A stretch of DNA of 64,000 nucleotides, from positions 1,676,538 through 1,740,537 of the forward strand of contig WLWN01000001.1 in assembly GCA_012103575.1 (NCBI GenBank), in the 5' to 3' direction. A program made the translations under genes and the position numbers. This DNA comes from Kiritimatiellia bacterium. Its GTDB lineage: Bacteria; Verrucomicrobiota; Kiritimatiellia; WLWN01. Below the pieces are notes generated by a model. It had not been told where the DNA came from, did no database searches, and was given only the letters and a program-made list of their open reading frames with translations. Below, piece after piece: positions 1 through 64,000 of this stretch. Numbering within the stretch: the first letter of the stretch is position 1; every line of letters begins with the position of its first letter.

Positions 1-104
1 TTTACTTCGGACCTTCACGCTTTGGCCGACTGGCTCGAACAGTGTCGGGTCAAAACCGTAGCCATGAAAGCGACCGGTGTTTACTGGATTGCTCTTTTCC
101 AGAT
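1..104 (+). pseudogene. IS110-family transposase, N-terminal fragment (runs off the window start; cut by the IS30 insertion at 105)
   Basis: Frame 1 reads FTSDLHALADWLEQCRVKTVAMKATGVYWIALFQ. This is colinear with TPQLIGLIAWLQEQGVKSVAMESTGIYWIPLYE of the IS110-family ORF at 39909-41288. The similarity ends exactly at the IS30 terminus. Confidence 0.6.
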
Positions 105-1152
105 CTGCAGACTCAACTTACAAGTGCAAAACCGAAGCTGTCCATCATTTCTTTGGGCGTTCTATATTCTAAGCATTTTCTCGGTCTATTATTCAGTAAC
201 TCCACAGCCCAGCTCAACTGAGCGGAGCTGTGGGCAGCAAAGTCGGTTTTCTTCGGGAAAAACTGGCGAAGCAAACCATTCGTATTTTCGTTGGTCCCTC
301 TTTGCCAAGGGTTTCTCCCTTCAGCAAAGAAAATGGGGGTTGCTATTTTTTTCTGTAGTTTAGCATGGCTGGCAAACTCCATGCCATTATCTACAGTCAC
401 CGTTTTACAGGGGAGCCCTGAATCAGCGAACTGAGGTACGGAACGGTTGACCGATTCGGCATTGCATCGAGGTAAAAGATCGGCGATGAGATATCGAGTC
501 GCTCGATCTACTAGAGTGACTACACAGGCCTCTTTTCTCGTTTGGCCCTGAATAGTGTCACCTTCCCAATGGCCTGCCACCTTGCGACTTTCACCCTCTT
601 CGGGGCGTTGGTCAATCATCGTTTGGTTGTGTATACGTGAATGGCTTTTCCGAGTCGCTCGTTTTTTCTTTCCGGGGCCACGCAGGTATTTTCGGTAGCC
701 AGCCCCTCTTGGACTGTACAAGTAGCGGTAGATCGTCATTCGACTGATGGGAGGGTCACCTTCTAGCTTTCTTCGACCTTCAATCTGTTCTGGAGACCAA
801 TACTTCGCCAGGAGAGTCTCCACTTGTTCTTTGCTAGCTCCCATCACTTTTTGAGGCTTTCGAGCTAGCTGTAATCGGCTTTGAGCCAGGCCATTTGCGG
901 GTCTTGGGTAATAGCGGCCACGGACTCGATTACGGCGAAATTCGCGCCAAATAGTCGAGGGGGATCGGCCCAGGCGACGGCCAATTTGAGATAAGCTATA
1001 TTTTTCTTTTAGCATCTGGGCTATCACTTCTCGTTCATAACGGTTTAAATGTTCGTAGGTTCGTGGCATTCTATGTTCTCCTTTGGGGGGGGGTCAGATA
1101 CCCAAAGAATGAACTATGCTGCGGACCTTTGCACTTGTATTGTTACTCTACC
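105..1152 (-). mobile_element. IS30-family insertion sequence, type A, copy 1 (1048 bp)
   Basis: The near-identical copy at 15137-16182 defines both ends: identity starts at CTGCAGACTCAAC and stops at TGTTACTCTACC. The imperfect terminal inverted repeats share ACAAGTGCAAA. Confidence 0.85.
113..1069 (-). CDS. IS30-family DDE transposase (318 aa, apparently intact)
   Basis: N-terminal HTH (YEREVIAQMLKEKYSLSQIGRRLGRSPSTIWREFRRN). HWEGDT and DNGMEF motifs are present, and the C-terminus has NENTNGLLRQFFPK...LNNRPRKCLEYRTPKE, typical of IS30. Confidence 0.9.
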   Translation of the reverse strand: MPRTYEHLNRYEREVIAQMLKEKYSLSQIGRRLGRSPSTIWREFRRNRVRGRYYPRPANGLAQSRLQLARKPQKVMGASKEQVETLLAKYWSPEQIEGRRKLEGDPPISRMTIYRYLYSPRGAGYRKYLRGPGKKKRATRKSHSRIHNQTMIDQRPEEGESRKVAGHWEGDTIQGQTRKEACVVTLVDRATRYLIADLLPRCNAESVNRSVPQFADSGLPCKTVTVDNGMEFASHAKLQKKIATPIFFAEGRNPWQRGTNENTNGLLRQFFPKKTDFAAHSSAQLSWAVELLNNRPRKCLEYRTPKEMMDSFGFALVS

Positions 1153-2447
1153 CCTTTTCTGCACCTAATGCAAGTGCAGGTGTCAGGATCGAAGGGCGTG
1201 ATTCAACCATTGGGGGGTCTAACGCCCTTGACAGAAATATCATATCAAGAAACCTCTATGGCATTCATCTTACGAATGTAAGTGCTACTGGTAATACGAT
1301 TATTGGAAATTATATCGGTACAGATTCTTCTGGGACGATCGTTATGGGGAATACGAGCAAAGGGATATTTCTCGAAAATGGGGCCCATGGGAATACAGTG
1401 GGTGCTGATACTTTGGCTGCGGGAAATGTGATTGGAGGAAGTTTTGTAGGCGTCGAAATTTTGGCAGGCAGTGGTAATAATAAAGTGTTGGGTAATCAGA
1501 TCGGCTCAACTTTAGGGGGTCGAACTATTCCTAACATAACAGGCGTTTTTATAAGTGGATCGTCAAGTAATGTTGTAGGAGGATTAACCCGCGAGGAAGG
1601 TAATTTGATCGTTCAGAATACTTTTCTTGGAGTAAATATTACAACGGGAGATGACAATGGAATAGTAGGGAATGTGATCTATGACAATCCATCGGGTTCT
1701 ATCTCTTTATCATCTGGAGGCAATGAATCACAGGTTGCCCCAGTCATCACGAATGCTATAAACGATGGAACGAATACAATTGTGACTGGGACATTTGATG
1801 CAAGCTTACAGACGACCTATCGCTTGGAGTTTTTTGCCAACAGTTCTTGTTCCGGCGGCGGAGAGGCGGAGAGATTTCTTGGAGCTGAAATTCATTCTGG
1901 TGGCTTTTTCTCAAGGGTAACAAATTTCAGCGCAGTATTACCGCTTGTTCCTGCCGGTGACTGGGTCTCAGCAATAGCCACTAAAACAAGTTCAGGATTT
2001 TTCATTCAAGTAAGCCATAATGACACTTCGGAAATCTCTCTCTGTGTTCCTATAGCATTATTAGACGATGCCGATATGGACGGGGTTCCTGATCAGTGGG
2101 AGGTCGCTCATGGTTCCGATACGAACATCAATGATTCAGGGGATGATCTGGATGGGGATTCGTTCACTACATATGAAGAATATGTATGGGATACCGTTGC
2201 AAATAATTCGAATAGTTTCCCACAGATCACTTCGGTTTCCAATACTTCCGACGATGTTATGGTCTCTTTTCCTTCTTCTTCAAACCGTTTCTTCAAACTA
2301 CAAGCCAACGAGAATTTAACGGATACAAACGGCTGGCAATCCTTAAGCATTAACGCCGTGCAGGAGATTGGCGGTACGCAGACGATTGATGATCCAGATG
2401 CTGATTCCTTTGGTCAACGGTCTTACCGGATAACAGGAGGGTTTTAG
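1116..2447 (+). CDS. Right-handed beta-helix repeat protein with C-terminal Asp-rich (thrombospondin-type-3-like) repeats; 5'-truncated, first 12 codons supplied by the IS30 end
   Basis: Repeated GN.IG...G beta-helix units, followed by DADMDGVPDQWE and DDLDGDSFTTYEEY. It is a paralog of 2658-4941 but lacks about 350 N-terminal aa. Bases 1116-1152 are inside the IS30 copy; the same sequence occurs at 16146-16182. Confidence 0.7.
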   Translation: MLRTFALVLLLYPFSAPNASAGVRIEGRDSTIGGSNALDRNIISRNLYGIHLTNVSATGNTIIGNYIGTDSSGTIVMGNTSKGIFLENGAHGNTVGADTLAAGNVIGGSFVGVEILAGSGNNKVLGNQIGSTLGGRTIPNITGVFISGSSSNVVGGLTREEGNLIVQNTFLGVNITTGDDNGIVGNVIYDNPSGSISLSSGGNESQVAPVITNAINDGTNTIVTGTFDASLQTTYRLEFFANSSCSGGGEAERFLGAEIHSGGFFSRVTNFSAVLPLVPAGDWVSAIATKTSSGFFIQVSHNDTSEISLCVPIALLDDADMDGVPDQWEVAHGSDTNINDSGDDLDGDSFTTYEEYVWDTVANNSNSFPQITSVSNTSDDVMVSFPSSSNRFFKLQANENLTDTNGWQSLSINAVQEIGGTQTIDDPDADSFGQRSYRITGGF

Positions 2448-2453
2448 GAGACG

Positions 2454-2649
2454 AAGAGTCAAAGGTCTGAAGGTCGAAGGTTGGGAAAAGAGTGTGTTAG
2501 AAACCGGTTTTTTGGTTAGGATATGGAATGCGGTAGCTGGCTACCGCTTTTCTTCCACGCAGAAAGTTGCGTGGTCGTGTCTTCGACTTTTCCGCCGCGA
2601 CGGATCAGCCTATGGCTAAAGACTTTTGACTTTTAGACCTTAGACTCTT
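2454..2649 (+). repeat. Long imperfect inverted repeat (about 27-bp arms built of GTCNAAG-type heptamers) enclosing the terminator of the beta-helix gene
   Basis: The left arm AAGAGTCAAAGGTCTGAAGGTCGAAGG pairs with the right arm CTTTTGACTTTTAGACCTTAGACTCTT. Four of the non-Watson-Crick positions are G:U only when read as + strand RNA. A degenerate copy lies at 4946-5069. Confidence 0.6.
2530..2554 (+). terminator. Rho-independent terminator candidate
   Basis: GCGGTAGC-TG-GCTACCGC, a perfect 8-bp stem, followed by TTTTCTT, about 80 nt after the stop codon at 2447. Confidence 0.6.
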
Positions 2650-2657
2650 TTAAAAAA

Positions 2658-4941
2658 ATGAAACGAATACGAATAATCTTTAGTTTTGTTTGGATGATGG
2701 GAATGAGTACTTGGGTTGCGCAAGGGATAACCGGAACCGTTGCGAATACGAGTGACAGTGGTGTGGGGTCATTCCGAGATGCCATTCAGCAGATCAATGC
2801 GAGTAGTGATGCCTCTAATGTGACCAACTTCGACATTCCAGGGGCTACACCCCATGTCATTTTTCAAACCAGTATTGATGGATGGCCAGCGATTACAAAT
2901 CAAGTGCTTATTGATGGATATAGTGAACCGGATTATGCCAGATCTCCGGTGGTTGTGCTGCAATACCTTCCTGGTGCTGGCGAAGAAGGGTTGAAGATAC
3001 AAGGAAACGGCAGTATTGTGCAAGGGTTACAGATTGCTGACTTTGAAGATTCTTTTGTTTGTTGCGGGATTTCCCTTAATGCTGATAACTGTGTCGTAGA
3101 GGGATGTCATATTTTCAGCAACGGAACAGGTATCTCTGTTCTTGGCAATGTCAATGTTATAGGTGGCACGAACGGAAATATCGTTTCTGGAAATCCAAAT
3201 ACGGGTATAGAGCTAATTTCTAGTTCAAATGATGTTTTGGGGAACTATATTGGAACAGATATAACAGGGACTACTAGTGGGGGCAGCCAAGCCGCAGGTA
3301 TAGGATTATCTAGTCTATCATCGCATAACACCATTGGAGGAACGTCTGAGTGGATGCGCAATATTATTTCGGGGAATAGTATAGGTATTAGAGCATAGCA
3401 GGTTCTAACCATCTTGTCTGCGGTAATTACATCGGAACCGATAAAGATGGATTAACGGCGGTCCCGAACACCCAGGGAATAGGTATCTTTTCTCCTAGTC
3501 ATGTCATCGGACCAGAAGATGTGATCGGCGGAAATGTAGAAGAGGGAATTTTAATAAGTAACACGGGGCCTAATAATAAAATTATTGGCAATCAAATTGG
3601 AATTCACACAGTGACGGGGACTACCTTTTCGATTTCTAATCTAGGTAACGGAATCCAAATGGAAAGTAGTGGGAATGTTGTGGGCGGGTCTAACACCGTA
3701 GACCGAAATTTTATCGGTGGGAACATAGGCTTTGGAGTCTATATGCTGGAAAGCAACGCCTTCAATAATGCCGTGATCGGCAATTATATTGGAACGGGTA
3801 TATCTGAAGCGAAAGGCTTTGGACATAGCTTCGGAATACGGATTGTGTCCTCTGCAAATAATAATCAGATAGGGGGACCCAATGTTGCTGAAGGGAATCT
3901 AATCGTAGGCAGTACATCTGTAGGGGTGGCCATTACGAGCTCCAGTTCGAACAGGGTTACGGGAAATCGCATTGGGCGGTCATTGGCAGGAAACACGATT
4001 CCAAATCAAGTAGGTGTATTTATCGAAGGTTCGAGTAGCAACAATACGGTCGGCGGGACTAATTAGTGGAGAAGGGAATCTGATAGCCGGAAATGATACA
4101 GAGGGGGTCTTCATCCAAGGAAGTTCTTCTATTGACAATGGAGTGTTGGGAAATTTGATATATGACAATGATGGTGCTGGAATGGGCTCTGACTCAATCA
4201 GCTTGGCAAGCGGTGCGAATGAGTCACAAACGAATCCTGTTATTACGAGCGTCATTAATAACGGGTTTAATACGCTTGCAAGTGAGACATTGGATGCGAG
4301 CTCGCTGACGACCTATCGCTTGGAATTCTTTGCCAACAGTTCTCCTTGTTTGATTGGTACGGGAGAGGGCGAGAGGTTTCTTGGGACCGAAAATTTAGAT
4401 AGTTTTTTTGGTAACAGTTTTTCTGTAACTTTACCACATGTTCCTGAAGGCGGTTTTGTTTCCGCAACAGCAACCAAAATAAGTTCAGGCATTTTCTTTC
4501 CGGAGAGTCATAATGACACTTCAGAAATGTCACCTTGTGTGCCCGTAGTCTTATTTAGTGATGGCGATAACGACGGCATTCCAGATCAGTGGTAGAATGC
4601 TAGTGGCGCTAATTCAAGTCTCGATGATTCAGGGATTGATACAGATGGCGATTCATTTACTACCTATGAAGAATATGTATGGGATACAGATGCAGGTGAT
4701 GTGAATAGTTTTCCACAGATTACATCGGTTTCTAACGGACCTGGAAACGTCATGGTTTCTTTCCCTTCCTCTTCAACCCGTTTCTTCCAATTAGAAGCCA
4801 ATACAAGTCTAACCAATGCAAACGGGGTGGCATCCATTGACCATTCAAGCTGTGCAGGGAATTGACGGTACGCAGACGCTTTCTGACCCCGATACGGGTT
4901 CATTCGATCAACGGTTTCATCGGGTTCAGGGAGGGTTCTAG
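2658..4941 (+). pseudogene. Secreted beta-helix repeat protein (full-length paralog of 1116-2447), multiply disrupted
   Basis: Signal peptide MKRIRIIFSFVWMMGMSTWVAQG. The homologous reading frame is broken by frameshifts near 3395, 4052 and 4810. There is an in-frame TAG at 4593-4595 (PDQW*NASG versus PDQWEVAHG in the paralog). Homology ends with ...FHRVQGGF* at 4941. Confidence 0.8.
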
Positions 4942-4945
4942 AAGA

Positions 4946-5069
4946 CCAAGACTCAAAGGTCTGAAGGTCGAAAGTCGAAGGAGAGGAAGGAGATGTTAAG
5001 AATGTGTCGGCACCATCTTTTCTTCGATTTTTGACTCTTGACTTTTGGCTTTTGACCTTAGACTCTTGG
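4946..5069 (+). repeat. Degenerate second copy of the heptamer-built inverted repeat
   Basis: CCAAGACTCAAAGGTCTGAAGGTCGAAAGTCGAAGG ... CTTTTGGCTTTTGACCTTAGACTCTTGG. It is shorter than 2454-2649 (central part missing) and is part of the tandem duplication unit. Confidence 0.5.
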
Positions 5070-5071
5070 TC

Positions 5072-6151
5072 ATGCCTCAACAAATAACAGTCGATTTAGG
5101 TGAACGTTCTTATCGCATTCATATTGCTTCCGGACTGTTGAACCAACTGGGTAACTTGTGCATTGAGCAGTCATTCGGTCAACGGTGTATGATTGTATCT
5201 GACTCCAATGTAGATACGCATTATGGTGATTCGTGTGAATATTATTTAAAGAAGGCTGGTTTCTTGCCATGTCGAGTCGTTGTTCCCGCGGGTGAAAAGT
5301 CTAAAAGTTTACAGGAATTATCGACTATTTATGATATCGCGATAGACCATCAACTAGACCGTTCCTCCTTCATTGTTGCATTAGGAGGCGGTGTGGTTGG
5401 TGATTTAGCGGGTTATGCAGCAGCGAGTTTTCTTCGAGGTATACCCTGTGTTCAAATGCCTACCAGTTTATTAGCGATGGTGGATAGTGCGGTAGGAGGT
5501 AAAACCGGGGTGAACCTTCCGCAAGGGAAGAATCTGATTGGTGCGTTTCATCAACCGACATTTGTTTTGGCGGATCTTAATACCCTCAAAACGTTGCCCA
5601 AAAGGGAATATATGTCGGGAATGGCTGAAATCATTAAATATGGTGTGATTCGAGATCTGAGTTTGTTTCAGACTTTAGAAAATCAGACCGCCGAGCTACT
5701 TCAAGTTGTCCCTGAAGTTTTGGAACCGATTATTGCCCGGTCCTGTCAAATCAAAGCTGAAGTTGTTCAGCTCGATGAACGTGAAGGGGGGCTCCGATCG
5801 ATCTTGAATTTTGGGCATACGGTTGGACATGCCATTGAACAAGCTTCAGGCTATAAACGATATCTTCATGGAGAAGCCATTGCTTTGGGTATGGTTTTTG
5901 CGGCAAAGCTGTCTGTCCACCAAAAAGAATTTCCGTCAATCGCATGCGATCACCTTGTTGCATTGCTCGAATCGTTCAATTTACCTATCAAAGTGTCTGA
6001 TTTGGCGTGGGCTGACTTACGGAAAGCGATTGGCGCGGACAAAAAAACAGTCAATGCGACCCCTTACTTTGTTCTGGCCGAAGAGATGGGTAAGGTCGCT
6101 TATGGCTGCGAGGTGGCTGAAGACGTTCTTGAGCAAGCTTGGTCATCATAA
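5072..6151 (+). CDS. aroB: 3-dehydroquinate synthase
   Basis: The translation has GGGVVGDLAGYAAASFLRGIPCVQMPTSLLAMVDSAVGGKTGVN and HGEAIALGM motifs. I prefer the start at MPQQITVDLG (5072) over the ORF-track start at 5045, which lies inside the upstream repeat. Confidence 0.9.
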   Translation: MPQQITVDLGERSYRIHIASGLLNQLGNLCIEQSFGQRCMIVSDSNVDTHYGDSCEYYLKKAGFLPCRVVVPAGEKSKSLQELSTIYDIAIDHQLDRSSFIVALGGGVVGDLAGYAAASFLRGIPCVQMPTSLLAMVDSAVGGKTGVNLPQGKNLIGAFHQPTFVLADLNTLKTLPKREYMSGMAEIIKYGVIRDLSLFQTLENQTAELLQVVPEVLEPIIARSCQIKAEVVQLDEREGGLRSILNFGHTVGHAIEQASGYKRYLHGEAIALGMVFAAKLSVHQKEFPSIACDHLVALLESFNLPIKVSDLAWADLRKAIGADKKTVNATPYFVLAEEMGKVAYGCEVAEDVLEQAWSS

Positions 6152-6173
6152 AGAACAAAGAATTTGAAAAAAA

Positions 6174-7308
6174 ATGACTAAACAGGAAGCATATATTGCG
6201 TTAAACATGATCGAAGGACTCGACCCTGTACGTGTGAGATCTTTGATCGAGACGTTGGGCGCTGCTGAAGCAATCTTTGATGCAACACCCGATGAATTGA
6301 TGAAAGCGCATGGCGTAGGTATTGAGCTTTCTCGTACGATTACAGAAAGACGAGCTGAAATTGATCCACTTGATGAGATTAAAAAAGCGAAAAAGTGGGG
6401 TGCCCGGATCATAACATTATTTGATGATGAATATCCTGAGCTCTTAAAAACAATATATGATCCACCCCTTGCTCTTTATGTTAAGGGAACCCTTGAAAAG
6501 GAAGATCGCCGTTCTATCGCGATTGTGGGCTCGCGAAGAAGTACGCATTATGGGCAACAAGGTCGCTGATCGCATTGCCTATCAGCTTGCTCAGACGGGG
6601 TTTACAGTGGTGAGCGGATTAGCTCGAGGTATTGATACGGCAGGACATCGAGGCACTTTAAAAGGGAAAGGACGGACATTCGCTGTGTTGGGTAGCGCAT
6701 TGGACTGTTTGTATCCGGCTGAAAATGCTGAGTTAGCAGATCAAATTGCTAAGCACGGTGCTGTCATCTCTGAATATCCGTTGGGAAGAGAGCCCGATCG
6801 AACGACTTTCCCATATCGGAACCGTATCGTAAGTGGATTGTCGATGGGTGTCCTTGTCGTAGAAGCGCCATTTAAAAGTGGAGCGTTGATCACAGCCGAC
6901 ATGGCTTTAGAGCAAGGACGAAGTGTTTTCGCTGTCCCCGGACGCATTGACACGCCTTCATCACGCGGAACTCATCGATTAATTAAAAATGGAGCTCGAC
7001 TTGTTGATGATATAGAAGACATTATCCACGAGTTTGAGTTTTTGATCACCGAAGAGGCCCAAGCGTCCTGTTCAGAGTCTCTCTCTATTAAGTTTACAGA
7101 AGATGAGGAGGCGATTATTGAGGTCCTCTGTGAGGGTGAATGTGATGTGGATACATTAGCGCAACGCACTCAGCTGAATGTATCTAAAATCAGTTCATTG
7201 TTAATTGGGCTTGAAATGAAACGAATTATCCGGATGCTACCGGGTCGGATAGTAGCTTTAGCGATGGATATAAAGTTAGAAAGATTATCAGATGGAGCGA
7301 GTCATTAG
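6174..7308 (+). pseudogene. dprA: DNA-processing protein DprA, interrupted by a 1-nt frameshift near 6556
   Basis: ORF 6174-6569 ends ...IAIVGSRRSTHYGQQGR*. Homology continues in another frame as VADRIAYQLAQTGFTVVSGLARGIDTAGH...VVEAPFKSGALITA. Canonical dprA-topA synteny is present. A sequencing error cannot be excluded. Confidence 0.7.
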
Positions 7309-7430
7309 TTATCCCGATGCGCTAACGCGGTCGGGATGTCATTAGGTCATTGGCCTCGCTTTGCGAGGCGCCATTTACCGTACAAAAGATCAATGACAAA
7401 AAATGACATACTCCGAAGGAGAATATAGGT

Positions 7431-10004
7431 ATGGGAAAAAATCTTGTTATTGTAGAATCGCCGGCCAAGGCAAAGACTATTAATAAAATCTTGGGAAAGG
7501 ATTTTATTGTAAAAGCGTCTATGGGCCATGTTCGTGATTTGCCTCAAAAGAAGCTCGGGGTAGATATTGAGAACGATTTTACACCGGAATATGTCACCCT
7601 TAAAGGCCGTCAGAAAATCGTTCAAGAACTGACCCAAGCCGCGAAAGGTGTGGATGGAGTCTATCTCGCTCCTGATCCTGACCGAGAAGGAGAAGCGATT
7701 GCTTGGCATCTTGTAGAGGCTTTAAAGAAAAAACTTTCACCCGATCAATTCTTTCGGGTTACGTATAATGAAATTACCGCACCGGCCATTCGACATGCTT
7801 TTTCAAATCCTTCTGAAATTGACAATAAAAAAGTCGATGCACAACAAGCTAGACGAGTCTTGGACCGAATCGTAGGCTATAAGGTCAGCCCGCTTTTATG
7901 GCGACGTATCAAGGGAGGGTCAAGCGCCGGGCGGGTTCAATCTGTGGCTTTACGGTTGGTGTGCGAGCGAGAGCAAGAGATCGAGAGCTTTGTGCCTAAA
8001 GAATACTGGTTACTAGGCGCGAACACCTGCAAACAAGTAGACCATCGGGATCCTTTTGAAATTCGGTTAGTAAAGATTGATGGGGAAAACCCTGAGATCG
8101 GTAGCGCTGAACAGGCTGAACACATAGAAAAAGACCTCGAAGGACGCACCCTTAAAGTCTCCGAGATTAAGTTACGTGAAATTTCCAAAAAAGCACGAGC
8201 CCCTTATATTACCAGTACCTTGCAACAGGCGGCTTCAACCCTGTTAGGATATAATCCTTCTCGGACCATGAGCATTGCTCAACGGCTCTATGAAGGATTG
8301 GATGGGGTGGGTTTAATAACGTATATGCGAACGGACTCGGTTTCGATTGCAAAAGAAGCGCAAGGGGCCTGTTTAAAGTTTGTGGAAGAAACATTTGGCA
8401 ACGAGTATGTTCCCGGGAAACCCAATTTTTTCAAAAGTAAGTCCAGCGCCCAAGAAGCTCACGAAGCGATTCGACCTACGGATGTAGGGCGCACGCCTGA
8501 AGCATTAAAGTCGGTGTTACAACCTGAGGAACTTAAGTTATACAAAATTATTTGGGAACGTTTTGTGGCAAGTCAAATGGCACCGGCCCGCATTGCTCAA
8601 CGATCCGTAGATATTGATGCCATTTCCACAGAAGAAAAGAAGGACAAAACCTCTTACCTGTTCAGGGTTTCAACATCAGATATTTTGTTTCCCGGGTATA
8701 TGAAAGTTGCAGGGGTTGAAAAAAGTAAAAGTAAAAAATCCGAAGATGGAAACATCGATGAAGAGGGGCATCAAACCGACAAAATCCCTCCTCTTACGGA
8801 AGGAGAGACGCTCGATTGCCTTGAATGGCTAAAAGAGCAAAAATTCACTCAACCGCCGCCACGATATACGGAGGCCTCATTGGTTCGGACCCTCGAAGAA
8901 AACAGGGTAGGACGACCCAGTACGTATGCCCAGACCATCGCGACATTGAACCAAAGAGAATATGTCGAGCGAGAAAAAAGAGCGTTAAAACCCACTGAAT
9001 CGGGCAAACAGGTTAACGAGTTTTTAGTAAAAAATCTTGATGCATTATTTAATGTTGGTTTTACCGCAGGGATGGAAGAAGCCCTGGACGGGATTGAAAA
9101 GGGGACGATCAATTGGACTCAGATGTTGAAAGACTTTTATGCTGATTTTTCGGGATGGGTAGATAAAGCGAAAGGCCTTCCAGCGGATCCTGAGACCGTC
9201 CAAAAAATCTTGACGATATCGGAAGAGATTAAAGAATGGTCGCCTCCTACAAAACGAGGGAAACGGACCTATAGCGATGAAACGTTTGCTCAGTCGATCG
9301 AAAAACGATTGAAAGAAGAAAAAGAAATTTCTATGCGTCAGCTGGATGCGTTGAAGAAAATGATATGTCAGTACAAAGGCCAATTGCCCGAACTAGAACA
9401 ACGGGCTGAAGAATTAGGTATCACCGAAGAGTTAAGAGAAGCCAGTATTCCAAAAGACCCCCCCCGCGACGAAACCGTAAGAAAGTTAGATCTACTCAAG
9501 GATATCCATTTTGCGGAACCGAAAAAAGTCGGCAAAAGGACCTATGACGACAAAGCTTTTTCTGAGTCTTTAAGACAACAAGTAGAATCAGGGAAACGTT
9601 TATCGGTGAATCAGATTCGATACCTCGATCAATTATTTATGAAATATGCGGGTCAGATTGAAAACTTTGAGACGGTATCCAAAGAGCTTTGCTTGAATAC
9701 TGAGCCAGCGGAAGAAGATAAAAAAAATGGACCCGTTCTTGATCTTTTTAATTATGTGGAAAAATGGTTTCCTCCTCTTCAGCGAGGGAAACGAACATGG
9801 GATGATAAAGAATTCTTCGAATCACTTAAGCAACAGTTTAAGGCTAAAAAAACATTAAGCCCTCGACAGTTATCGGCCTTGAGAAAAATGGCAAAACGGT
9901 ATGCGGATCAAATCCCTAATTTTGATGAAATTCGGGAACAGTACGGATTGCCTGAACGAGGCAAGCCAAAAGAGAAAAAACCTGAAGAGACGAAAGCTGA
10001 ATAA
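7431..10004 (+). CDS. topA: DNA topoisomerase I with an atypical Cys-free C-terminal triple repeat
   Basis: Toprim start MGKNLVIVESPAKAKTI, DPDREGEAIAWH, and active-site region GLITYMRTDS. The C-terminal roughly 255 aa form three 85-91 aa repeats instead of Zn ribbons. Confidence 0.95.
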   Translation: MGKNLVIVESPAKAKTINKILGKDFIVKASMGHVRDLPQKKLGVDIENDFTPEYVTLKGRQKIVQELTQAAKGVDGVYLAPDPDREGEAIAWHLVEALKKKLSPDQFFRVTYNEITAPAIRHAFSNPSEIDNKKVDAQQARRVLDRIVGYKVSPLLWRRIKGGSSAGRVQSVALRLVCEREQEIESFVPKEYWLLGANTCKQVDHRDPFEIRLVKIDGENPEIGSAEQAEHIEKDLEGRTLKVSEIKLREISKKARAPYITSTLQQAASTLLGYNPSRTMSIAQRLYEGLDGVGLITYMRTDSVSIAKEAQGACLKFVEETFGNEYVPGKPNFFKSKSSAQEAHEAIRPTDVGRTPEALKSVLQPEELKLYKIIWERFVASQMAPARIAQRSVDIDAISTEEKKDKTSYLFRVSTSDILFPGYMKVAGVEKSKSKKSEDGNIDEEGHQTDKIPPLTEGETLDCLEWLKEQKFTQPPPRYTEASLVRTLEENRVGRPSTYAQTIATLNQREYVEREKRALKPTESGKQVNEFLVKNLDALFNVGFTAGMEEALDGIEKGTINWTQMLKDFYADFSGWVDKAKGLPADPETVQKILTISEEIKEWSPPTKRGKRTYSDETFAQSIEKRLKEEKEISMRQLDALKKMICQYKGQLPELEQRAEELGITEELREASIPKDPPRDETVRKLDLLKDIHFAEPKKVGKRTYDDKAFSESLRQQVESGKRLSVNQIRYLDQLFMKYAGQIENFETVSKELCLNTEPAEEDKKNGPVLDLFNYVEKWFPPLQRGKRTWDDKEFFESLKQQFKAKKTLSPRQLSALRKMAKRYADQIPNFDEIREQYGLPERGKPKEKKPEETKAE

Positions 10005-10010
10005 GTTACA

Positions 10011-10976
10011 GTGGATATAGAAAAAGACCCTTGTATCGCCCATTTTATCCGTTATCTCGAAACGGGAAAAAATGCTTCGGAACATACGGTTCATAACTAT
10101 CTTTTAGACATTCGTCAATTTGTCTCTCAGAGTTGGGGTGAGGAGAAAAAAGCCCCTTTTCCCTGGAAAGAAACGGACCGTTTCACAGCTAGAAAATTTC
10201 TTGTTTTCTTCCAAAAATTAGACAGTGCTCCTACAACAACCTCTCGTAAACTTTCGAGTTTAAGGTCGTTTTACAAATTTTTATTACGCGAAGAGTACGT
10301 AACGACCAATCCTTTTACCCATGCTCCTTTGCCCAAAAAAGAAAGTCGATTGCCGCAGGTACTTTCTGTGGATGAAGTAGATCGCTTATTGGCAACACCG
10401 AAACGCTTGATATCGAAAGATGAAAAAACTAAAAAATTATCTAAAAGCATTTGGGATACCTATGCCGCGCTCCGAGATGCGGCGCTATTAGAGATGCTAT
10501 ACAGCACGGGTATGCGTATTAACGAATTAGCTACCTTAACGGCAGGACAAGTTGATATCCTCTCTGGTGTGGTTAAAGTACGAGGAAAAGGTAAAAAAGA
10601 AAGATTGTGTCCTTTGGGAGAGCCCGCGATTCGTGCATTCCAAGAAGCGTTAGATCAACGCGATCTGTTCTGGAGTACCGTTGGTAAGACAGGGCCTCCT
10701 CCAGCACTTTTTCTCAATAAAAATGCGGGTGGCCTAACGGTACGATCGATTGAAAGAGTAATGAAAAAGTATCTAGCCAAAGCGAGTTTGAACATCCATT
10801 ATTCTCCTCATTCACTGCGTCATAGTTTTGCCACCCATATGTTAGATGCAGGTGCAGACTTGCGTAGTGTACAGGAATTGTTGGGCCATAGTAGTCTCTC
10901 AACAACACAGATATATACGCATATATCGGTTCAGCATTTAAAGGAAGTGTATTCAAAATCACACCCACGGGCGTGA
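10011..10976 (+). CDS. xerC: Tyrosine recombinase XerC/XerD family
   Basis: SAM-like N domain (TVHNYLLDIRQF), catalytic motifs [34 protein letters not shown]. Located immediately downstream of topA. Confidence 0.85.
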   Translation: MDIEKDPCIAHFIRYLETGKNASEHTVHNYLLDIRQFVSQSWGEEKKAPFPWKETDRFTARKFLVFFQKLDSAPTTTSRKLSSLRSFYKFLLREEYVTTNPFTHAPLPKKESRLPQVLSVDEVDRLLATPKRLISKDEKTKKLSKSIWDTYAALRDAALLEMLYSTGMRINELATLTAGQVDILSGVVKVRGKGKKERLCPLGEPAIRAFQEALDQRDLFWSTVGKTGPPPALFLNKNAGGLTVRSIERVMKKYLAKASLNIHYSPHSLRHSFATHMLDAGADLRSVQELLGHSSLSTTQIYTHISVQHLKEVYSKSHPRA

Positions 10977-11047
10977 TTTTAGATTGGTTACTGGTTATCG
11001 GTTTTTTATGATACCATTTCCTGACAACCAACAACTGATAACTAACT

Positions 11048-12337
11048 ATGCAATGGTTTCTCTATAATACCCTCTTTGTAATCGGTTTTACGCTTATGCT
11101 TCCCCATTTCTTATACCGAATGTGTAAGCGTGGAGGGTATTTCAAGGATTTTGGACAACGTTTGGGTCTTTATGATGCGGATCTACTTACCCGGTTTAAA
11201 CAGAATAAAAGGATTTGGGTACATGCAGTCAGCGTGGGGGAAGTTTTTGCTGGGTTACGTTTAATGCAAGAGATACGCGCCCGCGTTCCGAATAAACGGT
11301 TTGTTCTTAGTGTTACAACCTCTACCGGGCATGCAATTGCCAGAAAACAGTTATCTGATGCAGATGACTTAGTCTACTTTCCGCTTGATTTTCCTTTTAT
11401 CATTAAAAGGGTTCTGAATTTCCTTCACCCTGAAATGATCATTTTGGTTGAAGCAGAATTTTGGCCTAATTTAATACGAAAGGCTAAAGAAAAAGACATA
11501 CCTCTTGTTTTAGTAAATGGTCGGATCTCAGATTCCTCTTATCGAGGATATTCTAAATTACGCATATTTACCAAAAACATTTTAGGATTAATAAACCCTA
11601 TCTTCGTGCAGAGTCCGGGAGATAAAAAGAAGCTTATAAATCTGGGGGCTCCAGAAGAACAGATTCATGTGATAGGCAGCGCTAAATATGATGTGCCCGA
11701 GCAAGAAATAGCTGGCGAAGAAAAGGCAAAAGAAGTGTTGCACACTGCCTGTATTTCTGACGATGCGGTTATTTTGTTAGGAGGATCTACGTGGGAAGGG
11801 GAAGAAGAGGCCCTCGTGCACATCTATAAACGACTAAAGGAAGATTACCCTTTGTTAACCCTTATACTAGTTCCACGTCATGCTGAACGGTCGGAGGAAG
11901 TGATGAAAACGATTCAGATTGGAGGATTACGAGGGATGCGTCGGACTGATTTGGTGCGGTTAGATTCTGTTTCTGAAGAGAAGCCGGATGTTTTATTGGT
12001 TGATACAACCGGCGAACTGAAACATTTTTATGCGTGTGCTGATATTATTTTTGTGGGTAAAAGTCTCACCCAGCATGGAGGACAGAATATTATTGAACCG
12101 GCATTATATGGAAAACCGATTTTGGTAGGTCCGAACATGGAGAATTTTCCTGTAGTGATGCAAGACTTTCATGATGCTGATGCTATTTGGCAAATAAAAA
12201 CTAAAAAGGATCTTCAAGAGGCTGTCAGATCTTTGCTCCAAAATTCAGATCTGCGCTCAAAATATGGGGAAAATGCAGCTCGGCTCTTGCAAGAAAAACG
12301 GGGTGCGATCCGTGAAACCGTAAATAGGTTTTTATAG
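11048..12337 (+). CDS. waaA: 3-deoxy-D-manno-octulosonic acid (Kdo) transferase
   Basis: N-terminal membrane anchor, WVHAVSVGE motif, and a length (429 aa) and overall pattern typical of WaaA/KdtA. Confidence 0.85.
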   Translation: MQWFLYNTLFVIGFTLMLPHFLYRMCKRGGYFKDFGQRLGLYDADLLTRFKQNKRIWVHAVSVGEVFAGLRLMQEIRARVPNKRFVLSVTTSTGHAIARKQLSDADDLVYFPLDFPFIIKRVLNFLHPEMIILVEAEFWPNLIRKAKEKDIPLVLVNGRISDSSYRGYSKLRIFTKNILGLINPIFVQSPGDKKKLINLGAPEEQIHVIGSAKYDVPEQEIAGEEKAKEVLHTACISDDAVILLGGSTWEGEEEALVHIYKRLKEDYPLLTLILVPRHAERSEEVMKTIQIGGLRGMRRTDLVRLDSVSEEKPDVLLVDTTGELKHFYACADIIFVGKSLTQHGGQNIIEPALYGKPILVGPNMENFPVVMQDFHDADAIWQIKTKKDLQEAVRSLLQNSDLRSKYGENAARLLQEKRGAIRETVNRFL

Positions 12338-12398
12338 ACCTTGCCATCTTTTAGCGGGAATATGAGAAAGCCACGGATAAATGGCTACAAAATTTTTA

Positions 12399-13838
12399 TC
12401 AAATAGCGAAAAACATGGTGATGACAACCAATACTGCGATGATATAGCTTTGCTTATCTTTTACGGCAAATTCCACGGGATCTTCTATCATTTTCTCTCG
12501 CCCAACTAACAACCAGATTCGACAGATCCAATATAAAAGGACCAGACACATCAACCACAAGTATTGAGGACGGCGATACAAGTCCCCTCCCCCACCCGTC
12601 ATACTGTTAATATACAAAGCTAAGATTAATACAGATAAAAAACCGCTTATAACACCAAAATGCGATAACATCTGCAAATCATGGGGATCATAGCCACGGC
12701 CCTTGGTAGTATCTACACCTTTATTTGTCTTATAATGAAGAGCGACATATCGTTTCGCAATCCCCAGACTAAAAAATAGAAAAACAGAAAAGGCTAACAG
12801 CCAAAAAGAAACAGGCACTTCCGCCGCAAGCCCTCCCGAATACATACGAATCGTATAAAAAAAACTCAACATAATAATATCGATTAATGCAATGCGCTTC
12901 AGATAGATCGAATATCCATTTGCCAAGATAAGATAGATGAATACAGCTAGCCCCAAAAAGAGTGAAACAGAAAACGCAACAGACAAGCCAGCCATTAAAA
13001 GAAAGATGAATAAACAAAATCCCCAAGCAATCGGTACATCACTAGCGGCCAATGGTCTCTTCCGTTTTTCAGGATGAACACGATCCGCTGTAAGATCTAA
13101 CAAATCGTTTACAATGTACACACTCGATGCACACAGCCCAAAAGCAAAAAAACCAAAAAAAGCATTCAAAAGTTTATTGAAGTCTGTAATCAGATGAGCA
13201 GCAATAATAGGAACAAAAAGTAAAAGATTTTTGACCCATTGTTGAAGCCGAAGCACACGAATCAATGTTTTTAGCGTAACAGATTTGGTTTCGAAAACAT
13301 CCGTCACAGACACTATTTTGCTCACCTGACGTTGGAAATGCGAAGATCCTACGACAATAGCCGAATGGGCATGTCGCCAAATGGGCACATCAGATTTAGC
13401 ATTTCCTATATAATCATACCCCCCTCTTCCAAACCGATCATCCAGCACTTTTTGCTTTTTAACACCCTTTAAATTAATCGTTTGATCACTCGCTAGCACA
13501 TCGGAAAAAAGGCCCACTTCATCTGCAATCGACCCAGCAATTTGCACATCTGAAGCAGTCACCAAAATCAAAGTCCGGCCCTTTTTTTTTTGCGTCTCTA
13601 AATAGGACAAAACTTCTAAACGATAAGGAAGGGTTTGGGGCTCTATCGTTACTCGCTTCGCCACTTCGTGTTTAAAAGACGCTCTACCTTTTGCCAGCCA
13701 AAAAGGAAGAAACAACACGTAGAAAATTTTTTTCTTGATTAGTAAAAGCAAAGACTCCCAAAGCATATCTGTCTTGAGTAGTGTCCCATCCAAATCTATA
13801 CACAAGGGGATGGCTTTAGATGTCTCTTCTTGAGTCAA
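12399..13838 (-). CDS. HAD-like phosphatase domain fused to a UbiA-family polyprenyl/phosphoribosyl transferase
   Basis: N-terminal LCIDLDGTLLKTD (HAD motif I) and ILVTASD. The C-terminal multi-TM part carries NDLLDLTADRVHPEKRKRPLA, the UbiA Asp-rich motif. Confidence 0.7.
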   Translation of the reverse strand: MTQEETSKAIPLCIDLDGTLLKTDMLWESLLLLIKKKIFYVLFLPFWLAKGRASFKHEVAKRVTIEPQTLPYRLEVLSYLETQKKKGRTLILVTASDVQIAGSIADEVGLFSDVLASDQTINLKGVKKQKVLDDRFGRGGYDYIGNAKSDVPIWRHAHSAIVVGSSHFQRQVSKIVSVTDVFETKSVTLKTLIRVLRLQQWVKNLLLFVPIIAAHLITDFNKLLNAFFGFFAFGLCASSVYIVNDLLDLTADRVHPEKRKRPLAASDVPIAWGFCLFIFLLMAGLSVAFSVSLFLGLAVFIYLILANGYSIYLKRIALIDIIMLSFFYTIRMYSGGLAAEVPVSFWLLAFSVFLFFSLGIAKRYVALHYKTNKGVDTTKGRGYDPHDLQMLSHFGVISGFLSVLILALYINSMTGGGGDLYRRPQYLWLMCLVLLYWICRIWLLVGREKMIEDPVEFAVKDKQSYIIAVLVVITMFFAI

Positions 13839-13878
13839 TGGATAACCTTATATGATACATTTAATTTCATTAGATAAC

Positions 13879-15042
13879 GGTGGACTTTCTAATATGACAC
13901 GCCTATAGAAGACAAAAAAAAGAGAAAGACATGGAACAAATCAAGAGTAGTATTCATCCCCGAAAAGGCAAGCATTTGACACAGAAAGAACGGATCATGA
14001 TTGAAACAATGCTCAAAAACCGAGGACGTCCTTTGGAGATAGCCAGCTATCTGGGAAGGCATCGTCGAACCATAGAGCGCGAAATTAAACGTGGGGAGGT
14101 AGAGCATTTCGATACAGAGCTGCGAAAGAAGAAAGCATACAGCAGTGATCGAGCCCAGGAACTTCATGATCTAAATGCGACGGCCAAGGGACCTGAGCTT
14201 AAGCTTGGAAAGCATCATGAAACGGCCGTGTTTATCAGCGAGCACATTCTTGTTCACAAACGCTCACCCGATGTGGTTGCTCCTTTGCTTAAACAAGAGC
14301 AGAGACCTGCAGCGGTGAGTACAAAAACGCTGTATACCTATATTGACCAAGGTCTCATCCCGGGGGTGAGCAACGAGTCCCTATGGGAAAAACGAAAACG
14401 GATAAAACGAAAAAGACGTGCTATTAAGCGGGTTAAAAAGCAACATGCCCGAAGGACCAGTATCGAAAAACGACCTAAGACCGTAGAAAAACGCGAGGAA
14501 TCTGGGCACTGGGAATTGGATTTGATCGTCGGCGGAAAAGGAACTTCAAAACCGGTTTTAATGACGTTAGTAGAAAGAAAGACCCGAATGCTAAGGGTGA
14601 GAAAACTTTCGGATAAAACACAGGCATCGGTTCTGCAGGCCCTCAAAGCGATCGAAAGATCGATGGGAGTTGGCCCATTCAGATCGATGTTCAAGTCGAT
14701 TACAGCCGATAACGGGAGCGAGTTTCTCGACGTGGAGCAGATGGAACGTTCCGGATTTAGCAAAAAGAGACGTGTTAAACTCTATTATGCTCACCCGTAT
14801 TCTTCCTGGGAACGAGGCTCCAACGAAAATGCCAACCGTATGGTTTGTCGTTTCGTCGCCAAAGGAGACAACATCGGAAAATATACCATCGACCGTATTG
14901 GTGAGATTGAAAAATGGATTAACAACTATCCTCGCAAGATCCTAGAATACAAACCCGCACAGGAGTGTTTCGATTTGGAGATCGCCGCATGAACAGAAGC
15001 TCTCAGGTCCATTTTTTGCGGCATTTAATTTTACAATCCACC
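13879..15042 (+). mobile_element. IS30-family insertion sequence, type B, copy 1
   Basis: Second copy at 42077-43284. The shared right end is ...GCATTTAATTTTACAATCCACC. The left terminus keeps only GGTGGA of the IR; about 45 bp are missing relative to copy 2. Confidence 0.75.
13931..14992 (+). CDS. IS30-family transposase, type B (353 aa)
   Basis: HTH (ERIMIETMLKNRGRPLEIASYLGRHRRTIEREI), HWELD, DNGSEF, ERGSNENANRM, NNYPRKILEYKP. It carries a 15-bp insertion (IKRKR) relative to the copy at 42188. Confidence 0.85.
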   Translation: MEQIKSSIHPRKGKHLTQKERIMIETMLKNRGRPLEIASYLGRHRRTIEREIKRGEVEHFDTELRKKKAYSSDRAQELHDLNATAKGPELKLGKHHETAVFISEHILVHKRSPDVVAPLLKQEQRPAAVSTKTLYTYIDQGLIPGVSNESLWEKRKRIKRKRRAIKRVKKQHARRTSIEKRPKTVEKREESGHWELDLIVGGKGTSKPVLMTLVERKTRMLRVRKLSDKTQASVLQALKAIERSMGVGPFRSMFKSITADNGSEFLDVEQMERSGFSKKRRVKLYYAHPYSSWERGSNENANRMVCRFVAKGDNIGKYTIDRIGEIEKWINNYPRKILEYKPAQECFDLEIAA

Positions 15043-15136
15043 TTGGTGATTTGCTAAAAAACGGAGGTTCCTTTTAAATTTGAATCACAAAAATCTCCAA
15101 TCATCATTTGGAAAAATTGATCAAAAAGGTTCCATC

Positions 15137-16182
15137 CTGCAGACTCAACTTACAAGTGCAAAACCGAAGCTGTCCATCATTTCTTTGGGCGTTCTATATT
15201 CTAAGCATTTTCTCGGTCTATTATTCAGTAACTCCACAGCCATCTCAACTGAGCGGAGCTGCGGGCAGCAAAGTCGGTTTTCTTCGGGAAAAACTGGCGA
15301 AGCAAACCATTCGTGTTTTCGTTGCTCCCTCTTTGCCAAGGGTTTCTCCCTTCAGCAAAGAAAATGGGGGTTGCTATTTTTTTCTGTAGTTTAGCATGGC
15401 TGGCAAACTCCATGCCATTATCTACAGTCACCGTTTTACAGGGGAGCCCTGAATCAGCGAACTGAGGTACGGAACGGTTGACCGATTCGGCATTGCATCG
15501 AGGTAAAAGATCGGCGATGAGATATCGAGTCGCTCGATCTACTAGAGTGACTACACAGGCCTCTTTTCTCGTTTGGCCCTGAATAGTGTCACCTTCCCAA
15601 TGGCCTGCCACCTTGCGACTTTCACCCTCTTCGGGGCGTTGGTCAATCATCGTTTGGTTGTGTATACGTGAATGGCTTTTCCGAGTCGCTCGTTTTTTCT
15701 TTCCGGGGCCACGCAGGTATTTTCGGTAGCCAGCCCCTCTTGGACTGTACAAGTAGCGGTAGATCGTCATTCGACTGATGGGAGGGTCACCTTCTAGCTT
15801 TCTTCGACCTTCAACCTGTTCTGGAGACCAATACTTCGCCAGGAGAGTCTCCACTTGTTCTTTGCTAGCTCCCATCACTTTTTGAGGCTTTCGAGCTAGC
15901 TGTAATCGGCTTTGAGCCAGGCCATTTGCGGGTCTTGGGTAATAGCGGCCACGGACTCGATTACGGCGAAATTCGCGCCAAATAGTCGAGGGGGATCGGC
16001 CCAGGTGACGGCCAATTTGAGATAAGCTATATTTTTCTTTTAGCATCTGGGCTATCACTTCTCGTTCATAACGGTTTAAATGTTCGTAGGTTCGTGGCAT
16101 TCTATGTTCTCCTTTGGGGAGGGTCAGATACCCAAAGAATGAACTATGCTGCGGACCTTTGCACTTGTATTGTTACTCTACC
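15137..16182 (-). mobile_element. IS30-family insertion sequence, type A, copy 2
   Basis: Aligned end to end with 105-1152. It is 1 nt shorter (CAGCCATCTCAAC versus CAGCCCAGCTCAAC). Confidence 0.85.
15145..16100 (-). pseudogene. IS30 type A transposase with a C-terminal frameshift
   Basis: A 1-nt deletion near 15243-15250 splits the ORF into 15225-16100 and 15145-15339. The C-terminal LNNRPRKCLEYRTPKE is now out of frame. Confidence 0.8.
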
Positions 16183-16760
16183 AAAAACGTAGTGTTATCC
16201 GTTGTACCAAGAGGACCTAAGTCTTGATCCGAAGTCCAGGCAGCATGGCCGTCCAAATAGCCACAATTAATTCCGCCCTCATGCGCACGTCCAGCTTGGC
16301 CCGGCGTATAAGGCAGGTCATACACATAGGCCGCTTGTGCATGATCTGTTACCTTCCCCAAACTACGCGTTGTGCCTGGATAGGAACAGAGATAGCCGTT
16401 CAATTCGTATTCCGTATAGAAATTAGCATTCGACATGTAATAATCAGCGTTCCCATCGTTTCCCCGATTAGAGGGACAATCAAAGACTTTATAATGATCT
16501 CCTACATAAGGAAGAAGTTGTTCGGCCCCTCCTCCAAAAGCAAAAGGTCCTGAGCGAAGAGGGAATACAAAAGAATTCTGATCCCCAAACATAAGATTGG
16601 CTGCGGCTGCTATTTGTCGGACATTATTCAAACATTAGGCTTTCCGGGCTTTCTCCCTGGCCGAAGTAGCAAGAGGGATTAACAAGGCCGACAACAGCGC
16701 AATAATGGCTACAACCACCAATAATTCAATAAGCGTAAATGCCTGATTTGGTATTTGATT
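16183..16760 (-). pseudogene. Prepilin-type N-terminal cleavage/methylation domain protein (DUF1559-like), degraded
   Basis: [34 protein letters not shown] is followed by an in-frame TAA (16635-16637) where Q is usual before CLNNVRQIAAA. No start codon lies upstream of the pilin leader. The 3' end is cut by IS30 at 16182, and the stop codon is IS-derived. Confidence 0.75.
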
Positions 16761-16777
16761 GTTTGTGTTTACATAAC

Positions 16778-16879
16778 TTAATGTATAGCCCCGTCCTGAG
16801 ACATATCTTCATAAACCGCTTCATCTTCGGCGATCGCTTCATTATTTTTTTCTGCACTCATCTCATTCTTCGACGTCAT
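16778..16879 (-). CDS. Small acidic ORF (33 aa) overlapping the preceding toxin-like remnant by ATGA; possible antitoxin remnant
   Basis: [33 protein letters not shown]. The ATGA start/stop overlap with the upstream frame is operon-like. No recognisable domain. Confidence 0.2.
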
Positions 16880-17100
16880 CGTCGATACCCTATCAATGGT
16901 TTTCCCTTTAATTCATATGCTGTAATGACAAAAACACTGTTAGGATCAGGCACATAAATTACTCGCAGATATCTTCCTGTTACTGTTCTGACCAATAGTC
17001 ATCCGCGATTCTTCCTTACCTATACGATCTTCACCCGGATTTTTCAACACAAACTTCACCTCCTCCACATCTGTAGAACAATCTGATGACAAAAGGCAGA
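16876..17100 (-). pseudogene. Small toxin-like protein remnant (family uncertain), frameshifted and lacking a start
   Basis: ...STDVEEVKFVLKNPGEDRIGKEE... then, in a shifted frame, [34 protein letters not shown]. The pattern resembles small type II toxin families. Confidence 0.3.
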
Positions 17101-17121
17101 CGGCGTCATATATTTGGAGGC

Positions 17122-17223
17122 ATGAAGATTATCCGTTGGAGGGATCAGAAAAACGAATGGCTGAAACAATATCGTGGTGTATGTTTTGAACAGTTGAGAA
17201 TCTTATCCATGGCTATGGGGTAA
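17122..17223 (+). pseudogene. BrnT/DUF497-like toxin, N-terminal 33-aa fragment
   Basis: MKIIRWRDQKNEWLKQYRGVCFEQL matches the BrnT pattern W-x3-K-x3-N/L-x3-(K/R)-(H/G)-G-V-x-F-E. It then terminates early. Confidence 0.35.
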
Positions 17224-17379
17224 CCTGGAATGTAGCAGAACGGGTGCAGACCTATACGCACCCTTTGTGGAGGGTGTAGGACAAATTTATTGAGACGCAG
17301 AGGTTCCTAGGCTATATCGGTCCCAAATAGTGCATAAAAGTCGCATCAAAAATATTCATGTCATTGAAGCATATATTGA

Positions 17380-19037
17380 CCTGAATCCGTTAGCTATCGC
17401 TTCGGAAGGCGTTTTGGGGCTCAAAAGCTGAAAATTTTTTCCTTGAGATGCTCGCTTTTGGGCGGATTGGGACCGGCAAGTATCACCCTGATGAATTTTT
17501 TGAGCGTACAGGTCAGATTCACTCTGATTTGGCCATTTTGGGGCGTAGGCCTCCTTGGGCAGTCGCCTTAGAGTATTGTTAAAGGTGCACGGAGGGCTAT
17601 GCGAAGGAATGGGCAATATCTTGTATCACTTCAAACCAGCGACAACGCTTGCCAAAGTGAAGTTCAATTCGTCCGGCGTGGCGGACCAATCGAACCGCGC
17701 AATAAACGATATTTTTGAGAACCGTTTTGATTCGCCAGCGCGGGATGTTGATTTTCTGCGGGGCAAGCCCAGCCCGTTTGATGACCTCTTGGCCAAGACC
17801 GCGCAATAGGTTGAAGGCCACCATGGCGCATAACAGAATAATCTTATTGGCACAGGGTCTCCCCGAAGGCAATCGCTCAACATCAAGATCGCTTTTGAGT
17901 TCACTGTGGTACTGCTCGCTGGGGCCATGTCCATGATAGAGATCTAGCACCGTCTTGGCACGACAAGAGAGGTTCGTCCACCAGGTGTTCACCTCAAGTT
18001 TAGGAACCAAAAGTTTCTGACCATCGATATCGATGGTGCGTTCAATCACTTCGAAGGCCACCGGGACACAAGGGTGGTTTTGGTCACCACCGGGATGGAA
18101 ATGATCGAAAAAGCCTGTGTAAACGTTCTTGCCTTCACGACTGTCTTGTTTGTCTCCAACTCGGCGTGCAAGGGCCAGCATTTGTTCAGGACATTCGCGG
18201 CGAGGATTTCGCTTTACGATAAAATAATGATCCCCAAAAGCGTCGAAGTTATCGGCCGCAGCGTTGCCACTATCAAGCCGAAGCAAACATTTTCCACCCA
18301 GGCCCAGGGTTTGGAGCGTTTCAACGCTGCGGGCAATAAACGCGGTCGTTCCCGACTGACAATGTTGTTTGCCGGGTCGAAGTTCGCACTCAAGCATGTG
18401 GCCTTGAGTGCCCACATAGGCAAATATCGGGGCGTAACCATCATGGCCCTTATAGGTGTAGGAAACGCCTTCTTTCGAAGAGCCTGAGTGATCCAAAGGG
18501 CTCACATCGATATCGACGGGAACAAGATCAAGCCCTTCGACATCTACCTAGCCAAAGGGGCCCGAGGAAAGAAGTTCGGTGTTGAGTTTGCGTAGCCCCA
18601 CATGGGTTCTGGCTGGGGGCAGGTCGTCGAAACGACGTCGGAACACCGGCTCAGAGGCTACTTTTTTAACTCCCCTTTTTAAGTCTAAAGGCATTCATAA
18701 AAATCTCATCACCCCGGTACAGGTCGATATCATTGAAATCGGTTCGACCGTTGCAAAGTAAGCCGATCTGGGTAAGGAGGATCTCCCGATCAGAGATCGC
18801 ATCGGAGCGGCGTGGTTGAAAATTGGAGGGAAGAATCCGTTGAGCATGATCCTCAAGCAGCAGGCCGCAAAGATGATTTCCGCTTGTGCTGTTGAGTTCG
18901 CTCTTGCCAGTCTTTATTTTATATTGTTTCATATACACACCTGTTGGGGTGGGGTTGTTTGTTTGAATACGGGTATGCTCCCCGCTTTAGCCCAACAGGT
19001 AATGAAAAATCGTCAGATTTTATCTGACGGATTCAGG
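17380..19037 (-). mobile_element. IS1380-family insertion sequence, copy 1 (1658 bp)
   Basis: Termini are CCTGAATCCGT(C/T)AG inverted repeats. A perfect 5-bp direct repeat ATTGA flanks it at 17375-17379 and 19038-19042. A second 1658-bp copy lies at 56074-57731. Confidence 0.9.
17597..18938 (-). pseudogene. IS1380-family transposase, interrupted (frame change after ...AFRLKKGS, in-frame TAG at 18548-18550)
   Basis: The N-terminal 90-aa ORF (18666-18938), a middle segment KKVASEPVFRRRFDDLPP...GPFG*VDVEGL, and the C-terminal ORF 17597-18505 (SYTYKGHDGYAPIFAY...RLDSGNAAADNF) are colinear but not in one frame. Confidence 0.8.
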
Positions 19038-19198
19038 ATTGACTATAAGGTTCGGTAAGCTCAAAATTTTTCTTAAAATCCCAACTTGATCTTTTTATGG
19101 GGTCTATTTTACCTTAGTTATACTCAACGTTTAGCTAAAATTTTTTTGGAAGGAAACATTCCGCAAGAACGAAAAAAATCTCGAAACAGAATAGGGAT

Positions 19199-19275
19199 TG
19201 GTGGCGAAGGTGGGACTCGAACCCACGACACATGGCTTATGAAGCCACTGCTCTAACCGACTGAGCTACTTCGCC
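19199..19275 (-). tRNA. tRNA-Met (anticodon CAU; elongator or Ile2-type, not initiator-like), CCA encoded
   Basis: Reverse complement is GGCGAAGTAGCTCAGTCGGTTAGAGCAGTGGCTTCATAAGCCATGTGTCGTGGGTTCGAGTCCCACCTTCGCCACCA. It folds as a clean cloverleaf with 7-bp acceptor stem GGCGAAG/CTTCGCC. The anticodon stem has no run of three G-C pairs. Confidence 0.9.
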
Positions 19276-19324
19276 ACAAAAAACATATAACCGTAAGGAA
19301 GTATAATAGGCTTTGTCAATACTC

Positions 19325-19360
19325 AGCCATTCTAATTTTGATTTCAAAATTAGAATGGCT
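19325..19360. promoter_or_regulatory. A/T-rich palindrome upstream of tRNA-Met, next to a TTGACA hexamer
   Basis: AGCCATTCTAATTTTGATTTCAAAATTAGAATGGCT (15-bp arms), about 50 nt upstream of the tRNA 5' end. Related elements occur upstream of tRNA-Val and the SRP RNA. Confidence 0.45.
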
Positions 19361-19545
19361 CGTTCTTTGTTGTTGGTTCTTCTTTAATGGGAAGTTATTT
19401 TTTTAGTACAGATCAAATATGATCATGAACATATATAACCTACATTCAGCGATAAGGAACAGCCCGTCGTACCCATCCCTTGATCCGCCTAGCATTAGGT
19501 AAAGAATCTTGACCCACTAATAGATAACTAATAACTATTCCCAAC

Positions 19546-21201
19546 ATGCTAACCTCTTTGCGTATAAAAAACCTTGCTCTTGTCCAAGATCTTCGTATTC
19601 CGTTTCAATCGGGTCTTAATGTCATTACAGGAGAAACGGGCGCCGGTAAATCTATCCTGATGGGCGCTTTGAAATTGTTACTGGGTGAGCGGGCCGATAA
19701 ATCGGCGATTCGTTCGGGGGAAGATGCTTGCCTGGTCGACGCGGTGTTTGAATTTCCGTCCACCACATCATTCGATGCTCTTCTTGCAGAAAATGGGGTG
19801 GATATGTGTGAAGGAATGCAATTGGTTATCCGTCGCATTATTAAAGCCTCGGGTACGAGCCAAAACATGGTGAATGATTGTCCTGTTACCTTACAATTGC
19901 TTAAACGACTCGGGGCCCTATTAGTGGATATGTACGGTGTCTATGACCATCAATCTCTCTTACATACCGATACACAACTTGATATACTCGATGCCTTTGG
20001 CTGTATCGACAAAGAACGCAAAGCGTATGAAAAAAAATATCGCGATTTTTGGGCGCTTGAGAAACGCAAACAAGAACTTTTGCAAAACCATGAAGATGTG
20101 GAAGCGCAGATCGATTTACTATCCTATCGCGTAAAGGAAATTGAAGACGCGGCTTTAGCAGAAAATGAAGAAGAAAAAATTCGGCAAGAACATACGATAA
20201 TGGGTCATGCGCAACGTATTCTTGAATTATCGAATACAGCGCTCACGATGCTAACAGAAAACGAAGATTCTGTATTTAATACGTTAACCCATACGCAACG
20301 AATGCTAGATGAGTTAAGCCGACTGGTCCCCGACGCAGAGGATTGGAAACAGGAGCTTCATGGTTTAACGGTGCAGGAGTTGGGGACAACCATTCAGAGC
20401 TTTGTAAGTGGCATAGAAAGCGATCCTGCACGGTTACACTGGTTAGATGAACGATTAGCCTTGTATCAAAAAATGAAACGTAAACACGGGAACACTGTCT
20501 CTGAAATATTCGAAACCTTAGAAGCCTCAAAAAAACGCTTGAAAGATTTGAAAACTCGTAGCGAGCAGTTGGCTGATATAGAAAAAAATATGGAGCATAT
20601 TTATTCTCAGCTTGAACAGACAGGGAACATATTGAGAGATAAGCGCCAGCAGGTATCCGGGGGGCTTTCAAAGAACATTACAAAAGAGCTAAAAGAATTA
20701 GGATTTTCACATAGAGCCTTTCGTATCCGCTTAAGCGCAACGACTCCGCAAACGTCGGGCATGGATGAGATTGAATTTGAATTTGCGCCCAATGCAGGGG
20801 AGTCTCATTATCCTTTACGTGCGATTGCTTCTAGTGGCGAAATTTCTCGTGTGATGTTGGCTACAAAAGCCGTTTTGGCAAAACACGATAAAATCCCTTT
20901 GTTGGTCTTTGATGAAGTCGATGCGCATATCGGGGGCGAAATGGGTACTGCTGTTGGGTGTAAATTGTCAGAGATTTCAACGTATCATCAGGTGATTGTC
21001 ATTACGCATTTGCCACAAGTGGCCGTTTTTGGAAATACACACTTTGCGGTCAGCAAAGACGTAAAAGGAAACCGTACGTTTACGAATATTGAAACCATAG
21101 AAAAAGAGGGTCGTGTTGAAGAAATTGCACGGATGTTGGGAGGAAAGAAGATGACGGATGTAACCCTTCAACATGCACGTGAAATGCTCAAGCAGGCATA
21201 A
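19546..21201 (+). CDS. recN: DNA repair protein RecN
   Basis: Walker A GETGAGKSILMGAL, long coiled-coil middle, C-terminal SGGEISRVMLA and LLVFDEVDAHIGG. 551 aa. Confidence 0.95.
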   Translation: MLTSLRIKNLALVQDLRIPFQSGLNVITGETGAGKSILMGALKLLLGERADKSAIRSGEDACLVDAVFEFPSTTSFDALLAENGVDMCEGMQLVIRRIIKASGTSQNMVNDCPVTLQLLKRLGALLVDMYGVYDHQSLLHTDTQLDILDAFGCIDKERKAYEKKYRDFWALEKRKQELLQNHEDVEAQIDLLSYRVKEIEDAALAENEEEKIRQEHTIMGHAQRILELSNTALTMLTENEDSVFNTLTHTQRMLDELSRLVPDAEDWKQELHGLTVQELGTTIQSFVSGIESDPARLHWLDERLALYQKMKRKHGNTVSEIFETLEASKKRLKDLKTRSEQLADIEKNMEHIYSQLEQTGNILRDKRQQVSGGLSKNITKELKELGFSHRAFRIRLSATTPQTSGMDEIEFEFAPNAGESHYPLRAIASSGEISRVMLATKAVLAKHDKIPLLVFDEVDAHIGGEMGTAVGCKLSEISTYHQVIVITHLPQVAVFGNTHFAVSKDVKGNRTFTNIETIEKEGRVEEIARMLGGKKMTDVTLQHAREMLKQA

Positions 21202-21216
21202 CCCCAGCCTTCATGC

Positions 21217-21522
21217 TTAATTTAAAATTAAGGGATAGAGCCTTTTGAGTCTGATCCGTGCATCTTCAGTGATAGAATGCCAATCCCGCGGTTGGCTTTT
21301 CTCATTTCGCCTCTGTGTCCAAGCAATCGCCTCTCGGCTTAAGGTCTCTCTATGAGCAAGGCGTCTGTCCAAACATTGACGCGATAAATGACTCAACTCT
21401 ATCTCGGCCATATTCAACCCACCCGTAAACTCCACCGCCCAAATCCTTGGGGTGGTGAAGAACAACACAACGCAATGAGATGGGCTTCCTATACATCGAG
21501 CAAGTTCTTGTGCGATATCCAC
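21217..21522 (-). pseudogene. C-terminal remnant of a second, unrelated IS630-family transposase
   Basis: GLNMAEIELSHLSRQCLDRRLAHRETLSREAIAWTQRRNEKSQPRDWHSITEDARIRLKRLYP is the typical IS630 C-terminal block. The catalytic core is absent. Confidence 0.7.
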
Positions 21523-21525
21523 TCG

Positions 21526-22542
21526 TTACAAGATCCCCAACTCTTGAAGCAGTTGCAAAGTACCTTCTAAATCTTCTAAATCGCTGAGATCAATATTGGG
21601 TGCTTGAATGCTAGCGAGAGGAATAAGATTGGGGCTAGCAGGTACACCCGAAACCAAAGGGTATTCATGGGTTTCTTCTGCAAAATAGGTTTGGGATCTT
21701 TTAGAGAGCAAAAACGTTATAAAACGATTGGCGGATTCTTTTCTTTTTGATGAATCAAGAATCGAAATGCCTGCCACGTTTACCAGGGCACCTGGATCAC
21801 CGCTGTGTAAAACATAATTTTTTGCAGGAAACTGTTTTCCATGTTCAGCGATGAATCTAAAAAGGTAATAATGATTTACAAAACCTACATCAATTTCTCC
21901 AGCCCCAACAGCGGCCACAATCGGTGTGTTTTTGGGATACACGTTGGGTTCGTTCGCCTGTATGCACGTCAACCATTGTCGGGCTTTTTTGTTTCCTTGA
22001 GTAACGCGGAGGGCGGTAACAAAGGCCTGGAAAGACCCGTTTGCAGGCGCCCACCCGATTCGTTTTTTCCATGTGGGATCACAGAATCCGAAAATCGTTT
22101 GGGGTAAATCCTCCTTTTTTAAACGATCGGTGTTATAGACGATCACGCGGGCTCGTCCAGAAACACCGATCCAATTTCCGTGTTTAGAGCGAAAACGTTT
22201 GTCAACACGCTCCAGAAGATCATGAGGGAGGGGGGTAAGCCGATTTTCCTTTGCTAACGCTCCCAGTGCACCGGCATCTTGAGCAAAAAACAGGTCAGCG
22301 GGGGAACGGGTTCCTTCTTCAAGAAGGGTGGCAGTAAGCTCCGCTGTTTTCCCGTATCGTACACGGACATCTATTTGGGTTTCTTCTTCAAACTTCTTGA
22401 TTAAGGGGCCTACAAGAGTTTCGCTTCGCCCACAATAAAGAATCAGTGCTTTATCTCTTTCTGCTTGTGAAGCCGCCAAAGAGCATAGGAGCCCGCAGGT
22501 TGTATAGATGAGAGGTCGTAAAAAAGAGAGTCTACTTTTCAT
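21526..22542 (-). CDS. Fe(3+) ABC transporter periplasmic substrate-binding protein (FbpA/AfuA/FutA-like)
   Basis: I prefer the signal-peptide start MKSRLSFLRPLIYTTCGLLCSLAASQA at 22542. It has the solute-binding family 1 pattern and sits with a two-domain permease and ATPase at 23674-26420, directly downstream of a DtxR-family gene. Confidence 0.7.
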   Translation of the reverse strand: MKSRLSFLRPLIYTTCGLLCSLAASQAERDKALILYCGRSETLVGPLIKKFEEETQIDVRVRYGKTAELTATLLEEGTRSPADLFFAQDAGALGALAKENRLTPLPHDLLERVDKRFRSKHGNWIGVSGRARVIVYNTDRLKKEDLPQTIFGFCDPTWKKRIGWAPANGSFQAFVTALRVTQGNKKARQWLTCIQANEPNVYPKNTPIVAAVGAGEIDVGFVNHYYLFRFIAEHGKQFPAKNYVLHSGDPGALVNVAGISILDSSKRKESANRFITFLLSKRSQTYFAEETHEYPLVSGVPASPNLIPLASIQAPNIDLSDLEDLEGTLQLLQELGIL

Positions 22543-22543
22543 G

Positions 22544-23113
22544 TTATCCTGTTTTTGTTTTAGGTGTTTCAAGGAAGCAAATCGTCTGGCACACTTCGCA
22601 TGCTTCCGCATTATGTGTACACGATATGTTATTTTCTTTTCGGAGCGCTTTCAGAAAATCTTTGGCCACTTTTTTGTCCGACGAAATAAAACGGATCAAA
22701 TTTTGAAGAGCCATACTGTTTTCTAAGCTCAGTAGATGCTCAATTTTACACGCATCAATTTCAGCTTGTTCGGGGCTTACACCTAATACATTTTTGAACA
22801 AAGTTTCGAGAAGTTCACCGTTATGTTCCACGATTTCTGCAAGGCGTTTTCCTTCCTTAGAAAGGGAAAGGAATTTGTTTTCGTCTTCTTTTATAACCCC
22901 TCTTTTCTTCAAGGGTTTTAGACTAATAGAACAGCTCCCACGAGTAGTGTTTAACCGCTTGGCAATGTCGGTTACGCGTGCGTACCCCTGTGTATCCAAA
23001 AGTTCATGGATAGTCATTAAATAGTGCGCGGCACTATGTGTTAACGAGTTTTCTTCAAACGATTTCCATACGGCTGTAGACATAAACGATCCTTTTGACA
23101 AATTTTTTATCAT
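22544..23113 (-). CDS. DtxR/MntR-family metal-dependent transcriptional repressor with a Cys-rich C-terminal tail
   Basis: Winged-helix segment AAHYLMTIHELLDTQGYARVTDIAKRLNTTRGSCSISLKPLKKRGVI and a dimerisation helix. The tail is CTHNAEACEVCQTIC (C-x6-C-x2-C-x3-C). Confidence 0.75.
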   Translation of the reverse strand: MIKNLSKGSFMSTAVWKSFEENSLTHSAAHYLMTIHELLDTQGYARVTDIAKRLNTTRGSCSISLKPLKKRGVIKEDENKFLSLSKEGKRLAEIVEHNGELLETLFKNVLGVSPEQAEIDACKIEHLLSLENSMALQNLIRFISSDKKVAKDFLKALRKENNISCTHNAEACEVCQTICFLETPKTKTG

Positions 23114-23312
23114 CTAATATTTGACATTATATGCCGAATCATATTTTGTGTTATAAACCATTTGTTTTATAGGTCAATCAAAATCTAGAACCTTAAGAAT
23201 TTTACACTTAATTCAGCGATCGCTTGTTTAAATGTAAGGTTTGGGAAGAGGCTTTGATGTAATACAATGGGGGTTAAAGATTCTACGCCGAGGCCCAATG
23301 CATTCGCTCGGG

Positions 23313-23585
23313 TTAACTTAAAGGCTCTTTTTGCTCAATAATAACGGGGAGTTCTTTTGATTTTTCTGCATTTAACGAAATATAGTGTTTCCATTTAGAA
23401 GGTACGCTTCCGACCTCAAAAATGGCGTCAACGGGACATTCAGGGATACAGGCCCCGCAATCAATACATTCATCTGGATCAATCCAAAGTGTTTTCTCAT
23501 CTTCATGGAAACAGTCCACAGGGCAAACCGTCACACAAATGGTATTTTTGCATCCATAACATGGTTCTGTAATAATATGTGGCAT
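23313..23585 (-). CDS. fdxA: 7Fe-type ferredoxin (FdxA-like, 3Fe-4S plus 4Fe-4S)
   Basis: [21 protein letters not shown]...[21 protein letters not shown] is colinear with Azotobacter-type ferredoxin I cluster motifs. Confidence 0.85.
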
Positions 23586-23673
23586 ATATTATATCCTATT
23601 CGTAAGGCATGTGACTGTTAAAAAAAGATGAGGATACGGGCCGGCAAATAATTTTCAATCTTTATATTGCTCA

Positions 23674-25287
23674 ATGAAAAAAAAATCTACATTCAATAAT
23701 TGTTTATGGATAAAGAGACCTTGTCTTCCTCTATACCTTTGGATTCCTCCTATACTGGTTCTTTGTGCTTCTTTTCTTCCTCTGGTCTATTTGATCATTC
23801 GAACAATAGGGGTGGACTCTCAGCTCCTTGACACGCTCTTACGTCCTCGCGTATTCGAGGTTCTTCTCAATAGTGTTGGCTTGGCCTTGGCGGTGACGGT
23901 AAGCGGTTGCATGTTGGGTTTCTTTCTTGCCTGGTTAACCACGCGTACGGATTTGCCGGCCAAAAAATTTTGGACCATTATATTGTCATTACCGCTTGTC
24001 TTGCCCTCTTATGTGGGCGCCTTTGCTTGGGTGGCCGCTTTAGGCCCTCGCGGCCTATTGCAAGGATGGCTCGAACCGTTTGGGGTAGAACGGCTTCCTT
24101 CGCTTTATGGCTTTTGGGGCGCTTGGATTATTCTTTCTTTGTTTTCATACCCCTATGTTTTATTGACGGTTCGTGCTGGATTCCGCGGGATTGATGCTTC
24201 GTTGGAAGATGTGGCACGGAGTCTTGGGAAAAATTCTTTTCAGGTCTTTCGCGAGATTTTGTTTCCGCAACTATGGCCAGCCATTCACGCAGGTGCGTTG
24301 CTCATTGCGTTATATACACTCAGTGATTTTGGTGCGGTGTCCCTTCTTCAATTCAATTCGTTTACGCAAGCTATATATAGCCAGTATATCGGGTCGTTTA
24401 ACCGCGGTGTAGCTGCTGTTTTAGCATGCGTCTTAGTTCTTTTGACGCTTTTGATTTTACTATTTCAGTTTAGAATTGGAGGACGATCGCGCTATTACAG
24501 AAGCAGCGCGGGGGCCCTGCGACGTGTACCGTGTGTGTCTTTGGGAAAATGGCGTTATCCCGCTCTTTTTTTCTGCGGAAGTATTGGTATCTTTGCACTA
24601 GGTCTCCCTGTAATGGTTATCAGCTATTGGCTTATTCGTGGTTGGATCCACCATCAATCCGTTTTATTTGGCGCAGAGATTGTTTGGAACTCTGTATCGG
24701 CTTCGGGCCTAGCGGCGTTGGTGGCTGTGATTGCTGCGCTTCCTATTGTGATATTGGCGGTCCGGCATGCGCGACGTTCTACACAATGGTTGGAACGGAG
24801 TACGTATATAGGACATGCATTGCCGGGTATCGTGATTGCCTTTTCATTAGTGTTCTTTGGAGTCCGGTATGTACCTTTTCTTTACCAAACGCTTTTTATG
24901 TTGATTTTTGCTTATGTTGTACATTTTTTGCCGCACGCGGTTGGAAGTATTCGTTCTTCTATGTTGCAAATAAGCCCTCGCCTAGAAGATGCGGCACGGA
25001 ACTTAGGGAAAAAACCGTTCCACGTTTTTTCTTCGCTTACCCTCCCTTTACTTAAACCCGGATTGCTTTCAGGTTTTGCATTAGTCTTTTTATCGTGTAT
25101 GAAAGAATTGCCAGCAACATTATTGTTGGGGCCGATAGAATTTCAAACGTTAGCTACAAAGATCTGGAATGCAACAGAAGATGCTTTTTTTGCAAAAGCC
25201 GCTGGACCGGCTCTGATTCTTGTGCTTGTTTCAGCCATGTCCATTTGGATTATTTTTTCACAGGAAGAGAGTGAAAAAGGAAGATGA
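23674..25287 (+). CDS. Fe(3+) ABC transporter permease (duplicated 6-TM domains, FbpB-like)
   Basis: 537 aa with two tandem permease halves, each carrying an EAA-like loop (DVARSLGKNSFQVFREILFP and DAARNLGKKPFHVFSSLTLP). Confidence 0.8.
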   Translation: MKKKSTFNNCLWIKRPCLPLYLWIPPILVLCASFLPLVYLIIRTIGVDSQLLDTLLRPRVFEVLLNSVGLALAVTVSGCMLGFFLAWLTTRTDLPAKKFWTIILSLPLVLPSYVGAFAWVAALGPRGLLQGWLEPFGVERLPSLYGFWGAWIILSLFSYPYVLLTVRAGFRGIDASLEDVARSLGKNSFQVFREILFPQLWPAIHAGALLIALYTLSDFGAVSLLQFNSFTQAIYSQYIGSFNRGVAAVLACVLVLLTLLILLFQFRIGGRSRYYRSSAGALRRVPCVSLGKWRYPALFFCGSIGIFALGLPVMVISYWLIRGWIHHQSVLFGAEIVWNSVSASGLAALVAVIAALPIVILAVRHARRSTQWLERSTYIGHALPGIVIAFSLVFFGVRYVPFLYQTLFMLIFAYVVHFLPHAVGSIRSSMLQISPRLEDAARNLGKKPFHVFSSLTLPLLKPGLLSGFALVFLSCMKELPATLLLGPIEFQTLATKIWNATEDAFFAKAAGPALILVLVSAMSIWIIFSQEESEKGR

Positions 25288-26420
25288 AAGATAAAGGCGA
25301 GGAAGAAGGTAGAATGCTGAATACTGAACACAGAAAGACAAAAACAGCGATTTGTTGTGAGAATCTCTGTAGAATCTTCGGAGAGGTTCCCGCTGTTTGT
25401 GGAGCTCATCTTGACGTGAACCCCGGCACCTTTTTTGCTTTATTAGGGCCTAGTGGATGCGGGAAAACAACGGTATTGCGTATGATCGCAGGGCTAGAGA
25501 TTCCCGATGGGGGTGAAATCAAAGTGGGACAACGTGTCGTCGCTTCTCACAACAGGAATGTTTCTCCTGAAAAACGTAAAGTGGGGATGGTTTTTCAAGA
25601 GTATGCTCTTTTTCCTCATATGACCGTTGCTGAGAATGTCCAGTATGGTCTTGGCCGTTGCGATGATAAAAAAATGCGTTCCCAAGAAGTTTTGCATTTA
25701 GTGGGGTTAGAAGGAGTTGAAACACGTATGCCTCATGAGTTGTCAGGAGGACAGCAACAACGCGTGGCGCTGGCCCGTGCGTTGGCGCCTAAACCAGACG
25801 TCCTTCTTTTAGATGAACCTTTTTCTAATTTGGATGCGGCATTGCGTAATCGTGTTCGGACCGATGTCAGGCATATTTTGCGTCAAACAAAAGTAACGAC
25901 CCTCTTTGTTACACACGATCAAGAAGAGGCGCTGAGTCTTGCCGATGAAATGGCGGTTATGATGAACGGTAAAATTATTCAAACCGACACGCCTCAAAAC
26001 TTATATCGGTACCCTGCTTCTCATCAAGTAGCGACGTTTTTGGGCGATGCAAATTTCTTGCCAGGAAGAGGTAGAGGTCAAGAGGTTGAATGTGAGCTGG
26101 GTTCTTTTGCTACCCAAAACTCTTGTTCCCATGAGGTAGAAGTCATGTTTCGTCCGGAGGATTTGGAATTGATCGTTGATGCCCAGGGCCCTGGAGAGGT
26201 TGTTGACATCGAATATTTTGGTCATGATCAACTTCTCCATGTCCAGCTTGATTCCGGGACACGCCTCAAAAGTCGTTTTGTAGGCTCTAATGGGGGCCTG
26301 ATCCCCGGTTCACGTGTGCAGGTACGAGTCCACGAAAAGGTTATAACGTATCCGTCCCCTTATGGATGCCCGATCAATCAGAAGACAGAGGTCAGGGGGC
26401 AGGGAGCAGAGATCCCTTAA
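25284..26420 (+). CDS. Fe(3+)/polyamine-type ABC transporter ATP-binding protein (FbpC-like)
   Basis: Walker A GPSGCGKTT, signature LSGGQQQRVALARAL, Walker B LLLDEPFSNLD, and a C-terminal TOBE-like domain. The start overlaps the permease stop. Confidence 0.85.
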   Translation: MKDKGEEEGRMLNTEHRKTKTAICCENLCRIFGEVPAVCGAHLDVNPGTFFALLGPSGCGKTTVLRMIAGLEIPDGGEIKVGQRVVASHNRNVSPEKRKVGMVFQEYALFPHMTVAENVQYGLGRCDDKKMRSQEVLHLVGLEGVETRMPHELSGGQQQRVALARALAPKPDVLLLDEPFSNLDAALRNRVRTDVRHILRQTKVTTLFVTHDQEEALSLADEMAVMMNGKIIQTDTPQNLYRYPASHQVATFLGDANFLPGRGRGQEVECELGSFATQNSCSHEVEVMFRPEDLELIVDAQGPGEVVDIEYFGHDQLLHVQLDSGTRLKSRFVGSNGGLIPGSRVQVRVHEKVITYPSPYGCPINQKTEVRGQGAEIP

Positions 26421-27507
26421 GTACCTCTGACCTCTGTTCCCCGGACGTCTCAATCTGTTCTATGGCCCAGGCGGCATGCTCACGAATGAGGGGTTCGGGA
26501 TCTTCGGCGGCTTTCTTTAAAACGGGTATGGCCTCTGTATTCCCCCAGTTTCCGAGTGCAACGGCGGCGTTACGGAGCAATCCTCTGCGCTTTGTTCGTG
26601 TGATGGGACTGCCTTTAAACCGTTTCTTGAAATCATCATTATCGAATTTGATAAGATCCATCAGGCGAGGTGCCGCAAAATCAGGATCATATTCTAAGAA
26701 TCGTGTTTGGCCTGGTTTAGAATAGCGTCGCACCCAAGGACACATCTCTTGGCACGCATCGCACCCATAAATCCAGTTTTTCATAAGAGGTCGAAGCTTT
26801 AGGGGAATGGAACCTTTTAACTCGATCGTTAGGTAGGAAATACATAATTTGCTATTTAAAATATAGGGTACAGGAAAGGCATGTGTGGGACAGACGTCAA
26901 GGCACCGTCGGCAGTTCCCACAGGTTCCAATCTGCGCTTTATGGTCCGATTCTGTAGAGGATGGTGGTTCGTCAAAATCAAGTTCTAGATCCGTAATGAT
27001 TTCTCCAAGGAATACATAGGAACCAAGATCCGGATGAATCAACAAGGTGTTCTTTCCTACAAACCCCAAACCGGCTTGTGAGGCGATGTCCCGTTCAAGA
27101 ACAGGTCCGGTATCTACATAATAACGCGTCTTTATCTCCTCGCCTGCTTCGTGCTGGATAAAAACACTTAGCGTCTTGAGCATCGGCTCTATGACATCAT
27201 GGTAATCTTGTCCCCATGCATATCGTGCAATACGTCCTCGTGAGGGATCATTCCAAATTTCAGGTTGGGGGTTCTTAATAAAATAACTCAATCCAACAGA
27301 AATAACAGACTGGGCTTGAGGGAGCACTTTTGTTGGGTTAGATCGACGCTCTGGGTCATTCGCGAGCCATTTCATGTTCCCGTGGAAACCTTGTTTGAGC
27401 CATTTATAATAATCATGGGCTCGAGGTGATTGGTGGGCTGGAGATACGCCTACAAAATCAAAACCAAGCTCTATGGCTTTATACTTAATACGGTCTGTTA
27501 ATTTCAT
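26392..27507 (-). CDS. queG: Epoxyqueuosine reductase
   Basis: CGNCRRCLDVCPTHAF and CDACQEMCPW 4Fe-4S motifs, plus a C-terminal HEAT-like NAAVALGNWGNTEAIPVLKKAAEDPEPLIREHAAWAI. I prefer the start at MKLTDRIKYKAIELGFD (27507). Confidence 0.85.
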   Translation of the reverse strand: MKLTDRIKYKAIELGFDFVGVSPAHQSPRAHDYYKWLKQGFHGNMKWLANDPERRSNPTKVLPQAQSVISVGLSYFIKNPQPEIWNDPSRGRIARYAWGQDYHDVIEPMLKTLSVFIQHEAGEEIKTRYYVDTGPVLERDIASQAGLGFVGKNTLLIHPDLGSYVFLGEIITDLELDFDEPPSSTESDHKAQIGTCGNCRRCLDVCPTHAFPVPYILNSKLCISYLTIELKGSIPLKLRPLMKNWIYGCDACQEMCPWVRRYSKPGQTRFLEYDPDFAAPRLMDLIKFDNDDFKKRFKGSPITRTKRRGLLRNAAVALGNWGNTEAIPVLKKAAEDPEPLIREHAAWAIEQIETSGEQRSEVLKGSLLPAP

Positions 27508-27611
27508 GAGGAAATTATGTTTGACATGTAAAACAAATGATTTATAGTCCGCCGAAATATAACTCGAGAGTTTTCGTTTAGTGTTCAATAACAAGGAGAA
27601 AAGTTAACACA

Positions 27612-28271
27612 TTGAAGATATATCTTAAAAGAATACTTGCCCTGACTTTTTTTGTTTCTTTAACCACAAACGGTTTGTCTGCTGATGATGGCGATTGGCA
27701 AATATGGTTTGATCAAAGCATGGAGGGTAAGCTTTCTTCATCGTTAAAAACAAAGATGAATCAGCAATTAAAGTGGGGTGACCATGCGGGAGAACTGGTT
27801 GAATATAACGTTGAGCTTGGTTTAACGACAAAGCTGAGTAGTTGGTTTGACCTGGCCCTTTTCTATCGACAACAATATGAAAAAAAGGGAGCCGATTGGT
27901 TAGAAGAAAACCGTCCTCACCTAAACGGGACCATTAAATGGAAGTGGAACGACATCTCCTTTTCAGATCGTAGTCGTGTTGAACTTAGGATTAAAGAAAA
28001 TAAAAACGATATTGTACGGTATAGGAATAAAATAACCGTTACATGCCCAAAGACCTGGACAAAATTCAACATTCAAAAATATATCGCTGACGAAATTTTC
28101 ATCGATTCCGACAAAGGAGAGCTTAATCGAAACCGTTTGTATGTGGGGTTAAAAGCAAAGCCTCATGAACATCTTAAAGCCGATGTATATGGGTTGTGGC
28201 AGACTTCAGAAAAAAGCGACGAATGGACTGATGTTTACGTTGTGGGAGCAAAGTTAGGCATTGTTTTTTAG
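27612..28271 (+). CDS. DUF2490-like outer-membrane beta-barrel protein
   Basis: Signal peptide, alternating beta-strand pattern, aromatic C-terminal residue (..GAKLGIVF), and the W-x-W pattern typical of DUF2490. Confidence 0.5.
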   Translation: MKIYLKRILALTFFVSLTTNGLSADDGDWQIWFDQSMEGKLSSSLKTKMNQQLKWGDHAGELVEYNVELGLTTKLSSWFDLALFYRQQYEKKGADWLEENRPHLNGTIKWKWNDISFSDRSRVELRIKENKNDIVRYRNKITVTCPKTWTKFNIQKYIADEIFIDSDKGELNRNRLYVGLKAKPHEHLKADVYGLWQTSEKSDEWTDVYVVGAKLGIVF

Positions 28272-28325
28272 AAGAAGTTCAGGTTTTCTGAAAACGCTAC
28301 TTGGACCTTCGTCAAAAGCGCGAAT

Positions 28326-28426
28326 TCAAGTAGTAAGTGCAATATTCTTTGAGATAAGAGAAATGAAAACTTTATTGAACATTTGGTTAGGAGTTTTGTA
28401 TCCACGGGTTTTTCTGGGTCTATTAT
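28326..28426 (-). pseudogene. C-terminal 33 codons of a third IS30-family transposase, truncated by IS630
   Basis: The minus strand reads NNRPRKTRGYKTPNQMFNKVFISLISKNIALTT*, the IS30 C-terminal signature. It abuts the IS630 end at 28427. Confidence 0.6.
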
Positions 28427-29416
28427 TAGAGCGCTTCACGATTGAGGTGTCGCGATGTAGCACGAAGAAAACCAGCCGATTACCTCGTCGGGAGAAACCT
28501 CTTCGAACGCTTGTGTGAGCGCTTCAGATAGTTCCTGCGGGCTGCAAGGCTGCCCAACCGATTCTTTATCTTGCCCCACATTTTTTCAATGGGGTTGGAA
28601 TCGGGGCTGTAGGGTGGAAGGAATCTTACATGGGCCCCACATGACTCAATGAGTTTAATGACCTTGGGATTGTGATGGACGCGAAGATTGTCCATGATGA
28701 CGATGTCTTCAGGTGAAAGAGTCGGGAGAAAAACCCGGCGAATATATTCTCCAAAAACAGCCGTGTCTGTCGCCCCCTCCCTCTCCATGGCCGCTGTTGT
28801 TCCGTCCAGGCGGACTGAAAAAATCAAGGTGGTGGTACACCAATGTCCATGAGGCGTTTTGGCAAAAAGCCTGTTCCCGCCCAACGCCCGGCCCCGCAGA
28901 CAAGTCATATTCGTTTTCGCCCCGGATTCATCAATAAAGACAAGGCGACTTGGATCAAGTTTGGCTACCTCTTGGATCCACTGCTTTCTCAAGAGATTTA
29001 CATCCGCCCGGTCTTGCTCGCTGGCGTGAAGCGTTTCTTTTATACCGGCAGCCCAACCGATTCAACGCCCGCTGTACGGCCATGATCGACCCCTTCACGC
29101 CGCTCATGTTCTTGAGTTCTTCAAGCGTTGCATCGGGATGTTTGCCCCCCAGTTGAGCCAACGCCTTGAGCTGCTCGCTGTAGAGGGCCTGACGATGCCC
29201 ACGCGGTCGGGGAGCGGTCTGTCCGGTTTCGTTGAAACGAGAGAGCCCACGCTGAAACGTTCTAAGATCTACACGATAAGAAGATACGATATCGGCCTGG
29301 GAACCTTTGCCCATTTTGTAGGCATCTATCGCACGCCGCCGGATTTCTGCTGTTGCTATACTCATGTCATGGAGCATAGATCTTCTAAAGAGGCATTTCA
29401 ATCGTTAAATGCTCTA
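28427..29416 (-). mobile_element. IS630/Tc1-mariner-family insertion sequence, copy 1 (flanked by TA)
   Basis: The ends are defined by comparison with 45003-45937. The TIRs are TAGAGCGCTTCACGATTGAGGTG and TAGAGCATTTAACGATTGAAATG, with a TA at both junctions. Confidence 0.85.
28480..29401 (-). pseudogene. IS630-family transposase split into two frames (HTH part 28955-29401, DDE part 28480-28992)
   Basis: The N part ends ..LNRLGCRYKRNAS. The DDE part (ETLHASEQDRADVNLLRKQWIQEVAKLDPSRLVFIDESGAKTNMT) is in the +1 frame. Copy 2 is in frame at this point because of a 4-nt difference. Confidence 0.7.
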
Positions 29417-29926
29417 GCTTTGCCTTGGCCATTGAGCTCACGAAATTTGTATATAGCAACAGTACTTTCTTTACTGCTCTCTTGGTATGCAAAAAATGCA
29501 GCTACGTATGGCGACCGAGTCCAATCTAGTAAAGGCGTCGGAAAACCATGATGCCGAATATAAACCATAAATCCGTAATTCTCAGGAGATGAAGGTTCAT
29601 CTCTATTCTCAAATACTGTTTCCCAGTTTTGATCTGTTAGCGATTCAAATGCCGCGATTGTCGGCTTAAGGATCTTTGTGTTGTATTCTATGATTGCAAG
29701 TAGTTCATCGTTTCGTCTTTCAAGTGTCGATTCAAGTTTCCACGAAGCACATTTATGGCCCCTAAAGAGGAGCTCGGAAAAATAGTAGTCCGCTTTGCTA
29801 AGGCGCTGCTCACCCTTTTGTAATTCCTTTTAGCCCAAATGGTTCGTGCAGAAAACCGCGTTTAACTGACGGATCCAGGATAGAGTTATCTGGAATTAAT
29901 TCGGTATATCTTTTTGACATAGACAT
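29417..29926 (-). pseudogene. FRG-domain protein, N-terminal part; disrupted by a half MITE near codon 17 and cut by IS630 at 29416
   Basis: MSMSKRYTELIPDNSI, then the MITE, then ..EQRLSKADYYFSELLFRGHKCASWKLESTLERR...YIRHHGFPTPLLDWTRSPYVAAFFAY. The FRG and HyG(L/F)PTxLLDWT motifs of the FRG domain are present. Confidence 0.65.
29813..29879 (+). repeat. Half copy (right arm only) of the 163-bp MITE
   Basis: CCCTTTTGTAATTCCTTTTAGCCCAAATGGTTCGTGCAGAAAACCGCGTTTAACTGACGGATCCAGG matches the right half of 44474-44636. The left half is absent. Confidence 0.8.
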
Positions 29927-30005
29927 AATGATTATTCAGTCTATTTGACTTTAATAGAGAATATTAACGAATTTTAAGATTTTGTCAAATTGAAAAGAAC
30001 GATCT

Positions 30006-30993
30006 ATGAAGGCAACTTCAAAACCTAAAAAATTGCTTGATCAGGTTCGAGAAATCTTGCGAATCCATCATTATTCCATTCGAACGGAGCAGTCTTATGT
30101 AAAATGGGTCAAGGATTATATTTTTTTTAACGGGAAGAAACATCCTCAAGAAATGGGAATTCCTGAAGTCGAACGGTTTTTGACCCATCTTGCTGTCAAT
30201 AAAAATTTGGCTTCAGGAACCCAAAACTAGGCGTTAAATGCCCTTGTTTTCCTCTACAAAAAAGTGTTGAGAAAACCTTTGGGTGAAAAGATCAATGCGG
30301 TTCGAGCGCGGAAGAAACAGCGATTACCGGTTGTTCTAAGTAAAGAGGAAGTTAGCCGCCTTTTAAAGGCTATGTCTGGCGTCCATGAGCTTATGGCACA
30401 ATTGATGTATGGCTGTGGGCTTCGGGTTATGGAAGTATTACGTTTACGGGTACAGGAGCTAGATTTTGATCAGGGGCTGCTTCTGGTTCGTCGCGGTAAG
30501 GGCGATAAAGATCGCTCTACTATCTTGCTGCCCGAATTACATGTGCCTCTGAAGGATCACGTAATCTTTGTCAGAAAACTGTATGAACAAGATGTAGAGA
30601 ATGGTACTTGCAATGTATATCTTCCTCATGCCCTTGCACAAAAGTATCGAGGGGGGCCCCGCGCATGGAACTGGCAATATGTATTCGCGTCCAAAAGCCT
30701 CTCTGTTGACCCTCGAGCAGGTGTAAGGCGTCGTCACCATATGGATGAAAGCAGTATTCAAAAATCGGTGGTGCATGCTGCTTGTTTGGTATAGATCCCC
30801 CAAGAAAGTTACCTGTCAGACCTTACGCCATTCTTTTGCTACTCATCTACTCGAAGCAGGGACCAATATTTGCATGGTACAAGAGCTTTTGGGTCATAAA
30901 GATGTAAAAACAACACAGATCTATACTCATGTTATGAAAAGAGACTTTCATCAGATCAAAAGCCCGTTAAGTATGTTGCTTCAGGCTACCTGA
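30006..30993 (+). pseudogene. intI: Integron-type integrase (IntI), degraded
   Basis: IRTEQSYVKWVKDYIFF and THLAVNKNLASGTQN*ALNALVFLY are present. So is the IntI-specific insertion [38 protein letters not shown], plus [13 protein letters not shown] and [16 protein letters not shown]. Lesions: TAG at 30228, TAG at 30792, a frameshift in the C5 run near 30797, and H-to-Q in the HxxR box (CQTLRHS). Confidence 0.8.
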
Positions 30994-31017
30994 TTGAAAA
31001 ATTGATAGGATTAAAAA

Positions 31018-31254
31018 ATGATTACGAAAGCTACAAGCTGTACCCTTGTTCTGGTCTTGAGTTTGTGCTGCTCTTGTTCAAAGAAATGGTATGTAAACGA
31101 TCAAGGTGTTACTGGCGATATTTTTACGTGTATCCCGGGCGACAACACAAAAGGAACAAGCAGTAAAAAGAAACCTTTTGCAATAGTTAACGTTACTGTC
31201 GAGCACACACGATTTTCAACAAATAAAAAGGGAACCATAAAATCTTCAGTATGA
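31018..31254 (+). CDS. Small hypothetical lipoprotein
   Basis: 78-aa ORF with signal peptide and lipobox-like LVLSLCC. No recognisable domain. Confidence 0.35.
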   Translation: MITKATSCTLVLVLSLCCSCSKKWYVNDQGVTGDIFTCIPGDNTKGTSSKKKPFAIVNVTVEHTRFSTNKKGTIKSSV

Positions 31255-31448
31255 CCCTCCCCCGGACATCCCTCTTATCCCGGGGCATACCTCTGCGCTC
31301 AACTGGATTATCTGGGTTCAACAACGCAACGAATAATTGCATCTTATAATCGACTTAGGGTATAAACACATTTCGATAAATGTTGAACTGGCATCTTGTT
31401 TTCGTGGAGAGTGGTCTTATGGACCGGTCACATCTTTAAAATACCAAC

Positions 31449-34400
31449 GTGTTACAAGGAGTACGGGTGAGCAAACAACCTTTTGTCCATTTACATTTTC
31501 ATACTCAGTACAGCCTTTTGGATGGAGCGTGTCGTGTCAAAAGCGCCATGGAAACGGCACAAGCCCAGGGTATGTCTGCGGTCGCGATTACCGATCACGG
31601 TGTATTGTATGGGGCTGTTGATTTTTATAAGACGGCTAAAAGTTACGGGGTGAAGCCGATCTTGGGGTGTGAAGTGTATACGACGCCTGAAAATACCGGT
31701 ATGACAGAACGAAAAACCGGTCGCGATGGCAGCCAATCCAATCATCTTGTTCTGCTTGCTGAAAACGAAGTAGGTTATCAGAACTTGGTACAACTTGTAT
31801 CCAGAGCACATTTAGACGGATTTTATTATAAACCTAGGATCGATAAAGCCCTTCTTAGAGAATATAACGAAGGGCTTATCGGGTTATCCGCTTGTTTAAA
31901 AGGCGAGATTCCCGAGCACTGCGTGCGTGGCGATGTCGATGGGGCGGTCCAAAAAACCGAAGAATTTACTGATATCTTAGGCAAAGACAATTTCTACATA
32001 GAACTTCAGGATCACGGTATTCAAGAACAGCGTATTGCCAATGAGGGATTGCTTGAAGTGGCTAAACGTACAGGTCTTCCTCTTGTGGCTACCAACGATG
32101 TCCATTATATAGCGCCTGAACATCACACCGCCCACGACGTGATGATTTGTTTGCAAACCCAATCCGTTATGAGTGACCCAAATCGGATGAAATACCAGTC
32201 CGATCAGTTTTACATGAAAACGCCTGAAGAAATGTGGGACCTTTTTAGGGAATATCCTGATGCATTAAAGAATACATTGGCGATTGCAGAGCGCTGTAAC
32301 GTTGAACTTCAGCTCGACAAAGAATTCCATTTTCCTCTTTATCAACTCCCGGAAGGTGAAAATCAGAAACATTATTTAGCCCAGGTTGCCAAAGAAGGGT
32401 TGAAGTATCGGTATGGTGTTGAGGATGTTGATCATCCAAAAAATGAAGAAGAAAAGAAGATTGCAGATCGATTTTACCATGAACTAAACGTGATCGAAAA
32501 AACAGGGTTCATCAATTATTTCCTCGTGGTCTGGGATTTTGTGCGTTTTGCCCGGGAACGCCACATTCCTGTTGGGCCAGGTCGTGGATCAGGAGCGGGA
32601 AGCATTATGGCCTATGTATTAGGCATTACGGGTATTGATCCATTACAATACGATTTAATTTTTGAACGTTTTTTGAATCCTGATCGTGTTTCACCCCCTG
32701 ATTTTGATATTGATTTCTGCCAATCTCGACGGGATGAGGTTATTGATTACGTTAAAGAAAAATATGGACGCGATAGCGTGGCTCAAATCATTACTTTCGG
32801 GACACTAGGGGCAAAAACGGTTATTCGTGATGTGGGTCGTGTATTGGAAATACCCTTCAATGAATGTGATCGCCTCGCCAAATTGATACCTGAAGAACCT
32901 GGTATGACCCTGGAAAAAGCGCTTCAACAGAGTCCTGACTTTAAGAAAGCGACCGAAACCGAAGAACATGCAAAACGTATCATGCAACATGCACGTGTTC
33001 TTGAAGGGCTGCCTCGCAATCCTGGAACGCATGCCGCAGGCGTTGTTATTGGAGAAAAACCATTAGTAGAAATTCTTCCTCTTGCGCGTGATAAAGACAA
33101 AGAAGTAGTCACACAATTTGAGATGAAACCGTTGGAGCAAACGGGTCTTTTAAAAATGGATTTCTTGGGTCTTAAAACGTTAACCGTTATTCAAGAAACC
33201 ATTGACCACGTTAAAAAAACAAAAGATATCGACCTTGATATGGAAACCTTGCCCATGAATGATGAGCCTACTTTCGCCTTATTAAATCGGGGCGATACCA
33301 TTGGGGTGTTCCAAATTGAAAGTCAGGGGATGCGCGATTTGCTCAGAAGAATAGGGCTCACCTGTTTTGAGGAGATTATTGCGATGATCGCCTTGTTCAG
33401 ACCCGGACCTATGAATATGTTGGATGATTATGTAAACCGTAAACACGGAAAGGTGAAAATCAAATATGACCACTCTCTCCTTGAACCGATTCTTAAGGAA
33501 ACATATGGCGTGATGCTCTATCAGGAGCAGGTTCAGCGGGCTGCCAATGTGTTAGCCGGTTATTCGTTGGGTGAAGGAGATATTTTGCGTCGTGCCATGG
33601 GTAAAAAAACTATGGAAGAAATGACGCAGCAACGAGATAAATTTGTGAAGGGCTGCGCTCAACATAATAAAATTAATGCAAAAACTGCAGAAAAAATCTT
33701 TAACAATATAGAACGATTTGCCGGGTACGGTTTTAATAAATCACATAGCGCGGCATACGCTATTCTTTCTTACCAAACCGCTTTTTTTAAAGCCCATTAT
33801 CCTTCAGAATTTATGGCCGCTTTGCTTTCTTCAGAAATGGGGAATGCGGATAAGCTTCCTATGCTTATTGCAGAAGCACAGGAAATGGAAATTGAAATGT
33901 TTCCCCCAGATGTTAACGAAAGCGAAGTGCGGTTTCGTCCCGTTATTAACGGCATGCGGTTTGGATTGGCCGGTGTTAAAAACATTGGCGTGGGTGTCGT
34001 CGAATCGATTATTAAAGAGCGAGAAATGGATGGGCCCTTTAAAGACGGGTTGGTTGAATTTTGCAGTCGACTCGATTCGAAGGCGAATAATAAGAAGGTG
34101 CTGGAAAGTTTGGTTAAATGTGGTGCGTTTGATTACACAAAACAGTCTCGTGGACGCCTTTTTAATGGGATTGAATTTGCCATCAATCGGGCCTCAGAAG
34201 CGAACAAAGATCGTCAGTCTGGACAAGGTTCTTTGTTCGATATCTTGGAAGACAAAAGTGAAGAATTTAGGAAGGATGAATTACCCCCAGCAGAACCTTG
34301 GCCGGCTAGCCAGATGCTTTCTGCAGAAAAAGAGTTGCTTGGTTTTTATATTTCCGGTCATCCACTAACAGCCTTTGAATGGACATTAACCCATTACAAC

Positions 34401-35012
34401 CTGGCGAATATGAAGGAACTCAGCTCTATTGAAGCAGGAACGTCGACTCGAATCGGAGGGCTTGTTTCGCATTATCAAAAAAAGTTTACAAAACGAACTC
34501 AAGAGCCGATGGCTATCTTTCGACTTGCAGGGCTTCAAGGATGGGTAGAGGTCGTTGCTTTTCCGGACGCGTTTAGAGAGTATGGGGTTTATCTTCAAGA
34601 AGATGTGCCGATTATGATCTGTGGTGAGATTTCACAAGATGACCGATTAAAAATGATTGCGGGAGAGATGTATCCGCTTGAAAGAGTACATGACCATTTT
34701 ACGCAAAATATCAGCATTCATCTTTCAGCCGCCAACCTCCAAGACGATCGGTTGGAGAGGATTAAGAGCATACTTCGACGACATCCGGGGAACATTCCTG
34801 TAACCGTCTGTTTGCAATTTCCAGGAGGTGAAAAAGTCTTTATTAAAACAGATCGCAGATTAAAGGTGTCCGCGCGGGAAAAGCTTGTCCATGAATTAGA
34901 GCATTGTATCGGGGAAGATTCTATTTATGTGGCCATCAACCGCAGTCCGTATAAACATGGAGATCAGGAACGGCGTAACGCAAAAGGGTGGGCTAAGCGT
35001 AAAGCCGGGTAA
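31449..35012 (+). CDS. dnaE: DNA polymerase III alpha subunit
   Basis: PHP domain FVHLHFHTQYSLLDGA, palm/fingers motifs (DFDIDF, GLLKMDFLGL, FNKSHSAAYA), and an OB-fold C-terminus. The start could be the GTG at 31467. Confidence 0.95.
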   Translation: MLQGVRVSKQPFVHLHFHTQYSLLDGACRVKSAMETAQAQGMSAVAITDHGVLYGAVDFYKTAKSYGVKPILGCEVYTTPENTGMTERKTGRDGSQSNHLVLLAENEVGYQNLVQLVSRAHLDGFYYKPRIDKALLREYNEGLIGLSACLKGEIPEHCVRGDVDGAVQKTEEFTDILGKDNFYIELQDHGIQEQRIANEGLLEVAKRTGLPLVATNDVHYIAPEHHTAHDVMICLQTQSVMSDPNRMKYQSDQFYMKTPEEMWDLFREYPDALKNTLAIAERCNVELQLDKEFHFPLYQLPEGENQKHYLAQVAKEGLKYRYGVEDVDHPKNEEEKKIADRFYHELNVIEKTGFINYFLVVWDFVRFARERHIPVGPGRGSGAGSIMAYVLGITGIDPLQYDLIFERFLNPDRVSPPDFDIDFCQSRRDEVIDYVKEKYGRDSVAQIITFGTLGAKTVIRDVGRVLEIPFNECDRLAKLIPEEPGMTLEKALQQSPDFKKATETEEHAKRIMQHARVLEGLPRNPGTHAAGVVIGEKPLVEILPLARDKDKEVVTQFEMKPLEQTGLLKMDFLGLKTLTVIQETIDHVKKTKDIDLDMETLPMNDEPTFALLNRGDTIGVFQIESQGMRDLLRRIGLTCFEEIIAMIALFRPGPMNMLDDYVNRKHGKVKIKYDHSLLEPILKETYGVMLYQEQVQRAANVLAGYSLGEGDILRRAMGKKTMEEMTQQRDKFVKGCAQHNKINAKTAEKIFNNIERFAGYGFNKSHSAAYAILSYQTAFFKAHYPSEFMAALLSSEMGNADKLPMLIAEAQEMEIEMFPPDVNESEVRFRPVINGMRFGLAGVKNIGVGVVESIIKEREMDGPFKDGLVEFCSRLDSKANNKKVLESLVKCGAFDYTKQSRGRLFNGIEFAINRASEANKDRQSGQGSLFDILEDKSEEFRKDELPPAEPWPASQMLSAEKELLGFYISGHPLTAFEWTLTHYNLANMKELSSIEAGTSTRIGGLVSHYQKKFTKRTQEPMAIFRLAGLQGWVEVVAFPDAFREYGVYLQEDVPIMICGEISQDDRLKMIAGEMYPLERVHDHFTQNISIHLSAANLQDDRLERIKSILRRHPGNIPVTVCLQFPGGEKVFIKTDRRLKVSAREKLVHELEHCIGEDSIYVAINRSPYKHGDQERRNAKGWAKRKAG

Positions 35013-35113
35013 GAGGGGATGACAAAGGTAGGCGGTCCGTGATCTAAACGTGAGAAGAAAAGTTTTCGATGGCCTCAGATGTTATCCTACGCTTAATACA
35101 TGATCTCTTGAGC

Positions 35114-35764
35114 TCAAGGAGCTAGCCGTTGAATCTTCCATTCTTGATGGGTGAAAGTATATTGGAAGCGATCATGAAGGCGACACGGGCGACCCTGCCA
35201 AAATTCAAAAAGGGTGGGCTTCAGTCGATAGCCGCCCCATGCAGGGGGAGCAGGAATTTTATCCGTATTGTATCTAGCTTTGTAATCGTTACATTTCTCT
35301 TCCAATATCTGACGGTTTGCGATGGGTTTACTTTGGGGAGAGACCCAAGCTCCAATTTGGCTTTCTGTGGGTCGGCTTTGGAAGTACGCTTCTGATTTTT
35401 TGACGGAGGTTTTTTTCACGGTTCCCTCAATTTTGATTTGTCTTTCCAAGGTCGGCCAATAAAAAAGCAATGCGCCATTAGGATTTTCATTGAGCTCTTT
35501 TGCTTTTCGACTTTCATAATTCGTATAAAAAACAAAACCGCTTTCGTCATATTCTTTAAGCAACACGGTGCGAATAGAAGGCCTTCCAACGCCATCGGCT
35601 GTTGCCAAGGTCATGGCATTAAAATCAATCAATTTTGCGTTTAAGGCCGATTTGAACCATTGCTGAAATTGCTCGAAAGGGTTCGCCAAAAGGCTCTCTT
35701 CGTTTAACGTTTCCTGTGTATATTCGCGATGAAGTTGAAGAAAGTTTTTTTGACCTATTTTCAA
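35114..35764 (-). CDS. pdxH: Pyridoxamine 5'-phosphate oxidase
   Basis: RTVLLKEYDESGFVFYTNYESRKAKEL, IEG..., WGGYRLKPTLFEFWQGRPCRLHDR: canonical PdxH motifs. Confidence 0.9.
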   Translation of the reverse strand: MKIGQKNFLQLHREYTQETLNEESLLANPFEQFQQWFKSALNAKLIDFNAMTLATADGVGRPSIRTVLLKEYDESGFVFYTNYESRKAKELNENPNGALLFYWPTLERQIKIEGTVKKTSVKKSEAYFQSRPTESQIGAWVSPQSKPIANRQILEEKCNDYKARYNTDKIPAPPAWGGYRLKPTLFEFWQGRPCRLHDRFQYTFTHQEWKIQRLAP

Positions 35765-36405
35765 ATTCTGTTCCTAATCTTTTTTAATACGCTTCCCAGA
35801 ATGGGGATTTTTTCATATACGGTTCCCGCTACATCCCAATAGTCTTGTTGAAAAATGATCTTTCCTTCCTTATTATAGCGGACATGGGACATTCCCGTTG
35901 CGTTCATCGGACGATCTTTATACCGTTTGAGGGTAAGATCCATCCACCACCGAAAATAATAGTTGCCTTTATGGTTGGCTACATCCTGAATATCAAAGGT
36001 ACAAGACTCGATCGTATCTGTTGACTCCAAAAAATAGTTTTCAATTTCATCAATACCTTCAACGGTTTTAAAAGGGTCGGCAAAAAAAGCGTTTTCAGCA
36101 TAGAGATTGCGAACATTCTTTTGGATCTTTTCATGCGAATAGTCTTGGTAGAATTCAATAAATTGAGCCATCGCTCTTTTTACGGTCGCGGAATCCGGCT
36201 CCATAAGCTGTACTTGGCCAGCATCCGTTGTTTTTAATGCGTTTTGATAGAGCTGATTTCGATTTATCCTATTCTTTATCGGTGTAGAGCAAGCATTTAA
36301 AAATAATAGACCGATGATTGGATATATCCAGTTTTTGATCTGCATGAAAGATTCCTTTTTAAGTATGTAGAGAATAAGTTTGCACTTTCCAGGCAAGTCG
36401 GGCAT
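35761..36405 (-). CDS. NTF2/SnoaL-like fold lipoprotein (predicted)
   Basis: Internal start MQIKNWIYPIIGLLFLNACSTP gives a lipobox. Its stop overlaps the pdxH start by 4 nt. It is divergent from the desaturase gene. Confidence 0.4.
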   Translation of the reverse strand: MPDLPGKCKLILYILKKESFMQIKNWIYPIIGLLFLNACSTPIKNRINRNQLYQNALKTTDAGQVQLMEPDSATVKRAMAQFIEFYQDYSHEKIQKNVRNLYAENAFFADPFKTVEGIDEIENYFLESTDTIESCTFDIQDVANHKGNYYFRWWMDLTLKRYKDRPMNATGMSHVRYNKEGKIIFQQDYWDVAGTVYEKIPILGSVLKKIRNRI

Positions 36406-36471
36406 TTTCCTCGGCTATACCCATACCCGTATATGCGTTTACATGCCGAATAGTATAGAACATCGAGATAT

Positions 36472-37386
36472 ATGAATCCATTAAAAAAAATATACAATAT
36501 TTACCGAAAAATATTTTCCGAAGAAGAGAATATTACGTTGATCGACGGTTGTCCAATTGCGTTTGTCCATTTAGTATGCCTGACCATCCCATGGGTCGGG
36601 TTTAGCGTGACGGCGGTGATCGCTTGTTTTGCGGCATATGCATTACGTGTATTTTCGCTTACAGGAGGGTATCACAGATATTTTTCACACCGGTCCTATA
36701 AAACAAGTCGTGTTTTTCAATTTATACTTGCGTTTCTAGGTGGCTCAGCAGCACAATTAGGTGCCCTTTGGTGGGCGGCCCATCATCGGCATCATCATGA
36801 ACATTCTGACACCAAGAAAGATATCCACTCTCCACACCGCCGGGGCTTCTTTTTCGCGCATATTGGATGGGTGTTATGTGACCGTTATTCGGAGACACAA
36901 CTCGAACACATAGGGGACTTTGCTCGCTATCCTGAATTACGGTTCCTGAATCGTTTCCATATTATTCCTCCCTTAACCTTAGGTCTCATCATGTACGGGC
37001 TCGGATACTTTTTTCAGACTCATTATCCTCATTTGAATACGTCCCCTTGGCAAATGGTGGTATGGGGATTCTTTGTGAGTACGGTACTGGTCTACCACGC
37101 AACTTTTTGTATTAACTCCGTCACTCATATGATGGGGAAAAAACGATTTCGCATTAAAGACGATAGTCGAAACAGTTTTTTACTTGCTTTTTTAACCATG
37201 GGAGAAGGGTGGCATAACAACCATCATCGATATCCTATGGCCACTCGACAGGGGCTTTATTGGTGGGAAATTGATATGACCTACTACATCCTCGTCCTGC
37301 TTTCCAAGCTGGGTCTCATATGGGATTTACAAAAACATCCCCAAATGATCTACGAAGAAGCACGTCAAATCAAACAAGATATATAA
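36472..37386 (+). CDS. Membrane acyl-CoA/acyl-lipid delta-9-type fatty acid desaturase
   Basis: Three His boxes: HRYFSH, HHRHHHEHSD, HNNHHRYP. Four predicted TM segments. Confidence 0.85.
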   Translation: MNPLKKIYNIYRKIFSEEENITLIDGCPIAFVHLVCLTIPWVGFSVTAVIACFAAYALRVFSLTGGYHRYFSHRSYKTSRVFQFILAFLGGSAAQLGALWWAAHHRHHHEHSDTKKDIHSPHRRGFFFAHIGWVLCDRYSETQLEHIGDFARYPELRFLNRFHIIPPLTLGLIMYGLGYFFQTHYPHLNTSPWQMVVWGFFVSTVLVYHATFCINSVTHMMGKKRFRIKDDSRNSFLLAFLTMGEGWHNNHHRYPMATRQGLYWWEIDMTYYILVLLSKLGLIWDLQKHPQMIYEEARQIKQDI

Positions 37387-37655
37387 GGCAGTCGGGATTG
37401 TAAAATCTGGAGAAAGATAAAGCCCAAGGTCTTGAAGGCGAGGTGAATTACTTTAAGGCGCACCGCGACCCTATAGATTATCAGGCTGCTAAATGAGGGG
37501 GTTGCCCTAAAGGGTCTGGAGCCATGGAATCGACCTGTGCCCAATTCCAAACCCGATTCAAACGAACCGGTCAATTTTGGATACCTCCTAGAAAGCATCA
37601 CTTAATCGCTCTGGAATTAGCACGGCAGAATCATGACGGGGATGATATTTGGTAG
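37385..37655 (+). pseudogene. C-terminal remnant of a transposase (ISKra4-like pattern; family uncertain)
   Basis: EVNYFKAHRDPIDYQAAK*GGCPKGSGAMESTCAQFQTRFKRTGQFWIPPRKHHLIALELARQNHDGDDIW* contains an in-frame stop. The G-SG-x-ES-x-C...R-x-K-x-x-G-x-x-W pattern is that of a transposase C-terminus. Confidence 0.4.
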
Positions 37656-37682
37656 TATGACCCAGATGCGCCTCAAATAACT

Positions 37683-37718
37683 AGCCGTTCTAATTTTGAT
37701 TTCAAATTTCAAATGGCT
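37683..37718. promoter_or_regulatory. Degenerate copy of the A/T palindrome upstream of tRNA-Val, followed by a TTGACT -35-like hexamer (37724-37729)
   Basis: AGCCGTTCTAATTTTGATTTCAAATTTCAAATGGCT, then GTGAC-TTGACT-16 nt-TAAGCT, with the tRNA 5' end 16 nt further on. Confidence 0.45.
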
Positions 37719-37767
37719 GTGACTTGACTTCGTAAAGCAGACCGTTAAGCTACCCCTCTTATTTTTC

Positions 37768-37842
37768 GGGCGGTTAGCTCAGCGGGAGAGCGGCTGGTTT
37801 ACACCCAGTAGGTCACAGGTTCGAATCCTGTACCGCCCACCA
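37768..37842 (+). tRNA. tRNA-Val (anticodon UAC), CCA encoded
   Basis: GGGCGGTTAGCTCAGCGGGAGAGCGGCTGGTTTACACCCAGTAGGTCACAGGTTCGAATCCTGTACCGCCCACCA. Acceptor GGGCGGT/ACCGCCC, anticodon loop TTTACAC, T-loop GGTTCGAATCC. Confidence 0.92.
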
Positions 37843-37972
37843 GGTTTCGTGTCGAACATCGTAATAATAAGAAGCCTGTCACGGCGTAGCGTGTCGTGTG
37901 AGCAAAGCCAGACTGGCCACAACGCTACGTTTTGGTGCAACCCTTATACTCCAGAAGAAAGGTTATAGATTA

Positions 37973-39238
37973 ATGAGTTACAACAAAATTGAAGTTCCTG
38001 AAAACGGCGAAAAGATTGCCATGGGAGATGATACGTATCTTCAGGTCCCCCATCATCCCATTATCCCTTTTATTGAAGGGGATGGTACGGGGAAAGATCT
38101 CACTCATGCAGCCATGCTTGTATGGAATGCGGCCGTTGAAAAAGCATACGGAGGGACCCGTCAGGTTCAATGGATGGAAGTCTATGCCGGGGAAAAAGCA
38201 AACGAAGTCTATGGTGAACCCATCTGGTTACCTCCCGAAACATTAGAAGCGGTCAAAGAATTTCTTGTAGCCATTAAAGGGCCTTTAACCACACCCGTAG
38301 GTGGTGGGATACAAAGTCTAAATGTGGCCTTACGCCAAGAACTTGATCTTTATGTATGTTTACGTCCTGTACGTTGGTTCAAAGGGGTTCCCTCCCCTGT
38401 CAAAAATCCTGAACGTACGGACATGGTTATTTTTCGTGAAAACTCTGAGGACATTTATGCGGGTGTAGAGTGGGAAGAAGGAACGTCAGAAGTTAGAAAA
38501 GTTATTGACTTTTTACAACAAGAAATGGGTGTTAAAAAAATTCGTTTCCCTGAAACTTCAGGGATTGGCATAAAACCGGTTTCTAAAGAAGGAACGACTC
38601 GTTTAAATAAAGCCGCTATTCAATATGCCATTGATAACAATCGTAAATCCGTGACGCTTGTTCATAAAGGGAATATTATGAAGTTTACCGAGGGCGCTTT
38701 TTGCGACTGGGGATATGAAACCGCTAAAACCCATTTTGGAGCTCAAGACCTTGATGGCGGTCCTTGGCAAGTCATTAAAAACCCAAGCACAGGTGAGAAC
38801 ATTATAATTAAAGACGTTATTGCAGATGCCTTTTTGCAGCAAATTCTTACTCGCCCAGCTGAATATGATGTGATCGCTACCATGAACCTAAACGGAGACT
38901 ATATTTCTGATGCGCTAGCCGCTTGTGTTGGAGGGATAGGAATTGCGCCAGGCGCAAACATTAACTATGAAACAGGGGTGTCAATCTTTGAAGCAACTCA
39001 TGGTACGGCGCCCAAATATGCCGGGCAAGATAAAGTCAATCCTGGTTCCCTTATTTTATCCGGGGCTATGATGTTTCGTTATATGAGGTGGCAAGAGGCG
39101 GCGGATCTTACTATCACCGGGATCGAAAAGACCATTAGTAATAAGACCGTAACATACGATTTCGAACGATTGATGGAGGGAGCTACGTTGCTCAAATGCA
39201 GTGAATTTGGTCAAGCGATTGTCGATAACATGGAATAA
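37973..39238 (+). CDS. icd: NADP-dependent isocitrate dehydrogenase (homodimeric type)
   Basis: [47 protein letters not shown] prefer the start at [15 protein letters not shown] by colinearity with E. coli Icd. Confidence 0.93.
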
Positions 39239-39281
39239 TCCCAAATTTGGAATCTAGGTCTATTCGTTATCGGTTATTAGG

Positions 39282-39815
39282 GTGCTTCAAAGGAATAAAG
39301 ACATAACATTGGATATGGAAAAAAAATCCGATAGCCCTTTTTTCTCCCCAGATGCCATGCAGGAGGAAAGGGAAAATCTACGAGCTCAGAATAAAACCGT
39401 TGTATTCACGAATGGCTGTTTCGATATCCTGCATGTGGGCCATGTTTCCTATCTCTCCTTTGCAAAACAGCAAGGGGATATTCTGATTGTCGGCCTAAAT
39501 TCTGATCAATCTATTAAACGTATAAAAGGGGTCTATCGTCCCGTTGTCTCTGAAAAGGATCGTGCATCCGTTCTCTTGGCGCTCGAATCTGTAGATTATG
39601 TCATTATCTTTAATGAAGAAGAGCCGGCATCACTAATCGAGCTATTACTCCCTGATGTCCTTGTTAAAGGGGAAGATTGGGCCCATTATGTAAGCGGGCG
39701 AGGTGTTGTCGAAGCAAATGGGGGGTGTGTAGTTCTTGCGCCCATGGTTAAAGGACATTCGTCTAGCGACATTATAGAGCGCATCCAAAAATACTATGGC
39801 GCTGGGCCGCGTTAA
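39282..39815 (+). CDS. D-glycero-beta-D-manno-heptose 1-phosphate adenylyltransferase (RfaE/HldE domain II type)
   Basis: Cytidylyltransferase fold with TNGCFDILHVGHVSYL and LIVGLNSD. The true start may be the ATG at 39315. Confidence 0.8.
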   Translation: MLQRNKDITLDMEKKSDSPFFSPDAMQEERENLRAQNKTVVFTNGCFDILHVGHVSYLSFAKQQGDILIVGLNSDQSIKRIKGVYRPVVSEKDRASVLLALESVDYVIIFNEEEPASLIELLLPDVLVKGEDWAHYVSGRGVVEANGGCVVLAPMVKGHSSSDIIERIQKYYGAGPR

Positions 39816-39908
39816 TACATATAGACGCGGTAGTCGGTAGGTTTATTGCTCGGTTGGAACCCATACTTCAAGAATTGGAAAGCGTTTAACTAGGTTCTGT
39901 CCTGAAAC

Positions 39909-41288
39909 TCACCTATTGGCGGGGAGTTCAACAAGTTGATATCCCAATTCTTTTGCCGTCTTTGCCATAGAAAAAAACCGTCTGGCCTTAAAACGTTCTT
40001 GGTAGACTTTTTCCCCCTCGTCTACATAATCTTGTCCGTAATGCAGCGTTCGATAAATGAGTATGGCCAGTTTACGTGCAAGAGCAAATACGGCCACGGC
40101 TCCACTCCTACGCCGAGCTACCCGACGATATTCAGCCCCCAAAGAGGAGTGTGATCGACTCAAAGAAACCACCGCCATTCGCAAGATTCCAGCCACCCGA
40201 TTTGAACCCGTACCACGAGGGGGCTTTTTCTTGAGAGCTTTTCCTCCAGAAATCCCCATCTTTGGACAAAGCCTCAACCAACTCACAAAATGTTTTTTCG
40301 AAGAAAAATCACTCAGATTAAATCCCACCTCGGTAAGTATGACTTGCGAAACTCCAGCGCTTATCCCGTCAATACGCGTTAAATCTACTCCGGAAAATTG
40401 CCACAATATTTTTTGGTCTTCCTGCTCTCCTCGGTTACGTATCGCTTTTCGTTTAGCGGCTTTAGGATGCTCAGGGGCCTCTTTATTTTTCCGTTCTTGC
40501 GGAGTCATCGCTAACAACTCCTTGTGCAGTTCTTGCTCGTAATCGGTAATCTGTGCTTGGAGTTGGTCATAGAGCTTTAGGGCCATTTTAAGGTTAAACA
40601 AATGCTCTGATTTCCACGTACCGGTGAGGTGCTCAGCTATTTCTTTTTCGTTTTTTCCGCAACGAGAATCTCGCAAACACGCAAGGACTTTGGGGTCACG
40701 TTGACCTTCAACAATCCCACGTACAATCGCTAAGCCTGTTTTCCCGGTAATATCTGTTAGGGCTCGATGAACTTGGACATTCATTTGATCCAAAGCCTTT
40801 TGCATCCAGTTGACGGTTTTGGAACGTTCCTTAACCAGATTGGCACATTGGCGAGTCAATGCGCGGCATCTACAAATGCCTTCACTCGGTCGAAAGGATC
40901 CATGTAATAGGCCACAGCTGTGTAGAAGCTGAATCCATTGACAGTCCTGTACATCGGTTTTACGACCCGGGACATGGCACAGTTCTCTGGCGTTGACCAA
41001 GATGGGCTCTATTCCAGAAGCCTCCAGCAGTTCGTACAAAGGGATCCAGTAAATCCCTGTACTTTCCATGGCCACCGACTTTACTCCTTGCTCTTGGAGC
41101 CAAGCGATCAGTCCGATTAATTGGGGTGTAGTGGATTGAAAAACACGCACGTTGGGTTCGCCGCTGATCAAGGCCGGACCACATACGTAATGCTCGCAAG
41201 CCCCCAAATCAATTCCAGCCACCTTCGGTTGGAGTATGGGTAAGCTTTGCACGGATCGTTTATTTACCTTTGTTTTTGATGCCGACAT
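39909..41288 (-). CDS. IS110-family DEDD transposase/recombinase (459 aa, intact)
   Basis: N-terminal RuvC-like VAGIDLGACEHYV and VAMESTGIYWIPLYELL. C-terminal domain with LTRIDGISAGVSQVILTEVG and the FVSWLRLCP....SGGK block. Confidence 0.9.
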   Translation of the reverse strand: MSASKTKVNKRSVQSLPILQPKVAGIDLGACEHYVCGPALISGEPNVRVFQSTTPQLIGLIAWLQEQGVKSVAMESTGIYWIPLYELLEASGIEPILVNARELCHVPGRKTDVQDCQWIQLLHSCGLLHGSFRPSEGICRCRALTRQCANLVKERSKTVNWMQKALDQMNVQVHRALTDITGKTGLAIVRGIVEGQRDPKVLACLRDSRCGKNEKEIAEHLTGTWKSEHLFNLKMALKLYDQLQAQITDYEQELHKELLAMTPQERKNKEAPEHPKAAKRKAIRNRGEQEDQKILWQFSGVDLTRIDGISAGVSQVILTEVGFNLSDFSSKKHFVSWLRLCPKMGISGGKALKKKPPRGTGSNRVAGILRMAVVSLSRSHSSLGAEYRRVARRRSGAVAVFALARKLAILIYRTLHYGQDYVDEGEKVYQERFKARRFFSMAKTAKELGYQLVELPANR

Positions 41289-41543
41289 GATATCCTCCGG
41301 GTTGTGGTTAGTTGTGGAGGCTACGGCCCGAGGTGGCTATACAATGGATTCTGTCCTGGGGGAGTCGCCTGGAGCGCTCGCCAATGAATGATGGCCAACT
41401 CAGACCCAAACTTCGTATGGGGCACAAGGCACCAATATCTTTAGGGGGGCTTAACTGCCGTAGCTTTCATGACATTTACACCTTACCGGACTCCAGTTTC
41501 AACCCTGAATGATCCAGCAAAGAGACCATGCTGGTGGCGAAAC
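41289..41543 (-). ncRNA. Candidate bridge (guide) RNA region in the 5' non-coding end of the IS110-family element
   Basis: A 255-nt non-coding leader lies upstream of the recombinase ATG. A 10-nt segment TTCTGTCCTG (41349-41358) is repeated 4 nt beyond the recombinase stop codon (39895-39904). The call is inferred from the published IS110 bridge-RNA architecture; I did not fold or model it. Confidence 0.35.
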
Positions 41544-42031
41544 TTCGGGGAGACTCTGTGCCAATAAGATTATTCTGTTATGCGCCATGGTGGCCTTCAA
41601 CCTATTGCGCGGTCTTGGCCAAGAGGTCATCAAACGGGCTGGGCTTGCCCCGCAGAAAATCAACATCCCGCGCTGGCGAATCAAAACGGTTCTCAAAAAT
41701 ATCGTTTATTGCGCGGTTCGATTGGTCCGCCACGCCGGACGAATTGAACTTCACTTTGGCAAGCGTTGTCGCTGGTTTGAAGTGATACAAGATATTGCCC
41801 ATTCCTTCGCATAGCCCTCCGTGCACCTTTAACAATACTCTAAGGCGACTGCCCAAGGAGGCCTACGCCCCAAAATGGCCAAATCAGAGTGAATCTGACC
41901 TGTACGCTCAAAAAATTCATCAGGGTGATACTTGCCGGTCCGAATCCGCCCAAAAGCGAGCATCTCAAGGAAAAAATTTTCAACTTTTGAGCCCCAAAAC
42001 GCCTTCCGAAGCGATAGCTGACGGATTCAGG
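41544..42031 (+). mobile_element. IS1380-family element, 3' remnant (about 488 bp), truncated at the IS110 junction
   Basis: Near-identical to 57244-57731, including the right terminus ..GCGATAGCTGACGGATTCAGG. It encodes only the last ~90 aa of the transposase (..RLCANKIILLCAMVAF...IQDIAHSFA). Confidence 0.85.
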
Positions 42032-42076
42032 ATATTGCTATTTTTCAAAAAGTCAATTTTTTGTTTCAAAAAAATC

Positions 42077-43284
42077 TGAGAATTGTAATATTAAATGCCC
42101 AAAAGAAGATATTGTAAAACAGGAGTGTTCCATGCCGAAATCTTCTAGATTTAGAAACTCGACAGAAGACAAAAAAAGGAGAAAGACATGGAACAAATCA
42201 AGAGTAGTATTCATCCCCGAAAAGGCAAGCATTTGACACAGAAAGAACGGATCATGATTGAAACAATGCTCAAAAACCCAGGACGTCCTTTGGAGATAGC
42301 TAGCTATCTGGGAAGGCATCGTCGAACCATAGAGCGCGAAATTAGACGTGGAGAGGTAGAGCATTTCGATACAGAGCTGCGAAAGAAGAAAGCATACAGC
42401 AGTGATCGAGCCCAGGAACTTCATGATCTAAATGCGACGGCCAAGGGACCTGAGCTTAAGCTTGGAAAGCATCATGAAACGGCCGTGTTTATCAGCGAGC
42501 ACATTCTTGTTCACAAACGCTCACCCGATGTGGTTGCTCCTTTGCTTAAACAAGAGCAGAGACCTGCAGCGGTGAGTACAAAAACGCTGTATACCTATAT
42601 TGACCAAGGTCTCATCCCGGGGGTGAGCAACGAGTCCCTATGGGAAAAACGAAAAAGACGTGCTATTAAGCGGGTTAAAAAGCAACATGCCCGAAGGACC
42701 AGCATCGAAAAACGACCTAAGACCGTAGAAAAACGCGAGGAATCTGGGCACTGGGAATTGGATTTGATCGTCGGCGGAAAAGGAACTTCAAAACCGGTTT
42801 TAATGACGTTAGTAGAAAGAAAGACCCGAATGCTAAGGGTGAGAAAACTTTCGGATAAAACACAGGCATCGGTTCTGCAGGCCCTCAAAGCGATCGAAAG
42901 ATCGATGGGAGTTGGCCCATTCAGATCGATGTTCAAGTCGATTATAGCCGATAACGGGAGCGAGTTTCTCGACGTGGAGCAGATGGAACGTTCCGGATTT
43001 AGCAAAAAGAGACGTGTTAAACTCTATTATGCTCACCCGTATTCTTCCTGGGAACGAGGCTCCAACGAAAATGCCAACCGTATGGTTCGTCGTTTCGTCG
43101 CCAAAGGAGACAACATCAGAAAATATACCATCGACCGTATTGGTGAGATTGAAAAATGGATTAATAACTATCCTCGCAAGATCCTAGAATACAAACCCGC
43201 ACAGGAGTGTTTCGATTTGGAGATCGCCGCATGAACAGAAGCTCTCAGGTCCATTTTTTGCGGCATTTAATTTTACAATCCACC
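42077..43284 (+). mobile_element. IS30-family insertion sequence, type B, copy 2 (both IRs present)
   Basis: The left IR TGAGAATTGTAATATTAAATGCCC matches the inverted right end GGTGGATTGTAAAATTAAATGCCG. The right end lies 5 bp before the recR start codon. Confidence 0.8.
42188..43234 (+). CDS. IS30-family transposase, type B (348 aa)
   Basis: Same protein as 13931-14992, minus the 5-aa IKRKR insertion and with a few substitutions. Confidence 0.85.
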   Translation: MEQIKSSIHPRKGKHLTQKERIMIETMLKNPGRPLEIASYLGRHRRTIEREIRRGEVEHFDTELRKKKAYSSDRAQELHDLNATAKGPELKLGKHHETAVFISEHILVHKRSPDVVAPLLKQEQRPAAVSTKTLYTYIDQGLIPGVSNESLWEKRKRRAIKRVKKQHARRTSIEKRPKTVEKREESGHWELDLIVGGKGTSKPVLMTLVERKTRMLRVRKLSDKTQASVLQALKAIERSMGVGPFRSMFKSIIADNGSEFLDVEQMERSGFSKKRRVKLYYAHPYSSWERGSNENANRMVRRFVAKGDNIRKYTIDRIGEIEKWINNYPRKILEYKPAQECFDLEIAA

Positions 43285-43289
43285 AACTT

Positions 43290-43892
43290 ATGAATAATTT
43301 AAAACCCATTGAGAAGTTGATCTCCACATTAAGCCGTCTACCTACAATTGGACGTCGGTCCGCAGAGCGTATGGCTCTAAAGATTGCTCGCGATCAAGCT
43401 CCGCTCGTACAGGATTTGATCACGGCTTTGCGGGAAGTTTCCGATAAAATCTCAACCTGTTCTTTATGTGGAAGTTTGACGACAAAAGATTTAAATCCGT
43501 GTAAACTATGTACTGATGTCCGTCGCGATCATTTGCTTCTTTGTGTAGTAGAAGATTCGTCTGACATTATCATTATTGAGAGCGCAAGGGGGTATCGTGG
43601 ACGTTATCATGCATTAATGGGAAAAATTTCTCCCTTGCGTGGGGAAGGGATTCATAACTTGAGAATTCAAGAGCTCATTAAACGTATAAAAAAAGAGGGC
43701 ATAAAAGAAGTCATTTTAGCGCTGAATACCGATGTGGAAAGTGATGCTACCGCTAGTTTTCTTAGCGATATACTTTCTTCAGAGTCTGTAACTGTATCTC
43801 GAATTGCGTTTGGGCTCCCTGCGGGGAGTGGTATTGCATATTCGGATCCCGTTACTTTAACACGGGCCATACAGGGTCGACAAAAAGTGTAA
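43290..43892 (+). CDS. recR: Recombination protein RecR
   Basis: HhH LSRLPTIGRRSAERMAL, Cys4 zinc finger CSLCGSLTTKDLNPCKLC, Toprim LCVVEDSSDI. 200 aa. Confidence 0.93.
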   Translation: MNNLKPIEKLISTLSRLPTIGRRSAERMALKIARDQAPLVQDLITALREVSDKISTCSLCGSLTTKDLNPCKLCTDVRRDHLLLCVVEDSSDIIIIESARGYRGRYHALMGKISPLRGEGIHNLRIQELIKRIKKEGIKEVILALNTDVESDATASFLSDILSSESVTVSRIAFGLPAGSGIAYSDPVTLTRAIQGRQKV

Positions 43893-43904
43893 GGAGGAAG
43901 AGCC

Positions 43905-44438
43905 ATGAGAAAGATTATCGATTTTTTAATGCGTTTATTTGGGAGAAAACATGAATGGTTTAAAGGTCCTGGACAGGAAAAAGGGCGCGTTGAGCGATGG
44001 TTGAGGGTGCCTTGTGCCGAAGGCGCTAGAAATTTTAACTTTAGAAAAGATTTTATGGATTATGACCTTGTCCCAGCTGAAGGGTTCTCTAATGACTTCG
44101 GGCACTGGTTTAAAGAACCGTTTAATCATGTAAAAGTAGGCGGGTATACACAGTATTTAGGCCAGCAGAGCGGTGGTTACAGATTCCTCGTTCGATGTGC
44201 CTTAAATCCTTCTATAAATGGGGCGGATGAGACGACGGGCTTACACGAATGTGGGCATGTTCGCTTACTTCCAGATATTCAAGGCCATCCTCTACGGTTT
44301 AAAAAATGTTTTCCCATATGGCGTTTTTCAATTCGTCCTAGATCAGAAGAAGATGATGATCTCTATTTGCCAGAGGTGGCCAGTATGGTCTTCGATGAAA
44401 ATGGGGAAGTTCTTTATGAGGAGTCTAAAGAAATTTGA
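43905..44438 (+). CDS. Hypothetical protein (177 aa), no domain recognised
   Basis: Uninterrupted ORF starting 13 nt after recR. There are no convincing motifs; VGGYTQYLGQQ faintly recalls YwqG/DUF1963 but this is not supportable. Confidence 0.4.
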   Translation: MRKIIDFLMRLFGRKHEWFKGPGQEKGRVERWLRVPCAEGARNFNFRKDFMDYDLVPAEGFSNDFGHWFKEPFNHVKVGGYTQYLGQQSGGYRFLVRCALNPSINGADETTGLHECGHVRLLPDIQGHPLRFKKCFPIWRFSIRPRSEEDDDLYLPEVASMVFDENGEVLYEESKEI

Positions 44439-44473
44439 AAATTTGAAAGATAACAAGAGGGCTCTGTCTTTTT

Positions 44474-44636
44474 CCTGGATCCGTCAGTTAAACGTGGGAT
44501 TTCTGTGCGAATGGTTTGGAGGCAAAAGGTTGCAAAAAAACGCAGGCGCACCCGCTGGGTACGTCGAGGCTTTTTTGTAATTCCTTTTGGCCCAAATGGT
44601 TCGTGCAGAAAACCGCGTTTAACTGACGGATCCAGG
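44474..44636 (+). mobile_element. 163-bp MITE, copy A (IS1380-like termini, TSD TTTTT)
   Basis: CCTGGATCCGTCAGTTAAACG...CGTTTAACTGACGGATCCAGG, flanked by TTTTT at 44469-44473 and 44637-44641. The element is a long imperfect palindrome. Confidence 0.85.
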
Positions 44637-44865
44637 TTTTTGTGTACAAAAACTGAATCCGACCGTAGGGCTCGAAATAGAACCTACTCCAAACGCCCTC
44701 TGTCTGACTTTCATTGGCACAGAGGGCGAGAGGGTTCGTGGAGATTTTCTGTTGACCCCCTCCAACTTCTGAAATGAAACATGGCTTAAACATATTTCAT
44801 CCTTCTCTCAGATCAAGCGCCTTCGCCTAGGCGTAGGTTGTGTGATCCGCATAAATATTGGCAAG

Positions 44866-45002
44866 TTAGGAAGGTCCGGTTGAATTTGGTCTCTCGTAAT
44901 TATCGCACAAGTCCTTTAAAAGCGTGCGAAAACTGTGAACCGGTATGCCTTCATAAGCAGGCTTGAGATAGTTAATCAACTGGATCATCGTTTTCAATAA
45001 CT
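44866..45002 (-). pseudogene. Orphan C-terminal ORF fragment, proposed 3' half of the FRG-domain gene at 29417-29926
   Basis: The minus strand reads (K)LLKTMIQLINYLKPAYEGIPVHSFRTLLKDLCDNYERPNSTGPS*. It is open only in the frame that continues ..ELNGQGKA when the two IS630 flanks are joined over a single TA. Confidence 0.4.
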
Positions 45003-45937
45003 TAGAGCGCTTCACGATTGAGGTGTTGCGATGTAGCACGAAGAAAACCAGCCGATTACCTCGTCGGGAGAAACCTCTTCGAACGCTTGTGTGATCGCTT
45101 CAGATAGTTCCTGCTGACTGCGGGCTGCAAGGCTGCCCAACCGATTCTTTATCTTGCCCCACATTTTTTCAATGGGGTTGGAATCGGGGCTGTAGGGTGG
45201 AAGGAATCTTACATGGGCCCCACATGACTCAATGAGTTCAATGACCTTGGGATTGTGATGGACGCGAAGATTGTCCATGATGACGATATCTTCAGGTGAA
45301 AGAGTCGGGAGAAAAAGTTGTTCCGTCCAGGCGGACCGAAGAAATCAAGGTGGTGGTACACCAATGTCCATAAGGCGTTTTGGCAAAAAGCCTGTTCCCG
45401 CCCAACGCCCGGCCCCGCAGACGAGTCATATTCGTTTTCGCCCCGGATTCATCAATAAAGACAAGGCGACTTGGATCAAGTTTGGCCACCTCTTGGATCC
45501 ACTGCTTTCTCAAGAGATTTACATCCGCCCGGTCTTGCTCGCTGGCGTGAAGCGTTTCTTTTATACCGGGAAACCGATTCAACGCCCGCTGTACGGCCAT
45601 GATCGACCCCTTCACGCCGCTCATGTTCTTGAGTTTTTCAAGCGTTGCATCGGGATGTTTGCCCCCCAGTTGAGCCAACGCCTTGAGCTGCTTTCTGCTG
45701 TAGAGGGCCTGACGATGCCCACGCGGTCGAGGAGCGGTCTGTCCGGTTTCGTTGAAACGAGAGAGCCCACGCTGAAACGTTCTAAGATCTACACGATAAG
45801 AAGATGCGATATCGGCCTGGGAACCTTTGCCCATTTTGTAGGCATCTATCGCACGCCGCCGGATTTCTGCTGTTGCTATACTCATGTCATGAAGTATAGA
45901 TTTTCTAGCGAGGCATTTTCAATCGTTAAATGCTCTA
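45003..45937 (-). mobile_element. IS630-family insertion sequence, copy 2 (internally deleted, defective)
   Basis: It has the same termini as copy 1 and TA at both junctions. A roughly 62-bp internal deletion (near 45318) removes part of the DDE domain. ORFs 45292-45885 and 45012-45278 are fragments. Confidence 0.85.
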
Positions 45938-46231
45938 GTACTCCTCCAAAATTAAATTGGCGAGTTAGGGTCAAATTAGACTGTTCCCAATGACGACAGG
46001 GGCCTTCCACCATCACAGCAACGCTGTGTAGGCATAGAGCCTGGGGTTTCAACCCCAGGAAGACTTGTGCCCTGTAGGGGCACTGTCTATTCTTCAGGGC
46101 GCAATCAGATGTGTTCCTGTTTCATTCCTGGGGTTGAAACCCCAGGCTCTATGCCTTTGTCCCTTTGGGACAATCCATAGGGTCAGTAAATCATTCACCC
46201 CCAATTCGCCAATTTAATTTTGGAGGAGTAC
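45938..46231. repeat. 294-bp TA-flanked foldback element (MITE-like), single copy in this window
   Basis: The 27-bp TIRs are GTACTCCTCCAAAATTAAATTGGCGA(G/A)T. TA lies on both sides (45936-37 and 46232-33). There is a perfect internal 29-bp inverted pair (46031-46059 and 46128-46156) and further hairpins. No ORF. Confidence 0.6.
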
Positions 46232-46377
46232 TAGTGCACGATAAAGTTTACGGTTAAGTGATGAAGAATGAATATATTCGAGTGGGAGCAGATATTTTAA
46301 TCAAACAGGTTCTAAGGTGAGGGTCTTTGGTCAGAAGTCAGGACCACCGTTTTTCTTTCACGCAGCTTGCTGCATGA

Positions 46378-47136
46378 TTATTCGTCTTCAATAAATTTTT
46401 TAATCTGATCGATAACCTGGTAATGTGTAAGATCGAGTCCGATCGGAGTGATCGAAACAAGTCCATTTTCAATCGCTTCTATGTCTGTTCCTTTTTTATC
46501 GCCTAAAAGCTCCATTTCGCCGTCTAACCAGTAGTAGATATTACCCCGCGGATCTGTTCGTTTATGAAAGACCTCCTTGAAACGTGAATGCGCCATAGGC
46601 GTTACGGCATATCCTTGTATTTGATCTGTAGGTATATTAGGAATATTTACATTCAGTAATGTTTTTTCAGGTAGCTGGTATGGCAAAAACTTTTTGGCCA
46701 GTTGACGCGCAACATGACCTGCGGTATCCCAGTGCGGATCGGTAAATGTTTGCAGGGAAAAGGCCATGCTGGGAATTTTTAAAATAGCCGCTTCCGTAGC
46801 CGCCGATACGGTGCCAGAATAAATAATATTAATTCCTGTATTGGCCCCTAGATTAATCCCGCTGAAGACAACGTCTGGAGGTTGATTCAACAATGCGCAA
46901 CTGGCTAACTTAACGCAATCCGTAGGTGTCCCACCTACGGCATGACCAAAAAACGTGTCTTTGTCATAAACTTTACTGGTTTTTATGGGGTCAAATAGTG
47001 TAATCGAATGGCCGACCGCACTTTGTTCTTCATTTGGCGCAACAACATGGACGTGGCCTAAATCTTTTACCGCATCATATAAGACTCGAATGCCTGGGGC
47101 ATGTATACCGTCATCATTACAAACAAGAATATTCAT
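46378..47136 (-). CDS. surE: 5'/3'-nucleotidase SurE
   Basis: MNILVCNDDGIHAPGI, SGINLGAN, YSGTVSAATEAA: canonical SurE motifs. Confidence 0.93.
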   Translation of the reverse strand: MNILVCNDDGIHAPGIRVLYDAVKDLGHVHVVAPNEEQSAVGHSITLFDPIKTSKVYDKDTFFGHAVGGTPTDCVKLASCALLNQPPDVVFSGINLGANTGINIIYSGTVSAATEAAILKIPSMAFSLQTFTDPHWDTAGHVARQLAKKFLPYQLPEKTLLNVNIPNIPTDQIQGYAVTPMAHSRFKEVFHKRTDPRGNIYYWLDGEMELLGDKKGTDIEAIENGLVSITPIGLDLTHYQVIDQIKKFIEDE

Positions 47137-47186
47137 GAGGAGATATAAGCAATTCTACATTAGAATGGCTAGTTATTTGTTTTGCA

Positions 47187-48817
47187 AGAGCCTGTTGCCT
47201 CATTAAAAAATGACACCGTAGCATATTAAAACTCGTTGACACTTATCACCAATACTTGTTGGACCCATTTCTGTCAAGAAATGGGTCGGGTGGATGCCTT
47301 TCTGTTCATTCTTTTACCTTCCAGGAGTTATCCACAGATCCGTCCCGGCGAGAATGGGCCCCATTCGCTCGTCGGAGGCGGGACGGATCTGTGGGTAACT
47401 CCGTGGTTGACTTTCACCTTTGCCTTTTTCGCCATGTTTTTGACTTCGCCTCAAAAAACGACCGCCCCAGATGCCCTGTATCCAACGATCTCTCAGAAGG
47501 CTTTGTCTTCTTTTATAAGAGAGCATTACCCCACGAAACTTCTGGAGATCCTTTCAAGTCAGGAGGGTGTTTTTTTAACCGTTCAATCTTTCGGAGATGC
47601 TCCTCGATCTGCTTTTTGAGCTTGTAGGGGTCCAAAACTTCATATTGACCTTCGAGGGCCTTGACTTGTTCAAGACCAAGCAGTTGGCTCTGAACCAGTC
47701 GCTCATAAGGGGTCTTGGCTTTGTCATATTTTTTGATATACCGGCTTTGGATCCGCTTTTTGGACTTCAGCTTCATCGATGGACAAAAAAAATTGTTATA
47801 CTTTTCCCAGACAACATAGAGGTGGTTGATGACATCAACCAGATCAGGGTGTTCGAGTCGATCATACCCCAAACGTTGACGAACATGGGTCCAGTTCTTT
47901 TGTTCTACATGGGCATTATCATTTTTATGGTAGCTCCGTGACCGCGTATAGCCTACCGGCTTTTGACGGTTGCTAAAATAACGAACCAGGTGCCAATTTA
48001 AGAACTCCGAACCGTTGTCGGTATCGAATCCCAAAAGAGAAAAAGGGAGTTTTTCCTCTACGTCTTGGGTTTGCTTTTGAATCCCTCCATATCCTTTGTT
48101 CCAAACGGCACGTTGGGCCGTTCAACCCGTTACAATATCGGTATAGGTAATCGACCAGATGAAGTTTCCGCTCATCGATCCCCCACAATGGGCGACGGTG
48201 TCAGCTTCCAAATAGCCCGGTTGTTGAATATCCTGGTTGTCGATCCGCACAGGGATTTGATTTTTCAGGGTAGATCCTGGCTTCGTTGCGCTGTTTCGAT
48301 AGCGTCTATACCGGCTCCTTTCTGAGGCTAATAATCGGTCAATAGTCGCTGGACTTATATCGAGCAATTTAGAACGAATGGGGGCCGATAAAGCGCTATA
48401 GTGTTTGCTATAATCTCTGAGCCAGATCGGTAAAGCTTGTTGCAAACGTTTGCCGAACAGGCGCCCTGTTTGGTGCCAGATCGTTTTCAAAGCGGCTAAA
48501 AATTCAGGGTTGGCATAATAGCTTTTTCGGCCACGCTGCTTGGCCGAACGACGGATTTTTCCGCCGAGCAGTTTAATGGCGTATTTACGCTCATAGCCAC
48601 AGACTTGGCATACTTCATCAATGAGGCGTGTTTTATATCGTTTGCTGGCCCGTTTATACCGGTGACCCATTCGATGTATATATTCTTTTCTCGATTCGTA
48701 ACTCATACTTTTCATGCCCCCCTTTTTGGGTGTCATCTTTTATGAGTCAACGAATCTTTACGGCTCCTAACCGTTTTTCGCTACGGTGTCATTTTTTGTG
48801 AGGCAATTCGAGAGGCT
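47187..48817 (-). mobile_element. Insertion sequence with an rve-type (integrase core) transposase; ends approximate (+/- 15 bp)
   Basis: The inverted terminal segments are GCCTCA(TT/C)AAAAAATGACACCGTAGC at 47197-47222 and 48781-48804, with weaker similarity extending outward (GAGCCT). About 320 bp are non-coding on the 3' side of the transposase gene. Confidence 0.65.
47513..48736 (-). pseudogene. DDE integrase-core (rve) transposase with an in-frame TGA at a conserved Trp position
   Basis: ...GYLEADTVAHCGGSMSGNFIWSITYTDIVTG*TAQRAVWNKG...LLGFDTDNGSEFLN...YHKNDNAHVEQKNW. TGA at 48122-48124 sits where TGW is expected. Otherwise it is a single 408-codon frame. Confidence 0.75.
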
Positions 48818-48835
48818 CCAAATTTCAAATTTTGG
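48818..48835. promoter_or_regulatory. A/T palindrome upstream of the SRP RNA gene, followed by a TTGCAC-17 nt-TAGCGT promoter candidate
   Basis: CCAAATTTCAAATTTTGG is related to the palindromes upstream of both tRNA genes. TTGCAC (48838-48843) and TAGCGT lie about 10 nt before the predicted RNA 5' end. Confidence 0.4.
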
Positions 48836-48874
48836 TTTGCACCGCAAGATAATGATTGTTAGCGTATTTTTCTA

Positions 48875-49167
48875 GCTGTGCTAGACGGGGAGGTAGCGGT
48901 GCCCTGACTCCCGCGTAAGCGGGATGACCTGCAATCCGCTGTAGCAGGGTTTAATTCCTGAGTAAGATATCAACCTAGGATGATACATGCTATAGATAGG
49001 TGTTGATAGCTAGACCCTATGTGGCGAATACGGGTGAACCCCGTCAGGATCGGAAGATAGCAGCGGTAAGTCATGTTGTTCGGGTACCGTAGTGTGTTCT
49101 GGCTAGAGTCTTGAAATAGTGGTTGTACGCCGATCGTTGGTGTCGAACAAAGGTGCACAGCTTTTTT
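48875..49167 (+). ncRNA. ffs: Signal recognition particle RNA, large (Bacillus/scRNA-type, with Alu domain)
   Basis: 5' GTGCTAGACGGGGAGGTAGCGGTGCCCTG...CCTGCAATCCGCTGTAGCAGGG matches the B. subtilis scRNA Alu domain. The helix-8 motif is GAACCCCGTCAGGATCGGAAGATAGCAGCGGTAAG. The 3' CGAACAAAGGTGCACAGC pairs with the 5' GCTGTGC, followed by TTTTTT. It sits directly upstream of dnaX, as in Bacillus. Confidence 0.88.
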
Positions 49168-49208
49168 AACAAATATTCGATATTCGAATTTCAACAGAGA
49201 GGGTTCAT

Positions 49209-50930
49209 GTGTCCTATGAAGTATTAGCCCGAAAATGGCGACCTCAACAGTTTGACGACGTCGTTGGGCAAGATCATGTCGTTAGAACGTTGCGTAATGC
49301 CATTGAAACAGAGCGTATTGCGCATGCATACCTTTTTGTCGGTCCACGGGGTACAGGGAAAACGTCTATGGCTCGAATTTTTGCCAAGGCTTTGAACTGT
49401 GAAAAAAAGCTTACCGCATCACCTTGTGATGCCTGTGATATCTGTAAGGAAATTATTGCCGGTAATAACCTAGATGTGTTGGAGATCGATGGGGCTTCCA
49501 ATAATAGCGTAGATCAGATTCGTGATCTTCGTGAAAGTGTTCGCTACGCTCCCGCACGTAGCCGTTTTAAGATTTATATTATCGATGAAGTACATATGTT
49601 GAGTATGTCGGCTTTTAACGCGCTGCTTAAAACATTAGAAGAACCGCCCACGCATGTAAAATTTATATTTGCGACCACGGAACCCCAAAAATTACCTGCA
49701 ACCATTATTTCACGATGCCAACGATTTGATTTGCGTAGAATTGCTGCTGGACAAATGGTGCAACGTCTTCAAGAAGTAGCTAATGCTGAAAAGATCACGA
49801 TTGAAGAGACTGCCTTGTTAGCTATTGCGCGTGGAGCGGAGGGAGGATTACGAGATGCTGAGTCTGCGTTAGACCAATTAATAGCTTTTCGAGGGGATAA
49901 AATTACCGAAGAGGATGTCTTATCCGTCTTTGGATTGGTTGCTTGGAGTACGCTTGAAGATCTTGTGGATTCTGTGTTGAAAGGGGACATTTCCGAAGTG
50001 ATTAAGCTGATTGCCCAGCTCGATGAAAGAGGGAAGGATCTGCAACGGCTTATTTTAGAACTATTAGAATATTTCAGAAACCTTTTGGTGGTTATCTATA
50101 CCGATGGAGTGGGGGCTCTGCAGGATCTAACCAAGACACAAATAGATGTTCTGAAACAGCAGGGAACATTGTCAGAACCTCCTCGTGTTCTTCAAATGGT
50201 CGAGGTTTTGACCGAAACAGAAGGTCGTTTAAGATATACGTTATCAAAACGTATACTGGTTGAAACGTCTCTTATCCGTTGTGCGCGTGTCTCTGTTGTG
50301 GTGAGTATCGATCAGATTTTAGAACAACTGAATACGTTAAAAATTAATTTTTCGGCGATGCCTATTTCCATGCCGTCTGAGTATAAACAGGAAGACATTC
50401 AGGCGAGTCAAGCTGTTCCAACGAACGAATCTCTTACAAGCAAGACTGTTTCTGCTATACCCTCTGAGCCGGAGCCTATATCTACAGGTGAGGAAACTGC
50501 CTTTCTAAGTGATAAATGGCATAAACTTGTTGATGAAGTCGGGCATATAGCGCCTTTAGCGAAAAATTATCTTTTAGATGGAAAGCCTCTTAGCGTTGTT
50601 GGAGATAAAGTAACGATTGGATTTGATCCTGAATTTGCTTCGAATAAGGGAAAAATTAGTTTTCCGCGTAACCTAAAAGCAATACAAAATGTAATGGGCA
50701 AGATCTTAGGTCGATCCGTGAGTATTGAGTTTTGTGTGCTTGATTCCAAAACAACGCTTCCGGGTGACTCTATTGTTGAAACAGTGAAGTCTGTTTCTAA
50801 AAAATTGGTTCCTTTAGAGGAGCTTGAGAGAAAGGAAGTTTCGAAAAGTAAGCGCGAATGGTTAAAGGATCCATCTGTACGAAAAACCTTAGAAGCTTTC
50901 AATGGAGATATCGCAGATATAAGGGAGTGA
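49209..50930 (+). CDS. dnaX: DNA polymerase III subunit tau/gamma
   Basis: GTG start. WRPQQFDDVVGQ, Walker A GPRGTGKTS, zinc module CEKKLTASPCDACDIC, DEVHMLS, SRCQRF. Confidence 0.95.
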   Translation: MSYEVLARKWRPQQFDDVVGQDHVVRTLRNAIETERIAHAYLFVGPRGTGKTSMARIFAKALNCEKKLTASPCDACDICKEIIAGNNLDVLEIDGASNNSVDQIRDLRESVRYAPARSRFKIYIIDEVHMLSMSAFNALLKTLEEPPTHVKFIFATTEPQKLPATIISRCQRFDLRRIAAGQMVQRLQEVANAEKITIEETALLAIARGAEGGLRDAESALDQLIAFRGDKITEEDVLSVFGLVAWSTLEDLVDSVLKGDISEVIKLIAQLDERGKDLQRLILELLEYFRNLLVVIYTDGVGALQDLTKTQIDVLKQQGTLSEPPRVLQMVEVLTETEGRLRYTLSKRILVETSLIRCARVSVVVSIDQILEQLNTLKINFSAMPISMPSEYKQEDIQASQAVPTNESLTSKTVSAIPSEPEPISTGEETAFLSDKWHKLVDEVGHIAPLAKNYLLDGKPLSVVGDKVTIGFDPEFASNKGKISFPRNLKAIQNVMGKILGRSVSIEFCVLDSKTTLPGDSIVETVKSVSKKLVPLEELERKEVSKSKREWLKDPSVRKTLEAFNGDIADIRE

Positions 50931-50978
50931 TAAGAATTCGCTATTCGTTATTAATTATTGGTTATTTAGGAGAGAACT

Positions 50979-51302
50979 ATGGTCAACATGATGAAGTTAA
51001 TGAAGCAAGCTACTTCTATGCAAAAAGACATGAAAACCCTTCAATCTAAACTTGCTGAACAGTCCGTAGAGTTTTCAAGTGGGGGAGGGATGGTAACGGT
51101 TATTGCAAAGGGTGATATGTCGATTGAAAGCATAAAAATTGATCCTAAAGTGGTTGATCCTGAAGATGTAGATATGTTGGAAGATATGGTGAAAGCCGCT
51201 GTTGATGGTGCGCTTAAACAGGCACGAGATATGGCTGCTCAAGAAATGGAAAAAGTTACTTCTAGTCTTGGTTTACCGCCCGGAATGGACCTTCCTTTTT
51301 GA
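50979..51302 (+). CDS. ybaB: Nucleoid-associated protein YbaB/EbfC
   Basis: 107 aa. MQKDMKTLQSKLAEQSVEFSSGGGMVTVIAKGDMSIESIKIDPKVVDPEDVDMLEDMV is the family signature. Located downstream of dnaX. Confidence 0.9.
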   Translation: MVNMMKLMKQATSMQKDMKTLQSKLAEQSVEFSSGGGMVTVIAKGDMSIESIKIDPKVVDPEDVDMLEDMVKAAVDGALKQARDMAAQEMEKVTSSLGLPPGMDLPF

Positions 51303-51318
51303 TGGGGAGACAAATAAT

Positions 51319-51481
51319 CCTAGATCCGGCAGCTAAACGTGGGGTTTCTGTGCGAATGCCTTGGAGACAAAAGATTGCAAAAAAACGTAGGCGCACCCAC
51401 GGGGTGCGTCGAGGCTTTTCTCTAATTCCTTTTGGCCCAAATGATTCGTGCAGAAAACCGCGCTTAACCGCCGGATCTAGG
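51319..51481 (+). mobile_element. 163-bp MITE, copy B (variant termini, TSD ATAAT)
   Basis: CCTAGATCCGGCAGCTAAACG...CGCTTAACCGCCGGATCTAGG, flanked by ATAAT at 51314-51318 and 51482-51486. Confidence 0.85.
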
Positions 51482-51510
51482 ATAATCAATAGGAATGTAC
51501 AGATACCCCC

Positions 51511-53310
51511 ATGATGGTCACTCCTATACATGTCTTAAGTGATCAAGTCGCCAACAAAATTGCTGCGGGCGAAGTGGTTGATCGTCCTGCTTCTGTCGTG
51601 AAAGAACTGATGGAAAACGCCTTAGATGCAGGGGCGACACACATTGATGTAGAAATCGTATCTGGAGGTCGTAAACTCATCTCTGTATCCGATAATGGTC
51701 ACGGAATGGATCGTGATAATGCCTTGCTTTCTCTGGAACGACATGCCACCAGTAAAATCAAAGATGTGGATGATATAGAACGCGTAGACACGTTAGGGTT
51801 TAGAGGTGAAGCGCTTGCTGCCATTGCTTCCGTATCACGTTTTTCCCTCACAACCCGAACGGCGGAAGCGTTATGCGGGACGGAAATAACTGTTTCCGGA
51901 GGCAAAATCCAAGATGTACAAGAAAGAGGATGTCCGCCTGGGACTAAAATGCAGGTCCGTAACCTGTTTTTTAATGTGCCGGCTCGTCGCAAATTTCTTC
52001 GTACAGAACAAACAGAGCAGTCCCATGTCCGCCAGGTGTTCCTTGTTTATGGATTATCGTATCCGGCCGTTGATTTAAAGCTCACGGTGGATTCTCGCGA
52101 ACTCTATCGTTTAGCCGGAGGGGCGACATTAGAAGAAAGATTACGTGATTTATATAGTGCGGCTTTTGTAGAAACATTGCGAGTCGTTTCGTATGAGCAA
52201 GATGGCGTAAAAATAACGGGGTGTGTGGGGTTGCCTCAAACGCACCGAGGAGATCGATCGGAGCAGTATATCTTTATTAATGGACGTCCGGCTAGTGCCC
52301 CCATATTGGGCGCTGCCATCAACGAAGCGTATCAGACCCTTATTCCTAAAGGACGGTATCCCCTGGTTTTTCTTTTCATTGAATTAGATCCATCCATGGT
52401 CGACATAAATGTGCATCCGACGAAAAAAGAGGTGAGATTTCGGCGTCCGGGTTTGGTGCGGGATATACTCATTGAAAGCATTCGTTCCGCTTTGACGACG
52501 GCATCGGCAGGGAGCGATTCAGCGCTACCTACTATGCCTGTACAAGAAGAATCCCGCTTCACCAAACCGATTTTAAAAATAGAAAATATGCCCACCACCC
52601 GCACATTCCAATATCCGCGTATGCCCTTAATTTCCGAAGAAACGGCTCAAGTAGACACTAGAGAACCCTCTTCTTCTTCTTTGCCTTTACCTCTAAACGA
52701 TGAGCAGGACATCTCTTCAAAGAACGGACCGTGGACTTCCTGTCGTGTTTTAGGACAAGTTGGGGGCCTTTATGTGATTTTGGAAACAGAAGGAGGGTTG
52801 GTTTTAATGGATCCTCATGCAGCTCATGAACGCATACTCTTTGAACGGTTTATGAACGAAGTTCTTGGTCATAAAGTGAAAGGGCAAGGTCTTCTTGTTC
52901 CAGAAACAGTAGAGCTGGGTCCTCAAGATGCGTTACGCGTAAGAAAAAACATGACGTTATTTGAAAAAATGGGGTTTGGAATTTCAGAATTTGGGGGTGA
53001 TACCTTTATTGTTGATGCGATACCTAATTGTTTAGGCAATGTTTCAGCGCTATCTGTATTAGCGGATGTGGCCCATAGTTTTGAGCGAGGAGGCGCACGG
53101 GGAGGGACCGAAAAATGGGCGGAAGAAAAAGTGGCTCGAGCCGCTTGTCGGGCTGCCGTCAAAGCGCGGGATAAACTAACCTTAGAAGAAATTGAGCAAC
53201 TTGTCGTTGACTTGGCTCGAGCTGAGATGCCGTATACGTGTCCTCATGGTCGGCCTACTCTGATATTGATGAGCTTTCCAGAGTTAGATAAGAAGTTTGG
53301 AAGGGCTTAG
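51511..53310 (+). CDS. mutL: DNA mismatch repair protein MutL
   Basis: GHKL ATPase AAGEVVDRPASVVKELMENALDAGAT, DNGHGM, GFRGEAL. The C-terminal dimerisation domain has a DPHAAHERILFE endonuclease-type motif. Confidence 0.95.
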   Translation: MMVTPIHVLSDQVANKIAAGEVVDRPASVVKELMENALDAGATHIDVEIVSGGRKLISVSDNGHGMDRDNALLSLERHATSKIKDVDDIERVDTLGFRGEALAAIASVSRFSLTTRTAEALCGTEITVSGGKIQDVQERGCPPGTKMQVRNLFFNVPARRKFLRTEQTEQSHVRQVFLVYGLSYPAVDLKLTVDSRELYRLAGGATLEERLRDLYSAAFVETLRVVSYEQDGVKITGCVGLPQTHRGDRSEQYIFINGRPASAPILGAAINEAYQTLIPKGRYPLVFLFIELDPSMVDINVHPTKKEVRFRRPGLVRDILIESIRSALTTASAGSDSALPTMPVQEESRFTKPILKIENMPTTRTFQYPRMPLISEETAQVDTREPSSSSLPLPLNDEQDISSKNGPWTSCRVLGQVGGLYVILETEGGLVLMDPHAAHERILFERFMNEVLGHKVKGQGLLVPETVELGPQDALRVRKNMTLFEKMGFGISEFGGDTFIVDAIPNCLGNVSALSVLADVAHSFERGGARGGTEKWAEEKVARAACRAAVKARDKLTLEEIEQLVVDLARAEMPYTCPHGRPTLILMSFPELDKKFGRA

Positions 53311-53412
53311 TCTCGAACCCCTGCCATTCAGCGAACAAAATGTCGGATCTAGACTTATTCCTTCATTGGTGATATGGAATCATCTCAAAAGAATCATCTT
53401 GTCCATATGAGG

Positions 53413-53441
53413 AAGGGGGAGCGTCCTGAGAGCTCCCCCTT
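53413..53441. terminator. Bidirectional stem-loop between convergent mutL and the 105-aa gene
   Basis: AAGGGGGAGC-GTCCTGAGA-GCTCCCCCTT, an 8-10 bp GC-rich stem. Confidence 0.55.
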
Positions 53442-53449
53442 AGCAACAT

Positions 53450-53767
53450 TTAAGAGAGGGTTTCCGAATAGATATTCTTGAAAGCCTCCCGTAGTTCGCA
53501 CTCTGACTTTGCTTTTTTAAGCGTGCTTTCCCAACAGACACCCATGGTGGCAATAACAGCATCTGCTTCCTTGTCGAATGTGGGACCCCAGGTTGCTTTT
53601 ATCTTTTCCTTTAGGATCTCAACTTGGGTTTGACGCATCGCTTCGCAGAAAGATGCGCTCCACCTATCGACAGCGCACTCGATGGGGCACGCCTTGTCGC
53701 TTCTGGGTTTATCCGTCGAGCCGCATGATTTTTTTTCAGTACAAGTATTTGTGTTACATTCACTCAT
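53450..53767 (-). CDS. Hypothetical Cys-rich small protein (105 aa)
   Basis: MSECNTNTCTEKKSCGSTDKPRSDKACPIECAVDRWSASFCEAM...; eight Cys in total (six in the first 41 residues). Downstream of a TetR-family gene and preceded by a copy of the putative TetR operator. Confidence 0.45.
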   Translation of the reverse strand: MSECNTNTCTEKKSCGSTDKPRSDKACPIECAVDRWSASFCEAMRQTQVEILKEKIKATWGPTFDKEADAVIATMGVCWESTLKKAKSECELREAFKNIYSETLS

Positions 53768-53854
53768 TGTCTACTCCTTATGTTTTTGTTTTTTTCGATC
53801 TGTATACTGTCAATATTCAACTATGCTCTATTCTTTTTCTCACCTCCCTCTTAA

Positions 53855-53872
53855 ATACCCGTCAGTTGGTAT
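53855..53872. promoter_or_regulatory. Putative TetR operator, site 2 (upstream of the Cys-rich gene)
   Basis: ATACCCGTCAGTTGGTAT is 14/18 identical to ATACCAACCAGTTAGTAT at 54497-54514. It has palindromic ATACC...GGTAT ends. Confidence 0.35.
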
Positions 53873-53971
53873 GTATCGGGTAAAAAATATTTCACGTGTC
53901 AAATACCAGCTCCAGGTAGTTTCTGTAATGTTTCAAGGATTTTGCCATCACGTTCTCGTCCTTTGTTGCTT

Positions 53972-54488
53972 TCATAAGAATTGCAGATCCTTGAATCGTG
54001 GATACAAAATGCTGGCTAGGCCTTCGGTATCAATTTTTTTGTTGCTCGCATGGACTTTTTTAGCGGCCTGAAGATCTTTTTTAAAGGCGGAGATAAATTC
54101 CCGAAAGATTGCGCCGCATGTGGCCTGAATTTCTGGATAGGAGTCATGTAGCTCCTGGGCAAAGGTGCCTATGAGGCAACCCCTGTTCTCCGGATTTTTG
54201 GATATTTTGATCGTGGCATCTATGTAAGCGTATACACGGTCCAGAGGAGTGGATCCAGCAACCAGGACTTTGGACATGAGGTATTCGTTATTTTTATGCG
54301 AAAATCGGGTTATGAGTTGTTGCCCTAAATCTTCTTTATTTTTAAAGAAATAGAAGAACCCTCCCTTGGTGACACCCGCATCGTTGCATACTTCATCAAC
54401 GGTGGTAGCCTTATAGCCTTTGTCGAGCATCTTGATCTTCCGCGGAATCCATCAAACGTATTTTTTTTTCAGGGTCTTGCGTTTTCAT
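53972..54488 (-). pseudogene. TetR/AcrR-family regulator with an N-terminal frameshift (or use of an internal start)
   Basis: The ATG at 54488 gives MKTQDPEKKIRLMDSAEDQDARQRL*. The HTH continues in another frame as (M)LDKGYKATTVDEVCNDAGVTKGGFFYFFKNKEDL. A 1-nt indel near 54435 is implied. Confidence 0.6.
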
Positions 54489-54496
54489 ATCTGTAA

Positions 54497-54514
54497 ATAC
54501 CAACCAGTTAGTAT
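54497..54514. promoter_or_regulatory. Putative TetR operator, site 1 (immediately upstream of the TetR start)
   Basis: ATACCAACCAGTTAGTAT is an imperfect palindrome (14/18 self-complementary), 9 nt upstream of the ATG at 54488. Confidence 0.35.
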
Positions 54515-54655
54515 CTAACATATCACGTTTGTATGTGAAGTCAACTGGATAGAAAATTTTTTTTGTAAAAAAATATTATGGTATTTGAGTTTTGCGTTTA
54601 TGAAACAAGTAAACGTATATTCAATGGTCTCTTATAACCATGAACGAATAACTCA

Positions 54656-55371
54656 ATGATTTGCTCTAAGATACCAAATACATTTTTTGAAGGAATACAA
54701 ACACTGGATATTTCCCTTTCGGACCACTCGCTTAACCAACTTAATCATTACTTATGTTTGCTGCTGGAAACCAATAAAAAGTTTAATCTTACCGCAACCA
54801 AGGAACCGAATGAAGCGTGGCAACGCCATATATTAAATAGCTTAATACTCGTCCGATTTCTAGGTGATGGGGAGAAGGTTATAGATATAGGGAGTGGTGG
54901 AGGGCTTCCAGGTATCCCCTTGGCCATTGTACGACCTGATTTAACAATGACACTGCTTGAAGCTACGAAAAAAAAGCTGAATTTCTTGAAACAATTATAA
55001 ACACACTGAACCTCAGACGCGTTCAGGTGATTTCGACCCGAGCTGAAGTTTTAGGTCACGATCCTCTGCACAGGAAGAGGTATAACACCATGCTTTCCCG
55101 AGCCCTATCCCCTTTACCCATTGCGCTTGAATACATGGCTCCCTTTACACATCCCACGGGCAGACTATTAGCGATGAAAGGCCAAAAGGCGGATGCGGAA
55201 ATAGCGCAATCCAAACGTGCGATGAAAATGCTTAAAGTCAATTTTGTGAAAAAACATTTATTTTTTGTAGAGACTGAAAACGAAACGTGTGTAGTAGAAC
55301 TGATGCCCGTTAAAGAGACACCCGGTATGTATCCACGCTCTGTGGGAACCGCTAAGCAAAAACCATTATGA
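54656..55371 (+). pseudogene. rsmG: 16S rRNA (guanine527-N7)-methyltransferase RsmG, frameshifted near 54995
   Basis: The first frame ends ...DIGSGGGLPGIPLAIVRPDLTMTLLEATKKKLNFLKQL*. Homology continues in another frame: INTLNLRRVQVISTRAEVLG...SRALSPLPIALEYMAPF. The implied 1-nt deletion is at CAATTATAAAC, which is not a homopolymer. Confidence 0.7.
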
Positions 55372-55387
55372 ACAAGAGAATGAACGG

Positions 55388-56047
55388 ATGGTTCATATAG
55401 CAAAACGATATACCGCGCGCGTATTAGAAAATAAGCAACTCTCGTCAACAGGCTATGCATTAATTCTTGAAAGGGGAAATATGTCTTTTCAGGCCGGGCG
55501 CCTCATTACCCTGCACGGAGAGGATATTACCCAAGACCGCAGTTATACAATCGCTAGCGGAGAACAAGACCGGTATATTGAAGTGCTGTATCGTTTGATT
55601 CCAACAGGTCAATTAACACCGAAGCTGGTACATTTAAAGGCGGGAGACGCTATTGATTTTTCCGGTCCTTACGGGGCATTTGTTCTGCGCAACACACAAT
55701 GCTCACTTGTCTTTATTGCGACAGGGACCGGTATGGCTCCGTGCCGATCTTATATTCGGACATATCCACACTTATCGCTGACATTAATACATGGTGTAAG
55801 CCAAGCAGAAGACCTTTTTTATCGGGAAGAGTTTAATGGGTATACCTATGTTCCTTGTTTATCTCAACCACTGGGTTCGGAACCCCCAAGCCACGTACTT
55901 GACGTGATCCATGAATTGGACCTTAACCCCAAAACACACTTTTATCTTTGCGGTTCCTATGAAATGATTATTGACGCACATCGTGTTCTTCGCGAAAGAA
56001 ACATTGATGATTCTTGTATATTTACGGAAGAATATTATTACAAATGA
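55388..56047 (+). CDS. Ferredoxin-NADP(+) reductase-like FAD/NAD(P)-binding oxidoreductase
   Basis: RSYTIAS (FAD-binding RxYS motif), GTGMAPCRS (NAD(P)-binding), C-terminal ..CGSYEMI.. and EEYYYK. Confidence 0.75.
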   Translation: MVHIAKRYTARVLENKQLSSTGYALILERGNMSFQAGRLITLHGEDITQDRSYTIASGEQDRYIEVLYRLIPTGQLTPKLVHLKAGDAIDFSGPYGAFVLRNTQCSLVFIATGTGMAPCRSYIRTYPHLSLTLIHGVSQAEDLFYREEFNGYTYVPCLSQPLGSEPPSHVLDVIHELDLNPKTHFYLCGSYEMIIDAHRVLRERNIDDSCIFTEEYYYK

Positions 56048-56073
56048 GGTTTTTGATTGATGAAAGAATTAGA

Positions 56074-57731
56074 CCTGAATCCGTCAGATAAAATCTGATG
56101 ATTTTTCATTACCTGTTGGGCTAAAGCGGGGAGCATACCCGTATTCAAACAAACAACCCCACCCCAACAGGTGTGTATATGAAACAATATAAAATAAAGA
56201 CTGGCAAGGGCGAACTCAACAGCACAAGCGGAAATCATCTTTGCGACCTGCTGCTTGAGGATCATGCTCAACGGATTCTTCCCTCCAATTTTCAACCACG
56301 CCGCTCCGATGCGATCTCTGATCGGGAGATCCTCCTTACCCAGATCGGCTTACTTTGCAACGGTCGAACCGATTTCAATGATATCGACCTGTACCGGGGT
56401 GATGAGATTTTTATGAATGCCTTTGGACTTAAAAAGGGGAGTTAAAAAGGTAGCCTCTGAGCCGATGTTCCGACGTCGTTTCGACGACCTGCCCCCACCC
56501 AGAACCCATGTGGGGCTACGCAAACTCAACACCGAACTTCTTTCCTCGGGCCCCTTTGGCTAGGTAGATGTCGAAGGGCTTGATCTTGTTCCCGTCGATA
56601 TCGATGTGAGCCCTTTGGATCACTCAGGCTCTTCGAAAGAAGGCGTTTCCTACACCTAGAAGGGCCATGATGGTTACGCCCTGATATTTGCCTATGTGGG
56701 CACTCAAGGCCACATGCTTGAGTGCGAACTTCGACCCGGTAAACAACATTGTCAGTCGGGAACGACCGCGTTTATTGCCCGCAGCGTTGAAACGCTCCAA
56801 ACCCTGGGCCTGGGTGGAAAATGTTTGCTTCGGCTTGATAGTGGCAACGCTGCGGCCGATAACTTCGACGCTTTTGGGGATCATTATTTTATCGTAAAGC
56901 GAAATCCTCGCCGCGAATACCCTGAACAAATGCTGGCCCTTGCACGCCGAGTTGGAGACAAACAAGACAGTCGTGAAGGCAAGAACGTTTACACAGGCTT
57001 TTTCGGTCATTTCCATCCCGGTGGTGACCAAAACCGCCCTTGTGTCCCGGTGGCCTTCGAAGTGATTGAACGCACTATCGATATCGATGGTCAGAAACTT
57101 CTGGTTCCTAAACTTGAGGTGAACACCTGGTGGACGAACCTCTCTTGTCGTGCCAAGACGGTGCTAGATCTCTATCATGGACATGGCCCCAGCGAGCAGT
57201 ACCACAGTGAACTCAAAAGCGATCTTGATGTTGAGCGATTGCCTTCGGGGAGACTCTGTGCCAATAAGATTATTCTGTTATGCGCCATGGTGGCCTTCAA
57301 CCTATTGCGCGGTCTTGGCCAAGAGGTCATCAAACGGGCTGGGCTTGCCCCGCAGAAAATCAACATCCCGCGCTGGCGAATCAAAACGGTTCTCAAAAAT
57401 ATCGTTTATTGCGCGGTTCGATTGGTCCGCCACGCCGGACGAATTGAACTTCACTTTGGCAAGCGTTGTCGCTGGTTTGAAGTGATACAAGATATTGCCC
57501 ATTCCTTCGCATAGCCCTCCGTGCACCTTTAACAATACTCTAAGGCGACTGCCCAAGGAGGCTTACGCCCCAAAATGGTCAAATCAGAGTGAATCTGACC
57601 TGTACGCTCAAAAAATTCATCAGGGTGATACTTGCCGGTCCCAATCCGCCCAAAAGCGAGCATCTCAAGGAAAAAATTTTCAACTTTTGAGCCCCAAAAC
57701 GCCTTCCGAAGCGATAGCTGACGGATTCAGA
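56074..57731 (+). mobile_element. IS1380-family insertion sequence, copy 2 (1658 bp)
   Basis: CCTGAATCCGTCAGATAAAATC ... GCTGACGGATTCAGa, with the terminal G replaced by A. A 5-bp direct repeat TTAGA flanks it at 56069-56073 and 57732-57736. Confidence 0.9.
56173..57514 (+). pseudogene. IS1380-family transposase, interrupted (same frame change and TAG as copy 1, plus an extra TAG)
   Basis: Frame change after ..AFGLKKGS*, TAG at 56561-56563 (GPFG*VDVEG), and an additional SYT*KGHDGY where copy 1 has SYTYKGHDGY. Confidence 0.8.
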
Positions 57732-58518
57732 TTAGATATAAATAGTTTATTAGAATGTGCAATGGCGGCTGCATATGCTGCCGGGAATCATGCTGTCAAA
57801 GAATTTGATCGTCGAACAGAAGTGATTCAAAGAACGCAGCATGATGTGAAACTCGTGCTGGATCGAGAAGCGCAGGATCAAGCGGAGGAATCCATCCGCG
57901 CCTTTTTCCCGGATCACAATATTATAGGCGAAGAAGGTTAATCCCTCTTAGATCCATCACGACCTAGTTGGATTATTGATCCGATTGATGGCACCGTAAA
58001 TTTTTCATATGGCATTTCTCCTTGGTGTTCTTCTGTCGCTGTACAGGTTGAAAATCAAGTTCTGGCGGGCGCCGTATATATTCCTCCATACGAGGAAATG
58101 TATACCGCCACCCTTGAAAGTCCTGCGTTATGCAATGAGAAACCGATTCAAACGTCCTCGATCTCTTTGCTTGCTGACTTGCTGATTTTGACAGGACTCT
58201 CCAAAAACGCGCATGATGAATCAGAGCCCTTTAAAGGGCATGAGGCTTTAACGCGTAAAACCCAAAAAATCCGGATTATTGGCGCGGCTGCTGTAGATAT
58301 TTGTCAGGTTGCCTGCGGCAGAGCAGAGGCCTATGTGGACAGCGGTATTTATCTTTGGGATGCCGCGGCCGCTGGACTTATTGCTGAACGGGCTGGCGCC
58401 TATACAAAAACCGAACCCTTAGGTGATTACCGAGTCAATTATATGTGTTCGAATACGCTTATTCAAAAAGAGCTGATTGCGACACTCTCGTGAGAGGCTC
58501 TTAAATTCTTGTTATAGT

Positions 58519-58681
58519 CCTGGATCCGTCAGTTAAACGCGGTTTTCTGCACGAACCATTTGGGCCAAAAGGAATTACAAAAAAGCCTCGACGCACCCAG
58601 CGGGTGCGCCTGCATTTTTTTGCAACCTTTTGCCTCCAAAGCATTCGCACAGAAATCCCACGTTTAACTGACGGATCCAGG
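58519..58681 (-). mobile_element. 163-bp MITE, copy C (inverted relative to A and B, TSD ATAGT)
   Basis: CCTGGATCCGTCAGTTAAACGCGG...CCACGTTTAACTGACGGATCCAGG, flanked by ATAGT at 58514-58518 and 58682-58686. Confidence 0.85.
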
Positions 58682-58693
58682 ATAGTGTCAAAG

Positions 58694-59259
58694 ATGGCTA
58701 GACACGTAAAAACTTTTTTTTTGATAGCACTTATAACAGGTATCGCTGGATGCTTGTTGATGTGTGATACATCTCCCAAAGAGAAGGCTCCTTATGAATA
58801 TGAAAAAGATGAGGCGCGATTAGTTCTTATGGGGCTGGTAAAAAAAATGAACTTTTGCGAAAAGAAAGACTTGATTTTAAAAAACAAATCCGTAGGCTTA
58901 CCCGTTCTCTCGCCGTAGAAAAGGCGAAACTAGACGAACTGCAGACTCAGCAGCAGCGGATAAAACTCCGCGAGATATCAGGAAACATGCGGCAAGATTT
59001 CCTTACTCAAAAGAGTCTATATATATTAGATGTCAATGAGTCGTTGGGTTTGGCCGTCCTCGATGCAGGTAAATTCGACGCCCTTAAGGTCGGTATGTTT
59101 TTTGACGTTGTTAGAGATGATAAACCGATCGCACGTCTTCGTGTGATTGATGTGAGAGACCGCATTGCCGGGACACAGATAGAAGAAATAGAACGAAGAA
59201 TATCGCTTGAACCAGGAGACCGAGTTCTGCCTTGGATAAACGGAGTAAAGACTAAATAA
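58694..59259 (+). CDS. Hypothetical coiled-coil lipoprotein needing a -1 frame change at an A8 run (58840-58847)
   Basis: MARHVKTFFLIALITGIAGC contains a lipobox. Frame a stops at 58918. The -1 frame continues ..KKNELLRKERLDFKKQIRRLTRSLAVEKAKLDELQ... to 59259. GTA AAA AAA ATG places A_AAA_AAA in the slippery phase. Confidence 0.5.
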
Positions 59260-59260
59260 A

Positions 59261-59611
59261 ATGGAAGTACAGGCTATAACGAAATTTGTGCATATATCGG
59301 CTTCTAAAGCTAGAGATTTAGCTCGAGCTATACAAGGGCGCAAGGCGCCTGATGCTCTTACCATTACTCAAAATAGCCCTAGAAAAGCTGGATTTTTGGT
59401 GGGTAAAACGTTGAAAGCCGCGATTGCCAATGCTGAGAATAATGCAAAGATATCCGCCGAGAATCTTGTTGTGAAGATGGCCGTGGTCGATCAAGGGCCG
59501 ATCCATAAACGGTTTCGTGCGGGTGCGCGGGGTTCGGCAAAGCCGCTACAAAAGAAAACGAGTCATATCAAAATCGTGTTAAGCAATCACGTGAAAGCAA
59601 AAAAAGCATAG
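59261..59611 (+). CDS. rplV: 50S ribosomal protein L22
   Basis: MEVQAITKFVHISASKARDLARAIQGRKAPDAL is L22-like. It is first in the conserved L22-S3-L16-L29-S17 order. Confidence 0.93.
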   Translation: MEVQAITKFVHISASKARDLARAIQGRKAPDALTITQNSPRKAGFLVGKTLKAAIANAENNAKISAENLVVKMAVVDQGPIHKRFRAGARGSAKPLQKKTSHIKIVLSNHVKAKKA

Positions 59612-59631
59612 ATGTGTGAAAGGAGACCATT

Positions 59632-60294
59632 TTGGGCCAAAAAGTTAATCCTATAGGGTTACGCGTAGCCGTTACAAAAAATTGGCGGTCTCGGTGGTAT
59701 GCCGAAAAGAAAGAGTATGGTGATCTTCTTCATGAAGACATCCAAATCCGTAAACTGGTTAAGCAGCGGCTGAAGGATGCAGCTGTACCTGAGGTGATTA
59801 TTGAGCGCTATGCGAGTCGAGCGAGGGTAACGGTATATACAGCACGACCGGGTATTGTTATTGGGCGAAAGGGACAGGATATTGAACGGTTACGCGAAGA
59901 GTTAGCCGTGCAAACAGGAAAAGAAATTTATATTGAAATTCGTGAAATTAAAGAAGCGGATACAAATGCCCAATTAGTGGCTGAAGTCATTGGGCTTCAA
60001 CTGGAGCGGCGTGTATCGTTTCGTCGTGCGTTGAAACGGGCTGTTCAGATTGCTATGGATATGGGGGTTTTAGGCATTAAAGTAGAGGCTTCAGGTCGTT
60101 TATGGGGATCAGAATTAGCACGGCGTGAGGGCTATAAAGAAGGGAAGGTGCCTTTACACACATTACGGGAAAATATCGAATATGGCTTTGCTAAATCCAA
60201 TACCACGGCAGGGAAAATTGGGATAAAAGTTTGGATTTGTAAGAAAGAAGAAAAAGTCGAGGAAAAGGAGAAATCTTATGCCTCTTATGCCTAA
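59632..60294 (+). CDS. rpsC: 30S ribosomal protein S3
   Basis: [24 protein letters not shown], a KH domain, and a Lys/Glu-rich tail. Confidence 0.95.
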
Positions 60295-60691
60295 ACGCGT
60301 TAAGCACCGAAAGGTGCAACGGGGCAATTATAAAGGTCACGCGAGTCGAGGGAACACGATTGCTTTTGGCGAGTATGGGCTCCAAGCATTAGGGCGTGCG
60401 TGGATCACCAATATTCAGATTGAAGCCTGTCGTGTGGCTGTCAATCGAACGATGAAGCGTAAGGGAAAGCTTTGGATACGGATTTTCCCCGATAAACCGT
60501 ATACGCAGAAGCCCCTGGAAACAAGGATGGGTAAAGGAAAAGGGGGCGTTGAATATTGGGTGGCTGTTGTGAAACCCGGTCGCGTTCTCTTTGAAGTGGA
60601 TGGAACTTCGGAGTTGATTGCGAGAGAGGCGTTTAGAATTGCAGCGGCAAAATTGCCGATACGAGCAAAATTTGTTCAACGTCATCGATAA
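60278..60691 (+). CDS. rplP: 50S ribosomal protein L16
   Basis: [26 protein letters not shown]...RMGKGKG. Confidence 0.95.
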
Positions 60692-60696
60692 CGATT

Positions 60697-60894
60697 ATGA
60701 AAACAAGTAAAATACGAGAAATGACAGACGAAGAACTCGATCAGCTTTACCGGGATACGCGTAAAGAGATCTTTAATTTGCGGATGCAAAAAGCAACTGG
60801 ACAATTAGAAAACCCTTTGCGTTTACGGGGTGTTAGACGTGATGTCGCTCGTATTAAAACGGTTCTCAATGAACGGAGAGGATCAGCCGTCTGA
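60697..60894 (+). CDS. rpmC: 50S ribosomal protein L29
   Basis: 65 aa. [35 protein letters not shown]. Confidence 0.92.
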
Positions 60895-61175
60895 TGAATG
60901 AAGTAAGTGATTTAAAAAGAGGTTTGCGGAAGACAAGAGAAGGGCTCGTGGTTAGTGCGCGGATGGATAAAACCATTATTGTTTTAGTCGAGAGGCGTAT
61001 TCGTCATCCCCTCTACGGAAAAGAGATGCGTCGTTTTAAGAAGTTTTATGTTCATGATGAAAAAAATGAAGCGAAACGTGGAGATAAGGTTCGTATTATG
61101 GAAACACGTCCGCTAAGTAAACTTAAACGGTGGCGATTTGTTGAAATTTTATCGAGTGGATTGGCCACCGGCTGA
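60894..61175 (+). CDS. rpsQ: 30S ribosomal protein S17
   Basis: [42 protein letters not shown]. Confidence 0.93.
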
Positions 61176-61189
61176 ACACCTAACGAAAC

Positions 61190-61555
61190 ATGATTATAGA
61201 AGAAACAAAATTACGAGTAGCAGATAACACCGGTGCACGCAGTGTACAATGTATACGTATTTTAGGACAACGTAAACGGTGCGCTTGTGTTGGGGATATT
61301 ATTAAGATATCTGTTAAAGATGCTCAGCCAGGGAGTATGGTGAAAAAAGGGGAGGTTCACGATGCTATCATTGTTCGGACTAAAAACGCGATTCGAAGAT
61401 ATGATGGATCTGTACTTCGGTTCGATCATAATGCGGTGGTCCTCATTGATGAACAAAAAAATCCGCAGGGCACTCGTATCTTTGGGCCTGTTGCGCGTGA
61501 ATTACGCGATAAAAATTTTATGAAACTAATATCATTGGCACCTGAAGTGCTTTAG
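61190..61555 (+). CDS. rplN: 50S ribosomal protein L14
   Basis: [26 protein letters not shown]... Confidence 0.95.
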
Positions 61556-61572
61556 AAACAATTTGGAGTAAC

Positions 61573-61866
61573 ATGTCAAAAGCTCATATCAAAAAAGGTG
61601 ATATCGTCGTTGCCATTACAGGTGATGATGCGGCGATTAAAAAAACAGGTAAAGTCCTTCAAATTATACCTCGTTTAAAGGTGGCGGTTGTCGAAGGTCT
61701 AAACTATGTGAAAAAACATATGAAACCAACCCAAGACAATCCGCAGGGCGGTATTATTGAAAAAGAAGCGCCGATTGCTCTATCCAACTTGAAACAATAT
61801 GACCAGACCCAAAACGCCGTTGCGAATCCCGATAAAGTAAGGATAAAGAATGACCTCTACCCTTAA
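61573..61866 (+). CDS. rplX: 50S ribosomal protein L24
   Basis: KOW motif IKKGDIVVAITGDDAAIKKTGKVLQI. Its 3' end overlaps the rplE start. Confidence 0.9.
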   Translation: MSKAHIKKGDIVVAITGDDAAIKKTGKVLQIIPRLKVAVVEGLNYVKKHMKPTQDNPQGGIIEKEAPIALSNLKQYDQTQNAVANPDKVRIKNDLYP

Positions 61867-62392
61867 GTCAACATATATAAACGAGATCGTTCCCAAACTT
61901 TGTGAAACGAGAGGTTTTAAGAATAGACTGCAAGCGCCGCGTCTTCGTAAGGTTGTTGTGAATATGGGCATTGATACAGGTGTTGATAAAGATACCTTTA
62001 AAGCTGTTACGGAAGATTTAGCCAAACTGACTGGACAGAAACCGATTATTACAAAAGCCCATAAGAGTATCTCAAACTTTAAATTGCGCGAAGGCATGCC
62101 TGTGGGGGCAAAAGTGACTCTGCGCGGAGTCCGTATGTTTGATTTTTTAGAACGTTTAATTCATGTTATTCTACCCCGTATTCGAGACTTTCGGGGTGTT
62201 CCTCTAAAATCTTTTGATGGTCAAGGCAATTATTCGTTGGGCATCAAAGAGCAATCTGTGTTTCCTGAGATTAACCCGGATCATATTAAAAAATCTCAGG
62301 GCATGGACATTACGATTGTAACCACTGAAAAAGAAGATGAGCATGCGCGTGAGCTATTAACGCTCCTCGGCATGCCCTTTGCGCATAACTAA
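61850..62392 (+). CDS. rplE: 50S ribosomal protein L5
   Basis: ..[13 protein letters not shown]...[33 protein letters not shown]. Confidence 0.95.
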
Positions 62393-62409
62393 CATGGAGT
62401 AGAGAACCC

Positions 62410-62595
62410 TTGGCAAAAACATCATTAATTGTTAAATCAAATCGAACCCCTAAATTTAGAGCGAGGACATACAGTCGATGTCGTCAATGCGGTCGGTCTC
62501 GTGGGTATATGAGAAAATTTCAATTATGTCGCATCTGTTTTCGAGAATTAGCTTCTGAAGGAAAGATTCCTGGAGTGACCAAGGCCAGTTGGTAA
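62410..62595 (+). CDS. rpsN: 30S ribosomal protein S14, short zinc-binding type (type Z)
   Basis: 61 aa with [20 protein letters not shown], a Cys4 motif. Confidence 0.93.
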
Positions 62596-62617
62596 TTAAA
62601 AGAGAAAGAATAGAAAA

Positions 62618-63016
62618 ATGAGTTTATCAGATCCTATTGCGAATATGTTAACCTCCATTCGCAACGCCACTATGGCCAAAAAAGAGGTAGTAGAAGTTAC
62701 TCACTCAATATTGAAAAGTCATCTCGCACGAATTTTGAAACGTGAAGGATTTATTACCGATTATGTGTCTGAAGCACACGATGATAAAAAAGTCATACGA
62801 TTGTTTCTTAAGTATAACTTCGAACAAGAGCCCGTTATACAAGGGCTGAAAAGAATTAGTAAATCTGGACTTAGACATTATGTTTCAGCGGATAAAGTCC
62901 CTTATGTATTGAGAGGGATGGGAGTCGCCATTTTGACGACTTCCTATGGAATACTTACAGATCATGATGCGCGGAAGAAAGGGATTGGCGGTGAAGTTCT
63001 TTGCCATGTCTGGTAG
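62618..63016 (+). CDS. rpsH: 30S ribosomal protein S8
   Basis: MSLSDPIANMLTSIRNA...GGEVLCHVW. Confidence 0.95.
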   Translation: MSLSDPIANMLTSIRNATMAKKEVVEVTHSILKSHLARILKREGFITDYVSEAHDDKKVIRLFLKYNFEQEPVIQGLKRISKSGLRHYVSADKVPYVLRGMGVAILTTSYGILTDHDARKKGIGGEVLCHVW

Positions 63017-63073
63017 AGATAAGAGAGAAATATAGATGCCAGAAAGTAGGCCATAGAAGGTGAAAAAAGGATT

Positions 63074-63610
63074 ATGTCTAGAATAGGAATACAACCGATA
63101 CCCATACCCAATGGTGTGACAGTAGAGTTTCAAGACTCAAATGTTATGGTCAAAGGGCCTCAAGGCTCTCTCTCGTGGAAGCTGCCTTCGTTTATTCGTG
63201 TAGCCACTGAGAACAGTGCGGTTTCGATTTCGCGTATAAGCGAAGATAAACAAGCAAAATCTATGCATGGCACAGCACGGAGTTTAATCGCGAGTATGGT
63301 GGAAGGTGTTCATAAAGGATTTACCAAAGAATTGGAAATACAAGGCACTGGTTTTCGGGCACAACTCCAAGGACAAAAATTAACATTGCAGATTGGATTT
63401 TCGCATAACATCGAATTTCAAGCGCCTGAAGGGATTACGTTGCAGGTCCCTAATGAAACACGGATTGTTGTGAGTGGTGCCGGCAAACAACTCGTCGGGC
63501 AAGTAGCGGCTCGGATCCGTTCATTTAACGTTGCAGAACCTTATAAAGGCAAGGGCATACGATACAAAGGGGAGCATGTACGTCGTAAAGCAGGGAAAAC
63601 GGTTGCTTAA
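63074..63610 (+). CDS. rplF: 50S ribosomal protein L6
   Basis: MSRIGIQPIPIPNGVTVEF...EPYKGKGIRYKGEHVRRKAGK. Confidence 0.95.
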   Translation: MSRIGIQPIPIPNGVTVEFQDSNVMVKGPQGSLSWKLPSFIRVATENSAVSISRISEDKQAKSMHGTARSLIASMVEGVHKGFTKELEIQGTGFRAQLQGQKLTLQIGFSHNIEFQAPEGITLQVPNETRIVVSGAGKQLVGQVAARIRSFNVAEPYKGKGIRYKGEHVRRKAGKTVA

Positions 63611-63612
63611 TC

Positions 63613-63975
63613 ATGAAAGTAGAAACTAAATCAGACTATAGAGTGCGTCGCCATTTACGTCTTCGGCACAAAATAACGGGCACGGCTCAATGTCCCCGCA
63701 TGAGCGTATTTAAGTCGAATCAACATTTATATGTGCAGTTCATTGATGATGAGAGTGCATGTACACTGGCGTCTGCTTCGACATTAGATTCGCACGTAAA
63801 GCCTATGATTTCAAAACTAAATATAGAAAGCGCGGGTCAATTAGGAACGTTGGCGGCAGAAGCAGCTAAAAGCAAAGGGATCGAACATGTTGTATTTGAT
63901 CGTGGAGGGTTTAAGTATACAGGGAAAATTAAAGCGTTGGCTGAAGCCTCCCGTGAGGCCGGTCTAAAATTTTAA
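63613..63975 (+). CDS. rplR: 50S ribosomal protein L18
   Basis: ..RRHLRLRHKITGTAQCPRMSVFKSNQHLYVQFIDD...VVFDRGGFKYTGKIKALAEASREAGLKF. Confidence 0.95.
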   Translation: MKVETKSDYRVRRHLRLRHKITGTAQCPRMSVFKSNQHLYVQFIDDESACTLASASTLDSHVKPMISKLNIESAGQLGTLAAEAAKSKGIEHVVFDRGGFKYTGKIKALAEASREAGLKF

Positions 63976-64000
63976 TCCAGCTGAAAGGCTGTGAAGGAAC

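Follow-up and report, generated by a model that had tools for sequence, protein, structure and literature searches.

A disabled integron integrase beside mobile-element debris in a Kiritimatiellia genome, probably the remnant of a stripped integron platform

Between queG/DUF2490 and dnaE, the chromosome of this uncultured Kiritimatiellia bacterium carries open reading frame (ORF) pieces of a tyrosine recombinase, next to a stretch related to FRG-domain genes and to several insertion sequences (IS). This raises the question whether an integron platform once stood at this locus and, if so, what is left of it. The analysis covers the whole stretch of 64,000 nucleotides, further called the window, together with related loci on public contigs. 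We interpret the locus as an In0-like integron platform, stripped, eroded by IS elements and no longer functional, whose integrase is dead, and assign this reading a probability of roughly 85%. Our search of the literature returned no integron described in the Kiritimatiellia phylum.

The integrase gene (intI) and the positions that bear on its identity and its decay are the following.

30006-30993, plus strand: pseudogene of the integron integrase intI, with about 328 codons after repair
30228-30230, plus strand: first in-frame TAG of intI, on the conserved Gln of STQNQAL (alignment A1)
30630-30743, plus strand: IntI-specific extra segment (ALAQKY...RRRHHM), from the ungapped alignment to VchIntIA 2a3v
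30792-30794, plus strand: second in-frame TAG of intI, located on the translation and alignment A1
30797-30801, plus strand: run of five C (C5) with a +1 frameshift; it holds one extra C, and dropping one C restores the intI frame
30817-30819, plus strand: CAG, coding for Gln where the HxxR box (HTLRH) has His, from alignment A1

The reading frame (frame 0) opens at ATG 30006, meets the first TAG, continues in the same frame to the second TAG, shifts by +1 within the C5 run and ends at the TGA at 30991-30993. Identity searches and structure matches were performed with an intI that was repaired in silico by joining it across the three lesions, giving 328 residues. This product scores 429 bits on the NCBIfam model TIGR02249 'integron integrase' (cut-off 265 bits, profile positions 1-315 of 315), whereas it reaches only about 136 bits on each of the XerC and XerD models, which have cut-offs of about 330 bits. 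The best structure match in the PDB is the Vibrio cholerae entry 2a3v (VchIntIA/IntI4; E=9e-94, residues 11-324), with which the repaired product shares its domain organisation and aligns without gaps over these residues, the IntI-specific segment included. XerA, in contrast, aligns to it only in two stretches flanking that segment, and in a MAFFT alignment three Xer outgroups show 24+5 gap columns at this position. A neighbour-joining tree of 26 sequences (BLOSUM62 distances, three Xer outgroups, without bootstrap values) places the repaired intI within the IntI clade, together with VchIntIA and metagenomic IntI, and separates it from Xer by a long branch.

Pfam recognizes the usual SAM-like and catalytic (Phage_integrase) domains. 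Since these domains are shared, they would also suit a Xer- or phage-type tyrosine recombinase, but the chance that the gene is one of these rather than an IntI is next to nil: the score lies 164 bits above the IntI cut-off and far under those of XerC and XerD, the IntI-specific insertion is present, and the Xer-like gene of the window itself (10011-10976) is only 28% identical to the repaired intI. Judged by its sequence, 30006-30993 is confirmed as the remnant of an integron integrase and not of a Xer or phage integrase, in agreement with the original prediction, which had recognized the IntI-specific segment in the ORF pieces and had proposed a phylogeny as a check. The best of 8000 database homologues share 54-61% identity with intI, and the named ones at the top are integron integrases of marine or sediment lineages. 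No closer or intact copy was found, i.e. none above 61% identity in the protein database and none above 58% in a metagenome scan.

The lesions were observed directly in the alignment with homologues (A1). Both predicted TAG codons and the predicted frameshift in the C5 run were found at the positions given above. The first TAG indeed replaces the conserved Gln of STQNQAL, while the homologues have non-Gln residues, mostly Gly, in the column of the second. As the ORF is broken by two TAG stops and one +1 frameshift, the gene was filed as an IntI pseudogene and not as an IntI gene. In the repaired product, the catalytic residues R140, K165, R274, H297 and Y306 are present in invariant columns, but the R-K-H-R-H-Y set is incomplete because the His of the HxxR box is missing, and further changes occur at near-invariant positions (R289C and P228A). 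The Gln at the HxxR position had earlier been counted among the signs of a dead enzyme. The substitution itself stands, but its weight does not: an intact homologue (P0045) has the same Gln, so that the His-to-Gln change is by itself weaker evidence for inactivity and may not be disabling for IntI on its own.

It could be argued that intI is functional after all, the stops and the frameshift being sequencing errors or being bypassed by TAG read-through and ribosomal frameshifting. Both stops are TAG, the first of them on a conserved Gln, and the protein is otherwise well conserved, as such a reading would require. Nevertheless, we consider it highly improbable. Contigs from other metagenome assemblies, obtained by looking up the orphan ORF beside intI in public assemblies, match the window at 99.97-100% identity, and on all of them gene callers split intI into identical pieces of 74, 171 and 39 residues. 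The recurrence of the same three ORF pieces in independent assemblies means that the lesions are not the error of one assembly. TAG closes 8 of the 33 long ORFs in the window and is thus an ordinary stop here, which led us to reject TAG recoding in intI; the second TAG does not even stand in a Gln column, and near-invariant positions are changed (R289C, P228A and the His-to-Gln change). With these lesions, the gene cannot give rise to a full-length recombinase, and the earlier verdict that intI is clearly dead is borne out by stops and a frameshift that recur across assemblies. A high profile score and no more than three disabling lesions suggest a recent inactivation.

The next part of the question is whether recombination sites of cassettes (attC) are left. 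Candidate attC sites were gathered upstream of intI in 31 related loci on public contigs, and an attC covariance model (R1) was made from 20 canonical attC sites of related integrons, with 58 positions. Standard pairs are formed by 83% of the pair cells of R1, versus 67.5% in shuffles and 24-45% in slid registers. On 26 held-out integron loci, the model detected 29 sites with scores of about 14-55 bits, most of them on the strand divergent from intI; its sensitivity is incomplete, as it misses the atypical attC sites of one relative (L085). A scan of every AAC..GTT-closed hairpin served as a back-up for R1. A strict scan for the R''/R' consensus was dropped in favor of these two approaches because it missed most real attC sites in the relatives. 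As DNA, the real attC sites of the relatives fold at -21 to -36 kcal/mol. A direct-repeat search of their arrays revealed no shared attC sequence.

With filters off, R1 finds no attC site in the 64-kb window, the best match being one of 11.3 bits (E=1.4) at 13428, 16 kb from intI. Within 28200-31500 there is none either (best match 6.5 bits), and between 28272 and 31466 no AAC..GTT-closed hairpin of -14 kcal/mol or lower exists outside the IS630-family element and the intI coding sequence. The strongest AAC..GTT hairpins of the window, at -29 to -43 kcal/mol, were considered as attC sites and rejected, as they are copies of a 164-bp miniature inverted-repeat transposable element (MITE): their 22-nt terminal inverted repeats (TIRs) reach beyond AAC/GTT, they show apparent 3-bp duplications and they are spaced about 7 kb apart. 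The strong hairpins of the window also include IS-internal sequence. By R1 and the hairpin scan alike, the locus thus lacks the attC near intI that characterizes a complete integron. The earlier failure to find canonical attC sites in the DNA adjoining intI is thereby upheld, here with the home-built R1, a covariance model of the type that had been proposed as a check.

The related loci also indicate where an array would be expected. In the nearest relatives on long contigs, short genes with strong attC hairpins lie upstream of intI and read in the opposite direction. attC matches on this side and strand occur in six relatives (L085, L087, L095, L096, L126 and L128); in one other relative (L103) they lie downstream of intI, on the same strand. 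The assumption of the original prediction that the upstream, divergent side is the cassette side agrees with the arrays of the nearest relatives.

Directly upstream of intI, the site into which cassettes insert (attI) would be sought in one short interval.

29881-30005, no strand: spacer of 125 bp from the MITE end to the intI start, the expected place of attI and promoters

An alignment of this spacer with the upstream regions of seven related intI genes, a comparison that had been suggested before, shows no conservation and no recognizable attI-like site. Each integron class has its own attI sequence. The spacer has no significant fold. On its minus strand, a promoter-like TTGACA-16-TAATAT (29988-29961) has the direction expected of a cassette promoter, away from intI, but such promoter-like sites are no commoner here than in shuffles.

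Beyond the spacer, the DNA was found to consist largely of mobile elements. Going outward from intI, the 125-bp spacer is followed by the right-hand 65 bp of the MITE, a fragment of an FRG-domain gene, an IS630-family element, the tail of an IS30-family gene and, finally, housekeeping genes.

29816-29880, no strand: right-hand 65 bp of the 164-bp palindromic MITE, left part deleted; 98% identical to 44573-44636 and 58518-58582
29417-29815, minus strand: internal fragment of an FRG-domain gene, cut at both ends, about 133 codons; Pfam PF08867, PADLOC PDC-S15
28427-29416, minus strand: complete IS630-family element with 19-nt TIRs, flanking TA, and DDE_3 and HTH domains
28326-28426, minus strand: C-terminal tail of an IS30-family transposase gene (NNRPRKTRGYKTPNQMF...), from blastp to the two IS30-family transposases of the window
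27612-28271: DUF2490 gene, beyond the IS30 tail and followed by queG

A comparison of the window with itself yields full copies of the 164-bp element at 44473-44636, 51318-51482 and 58518-58683. Its 22-nt TIRs (TCCTGGATCCGTCAGTTAAACG) and apparent 3-bp target duplications identify it as a MITE, and the IS at 17372-19037 has a similar TIR. The element at 28427-29416 has the features of the IS630 family, namely a DDE_3 transposase (E=6.7e-28), 19-nt TIRs that are 84% complementary (inverted repeat I4) and a duplicated TA on both flanks. A second copy, 96% identical, is located at 45002-45938, and the contigs of the other assemblies break at the copy beside intI. The IS30 tail matches the extreme C-termini of the two IS30-family transposases of the window (E=2e-5 and 5e-3). 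Over the whole window, two IS30-family elements and the IS630 element occur twice each, a DDE_Tnp_1_4 element occurs as two full copies and a partial one, and the MITE is present in three and a half copies. The description of the locus as overrun by IS elements is therefore apt, with an IS630 element, an IS30 tail and half a MITE lying beside intI.

The FRG fragment is a candidate for a former cassette gene on the upstream side. It matches Pfam PF08867 with E=6.5e-21 and PADLOC PDC-S15, a candidate defence family, with E=2.9e-25 over profile positions 34-142 of 254. Compared with FRG-domain proteins (PF08867; PDC-S15), the fragment has retained both the FRGH and the HHGFPTPLLDWT motif, but it encodes only about half of such a protein, without a start codon of its own and without the C-terminal half. 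Homologues annotated as full ORFs, most of them of about 210-233 aa, reach past both ends of the fragment, i.e. the gene is truncated on both sides. At its 3' end, the fragment abuts the right TIR of the IS630-family element at 29416/29417, and the lost part is replaced by the IS630 element and the IS30 tail. It points away from intI and lies about 190 bp from the intI start.

An FRG-domain gene starting 79 bp upstream of intI, as previously proposed, does not exist. The ATG at 29926 on the minus strand, which lies at that distance, opens an ORF of 38 codons that is ended by TGA, is in a different frame from the FRG homology and passes through the MITE half-copy at 29816-29880. Since the latter interval matches a MITE arm, the supposed N-terminus of the FRG protein is MITE sequence. 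The accompanying proposal that the FRG gene occupies the position and orientation of a first cassette holds as far as side and strand are concerned; an intact cassette gene it is not, with both ends cut, a MITE fused to it and no attC. For annotation, this means that the FRG gene is not to be called from ATG 29926 and that intI is to be flagged as a pseudogene.

Was the FRG fragment then part of a cassette? The 3' end of the fragment is gone, and any attC that it had would have gone with it. In the eight loci with FRG homologues that we checked (L088, L089 and L173-L178), no attC was found. A search of the literature for 'FRG domain' in combination with integrons returned nothing, and PDC-S15 was found there only in unrelated contexts. 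That the fragment is the leftover of a cassette is possible, though we would sooner doubt it than assume it.

This matters for the main alternative, according to which the integrase stood alone and never had an array. On this view, intI would have arrived or persisted as an In0 devoid of cassettes, and the FRG fragment would come from an unrelated gene, either chromosomal or of a defence island, which the same elements broke. An In0 is an intI without attC in the terms of IntegronFinder (Cury et al. 2016), and such elements are common, comprising 51 of 215 IntI in complete genomes (PMC4889954). The lack of any attC in the entire 64 kb and the occurrence of FRG homologues outside recognizable cassettes fit this history as well. 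The fragment, however, sits on the cassette side and strand of the relatives, only about 190 bp from the intI start, and it lost both ends, so that any attC would have disappeared with the 3' end. Moreover, FRG is counted among the candidate defence families, and one preprint reports anti-phage defence systems in many cassettes of sedentary chromosomal integrons (bioRxiv 10.1101/2024.07.02.601686), which also argues for a cassette. We regard an integrase without an array as a serious possibility, at somewhat below even odds; it differs from the stripped platform only in the history that it assumes.

For the stripped platform that we favor, that history may be outlined as follows. Point mutations would have killed intI, and insertions of MITE and IS elements, with deletions adjacent to them, would have removed the DNA proximal to attI. 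The side on which the closest relatives have their array, upstream of intI, is now filled with mobile-element debris. The order of these events and the existence of any former array are what we infer from the present layout; with neither an attC nor an identifiable attI, the case for former cassettes is necessarily an indirect one. The locus would thus offer a worked example of the decay of an integron platform, through point mutations in intI as well as through MITE and IS insertions and deletions.

A cassette might also be present on the other side of intI, with an attC too divergent to be recognized. Two features are involved.

31018-31254, plus strand: orphan ORF of 78 aa with a lipoprotein-like N-terminus, between intI and dnaE
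31316-31388, plus strand: weak inverted repeat of 73 bp, GTTCAAC...GTTGAAC, with the R''/R' consensus; rejected as attC

The orphan ORF has no homologue but itself among 5.8 billion clusters and no Pfam or NCBIfam match. The repeat is the sole perfect R''/R' pair in the window, where 0.78 are expected per 64 kb, and lies 323 bp past the intI stop. Taken together, ORF and repeat could form one cassette, a unit of about 395 bp in an inverted-integrase arrangement, for which the relative with attC matches downstream of intI on the same strand (L103) provides a parallel. The repeat was nonetheless rejected. As DNA it folds at only -8.6 kcal/mol (z=-2.3), compared with -21 to -36 kcal/mol for the real sites; it has no L''/L' stem at canonical spacing, and it is not among the R1 matches, the weakest of which listed there has 3.2 bits. 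The arrays of the closest relatives, moreover, are upstream and divergent, whereas the repeat is on the other side of intI, and no GTT crossover point is found between the intI stop and the orphan ORF. A downstream cassette is accordingly considered very unlikely.

The reading of the locus as a stripped platform can be compared with known systems. IS elements are frequent in and around integrons, and intI pseudogenes occur near some arrays (PMC4889954). Like In0 elements, the locus has a chromosomal intI with no recognizable attC flanking it and with IS elements nearby. Unlike them, its integrase is itself a pseudogene and no attI is identifiable, so that it is a remnant rather than an empty platform that is potentially active. 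Stops, frameshifts and deletions have inactivated intI widely across Xanthomonas (Gillings et al. 2005, as related in PMC12444791). By that account, the Xanthomonas integrons resemble the locus in having an intI disabled by such lesions and a fixed chromosomal site beside a housekeeping gene; they differ in that their cassette arrays are usually kept, as frozen arrays or CALINs, whereas no attC is left in the window. The host also belongs to a different phylum (Kiritimatiellota, of the PVC group). The similarity to VchIntIA (2a3v) is limited to domain organisation and sequence, since VchIntIA is active as a recombinase and has an array of well over a hundred cassettes, whereas the copy in the window is broken, has no array and carries Gln for the HxxR His.

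Integron decay of this kind is already known and ordinary. The locus combines two known forms of it, lesions in intI and loss of attC, and only the host phylum is unusual. It records an IntI gene in a Kiritimatiellia genome and has little importance past correct annotation. A more far-reaching proposal would be that the locus is the first trace of a sedentary chromosomal integron in Kiritimatiellota, carrying an FRG-type (PDC-S15) cassette and dismantled recently by a burst of IS and MITE insertions. If true, it would widen the host range of integrons by a further phylum of the PVC group and place FRG genes among the defence functions that cassettes carry, but we judge this unlikely.

Concerning the genomic neighbourhood, a synteny check of related dnaE loci showed neither an intI nor a DUF2490 gene near them. 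As the best DnaE matches, from Kiritimatiellae and Verrucomicrobiota MAGs, are only 63% identical and no intI is found at related dnaE loci, the ancestral state of the locus is not readable from the relatives. The DUF2490 protein is deposited as NKB24447.1, and the GC content around intI is unremarkable.

The insertion sequence (IS) content of the window is very high, at roughly 10 kb out of 64 kb, and the assemblies of other samples are interrupted at its IS repeats. The following elements are present.

Mobile elements in the window (window coordinates).
105-1152 and 15137-16182: first of two IS30-family elements, two copies
13907-15042 and 42164-43284: second of two IS30-family elements, two copies
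17372-19037 and 56074-57740: DDE_Tnp_1_4 element, full copies
41543-42031: DDE_Tnp_1_4 element, partial copy
28427-29416 and 45002-45938: IS630-family element, two copies
44473-44636, 51318-51482 and 58518-58683: 164-bp palindromic MITE, full copies
29816-29880: 164-bp MITE, half copy

The IS630-family copy that adjoins the FRG fragment (an internal piece of an FRG-domain gene, 29417-29815, minus strand) contains 62 bp, at 28734-28795, that are absent from the copy at 45002-45938. Its transposase is divided over two overlapping ORFs (28955-29401 and 28480-28992), which could be due to either programmed frameshifting or decay. Directly to the right of the second copy (45002-45938), a strong hairpin (46047-46139, -24 kcal/mol), whose 14-bp stem TTTCAACCCCAGGA... 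is perfectly paired, is found together with a 130-bp inverted repeat (45931-46061 versus 46125-46238, 71%). Neither the hairpin nor the inverted repeat was recognized by the attC model, a covariance model (R1) made from 20 attC sites of related integrons.

The 164-bp MITEs have the terminal inverted repeat (TIR) TCCTGGATCCGTCAGTTAAACG, are flanked by apparent 3-bp target duplications and are predicted to fold with energies of -29 to -43 kcal/mol. Among the full copies, two are located only 25-35 bp past the end of the preceding ORF, counted from its stop codon; for the remaining one the distance to a stop codon on its upstream side is approximately 390 bp. The TIR of the IS at 17372-19037 (CCTGAATCCGTCAG) is similar to that of the MITEs, and this IS may mobilize them. 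A 131-aa ORF at 58098-58493 has the IS copy 56074-57740 just upstream and a MITE just downstream; its match to the inositol monophosphatase profile is limited to positions 130-233 of 271. This ORF is probably a further gene cut short by a mobile element.

Within the N-terminal coding region of the intI pseudogene, an imperfect 25-nt inverted repeat was observed at 30160-30219 (76% complementary, 10-nt loop). It belongs to a hairpin closed by AAC..GTT (30125-30239, -17.8 kcal/mol), which reaches its end at the first TAG of intI. The attC model gave no match on the inverted repeat at 30160-30219, which has probably arisen by chance.

In a related locus from a soil metagenome (L103, 51% identity), intI is located at 6001-6954 and the attC matches at 10156-12831, both on the plus strand. 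The attC matches are positioned 3' of intI on the same strand, a layout that suggests that the integrase arrangement is inverted or that the array is a separate one. In alignment A1, the integron integrase homologue P0045 (336 aa, apparently intact) shares with the window pseudogene the replacement of the HxxR His by Gln, and this substitution may be tolerated in some IntI proteins. In one locus with an FRG homologue (L173), this homologue is the last in a series of small genes that share a strand (HicB-like, MqsA-like) and are situated downstream of polA. The 17-nt motif CTCTTAATCAGCGGGTT occurs on either side of it, at about 4868-4897 and 5655-5680, with the upstream copy placed within a short stem-loop; the motif is not attC-like.

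Elsewhere in the window, an apparently intact Xer-like tyrosine recombinase is encoded at 10011-10976, with 28% identity to the IntI pseudogene. Two stretches of approximately 710 bp each (1773-2481 and 4269-4975) share 72% identity in direct orientation and probably correspond to paralogous genes. The window also contains RNA genes.

RNA genes in the window (window coordinates).
48876-49160: bacterial large SRP RNA, 111 bits
19202-19275 and 37768-37839: two tRNA genes

The 55 bp at 19315-19369 resemble 37674-37728 in inverted orientation, and each of these stretches adjoins one of the tRNA genes.

What the first reader, a model, noticed from the sequence alone, without database searches (positions are those of the whole stretch)
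41289..41543. IS110-family element with a 255-nt 5' leader: candidate bridge RNA, with a 10-nt segment repeated at the opposite end
IS110-group recombinases are known to use a structured non-coding bridge RNA encoded in the non-coding end upstream of the recombinase gene. Its internal loops base-pair with target and donor DNA. Here an intact 459-aa DEDD/serine recombinase gene (39909-41288, minus strand) is preceded by 255 nt of non-coding sequence reaching the junction with IS1380-derived DNA. Within that leader, TTCTGTCCTG (41349-41358) is repeated exactly at 39895-39904, 4 nt beyond the stop codon. Such a repeat is what a donor-binding guide matching the element's other end would look like. 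Immediately adjacent, GGGGAGTC (41358-41365) resembles the flanking target GGGGAGAC (41548-41555). I did not fold the RNA, so this remains an inference.
Basis: partly seen in the sequence, partly recalled or inferred. Interest (0 to 1): 0.55.

Follow-up and report, generated by a model that had tools for sequence, protein, structure and literature searches.

The report
Bridge RNA gene of an IS110-family element
The 254-base stretch upstream of this mobile element's recombinase gene very probably encodes a guide ("bridge") RNA that reads both the element's own end and its insertion site; this is a known mechanism, here in a little-studied branch with an unusual layout.

Summary
The window carries a 1.65-kb IS110-family element on the minus strand (41542..39899), flanked by the dinucleotide AG. 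Its recombinase is intact and the host genome has at least 8 copies.

About 106 relatives share the leader. It has a closing helix and two stem-loops with large internal loops, and four helices are supported by compensatory changes. A covariance model built only from relatives finds this leader alone in 64 kb (69 bits, E=3e-17).

In 84 of 86 relatives the equivalent 7-mer equals that element's own right end, against 0.1% in swapped pairs.

It is AUACGAAG (41418-41411). In relatives this block equals the left flank plus AG in 79% of loci, against 4% swapped.

A 4-nt right-target guide is supported family-wide. No right-donor guide was found.

This copy sits in poorly matching, recombinant flanks.

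The target guides run in IS1111-type order although the RNA lies upstream as in the IS110 type. A covarying 6-9 bp subterminal inverted repeat is also present. No expression data exist.

The parts
39899..41542 (-). IS110-family insertion sequence. It is 1644 bp, or 1646 bp counting one copy of the AG core. The left end (LE) starts at 41542 and the right end (RE) finishes at 39899.
   Evidence: The LE boundary is fixed from both sides. L081 is 99.9% identical up to 41547 and then differs. Uninterrupted IS1380 copies are identical down to 41543 and then differ. The RE boundary comes from the family-wide rule 'GTTTC-N5-AG at or just after the stop codon' and from the donor-guide match.
41543..41544 (-). 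Core dinucleotide AG at the left junction (end of the left target).
   Evidence: AG is invariant in the target-guide block and at the left junctions of relatives. The empty site reads CCCCGA-AG-GCAATCG.
39897..39898 (-). Core dinucleotide AG at the right junction.
   Evidence: In the closest relatives the match between donor guide and RE stops at AG. AG is invariant in alignments A1 and A3.
39909..41288 (-). Recombinase gene, 459 aa, with a DEDD domain and a Tnp domain.
   Evidence: PF01548, PF02371 and NF033542. D27, E75, D112 and D115 are invariant in 86 relatives, and S347 is S or T throughout. S347 aligns with the serine of the ESG motif of IS621. That this is the catalytic S241 described in PMC11208158 is my inference.
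41316..41467 (-). Conserved bridge-RNA core. Closing helix P1 (41464-41457 with 41327-41320) encloses the target-binding and donor-binding stem-loops.
   Evidence: Covariance-model hit, 69 bits, E=3.2e-17. Folds. P1 shows many compensatory variants.
41404..41450 (-). Target-binding stem-loop. Its outer stem is 41450-41447 with 41407-41404, and its inner hairpin is about 41434-41418 in the folds. The inner pairing register is uncertain and partly overlaps the first base of the target guide.
   Evidence: The outer stem is paired in 60 of 60 sequences with covariation. Pair types at its first three positions are GU 43/GC 13/AU 4, AU 45/GU 10/GC 3/CG 2, and CG 56/UA 4. The inner hairpin is conserved but shows no covariation, so it is neither supported nor contradicted.
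41411..41418 (-). Left target guide (LTG), AUACGAAG, same sense as left target plus core. The next three bases, UUU (41410-41408), equal the first bases of the LE.
   Evidence: In relatives this block equals the left flank plus AG at 7 of 8 or more positions in 57 of 72 loci, against 4% with swapped partners. L081's flank CTACGAAG matches at 7 of 8. The window's flank CCCCGAAG matches at 5 of 8. The first LE base equals the base after the guide's AG in 91% of loci (MI 1.18 bits).
41437..41440 (-). Right target guide (RTG), assigned by homology: AGAU, the 4 nt before the conserved AUUGG.
   Evidence: Family-wide, these 4 nt pair with the core G plus right-flank bases 1-3. Pairing at those three flank positions is 69/68/60% against about 41% swapped, with z of 5.8/5.1/3.8. 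In this copy neither known right flank (AAC, or GCA in the empty site) pairs beyond G·U, so the assignment here is weak.
41351..41358 (-). Left donor guide (LDG), CAGGACAG. The last two (AA, 41350-41349) have no family-wide counterpart.
   Evidence: The guide 7-mer matches the element's own RE exactly in 84 of 86 relatives, against 0.1% swapped. It covaries: AGGACAG, GGGTCAG, AGGTTAG, AGATGAG, TTAAGAG, TGAGCAG and others.
39897..39904 (-). Right end of the IS plus core (left donor), CAGGACAG. This is the DNA partner of the donor guide.
41362..41379 (-). Inner hairpin of the donor-binding stem-loop (GAGCGC-UCCAG-GCGaCUC).
   Evidence: The two base pairs at its foot are paired in 60 of 60 sequences, one with AU 31/GC 29. 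The upper stem differs in sequence but stays complementary in L001, L082, L083 and L002.
41328..41403 (-). Donor-binding stem-loop. Its outer stem is 41403-41399 with 41332-41328, extended by 41397-41394 with 41337-41334.
   Evidence: The outer stem is paired in 90% of cells with compensatory changes (AU 17/GC 11/GU 3/CG 2, and AU 24/GC 5/GU 4/CG 2). The extension is poorly supported in the MAFFT alignment (49%).
41495..41500 (-). LE arm of a subterminal inverted repeat, GAAACT, 43 nt inside the LE and 5' of the RNA core.
   Evidence: It is complementary to the RE arm and covaries with it across the family.
39904..39909 (-). RE arm of the subterminal inverted repeat, AGTTTC. It abuts and overlaps the left donor and also overlaps the stop codon.
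   Evidence: Covarying examples are majority AGTTTCTT/AAGAAACT, L083 GGGTCTC/GAGACCC, L002 GGGGTCAC/GTGACCCC, plus GGTTTC/GAAACC and TGTTTC/GAAACA variants.
41514..41534 (-). Hairpin near the LE tip (CCAGCA-N9-UGCUGG). Relatives have a variable hairpin at the same place.
   Evidence: fold. The LE starts of relatives are listed. Its function is unknown.
41545..42030 (+). Truncated IS1380-family element, forming the left flank of the IS110 element.
   Evidence: NF033539 C-terminal match. It is 99% identical to two other copies at 57245-57730 and 17380-17866.

Best explanation
The 254-nt left end of a 1.65-kb IS110-family insertion sequence encodes a bridge RNA (also called seekRNA) that the element's DEDD/Ser recombinase uses to choose its DNA partners.

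Structure. The conserved RNA core is about 150 nt (41467-41316, minus strand). A closing helix encloses two stem-loops, each with a large internal loop.

Target loop. Its 3' side is AUACGAAG, the same sense as left target plus the AG core, so it would pair with the bottom strand. One to three further bases match the start of the element. A short segment on the 5' side would pair with the top strand at the core G plus about three right-flank bases.

Donor loop. Its 3' side is CAGGACAG, identical to the last bases of the element plus AG. [quoted passage not shown]

Reaction. Recombination at AG then inserts the element without a target duplication, leaving AG on both sides.

What is shown: the recombinase family and its catalytic residues, the exact ends, the conserved fold with compensatory changes, and the family-wide covariation of three guides with flank or end.

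What is inferred: that the region is transcribed, that the RNA binds the recombinase, that a circular intermediate forms, and the strand-exchange chemistry. These are taken by analogy with IS621 and ISEc21.

This particular copy lies between non-cognate, recombined flanks.
For: Protein..

Ends..

Leader homology. 106 relatives share it.

Out-of-sample model. One hit in the window, 69 bits, E=3.2e-17.

Fold.. Compensatory changes: target-loop stem 100% paired, donor-loop stem 90% and hairpin foot 100%, with an overall covariation score of 0.156 against 0.098 in shuffles (0 of 500 reach it) and at most 0.086 with slid partners. Closing helix.

Donor guide equals own right end in 84 of 86 relatives, against 0.1% swapped.

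Target guide equals left flank at 7 of 8 or more positions in 79% of loci, against 4% swapped.

Right target guide: z of 3.8-5.8.

The first LE base tracks the base after the guide's core: 91% identity, MI 1.18 bits.

Two independent left flanks of this very IS, L081's and the IS1380 one, share only CGAAG. These are the five bases next to and including the core in the guide.

Copy number. The protein cluster has nine members, seven or more of them on the one 3.1-Mb contig. At least three genes encode intact 459-aa proteins: two accessions are identical to the window's protein and one further 459-aa member is present.

The guide logic is that of PMC11208160 and PMC11187229.
Against: There are no expression or RNA-binding data.

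The single-sequence folding energy is no better than shuffles (z of +0.57 and -0.55).

No sigma-70-like promoter is found on the minus strand of the left end.

No right donor guide could be identified. No leader column complements the first bases of the left end.

The inner hairpin of the target loop is conserved but without covariation, and one stem extension is only 49% paired.

In this copy the left flank matches the target guide at only 5 of 8 positions. Neither candidate right flank pairs with the presumed right target guide.

The left-junction positions used for the target-guide statistics were located by searching for the guide, so identity at those columns is partly circular. The swapped-partner control addresses this.
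Confidence: 0.87

Rival explanations
1. The conserved leader motifs act as DNA, not RNA. On this reading the internal copies of the end and flank sequences are subterminal protein-binding or synapsis sites for the recombinase, and the leader is otherwise just the 5' UTR and promoter of the recombinase gene.
For: A covarying subterminal inverted repeat exists (AGTTTC/GAAACT), and it could work at the DNA level. No transcript evidence exists. No promoter was found.
Against: Four helices keep pairing through compensatory changes on both sides. That is expected for a folded RNA, not for protein-binding DNA sites. The guide blocks sit in the internal loops of that fold. Two distant family members are experimentally RNA-guided (PMC11208160, PMC11187229).
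Confidence: 0.06
2. The 10-nt repeat is a chance match in an ordinary untranslated leader, with no guide function.
For: Exact 10-12-nt direct repeats occur elsewhere in the same 2 kb, and about two are expected by chance. Single-sequence folding is unremarkable.
Against: The same relation holds in 84 of 86 relatives with different sequences, against 0.1% for swapped partners. A structure-and-sequence model built without this window finds only this site in 64 kb.
Confidence: 0.01
3. The RNA gene is intact but this copy is stranded. After recombination between IS copies it lies between flanks that no longer match its guides, so it may excise poorly and serve mainly as a template for bridge RNA and recombinase acting on other copies.
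For: The uninterrupted IS1380 site predicts the right flank GCAATCG, but the window has AACCTAG. L081 joins the same right flank to a different left flank. The left flank matches the guide at 5 of 8 positions. Siddiquee et al. found that matching flanks around the donor are needed for circle formation (PMC11187229, as excerpted).
Against: Half-matched sites are reported as common and usable for IS110 elements (abstract of bioRxiv 10.64898/2026.08.14.744561). L081 comes from a short-read assembly and could be chimeric across the repeat.
Confidence: 0.4

Closest known systems
IS621 bridge RNA and recombinase (IS110 group; Durrant et al. 2024, PMC11208160; Hiraizumi et al. 2024, PMC11208158)
   Same: Both have a DEDD domain plus a Tnp domain with a hydroxyl nucleophile. 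The RNA is encoded in a long left end upstream of the recombinase gene, with a very short right end. The RNA has two stem-loops with internal loops, one for target and one for donor. Sense guides cover left target plus core and left donor plus core, and a short antisense guide covers core plus right target. A core dinucleotide is present on both sides, with no target duplication.
   Different: The protein is barely alignable (phmmer E=5e-4, partial) and is 459 aa against 326 aa for IS621 (length from my own knowledge). The core is AG, not CT. In the target loop the antisense guide is 5' and the sense guide 3' of the inner hairpin, which is the opposite order. The donor sense guide is likewise on the 3' side. 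One closing helix encloses both stem-loops. The cross-match to the other DNA partner extends the sense target guide; in IS621 the handshake bases extend the antisense guides. The subterminal inverted repeat is 6-9 bp with its left arm about 43 nt inside the element, against 2-3 bp flanking the donor in IS621. No right donor guide was found.
ISEc21 seekRNA (IS110 type; Siddiquee et al. 2024, PMC11187229)
   Same: The non-coding region lies upstream of the transposase gene. [quoted passage not shown] Natural reprogramming is seen among relatives.
   Different: In ISEc21 the bottom-strand match precedes the top-strand match. Here the top-strand match comes first. The proteins are nearly unrelated by BLASTP (E=4e-4 over 53 aa).
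IS1111-type seekRNAs and bridge RNAs (ISEc11, ISKpn4, ISPa11; PMC11187229, PMC11208160)
   Same: The order of target matches is the same, with the top-strand complement 5' of the bottom-strand match. A recognisable subterminal inverted repeat is present.
   Different: [quoted passage not shown] Here it is upstream and the right end has only 10 non-coding bases. The repeat is at the short end of the 7-17 bp range. Protein relatedness to IS1111 was not tested directly. A tblastn search of 72,556 plasmids at E≤1e-3 matched only 402 records. IS1111-type elements such as IS5075 are, from my own knowledge, common on plasmids, so this hints at no close relation.

Membership tests
IS110 family in the broad sense (RNA-guided DEDD recombinase elements) | N-terminal DEDD (RuvC-like) domain with the four acidic residues | tested here: met
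   PF01548 E=9.5e-20. NF033542 at 221 bits against a cut-off of 140. D27, E75, D112 and D115 are invariant in 86 relatives.
IS110 family in the broad sense (RNA-guided DEDD recombinase elements) | C-terminal Tnp domain with a catalytic serine | tested here: met
   PF02371 E=3.5e-9. S347 is S in 70 and T in 16 of 86 relatives, within an invariant I-S/T-G-G motif. It aligns with the serine of the ESG motif of IS621.
IS110 family in the broad sense (RNA-guided DEDD recombinase elements) | A long non-coding end that encodes a structured RNA with internal loops | tested here: met
   254-nt left end. Folds. Compensatory changes. Out-of-sample covariance-model hit.
IS110 family in the broad sense (RNA-guided DEDD recombinase elements) | Loop segments that covary with target flanks and with the element's own ends | tested here: met
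   Left donor guide 84 of 86 against 0.1% swapped. Left target guide 79% against 4% swapped. Right target guide z of 3.8-5.8. The right donor guide was not found.
IS110 family in the broad sense (RNA-guided DEDD recombinase elements) | Insertion without target duplication, with the same core dinucleotide on both sides | tested here: met
   AG lies at 41544-41543 and at 39898-39897. The empty site has a single AG. AG is invariant across the alignments A1 and A3; the Citrobacter plasmid relative, which is outside those alignments, appears to use AA.
IS110 family in the broad sense (RNA-guided DEDD recombinase elements) | The RNA is expressed, binds the recombinase and is required for circle formation and insertion | not testable with these tools
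   This needs RNA sequencing, pull-down and transposition assays.
IS110 group in the narrow sense (IS621- and ISEc21-like) | Non-coding region and RNA upstream of the recombinase gene, with LE much longer than RE | tested here: met
   The LE is 254 nt and the RE has 10 nt after the stop codon.
IS110 group in the narrow sense (IS621- and ISEc21-like) | The bottom-strand (left) target guide lies 5' of the top-strand (right) target guide | tested here: not met
   Here the right target guide (41440-41437) is 5' of the left target guide (41418-41411), family-wide. The order in IS621 is from my recollection of its sequence, and the order in ISEc21 is from PMC11187229.
IS110 group in the narrow sense (IS621- and ISEc21-like) | Subterminal inverted repeat absent or only 2-3 bp | tested here: not met
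   A 6-9 bp covarying repeat is present.
IS1111 group | Long non-coding region and RNA downstream of the transposase gene | tested here: not met
   Only 10 nt follow the stop codon inside the element.
IS1111 group | Subterminal inverted repeats of 7-17 bp | tested here: inconclusive
   The repeat is 6-9 bp, depending on the relative (7 bp in the window: AGTTTCA/TGAAACT), and it covaries. Its left arm lies about 43 nt inside the element. Whether that is typical of IS1111 elements I could not check.
IS1111 group | The top-strand target match lies 5' of the bottom-strand match in the RNA | tested here: met
   The rule itself is from PMC11187229.
IS1111 group | Transposase related over its full length to that of IS1111 | not tested
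   No IS1111-type reference protein could be fetched (one search failed). The only evidence is the indirect hint.

The most novel reading that the evidence does not exclude
This element and its 100 or more relatives, found in Verrucomicrobiota, Chloroflexota, Bacteroidota, Acidobacteriota and on Citrobacter and Enterobacter plasmids, may form an uncharacterised third architectural class of IS110-family guide RNAs. The RNA is encoded upstream like the IS110 type, but its target guides run in IS1111-type order. Both sense guides sit on the 3' side of their loops, and one closing helix encloses both loops. The core is AG. The cross-match to the donor lies on the sense target guide. A covarying 6-9 bp inverted repeat has a left arm that lies 5' of the RNA core and is complementary to the DNA immediately beside, and overlapping, the left donor. 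[quoted passage not shown]
Probability: 0.3. Interest if true: 0.6.

Novelty: new member of a known kind. Interest (0 to 1): 0.45.

Why it matters
Bridge and seek RNAs make IS110-family recombinases programmable tools for inserting, deleting and inverting DNA. So far only a few closely related systems have been characterised.

This finding adds a well-delimited element from an uncultured Kiritimatiellae genome, with exact ends, core, guides and fold. It also brings a family of more than 100 naturally reprogrammed relatives whose recombinase is almost unrelated in sequence to IS621 and ISEc21.

The family gives a ready-made natural specificity table of guide against flank. [quoted passage not shown]

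For genome annotation, it shows that the leader of such elements is a gene and should not be read as spacer. It also shows that this copy marks an IS-mediated rearrangement.

Tried and rejected
Rfam. The permissive scan of 38500-43000 gave only noise. The control on the proven ISEc21 region gave nothing either. The library therefore does not detect this kind of RNA and the negative carries no weight.

Single-sequence folding energy. It is not better than shuffles. That is uninformative for RNAs with large internal loops.

Promoter and terminator scan. Nothing was found on the minus strand of the left end. The consensus may not apply to this phylum.

Other copies of this IS in the same genome. 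Five exact-protein look-ups were not on record. The genome-collection scan did not contain this MAG. The other flanks could therefore not be compiled.

GGGGAGTC as a target guide. Rejected: it is a hairpin arm plus a conserved C-run.

'GAA' as the core (my first guess). Rejected: in the closest relatives the matches stop at AG.

An alternative in which the first AG (in AGTTTC) is the crossover point. Rejected: the left junctions of relatives do not begin with TTTC.

Right donor guide. I searched by mutual information and by eye in the 5' side of the donor loop and found nothing.

RNAalifold on the 37-sequence HMM alignment. It gave a poor structure because the closing helix was misaligned. A per-sequence check replaced it.

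Predicted target ATACGAAGTCT in the window. It shows no enrichment: 14 hits with up to 2 mismatches against 14.7 expected.

Fetching ISEc11 as an IS1111-type reference failed.
Full report
**What is there**

The window comes from a Kiritimatiellae metagenome-assembled genome. The exact protein is deposited as NKB24459.1 and NKB25187.1 on a 3.1-Mb contig. Its 90%-identity cluster has nine members, seven or more of them on that contig.

The ORF at 39909-41288 on the minus strand encodes 459 aa. It matches PF01548 (DEDD_Tnp_IS110), PF02371 and NCBIfam NF033542, 'IS110 family RNA-guided transposase', at 221 bits against a cut-off of 140. In 86 relatives D27, E75, D112 and D115 are invariant, and S347 is always S or T within an I-S/T-G-G motif. 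S347 aligns with the serine of the ESG motif of IS621.

The protein is only marginally similar to the two experimentally studied upstream-RNA elements. Against IS621 phmmer gives E=5e-4 over part of the sequence. Against ISEc21 BLASTP gives E=4e-4 over 53 residues.

**The ends of the element**

All sequences below are written in the element's orientation, which is the window's minus strand.

A contig from another assembly (L081, GCA_012267705.1) is 99.9% identical to the window from 36909 up to 41547, and is unrelated beyond that.

The left flank in the window is the last ~68 codons of an IS1380-family transposase. Two other IS1380 copies lie in the window, at 57245-57730 and 17380-17866, and are 99% identical to that flank. 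They continue uninterrupted as …TCTCCCCGAAG|GCAATCGCTC…, whereas the window reads …TCTCCCCGAAG|TTTCGCCACC….

The left end of the IS therefore starts at 41542, directly after AG at 41544-41543. The five bases CGAAG, shared by the two independent left flanks, belong to the target and not to the element.

At the other end the stop codon TGA (39911-39909) is followed by GTTTCAGGAC-AG-AACCTAG. Relatives show the same pattern, GTTTC-N5-AG at or just after the stop codon. This places the right end at 39899 and a second AG at 39898-39897.

The element is thus 1644 bp plus the core. It has a 254-nt left non-coding end and only 10 non-coding bases on the right. Many relatives were assembled as separate contigs of 1.6-1.9 kb, which fits this size.

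TTCTGTCCTG occurs exactly twice in the window, at the stated coordinates. As an isolated repeat it would not be significant, because the same 2 kb holds other exact 10-12-nt repeats.

The leaders of the closest relatives (50-59% protein identity) align with the window's leader at the nucleotide level. Where the window has CAGGACAG they carry different bases, and each version reappears at that element's own right end:

- L001: GGGTCAG
- L082: CAGGTTAG
- L083: CAGATGAG
- L002: AGATGAG

In the three relatives L082, L083 and L002 the match stops at AG; L001 matches one base further.

Iterative profile searching shows that 106 of about 150 homologous loci share this leader. The 7-mer at this position matches the element's own right end exactly in 84 of 86 loci. 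With partners swapped among loci that carry different 7-mers, the rate is 0.1%.

The remaining two bases (AA) have no family-wide counterpart and are probably chance.

**The target guide**

A second block has the same design: TGCCC(C/G)-N6-AG-NN-TGG. In the window it reads AUACGAAG (41418-41411) followed by UUU.

In relatives the 8-mer equals the sequence just outside the left end at 7 of 8 or more positions in 57 of 72 loci. With swapped partners the rate is 4%, and no swapped pair reaches 8 of 8. The matches lie 245-330 nt upstream of the start codon, compared with 263 nt here.

For this IS, L081's flank CTACGAAG matches at 7 of 8 positions. The IS1380 flank CCCCGAAG matches at 5 of 8.

A result that does not depend on how the junctions were located concerns the first base of the element. 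It equals the base following the guide's AG in 91% of loci (MI 1.18 bits). The sense target guide therefore reads across the finished left junction. This resembles the handshake principle of IS621 (PMC11208158), although in IS621 the handshake bases extend the antisense guides.

It is the 3' arm of a hairpin whose stem changes in sequence but stays complementary in relatives, followed by a conserved C-run.

**A short antisense target guide**

The four bases before a conserved A(A/U)UGG pair with the core G plus the first three right-flank bases. Pairing at those three flank positions is 69, 68 and 60% of loci against about 41% for swapped partners, with z of 5.8, 5.1 and 3.8. The G itself pairs in 88%.

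In the window this segment is AGAU (41440-41437). It pairs with neither the actual right flank (AAC) nor the right flank of the IS1380 empty site (GCA) beyond a G·U pair. The assignment in this copy therefore rests on homology only.

**The fold**

The minimum-free-energy fold of 41466-41316 and RNAalifold on the five closest relatives agree. They give:

- a closing helix (41464-41457 with 41327-41320);
- a target stem-loop with outer stem 41450-41447 and 41407-41404, an inner hairpin, and internal-loop sides carrying the antisense and sense target guides;
- a donor stem-loop with outer stem 41403-41399 and 41332-41328, an inner hairpin at 41379-41362, and the donor guide on the 3' side of the loop.

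On a MAFFT alignment of 60 sequences that was not fitted to any structure, the results were as follows:

| Helix | Cells paired | Pair types |
|---|---|---|
| Target outer stem | 100% | GU 43/GC 13/AU 4; AU 45/GU 10/GC 3/CG 2; CG 56/UA 4; fourth pair invariant CG 60 |
| Donor outer stem | 90% | AU 17/GC 11/GU 3/CG 2; AU 24/GC 5/GU 4/CG 2 |
| Foot of the donor hairpin | 100% | AU 31/GC 29 |

The overall covariation score is 0.156 against 0.098 in shuffles, and none of 500 shuffles reaches it. With slid partners it is at most 0.086.

The closing helix is misaligned by one base in that alignment. Checked sequence by sequence, it is 6-10 bp long in every relative and shows many double changes. Examples are GCUACGGC/GCCGUAGC, GUGUUCAGGC/GCCUGAACAC, GGCUUCAGAC/GUCUGAAGCC and UUCGGGGC/GCCCCGGA.

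The inner target hairpin is conserved without covariation, and one stem extension is weak.

A covariance model built from 32 relatives, without this window or L081, finds a single site in the 64-kb window on either strand: 41316-41467 on the minus strand, full length, 69 bits, E=3.2e-17.

Rfam gives nothing here. It also gives nothing on the proven ISEc21 RNA region, so that negative is uninformative.

**What does not fit the IS621 template**

1. No right donor guide was found. No leader column complements the first bases of the left end.

2. The order of the target guides is antisense first and sense second. Siddiquee et al. report this order for IS1111-type seekRNAs, and the opposite for the upstream-encoded ISEc21 (PMC11187229). 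IS621 also has the opposite order, from my recollection of its sequence.

3. A subterminal inverted repeat exists. AGTTTC (39909-39904) directly abuts the donor segment at the right end. GAAACT (41500-41495) lies 43 nt inside the left end, 5' of the RNA core. The repeat covaries:
   - the majority of relatives have AGTTTCTT/AAGAAACT;
   - a second subfamily has AAGTTTCTG/CAGAAACTT;
   - L083 has GGGTCTC/GAGACCC;
   - L002 has GGGGTCAC/GTGACCCC.

   It extends one or two bases into the donor segment. Whether it acts as DNA or as RNA-DNA pairing cannot be decided here.

The family is therefore a secure member of the IS110 family in the broad sense. It fits neither recognised subgroup cleanly, as set out in the membership table.

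**This copy's surroundings**

The IS1380 empty site predicts GCAATCG to the right of the element. Instead the right end is followed by the 80-bp spacer after a heptose-1-phosphate adenylyltransferase gene. L081 joins that same right flank to a different and better-matching left flank.

The simplest reading is recombination between two copies of the IS, or a deletion next to one. L081 could also be a chimeric short-read contig.

Poorly matched or half-matched boundaries are reported as frequent for IS110 elements (abstract of bioRxiv 10.64898/2026.08.14.744561).

**Verdict**

The mechanism is inferred from sequence, structure and covariation, and by analogy to IS621 and ISEc21. Transcription and RNA dependence remain untested.

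It is a new member of a known kind. The guide layout may make the whole clade a distinct variant.

Noticed in passing
window 17380-17866 (minus strand), 57245-57730 (plus strand), 41545-42030 (plus strand): Three copies of the right part of an IS1380-family element, 99% identical to each other. The copy at 41545 is cut off by the IS110 element. The other two continue and supply the empty-site sequence CCCCGA-AG-GCAATCG (core AG at 57244-57243 and at 17867-17868).
   Followed up: partly
window 42188-43234 and 13931-14992 (blast match 42164-43284 with 13907-15042): Two copies of an IS30-family transposase gene (NF033563, 229 bits), 97.8% identical. One lies next to the IS1380 remnant, so 39.9-43.3 kb is a cluster of three different insertion sequences.
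   Followed up: partly
L081 1-2741 compared with window beyond 41547: Another assembly of the same or a very close organism joins the same IS copy and right flank to a different left flank carrying Band_7 and HhH-GPD genes. This is either an IS-mediated rearrangement between strains or a chimeric contig.
   Followed up: partly
proteins P0123, P0124 and P0001 (other copies in the same genome; no DNA available): Two copies carry an in-frame 56-aa insertion after …DEGEKVY, near the C-terminus. One copy loses the last 6 residues and reads into foreign sequence, so it probably lacks the right end and donor segment. Two further copies (P0125, P0126) are N-terminally shortened.
   Followed up: no
L082 about 30-60 and 1696-1745: In this 1745-bp metagenome contig the right end is followed by AG and then a second, slightly diverged left end (CCGGTGAGACCGGCTGC…). 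This suggests a tandem pair, an insertion next to another copy, or an assembled circle junction.
   Followed up: no
L162 (Citrobacter freundii plasmid pCAV1741-101, NZ_CP011654.1 11789-13129): A relative with 43% protein identity is present on 60 or more Citrobacter, Enterobacter and Klebsiella plasmids. Its leader has the same blocks but appears to use an AA core: guide block GUAAAAAAAC, flank TTAAAAAA|C, right end AGTTTCTCAGT-AA. RefSeq gives it no specific IS name.
   Followed up: partly
window 41495-41500 and 39904-39909, and the same positions in L001-L161: The subterminal inverted repeat covaries and overlaps the first one or two bases of the donor segment, so those bases are matched in sense by the donor guide and in antisense by the left-end arm. 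No known role explains this, given that the left arm sits about 43 nt inside the element.
   Followed up: partly
window 41547-41560 (minus-strand reading): The IS1380 flank reads GGCACAG-AG-TCT eight bases upstream of the junction. This resembles the element's right end (AGGACAG-AG) followed by the right flank predicted from the presumed right target guide (TCT). It is probably coincidence.
   Followed up: no

Follow-up and report, generated by a model that had tools for sequence, protein, structure and literature searches.

A 163-bp MITE family in a Kiritimatiellia bacterium with ends matching those of an IS1380-family insertion sequence

A stretch of 64,000 nucleotides from a Kiritimatiellia bacterium (contig WLWN01000001.1 of assembly GCA_012103575.1; the whole stretch is referred to as the window) contains several copies of a 163-bp palindromic repeat and of a 1658-bp insertion sequence (IS). 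What is the short repeat, and which transposase moved it? The original prediction was that it is a MITE family mobilised by an IS1380-type transposase, since its termini and target-site duplications (TSDs) resemble those of the longer element. The repeats and insertion sequences of the window are:

44474..44636, + strand: MITE copy A, main subfamily, 163 bp
51319..51481, + strand: MITE copy B, old and divergent (~89% identity to consensus), 163 bp
58519..58681, - strand: MITE copy C, inverted relative to A, 163 bp
29816..29879, + strand: MITE copy D, partial, right arm only, 64 nt, 98% identity to A
17380..19037, - strand: IS1380-family copy 1, 1658 bp; TSD ATTGA at 17375-17379 and 19038-19042
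56074..57731, + strand: IS1380-family copy 2, 1658 bp; TSD TTAGA at 56069-56073 and 57732-57736
41543..42031, + strand: IS1380-family partial copy, the last 489 bp, ending ...CTGACGGATTCAGG
113-1069: IS30-family element
13931-14992: IS30-family element
42188-43234: IS30-family element
28426-29401: IS630-family element, broken
45002-45918: IS630-family element, broken

The three full MITE copies lie exactly where they had been predicted, each is exactly 163 bp long and each is flanked by a perfect 5-bp direct repeat: TTTTT for copy A (44469-44473 and 44637-44641), ATAAT for copy B (51314-51318 and 51482-51486) and ATAGT for copy C (58514-58518 and 58682-58686). A repeat finder grouped A, B and C as one family and added D, a half copy that had been overlooked in the earlier count of three. 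Both ends of copies A and C read CCTGGATCCGTCAG, as predicted. Copy B has the termini CCTAGATCCGGCAG and CCTAGATCCGGCGG, so its right end was misread as ending in GCAG; it carries two changes, each compensated on both arms. Copy A lies 35 nt past the stop codon of an ORF (43905-44438), copy B sits between ybaB (50979-51302) and mutL (51511-53310), and copy C lies 25 nt 3' of an ORF for an inositol-monophosphatase fragment (58098-58493).

The element is short, with no transposase gene, no family match and no bounded ORF of its own. The statement that it has no coding capacity is thus right in that no gene is present, but one frame is open throughout. Each full window copy, the divergent copy B included, has this stop-free frame through the whole element in either orientation, which may be due to chance (roughly 1 in 6). 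No Rfam family reached the gathering score on the MITE, the best being a weak match to a miRNA-precursor hairpin (E = 0.31), and a plasmid collection held no DNA match to it.

Metagenome contigs were scanned with the 20-nt MITE terminus, which gave at least 39 loci. The listed loci, the window and a few further fetched contigs contain at least 64 MITE matches, representing at least 37 distinct full-length insertion sites; truncated copies are also present in the retrieved contigs. These further sites come from contigs of Mycale hentscheli sponge metagenomes and belong to the same organism as the window, where the density is 3.5 copies in 64 kb. For both the scan of metagenome contigs and that of a genome collection, the number of copies and the range of hosts are minimum values, and the true number of copies is higher. 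The 37 aligned copies among the matches listed are 163-164 bp long.

Duplications like those in the window were found at many more copies. At the 37 sites among the matches listed, 28 TSDs are perfect 5-bp repeats, one is of 6 bp, three match at 4/5 positions and five sites have none; when the pentamers compared were moved 5 nt further out as a control, 0/74 matched. The duplicated pentamers have no fixed sequence and are 87% A+T, compared with 56% A+T in the whole window.

A young subfamily makes up 33/37 copies among the matches listed; seven of the 33 match the consensus exactly and the rest are 1-4 bases off. The four old copies in this set have 85-90% identity to the main consensus and 80-89% to each other. 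As 7/33 copies equal the consensus and the two full IS copies differ by only 1.3% (22 positions), the main MITE subfamily has spread recently, at roughly the time when the 1658-bp IS multiplied.

A second scan, of a genome collection with a degenerate 21-mer, gave at least four loci, three of which were rejected: each is a lone chance match in an unrelated bacterium, where the surroundings do not resemble a MITE. The fourth is real: positions 1-50 of JAALKB010000137.1 (L006), a contig that begins inside the MITE. This contig is labelled 'Gammaproteobacteria bacterium MH1_Bin6', is 99.9% identical to a sponge-metagenome contig (L021) and has a G+C content of 46%, like the window. It may be mis-binned, or the element may also be present in a second symbiont. 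A locus from a JGI metagenome (L007) was set aside, as it shares only the 20-mer and is possibly a chance match.

That the copies arrived by insertion was examined by in-silico excision, in which the element and one pentamer were deleted at each site and ORFs crossing the scar were sought. Excision restored long ORFs in at least three genes, in two of which Pfam domains span the junction. After excision, locus L045 encodes a MacB/FtsX permease of 402 aa in which the junction, at residue 215, falls within the MacB_PCD domain (residues 47-250), L017 encodes a caspase-domain protein (domain 68-265, junction at 206) and L010 encodes a 919-aa FG-GAP/ASPIC protein. Judging from these reconstructions, the three genes would have been intact before precise insertion with a 5-bp duplication. 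A search for empty orthologous sites retrieved none: neither the all-against-all comparison of flanks nor the other assemblies around copies A, B and C gave an empty allele or a polymorphic insertion, and these three copies are present in every sponge specimen and assembly of these regions.

Two discontinuities were seen among the retrieved contigs. L046:1404 and L050:1067 match the window to the last base of copy A (44636/44637), then diverge and continue into other genes (peptidase S41, TsaD) with no matching pentamer; either two MITE copies recombined at this junction or the assembly was joined through the repeat. Contig WLWF01002631 (L001:1-3662) follows the window (99.97%) from 47190 on but has different genes (porin, phosphate-binding protein) upstream of that point. 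Its breakpoint, beside IS630 remnants, is either a strain rearrangement or a mis-assembly.

Membership of the 1658-bp element in the IS1380 family, as had been proposed, is borne out by the product of its longest ORF, a 302-aa fragment, which scores 214.9 bits on NCBIfam NF033539 (cut-off 180); homologues of the transposase carry Pfam PF13701. Copies 1 and 2 are mutually inverted. The distal end of copy 1 is CCTGAATCCGTTAG, and the final base of copy 2 is mutated (TCTGAATCC...). The IS also makes A/T-rich 5-bp duplications: ATTGA and TTAGA were both confirmed, and A+T makes up 85% of the pentamers that adjoin 19 distinct IS ends, compared with 87% for MITE TSDs and 56% for the window.

The ends of the two elements are almost the same. 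The MITE end CCTGGATCCGTCAG and the IS end CCTGAATCCGTCAG are identical at 13/14 positions, the figure originally given, and at 17/19 over the first 19 nt; the MITE carries CCTGGATCCGTCAGTTAAACG at its ends in inverted orientation. With up to two mismatches, the 14-mer CCTGRATCCGTYAG occurs 11 times in the window compared with 1.09 expected, and all 11 occurrences are ends of MITEs or IS1380 copies. The similarity persists with more copies: when the 37 copies among the matches listed are aligned, the columns of the 14-bp ends rank with the most conserved. The differing position is position 5, which is G at both ends of the main MITE family and A in every IS end examined (in the window and in fetched relatives). 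In one old MITE copy (L041:1075) the end is exactly that of the IS type.

Unrelated metagenomes yielded five distinct relatives with an intact transposase (P0005, P0010, P0041, P0002 and P0004; 70-77% amino acid identity), one of them from a Spartobacteria MAG, and all five share the IS-type terminus CCTGAATCCGTYAG with at most one changed base. Four relatives have CCTGAATCCGTTAG, with T at position 12, and one-base variants are found in P0010 (CCTGAATCCGTTGG) and at one end of P0041 (CCTGAATCCGTGAG). The relatives are also of similar size, being 1658-1666 bp where both ends are on the contig (P0005 1658 bp, P0004 1660 bp).

Given the matching termini and the shared duplication length and target composition, the best explanation is that the MITE family was mobilised by the transposase of this IS1380-family clade, which we consider very probable. 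The MITEs would be non-coding passengers bearing the 14-bp sequence by which the ends of this clade are recognised. Its DDE transposase, supplied in trans, would bind two CCTG(G/A)ATCCGTCAG ends and insert the MITE into A+T-rich pentamers by a 5-bp staggered cut, giving the 5-bp duplication. The original proposal of non-autonomous elements moved by an IS1380-type transposase is thus well supported by ends, TSD length and targets, with the identity of the protein that moved them being what we infer from these. Past the first ~19 nt the IS and the MITE have no sequence in common, so the IS is not the parent of the MITE by simple internal deletion. It is best regarded as a relative of the MITE source, not as a demonstrable parent.

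The missing internal similarity, together with the G at position 5 of both ends of the main MITE family where every examined IS end has A, could instead point to a different, unsampled transposon, and the defects in all IS copies present agree with this. Such a transposon would be either a sister IS1380-family element with CCTGGATCC... ends, the true parent now being lost or rare, or a member of another family that makes 5-bp duplications. However, ends matching at 13/14 positions, the same TSD length and A+T-rich targets would be very unlikely in an unrelated family. Contigs with MITEs, ~440 kb in all, were searched with the transposase by tblastn and gave no further type of IS1380, and no pair of MITE-type (CCTGGATCCGTCAGTTAAAC) ends at IS-like spacing, as an IS-sized element with such ends would have, was found in the 39 loci listed. 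'Solo' MITE-type ends in L015, L032 and L033 were considered as traces of a parent IS and rejected, being truncated MITEs or ambiguous. The other IS families of the window, IS30 and IS630, make other duplications (2-3 bp or TA). We therefore judge an unsampled transposon to be an unlikely source, and a sister IS1380 element would still fit mobilisation by an IS1380-type transposase.

An intact transposase of this IS was looked for elsewhere in the genome. None was found among the proteins searched, and all copies seen are frameshifted by the same 13-nt insertion. This insertion, TTAAAAAGGGGAG, is present in every IS copy that covers the region (both window copies and L011:9374-9796) and shifts the transposase frame after ~86 codons. 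An in-frame TAG is likewise common to both window copies, with TAC in its place in L034, and copy 2 has additional stop codons. In contrast, the transposase of the relatives is one uninterrupted ORF of 440-441 aa, where the window gene is split by the insertion and the TAG.

The same break is seen on a larger scale in a Kiritimatiellae MAG of the same organism as the window (GKR87_, 3.1 Mb). The IS ORF at 17597-18505 is an exact member of a 146-protein cluster, all listed members of which are on one contig of this MAG (3,096,896 bp). Its N-terminal pieces comprise 40 distinct sequences under > 45 accessions, almost all of 88 aa; nearly all end at residue 88 because of the shared 13-nt insertion. 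There are > 160 C-terminal pieces, none longer than 304 aa except for an IS630 fusion. An annotated 551-aa 'IS1380 transposase' (P0127) was rejected as an intact copy, since it is an IS1380 C-terminal fragment fused to an IS630 transposase. No ~440-aa protein with > 77% identity was found in 5.8 billion proteins, including those annotated in the 3.1-Mb genome; the best full-length relatives are 76-77% identical and come from other samples.

The IS has apparently reached dozens to > 100 copies with a broken transposase gene. Either it multiplied while already broken or it was homogenised afterwards, and possible routes are a split transposase, mobilisation in trans by a master copy now lost, or gene conversion. 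If the transposase is split, the 88-aa N-terminal DNA-binding part and the catalytic part may act as two polypeptides. As all IS copies seen carry the broken gene, neither the IS nor the MITE now has an evident transposase source; both are probably immobile at present, and the mobilisation is probably past rather than current.

The transposase-proximal end of the IS (56082-56100 in copy 2; 19011-19029 in copy 1) can pair locally as an 8-bp hairpin, CGTCAGAT-AAA-ATCTGACG, to which the terminal repeat contributes its inner half. No obvious counterpart was seen in the fetched relatives, whose ends were read by eye.

The MITE itself is, as described originally, a long palindrome with a central hairpin. 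Copy A folds as a single 70-pair hairpin (-103.9 kcal/mol, z = -13.2) with the core GCGCACCC-GCT-GGGTGCG, and the fold of the old copy B is weaker (-78.3 kcal/mol, z = -8.0). The arms co-vary: eight pairs (12 cells) show double-sided changes in the 37-copy alignment of the matches listed. In controls, 0/500 shuffles reached eight pairs, and sliding the partner by 1-3 columns gave 0-3 pairs. Three of the double changes are in the terminal 14 bp, at positions 4 and 11 (copy B) and 13 (L011). The fold includes seven G.U pairs, four of which (columns 22/144, 33/133, 34/132 and 74/92) are wobble or Watson-Crick in nearly all copies. On the strand shown, young copies have no A.C pairs and copy B has six. 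The conserved G.U asymmetries indicate that the subfamilies descend from one asymmetric ancestor and not from repeated fold-back events. The co-variation itself might be caused by a transposase that needs two matching ends, by template-switch correction of quasi-palindromes or by selection on structure.

In the core, a G+C-rich stem of 7-9 pairs is preceded by an A-run and followed by a T-run. In a pattern scan it was among the top terminator-like sites on both strands of all three full window copies. The core looks like a putative intrinsic terminator on either strand, and a new insertion might stop transcription. Many MITE copies lie 10-130 nt from the 3' end of a gene. No orientation bias relative to neighbouring genes was seen, with ~10 copies co-oriented with the adjacent gene's 3' end and ~10 opposite when the ORF table was counted roughly by hand.

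The very stable fold (z = -13), the co-varying arms, the seven conserved G.U pairs with no A.C pairs on one strand, the terminator-like core on both strands and the position of many copies near gene 3' ends might suggest a host-selected structure, a bidirectional terminator or mRNA-stability hairpin spread and conserved by selection and not by transposition, but this is very improbable, as the precise 5-bp duplications and disrupted genes mark insertion by transposition, there is no orientation bias, old copies gain uncompensated mismatches (the six A.C pairs and -78 kcal/mol of copy B), Rfam gave no match, and template-switch correction or a transposase needing two matching ends could also explain the co-variation.

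Mobilisation by the IS1380-family clade therefore stands as the preferred reading. A stronger reading, in which the arms of this possibly first IS1380-linked MITE co-evolve and the IS spread with a frameshifted gene (through a split transposase or as riders on a lost master copy), is doubtful as a whole. If arm co-evolution is real, the hairpin or a strict symmetry of the ends may be needed for transposition itself.

Window genes recur at 99.9-100% identity in assemblies WLWD-WLWI and JAAHTG/H, samples SAMN12718690/91 and run SRR10090328, which are metagenomes of the sponge Mycale hentscheli (PMC7157528). One Kiritimatiellaeota symbiont is described from this sponge, the pateamine producer 'Candidatus Patea custodiens' (PMC7157528, PMC7196800), and the organism of the window is probably this uncultured defensive symbiont. 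Repeats and insertion sequences are not discussed in either paper. Just upstream of dnaX, at 48876-49160 (+), the window encodes an SRP RNA of the large bacterial type (Rfam RF01854, 111 bits), as fits a member of the PVC group better than a gammaproteobacterium. Another palindromic repeat, of ~45-55 nt (AGCCATTCTAATTTTGATTTCAAAATTAGAATGGCT), was seen at 19315-19369 and 37674-37728, with 80-84% identity between copies; it adjoins both tRNA genes (19202-19275, - strand; 37768-37839, + strand).

The window is crowded with further insertion sequences, several of them degraded. This crowding and the IS1380-IS630 fusion are the pattern of a genome in a phase of IS expansion and decay, and the MITE and its partner IS are remnants of the kind of IS expansion that bacteria typically undergo on the way to host restriction. 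Many contigs end inside MITE or IS repeats; these MITE repeats and > 100 IS copies are why the symbiont genome assembles badly from short reads. The disruption of genes by the repeats, and their possible role as rearrangement points, bear on genome decay in a defensive sponge symbiont.

How does this pair compare with known systems? Palindromic repeats of other kinds are readily set apart. REP/BIME sequences moved by RAYT, a tyrosine (HUH) transposase, are palindromes of 20-40 nt with no duplication, which excludes them for a 163-bp element with constant 5-bp duplications. Rickettsia palindromic elements (RPEs) are closer, being likewise palindromic repeats of ~100-160 bp in a host-associated bacterium, with a frame open in both orientations. 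RPEs are known for in-frame insertion into genes that stay intact. The MITE differs in having clear TSDs and IS-type ends, and an RPE-like in-frame element was rejected because the ORFs at L010, L045 and L017 are interrupted by the insertions.

Members of the IS1380 family are 1.5-2 kb long, with ends that start with CC and duplications of 4-5 bp. The 1658-bp elements resemble the family (IS1380, IS1247, ISEcp1 and ISAzo40) in length, CC ends and duplication length; the MITE shares the CC... terminus, 5-bp duplication and A+T-rich target but encodes nothing. Named members in the plasmid collection have only 33-42% protein identity to the window transposase, and the closer relatives (70-77%) are unnamed metagenome sequences, one from the Spartobacteria MAG. 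A further difference from the family is that the transposase gene is in pieces in every copy here. A well-defined 14-bp end sequence is now available for an IS1380 clade in which no named or characterised member was found.

IS1380 transposases are the prokaryotic outgroup or relatives of piggyBac, and piggyBac-related MITEs occur in eukaryotes (PMC10813416). Both insert at short A+T-rich targets, a comparison by analogy only; piggyBac duplicates a fixed TTAA (4 bp), whereas the duplications of the 163-bp MITE are of 5 bp with no fixed sequence. IS1380, as a family of bacterial piggyBac relatives, would join the IS families known to have spawned MITEs. The pairing had been put forward as undescribed, and the searchable literature gives no counter-example: no published MITE for the IS1380 family was found there (ISfinder and TnPedia lay outside this search, and a database entry may exist), and a full-text search of a 2024 review of prokaryotic MITEs (PMC10969869) shows that the term 'IS1380' is absent from it. 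This is apparently the first reported MITE paired with the IS1380 transposase family.

Bacterial MITEs are in general short, non-coding and multi-copy, with terminal inverted repeats that match an IS and duplications of the IS length; they are mostly intergenic and can fold as a long hairpin (PMC10969869, PMC3184786). The 163-bp element has the short length without a transposase gene, the terminal inverted repeats, the TSDs of constant length and the many dispersed copies of a bacterial MITE, and shares these general features with MITEs derived from IS ends, such as Correia/NEMIS of Neisseria, Nezha, Chunjie, MITEAba12 and the QMITEs of Coxiella. Current ideas are not overturned, and the MITE-IS pair is a fairly ordinary case of a parasite of a parasite; added interest comes from the co-variation of the arms and from the puzzling expansion of the IS despite its broken transposase gene. 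It differs from the other MITEs derived from IS ends in that its partner is an IS1380-family element and in that its whole 163 bp forms one hairpin with co-varying arms.
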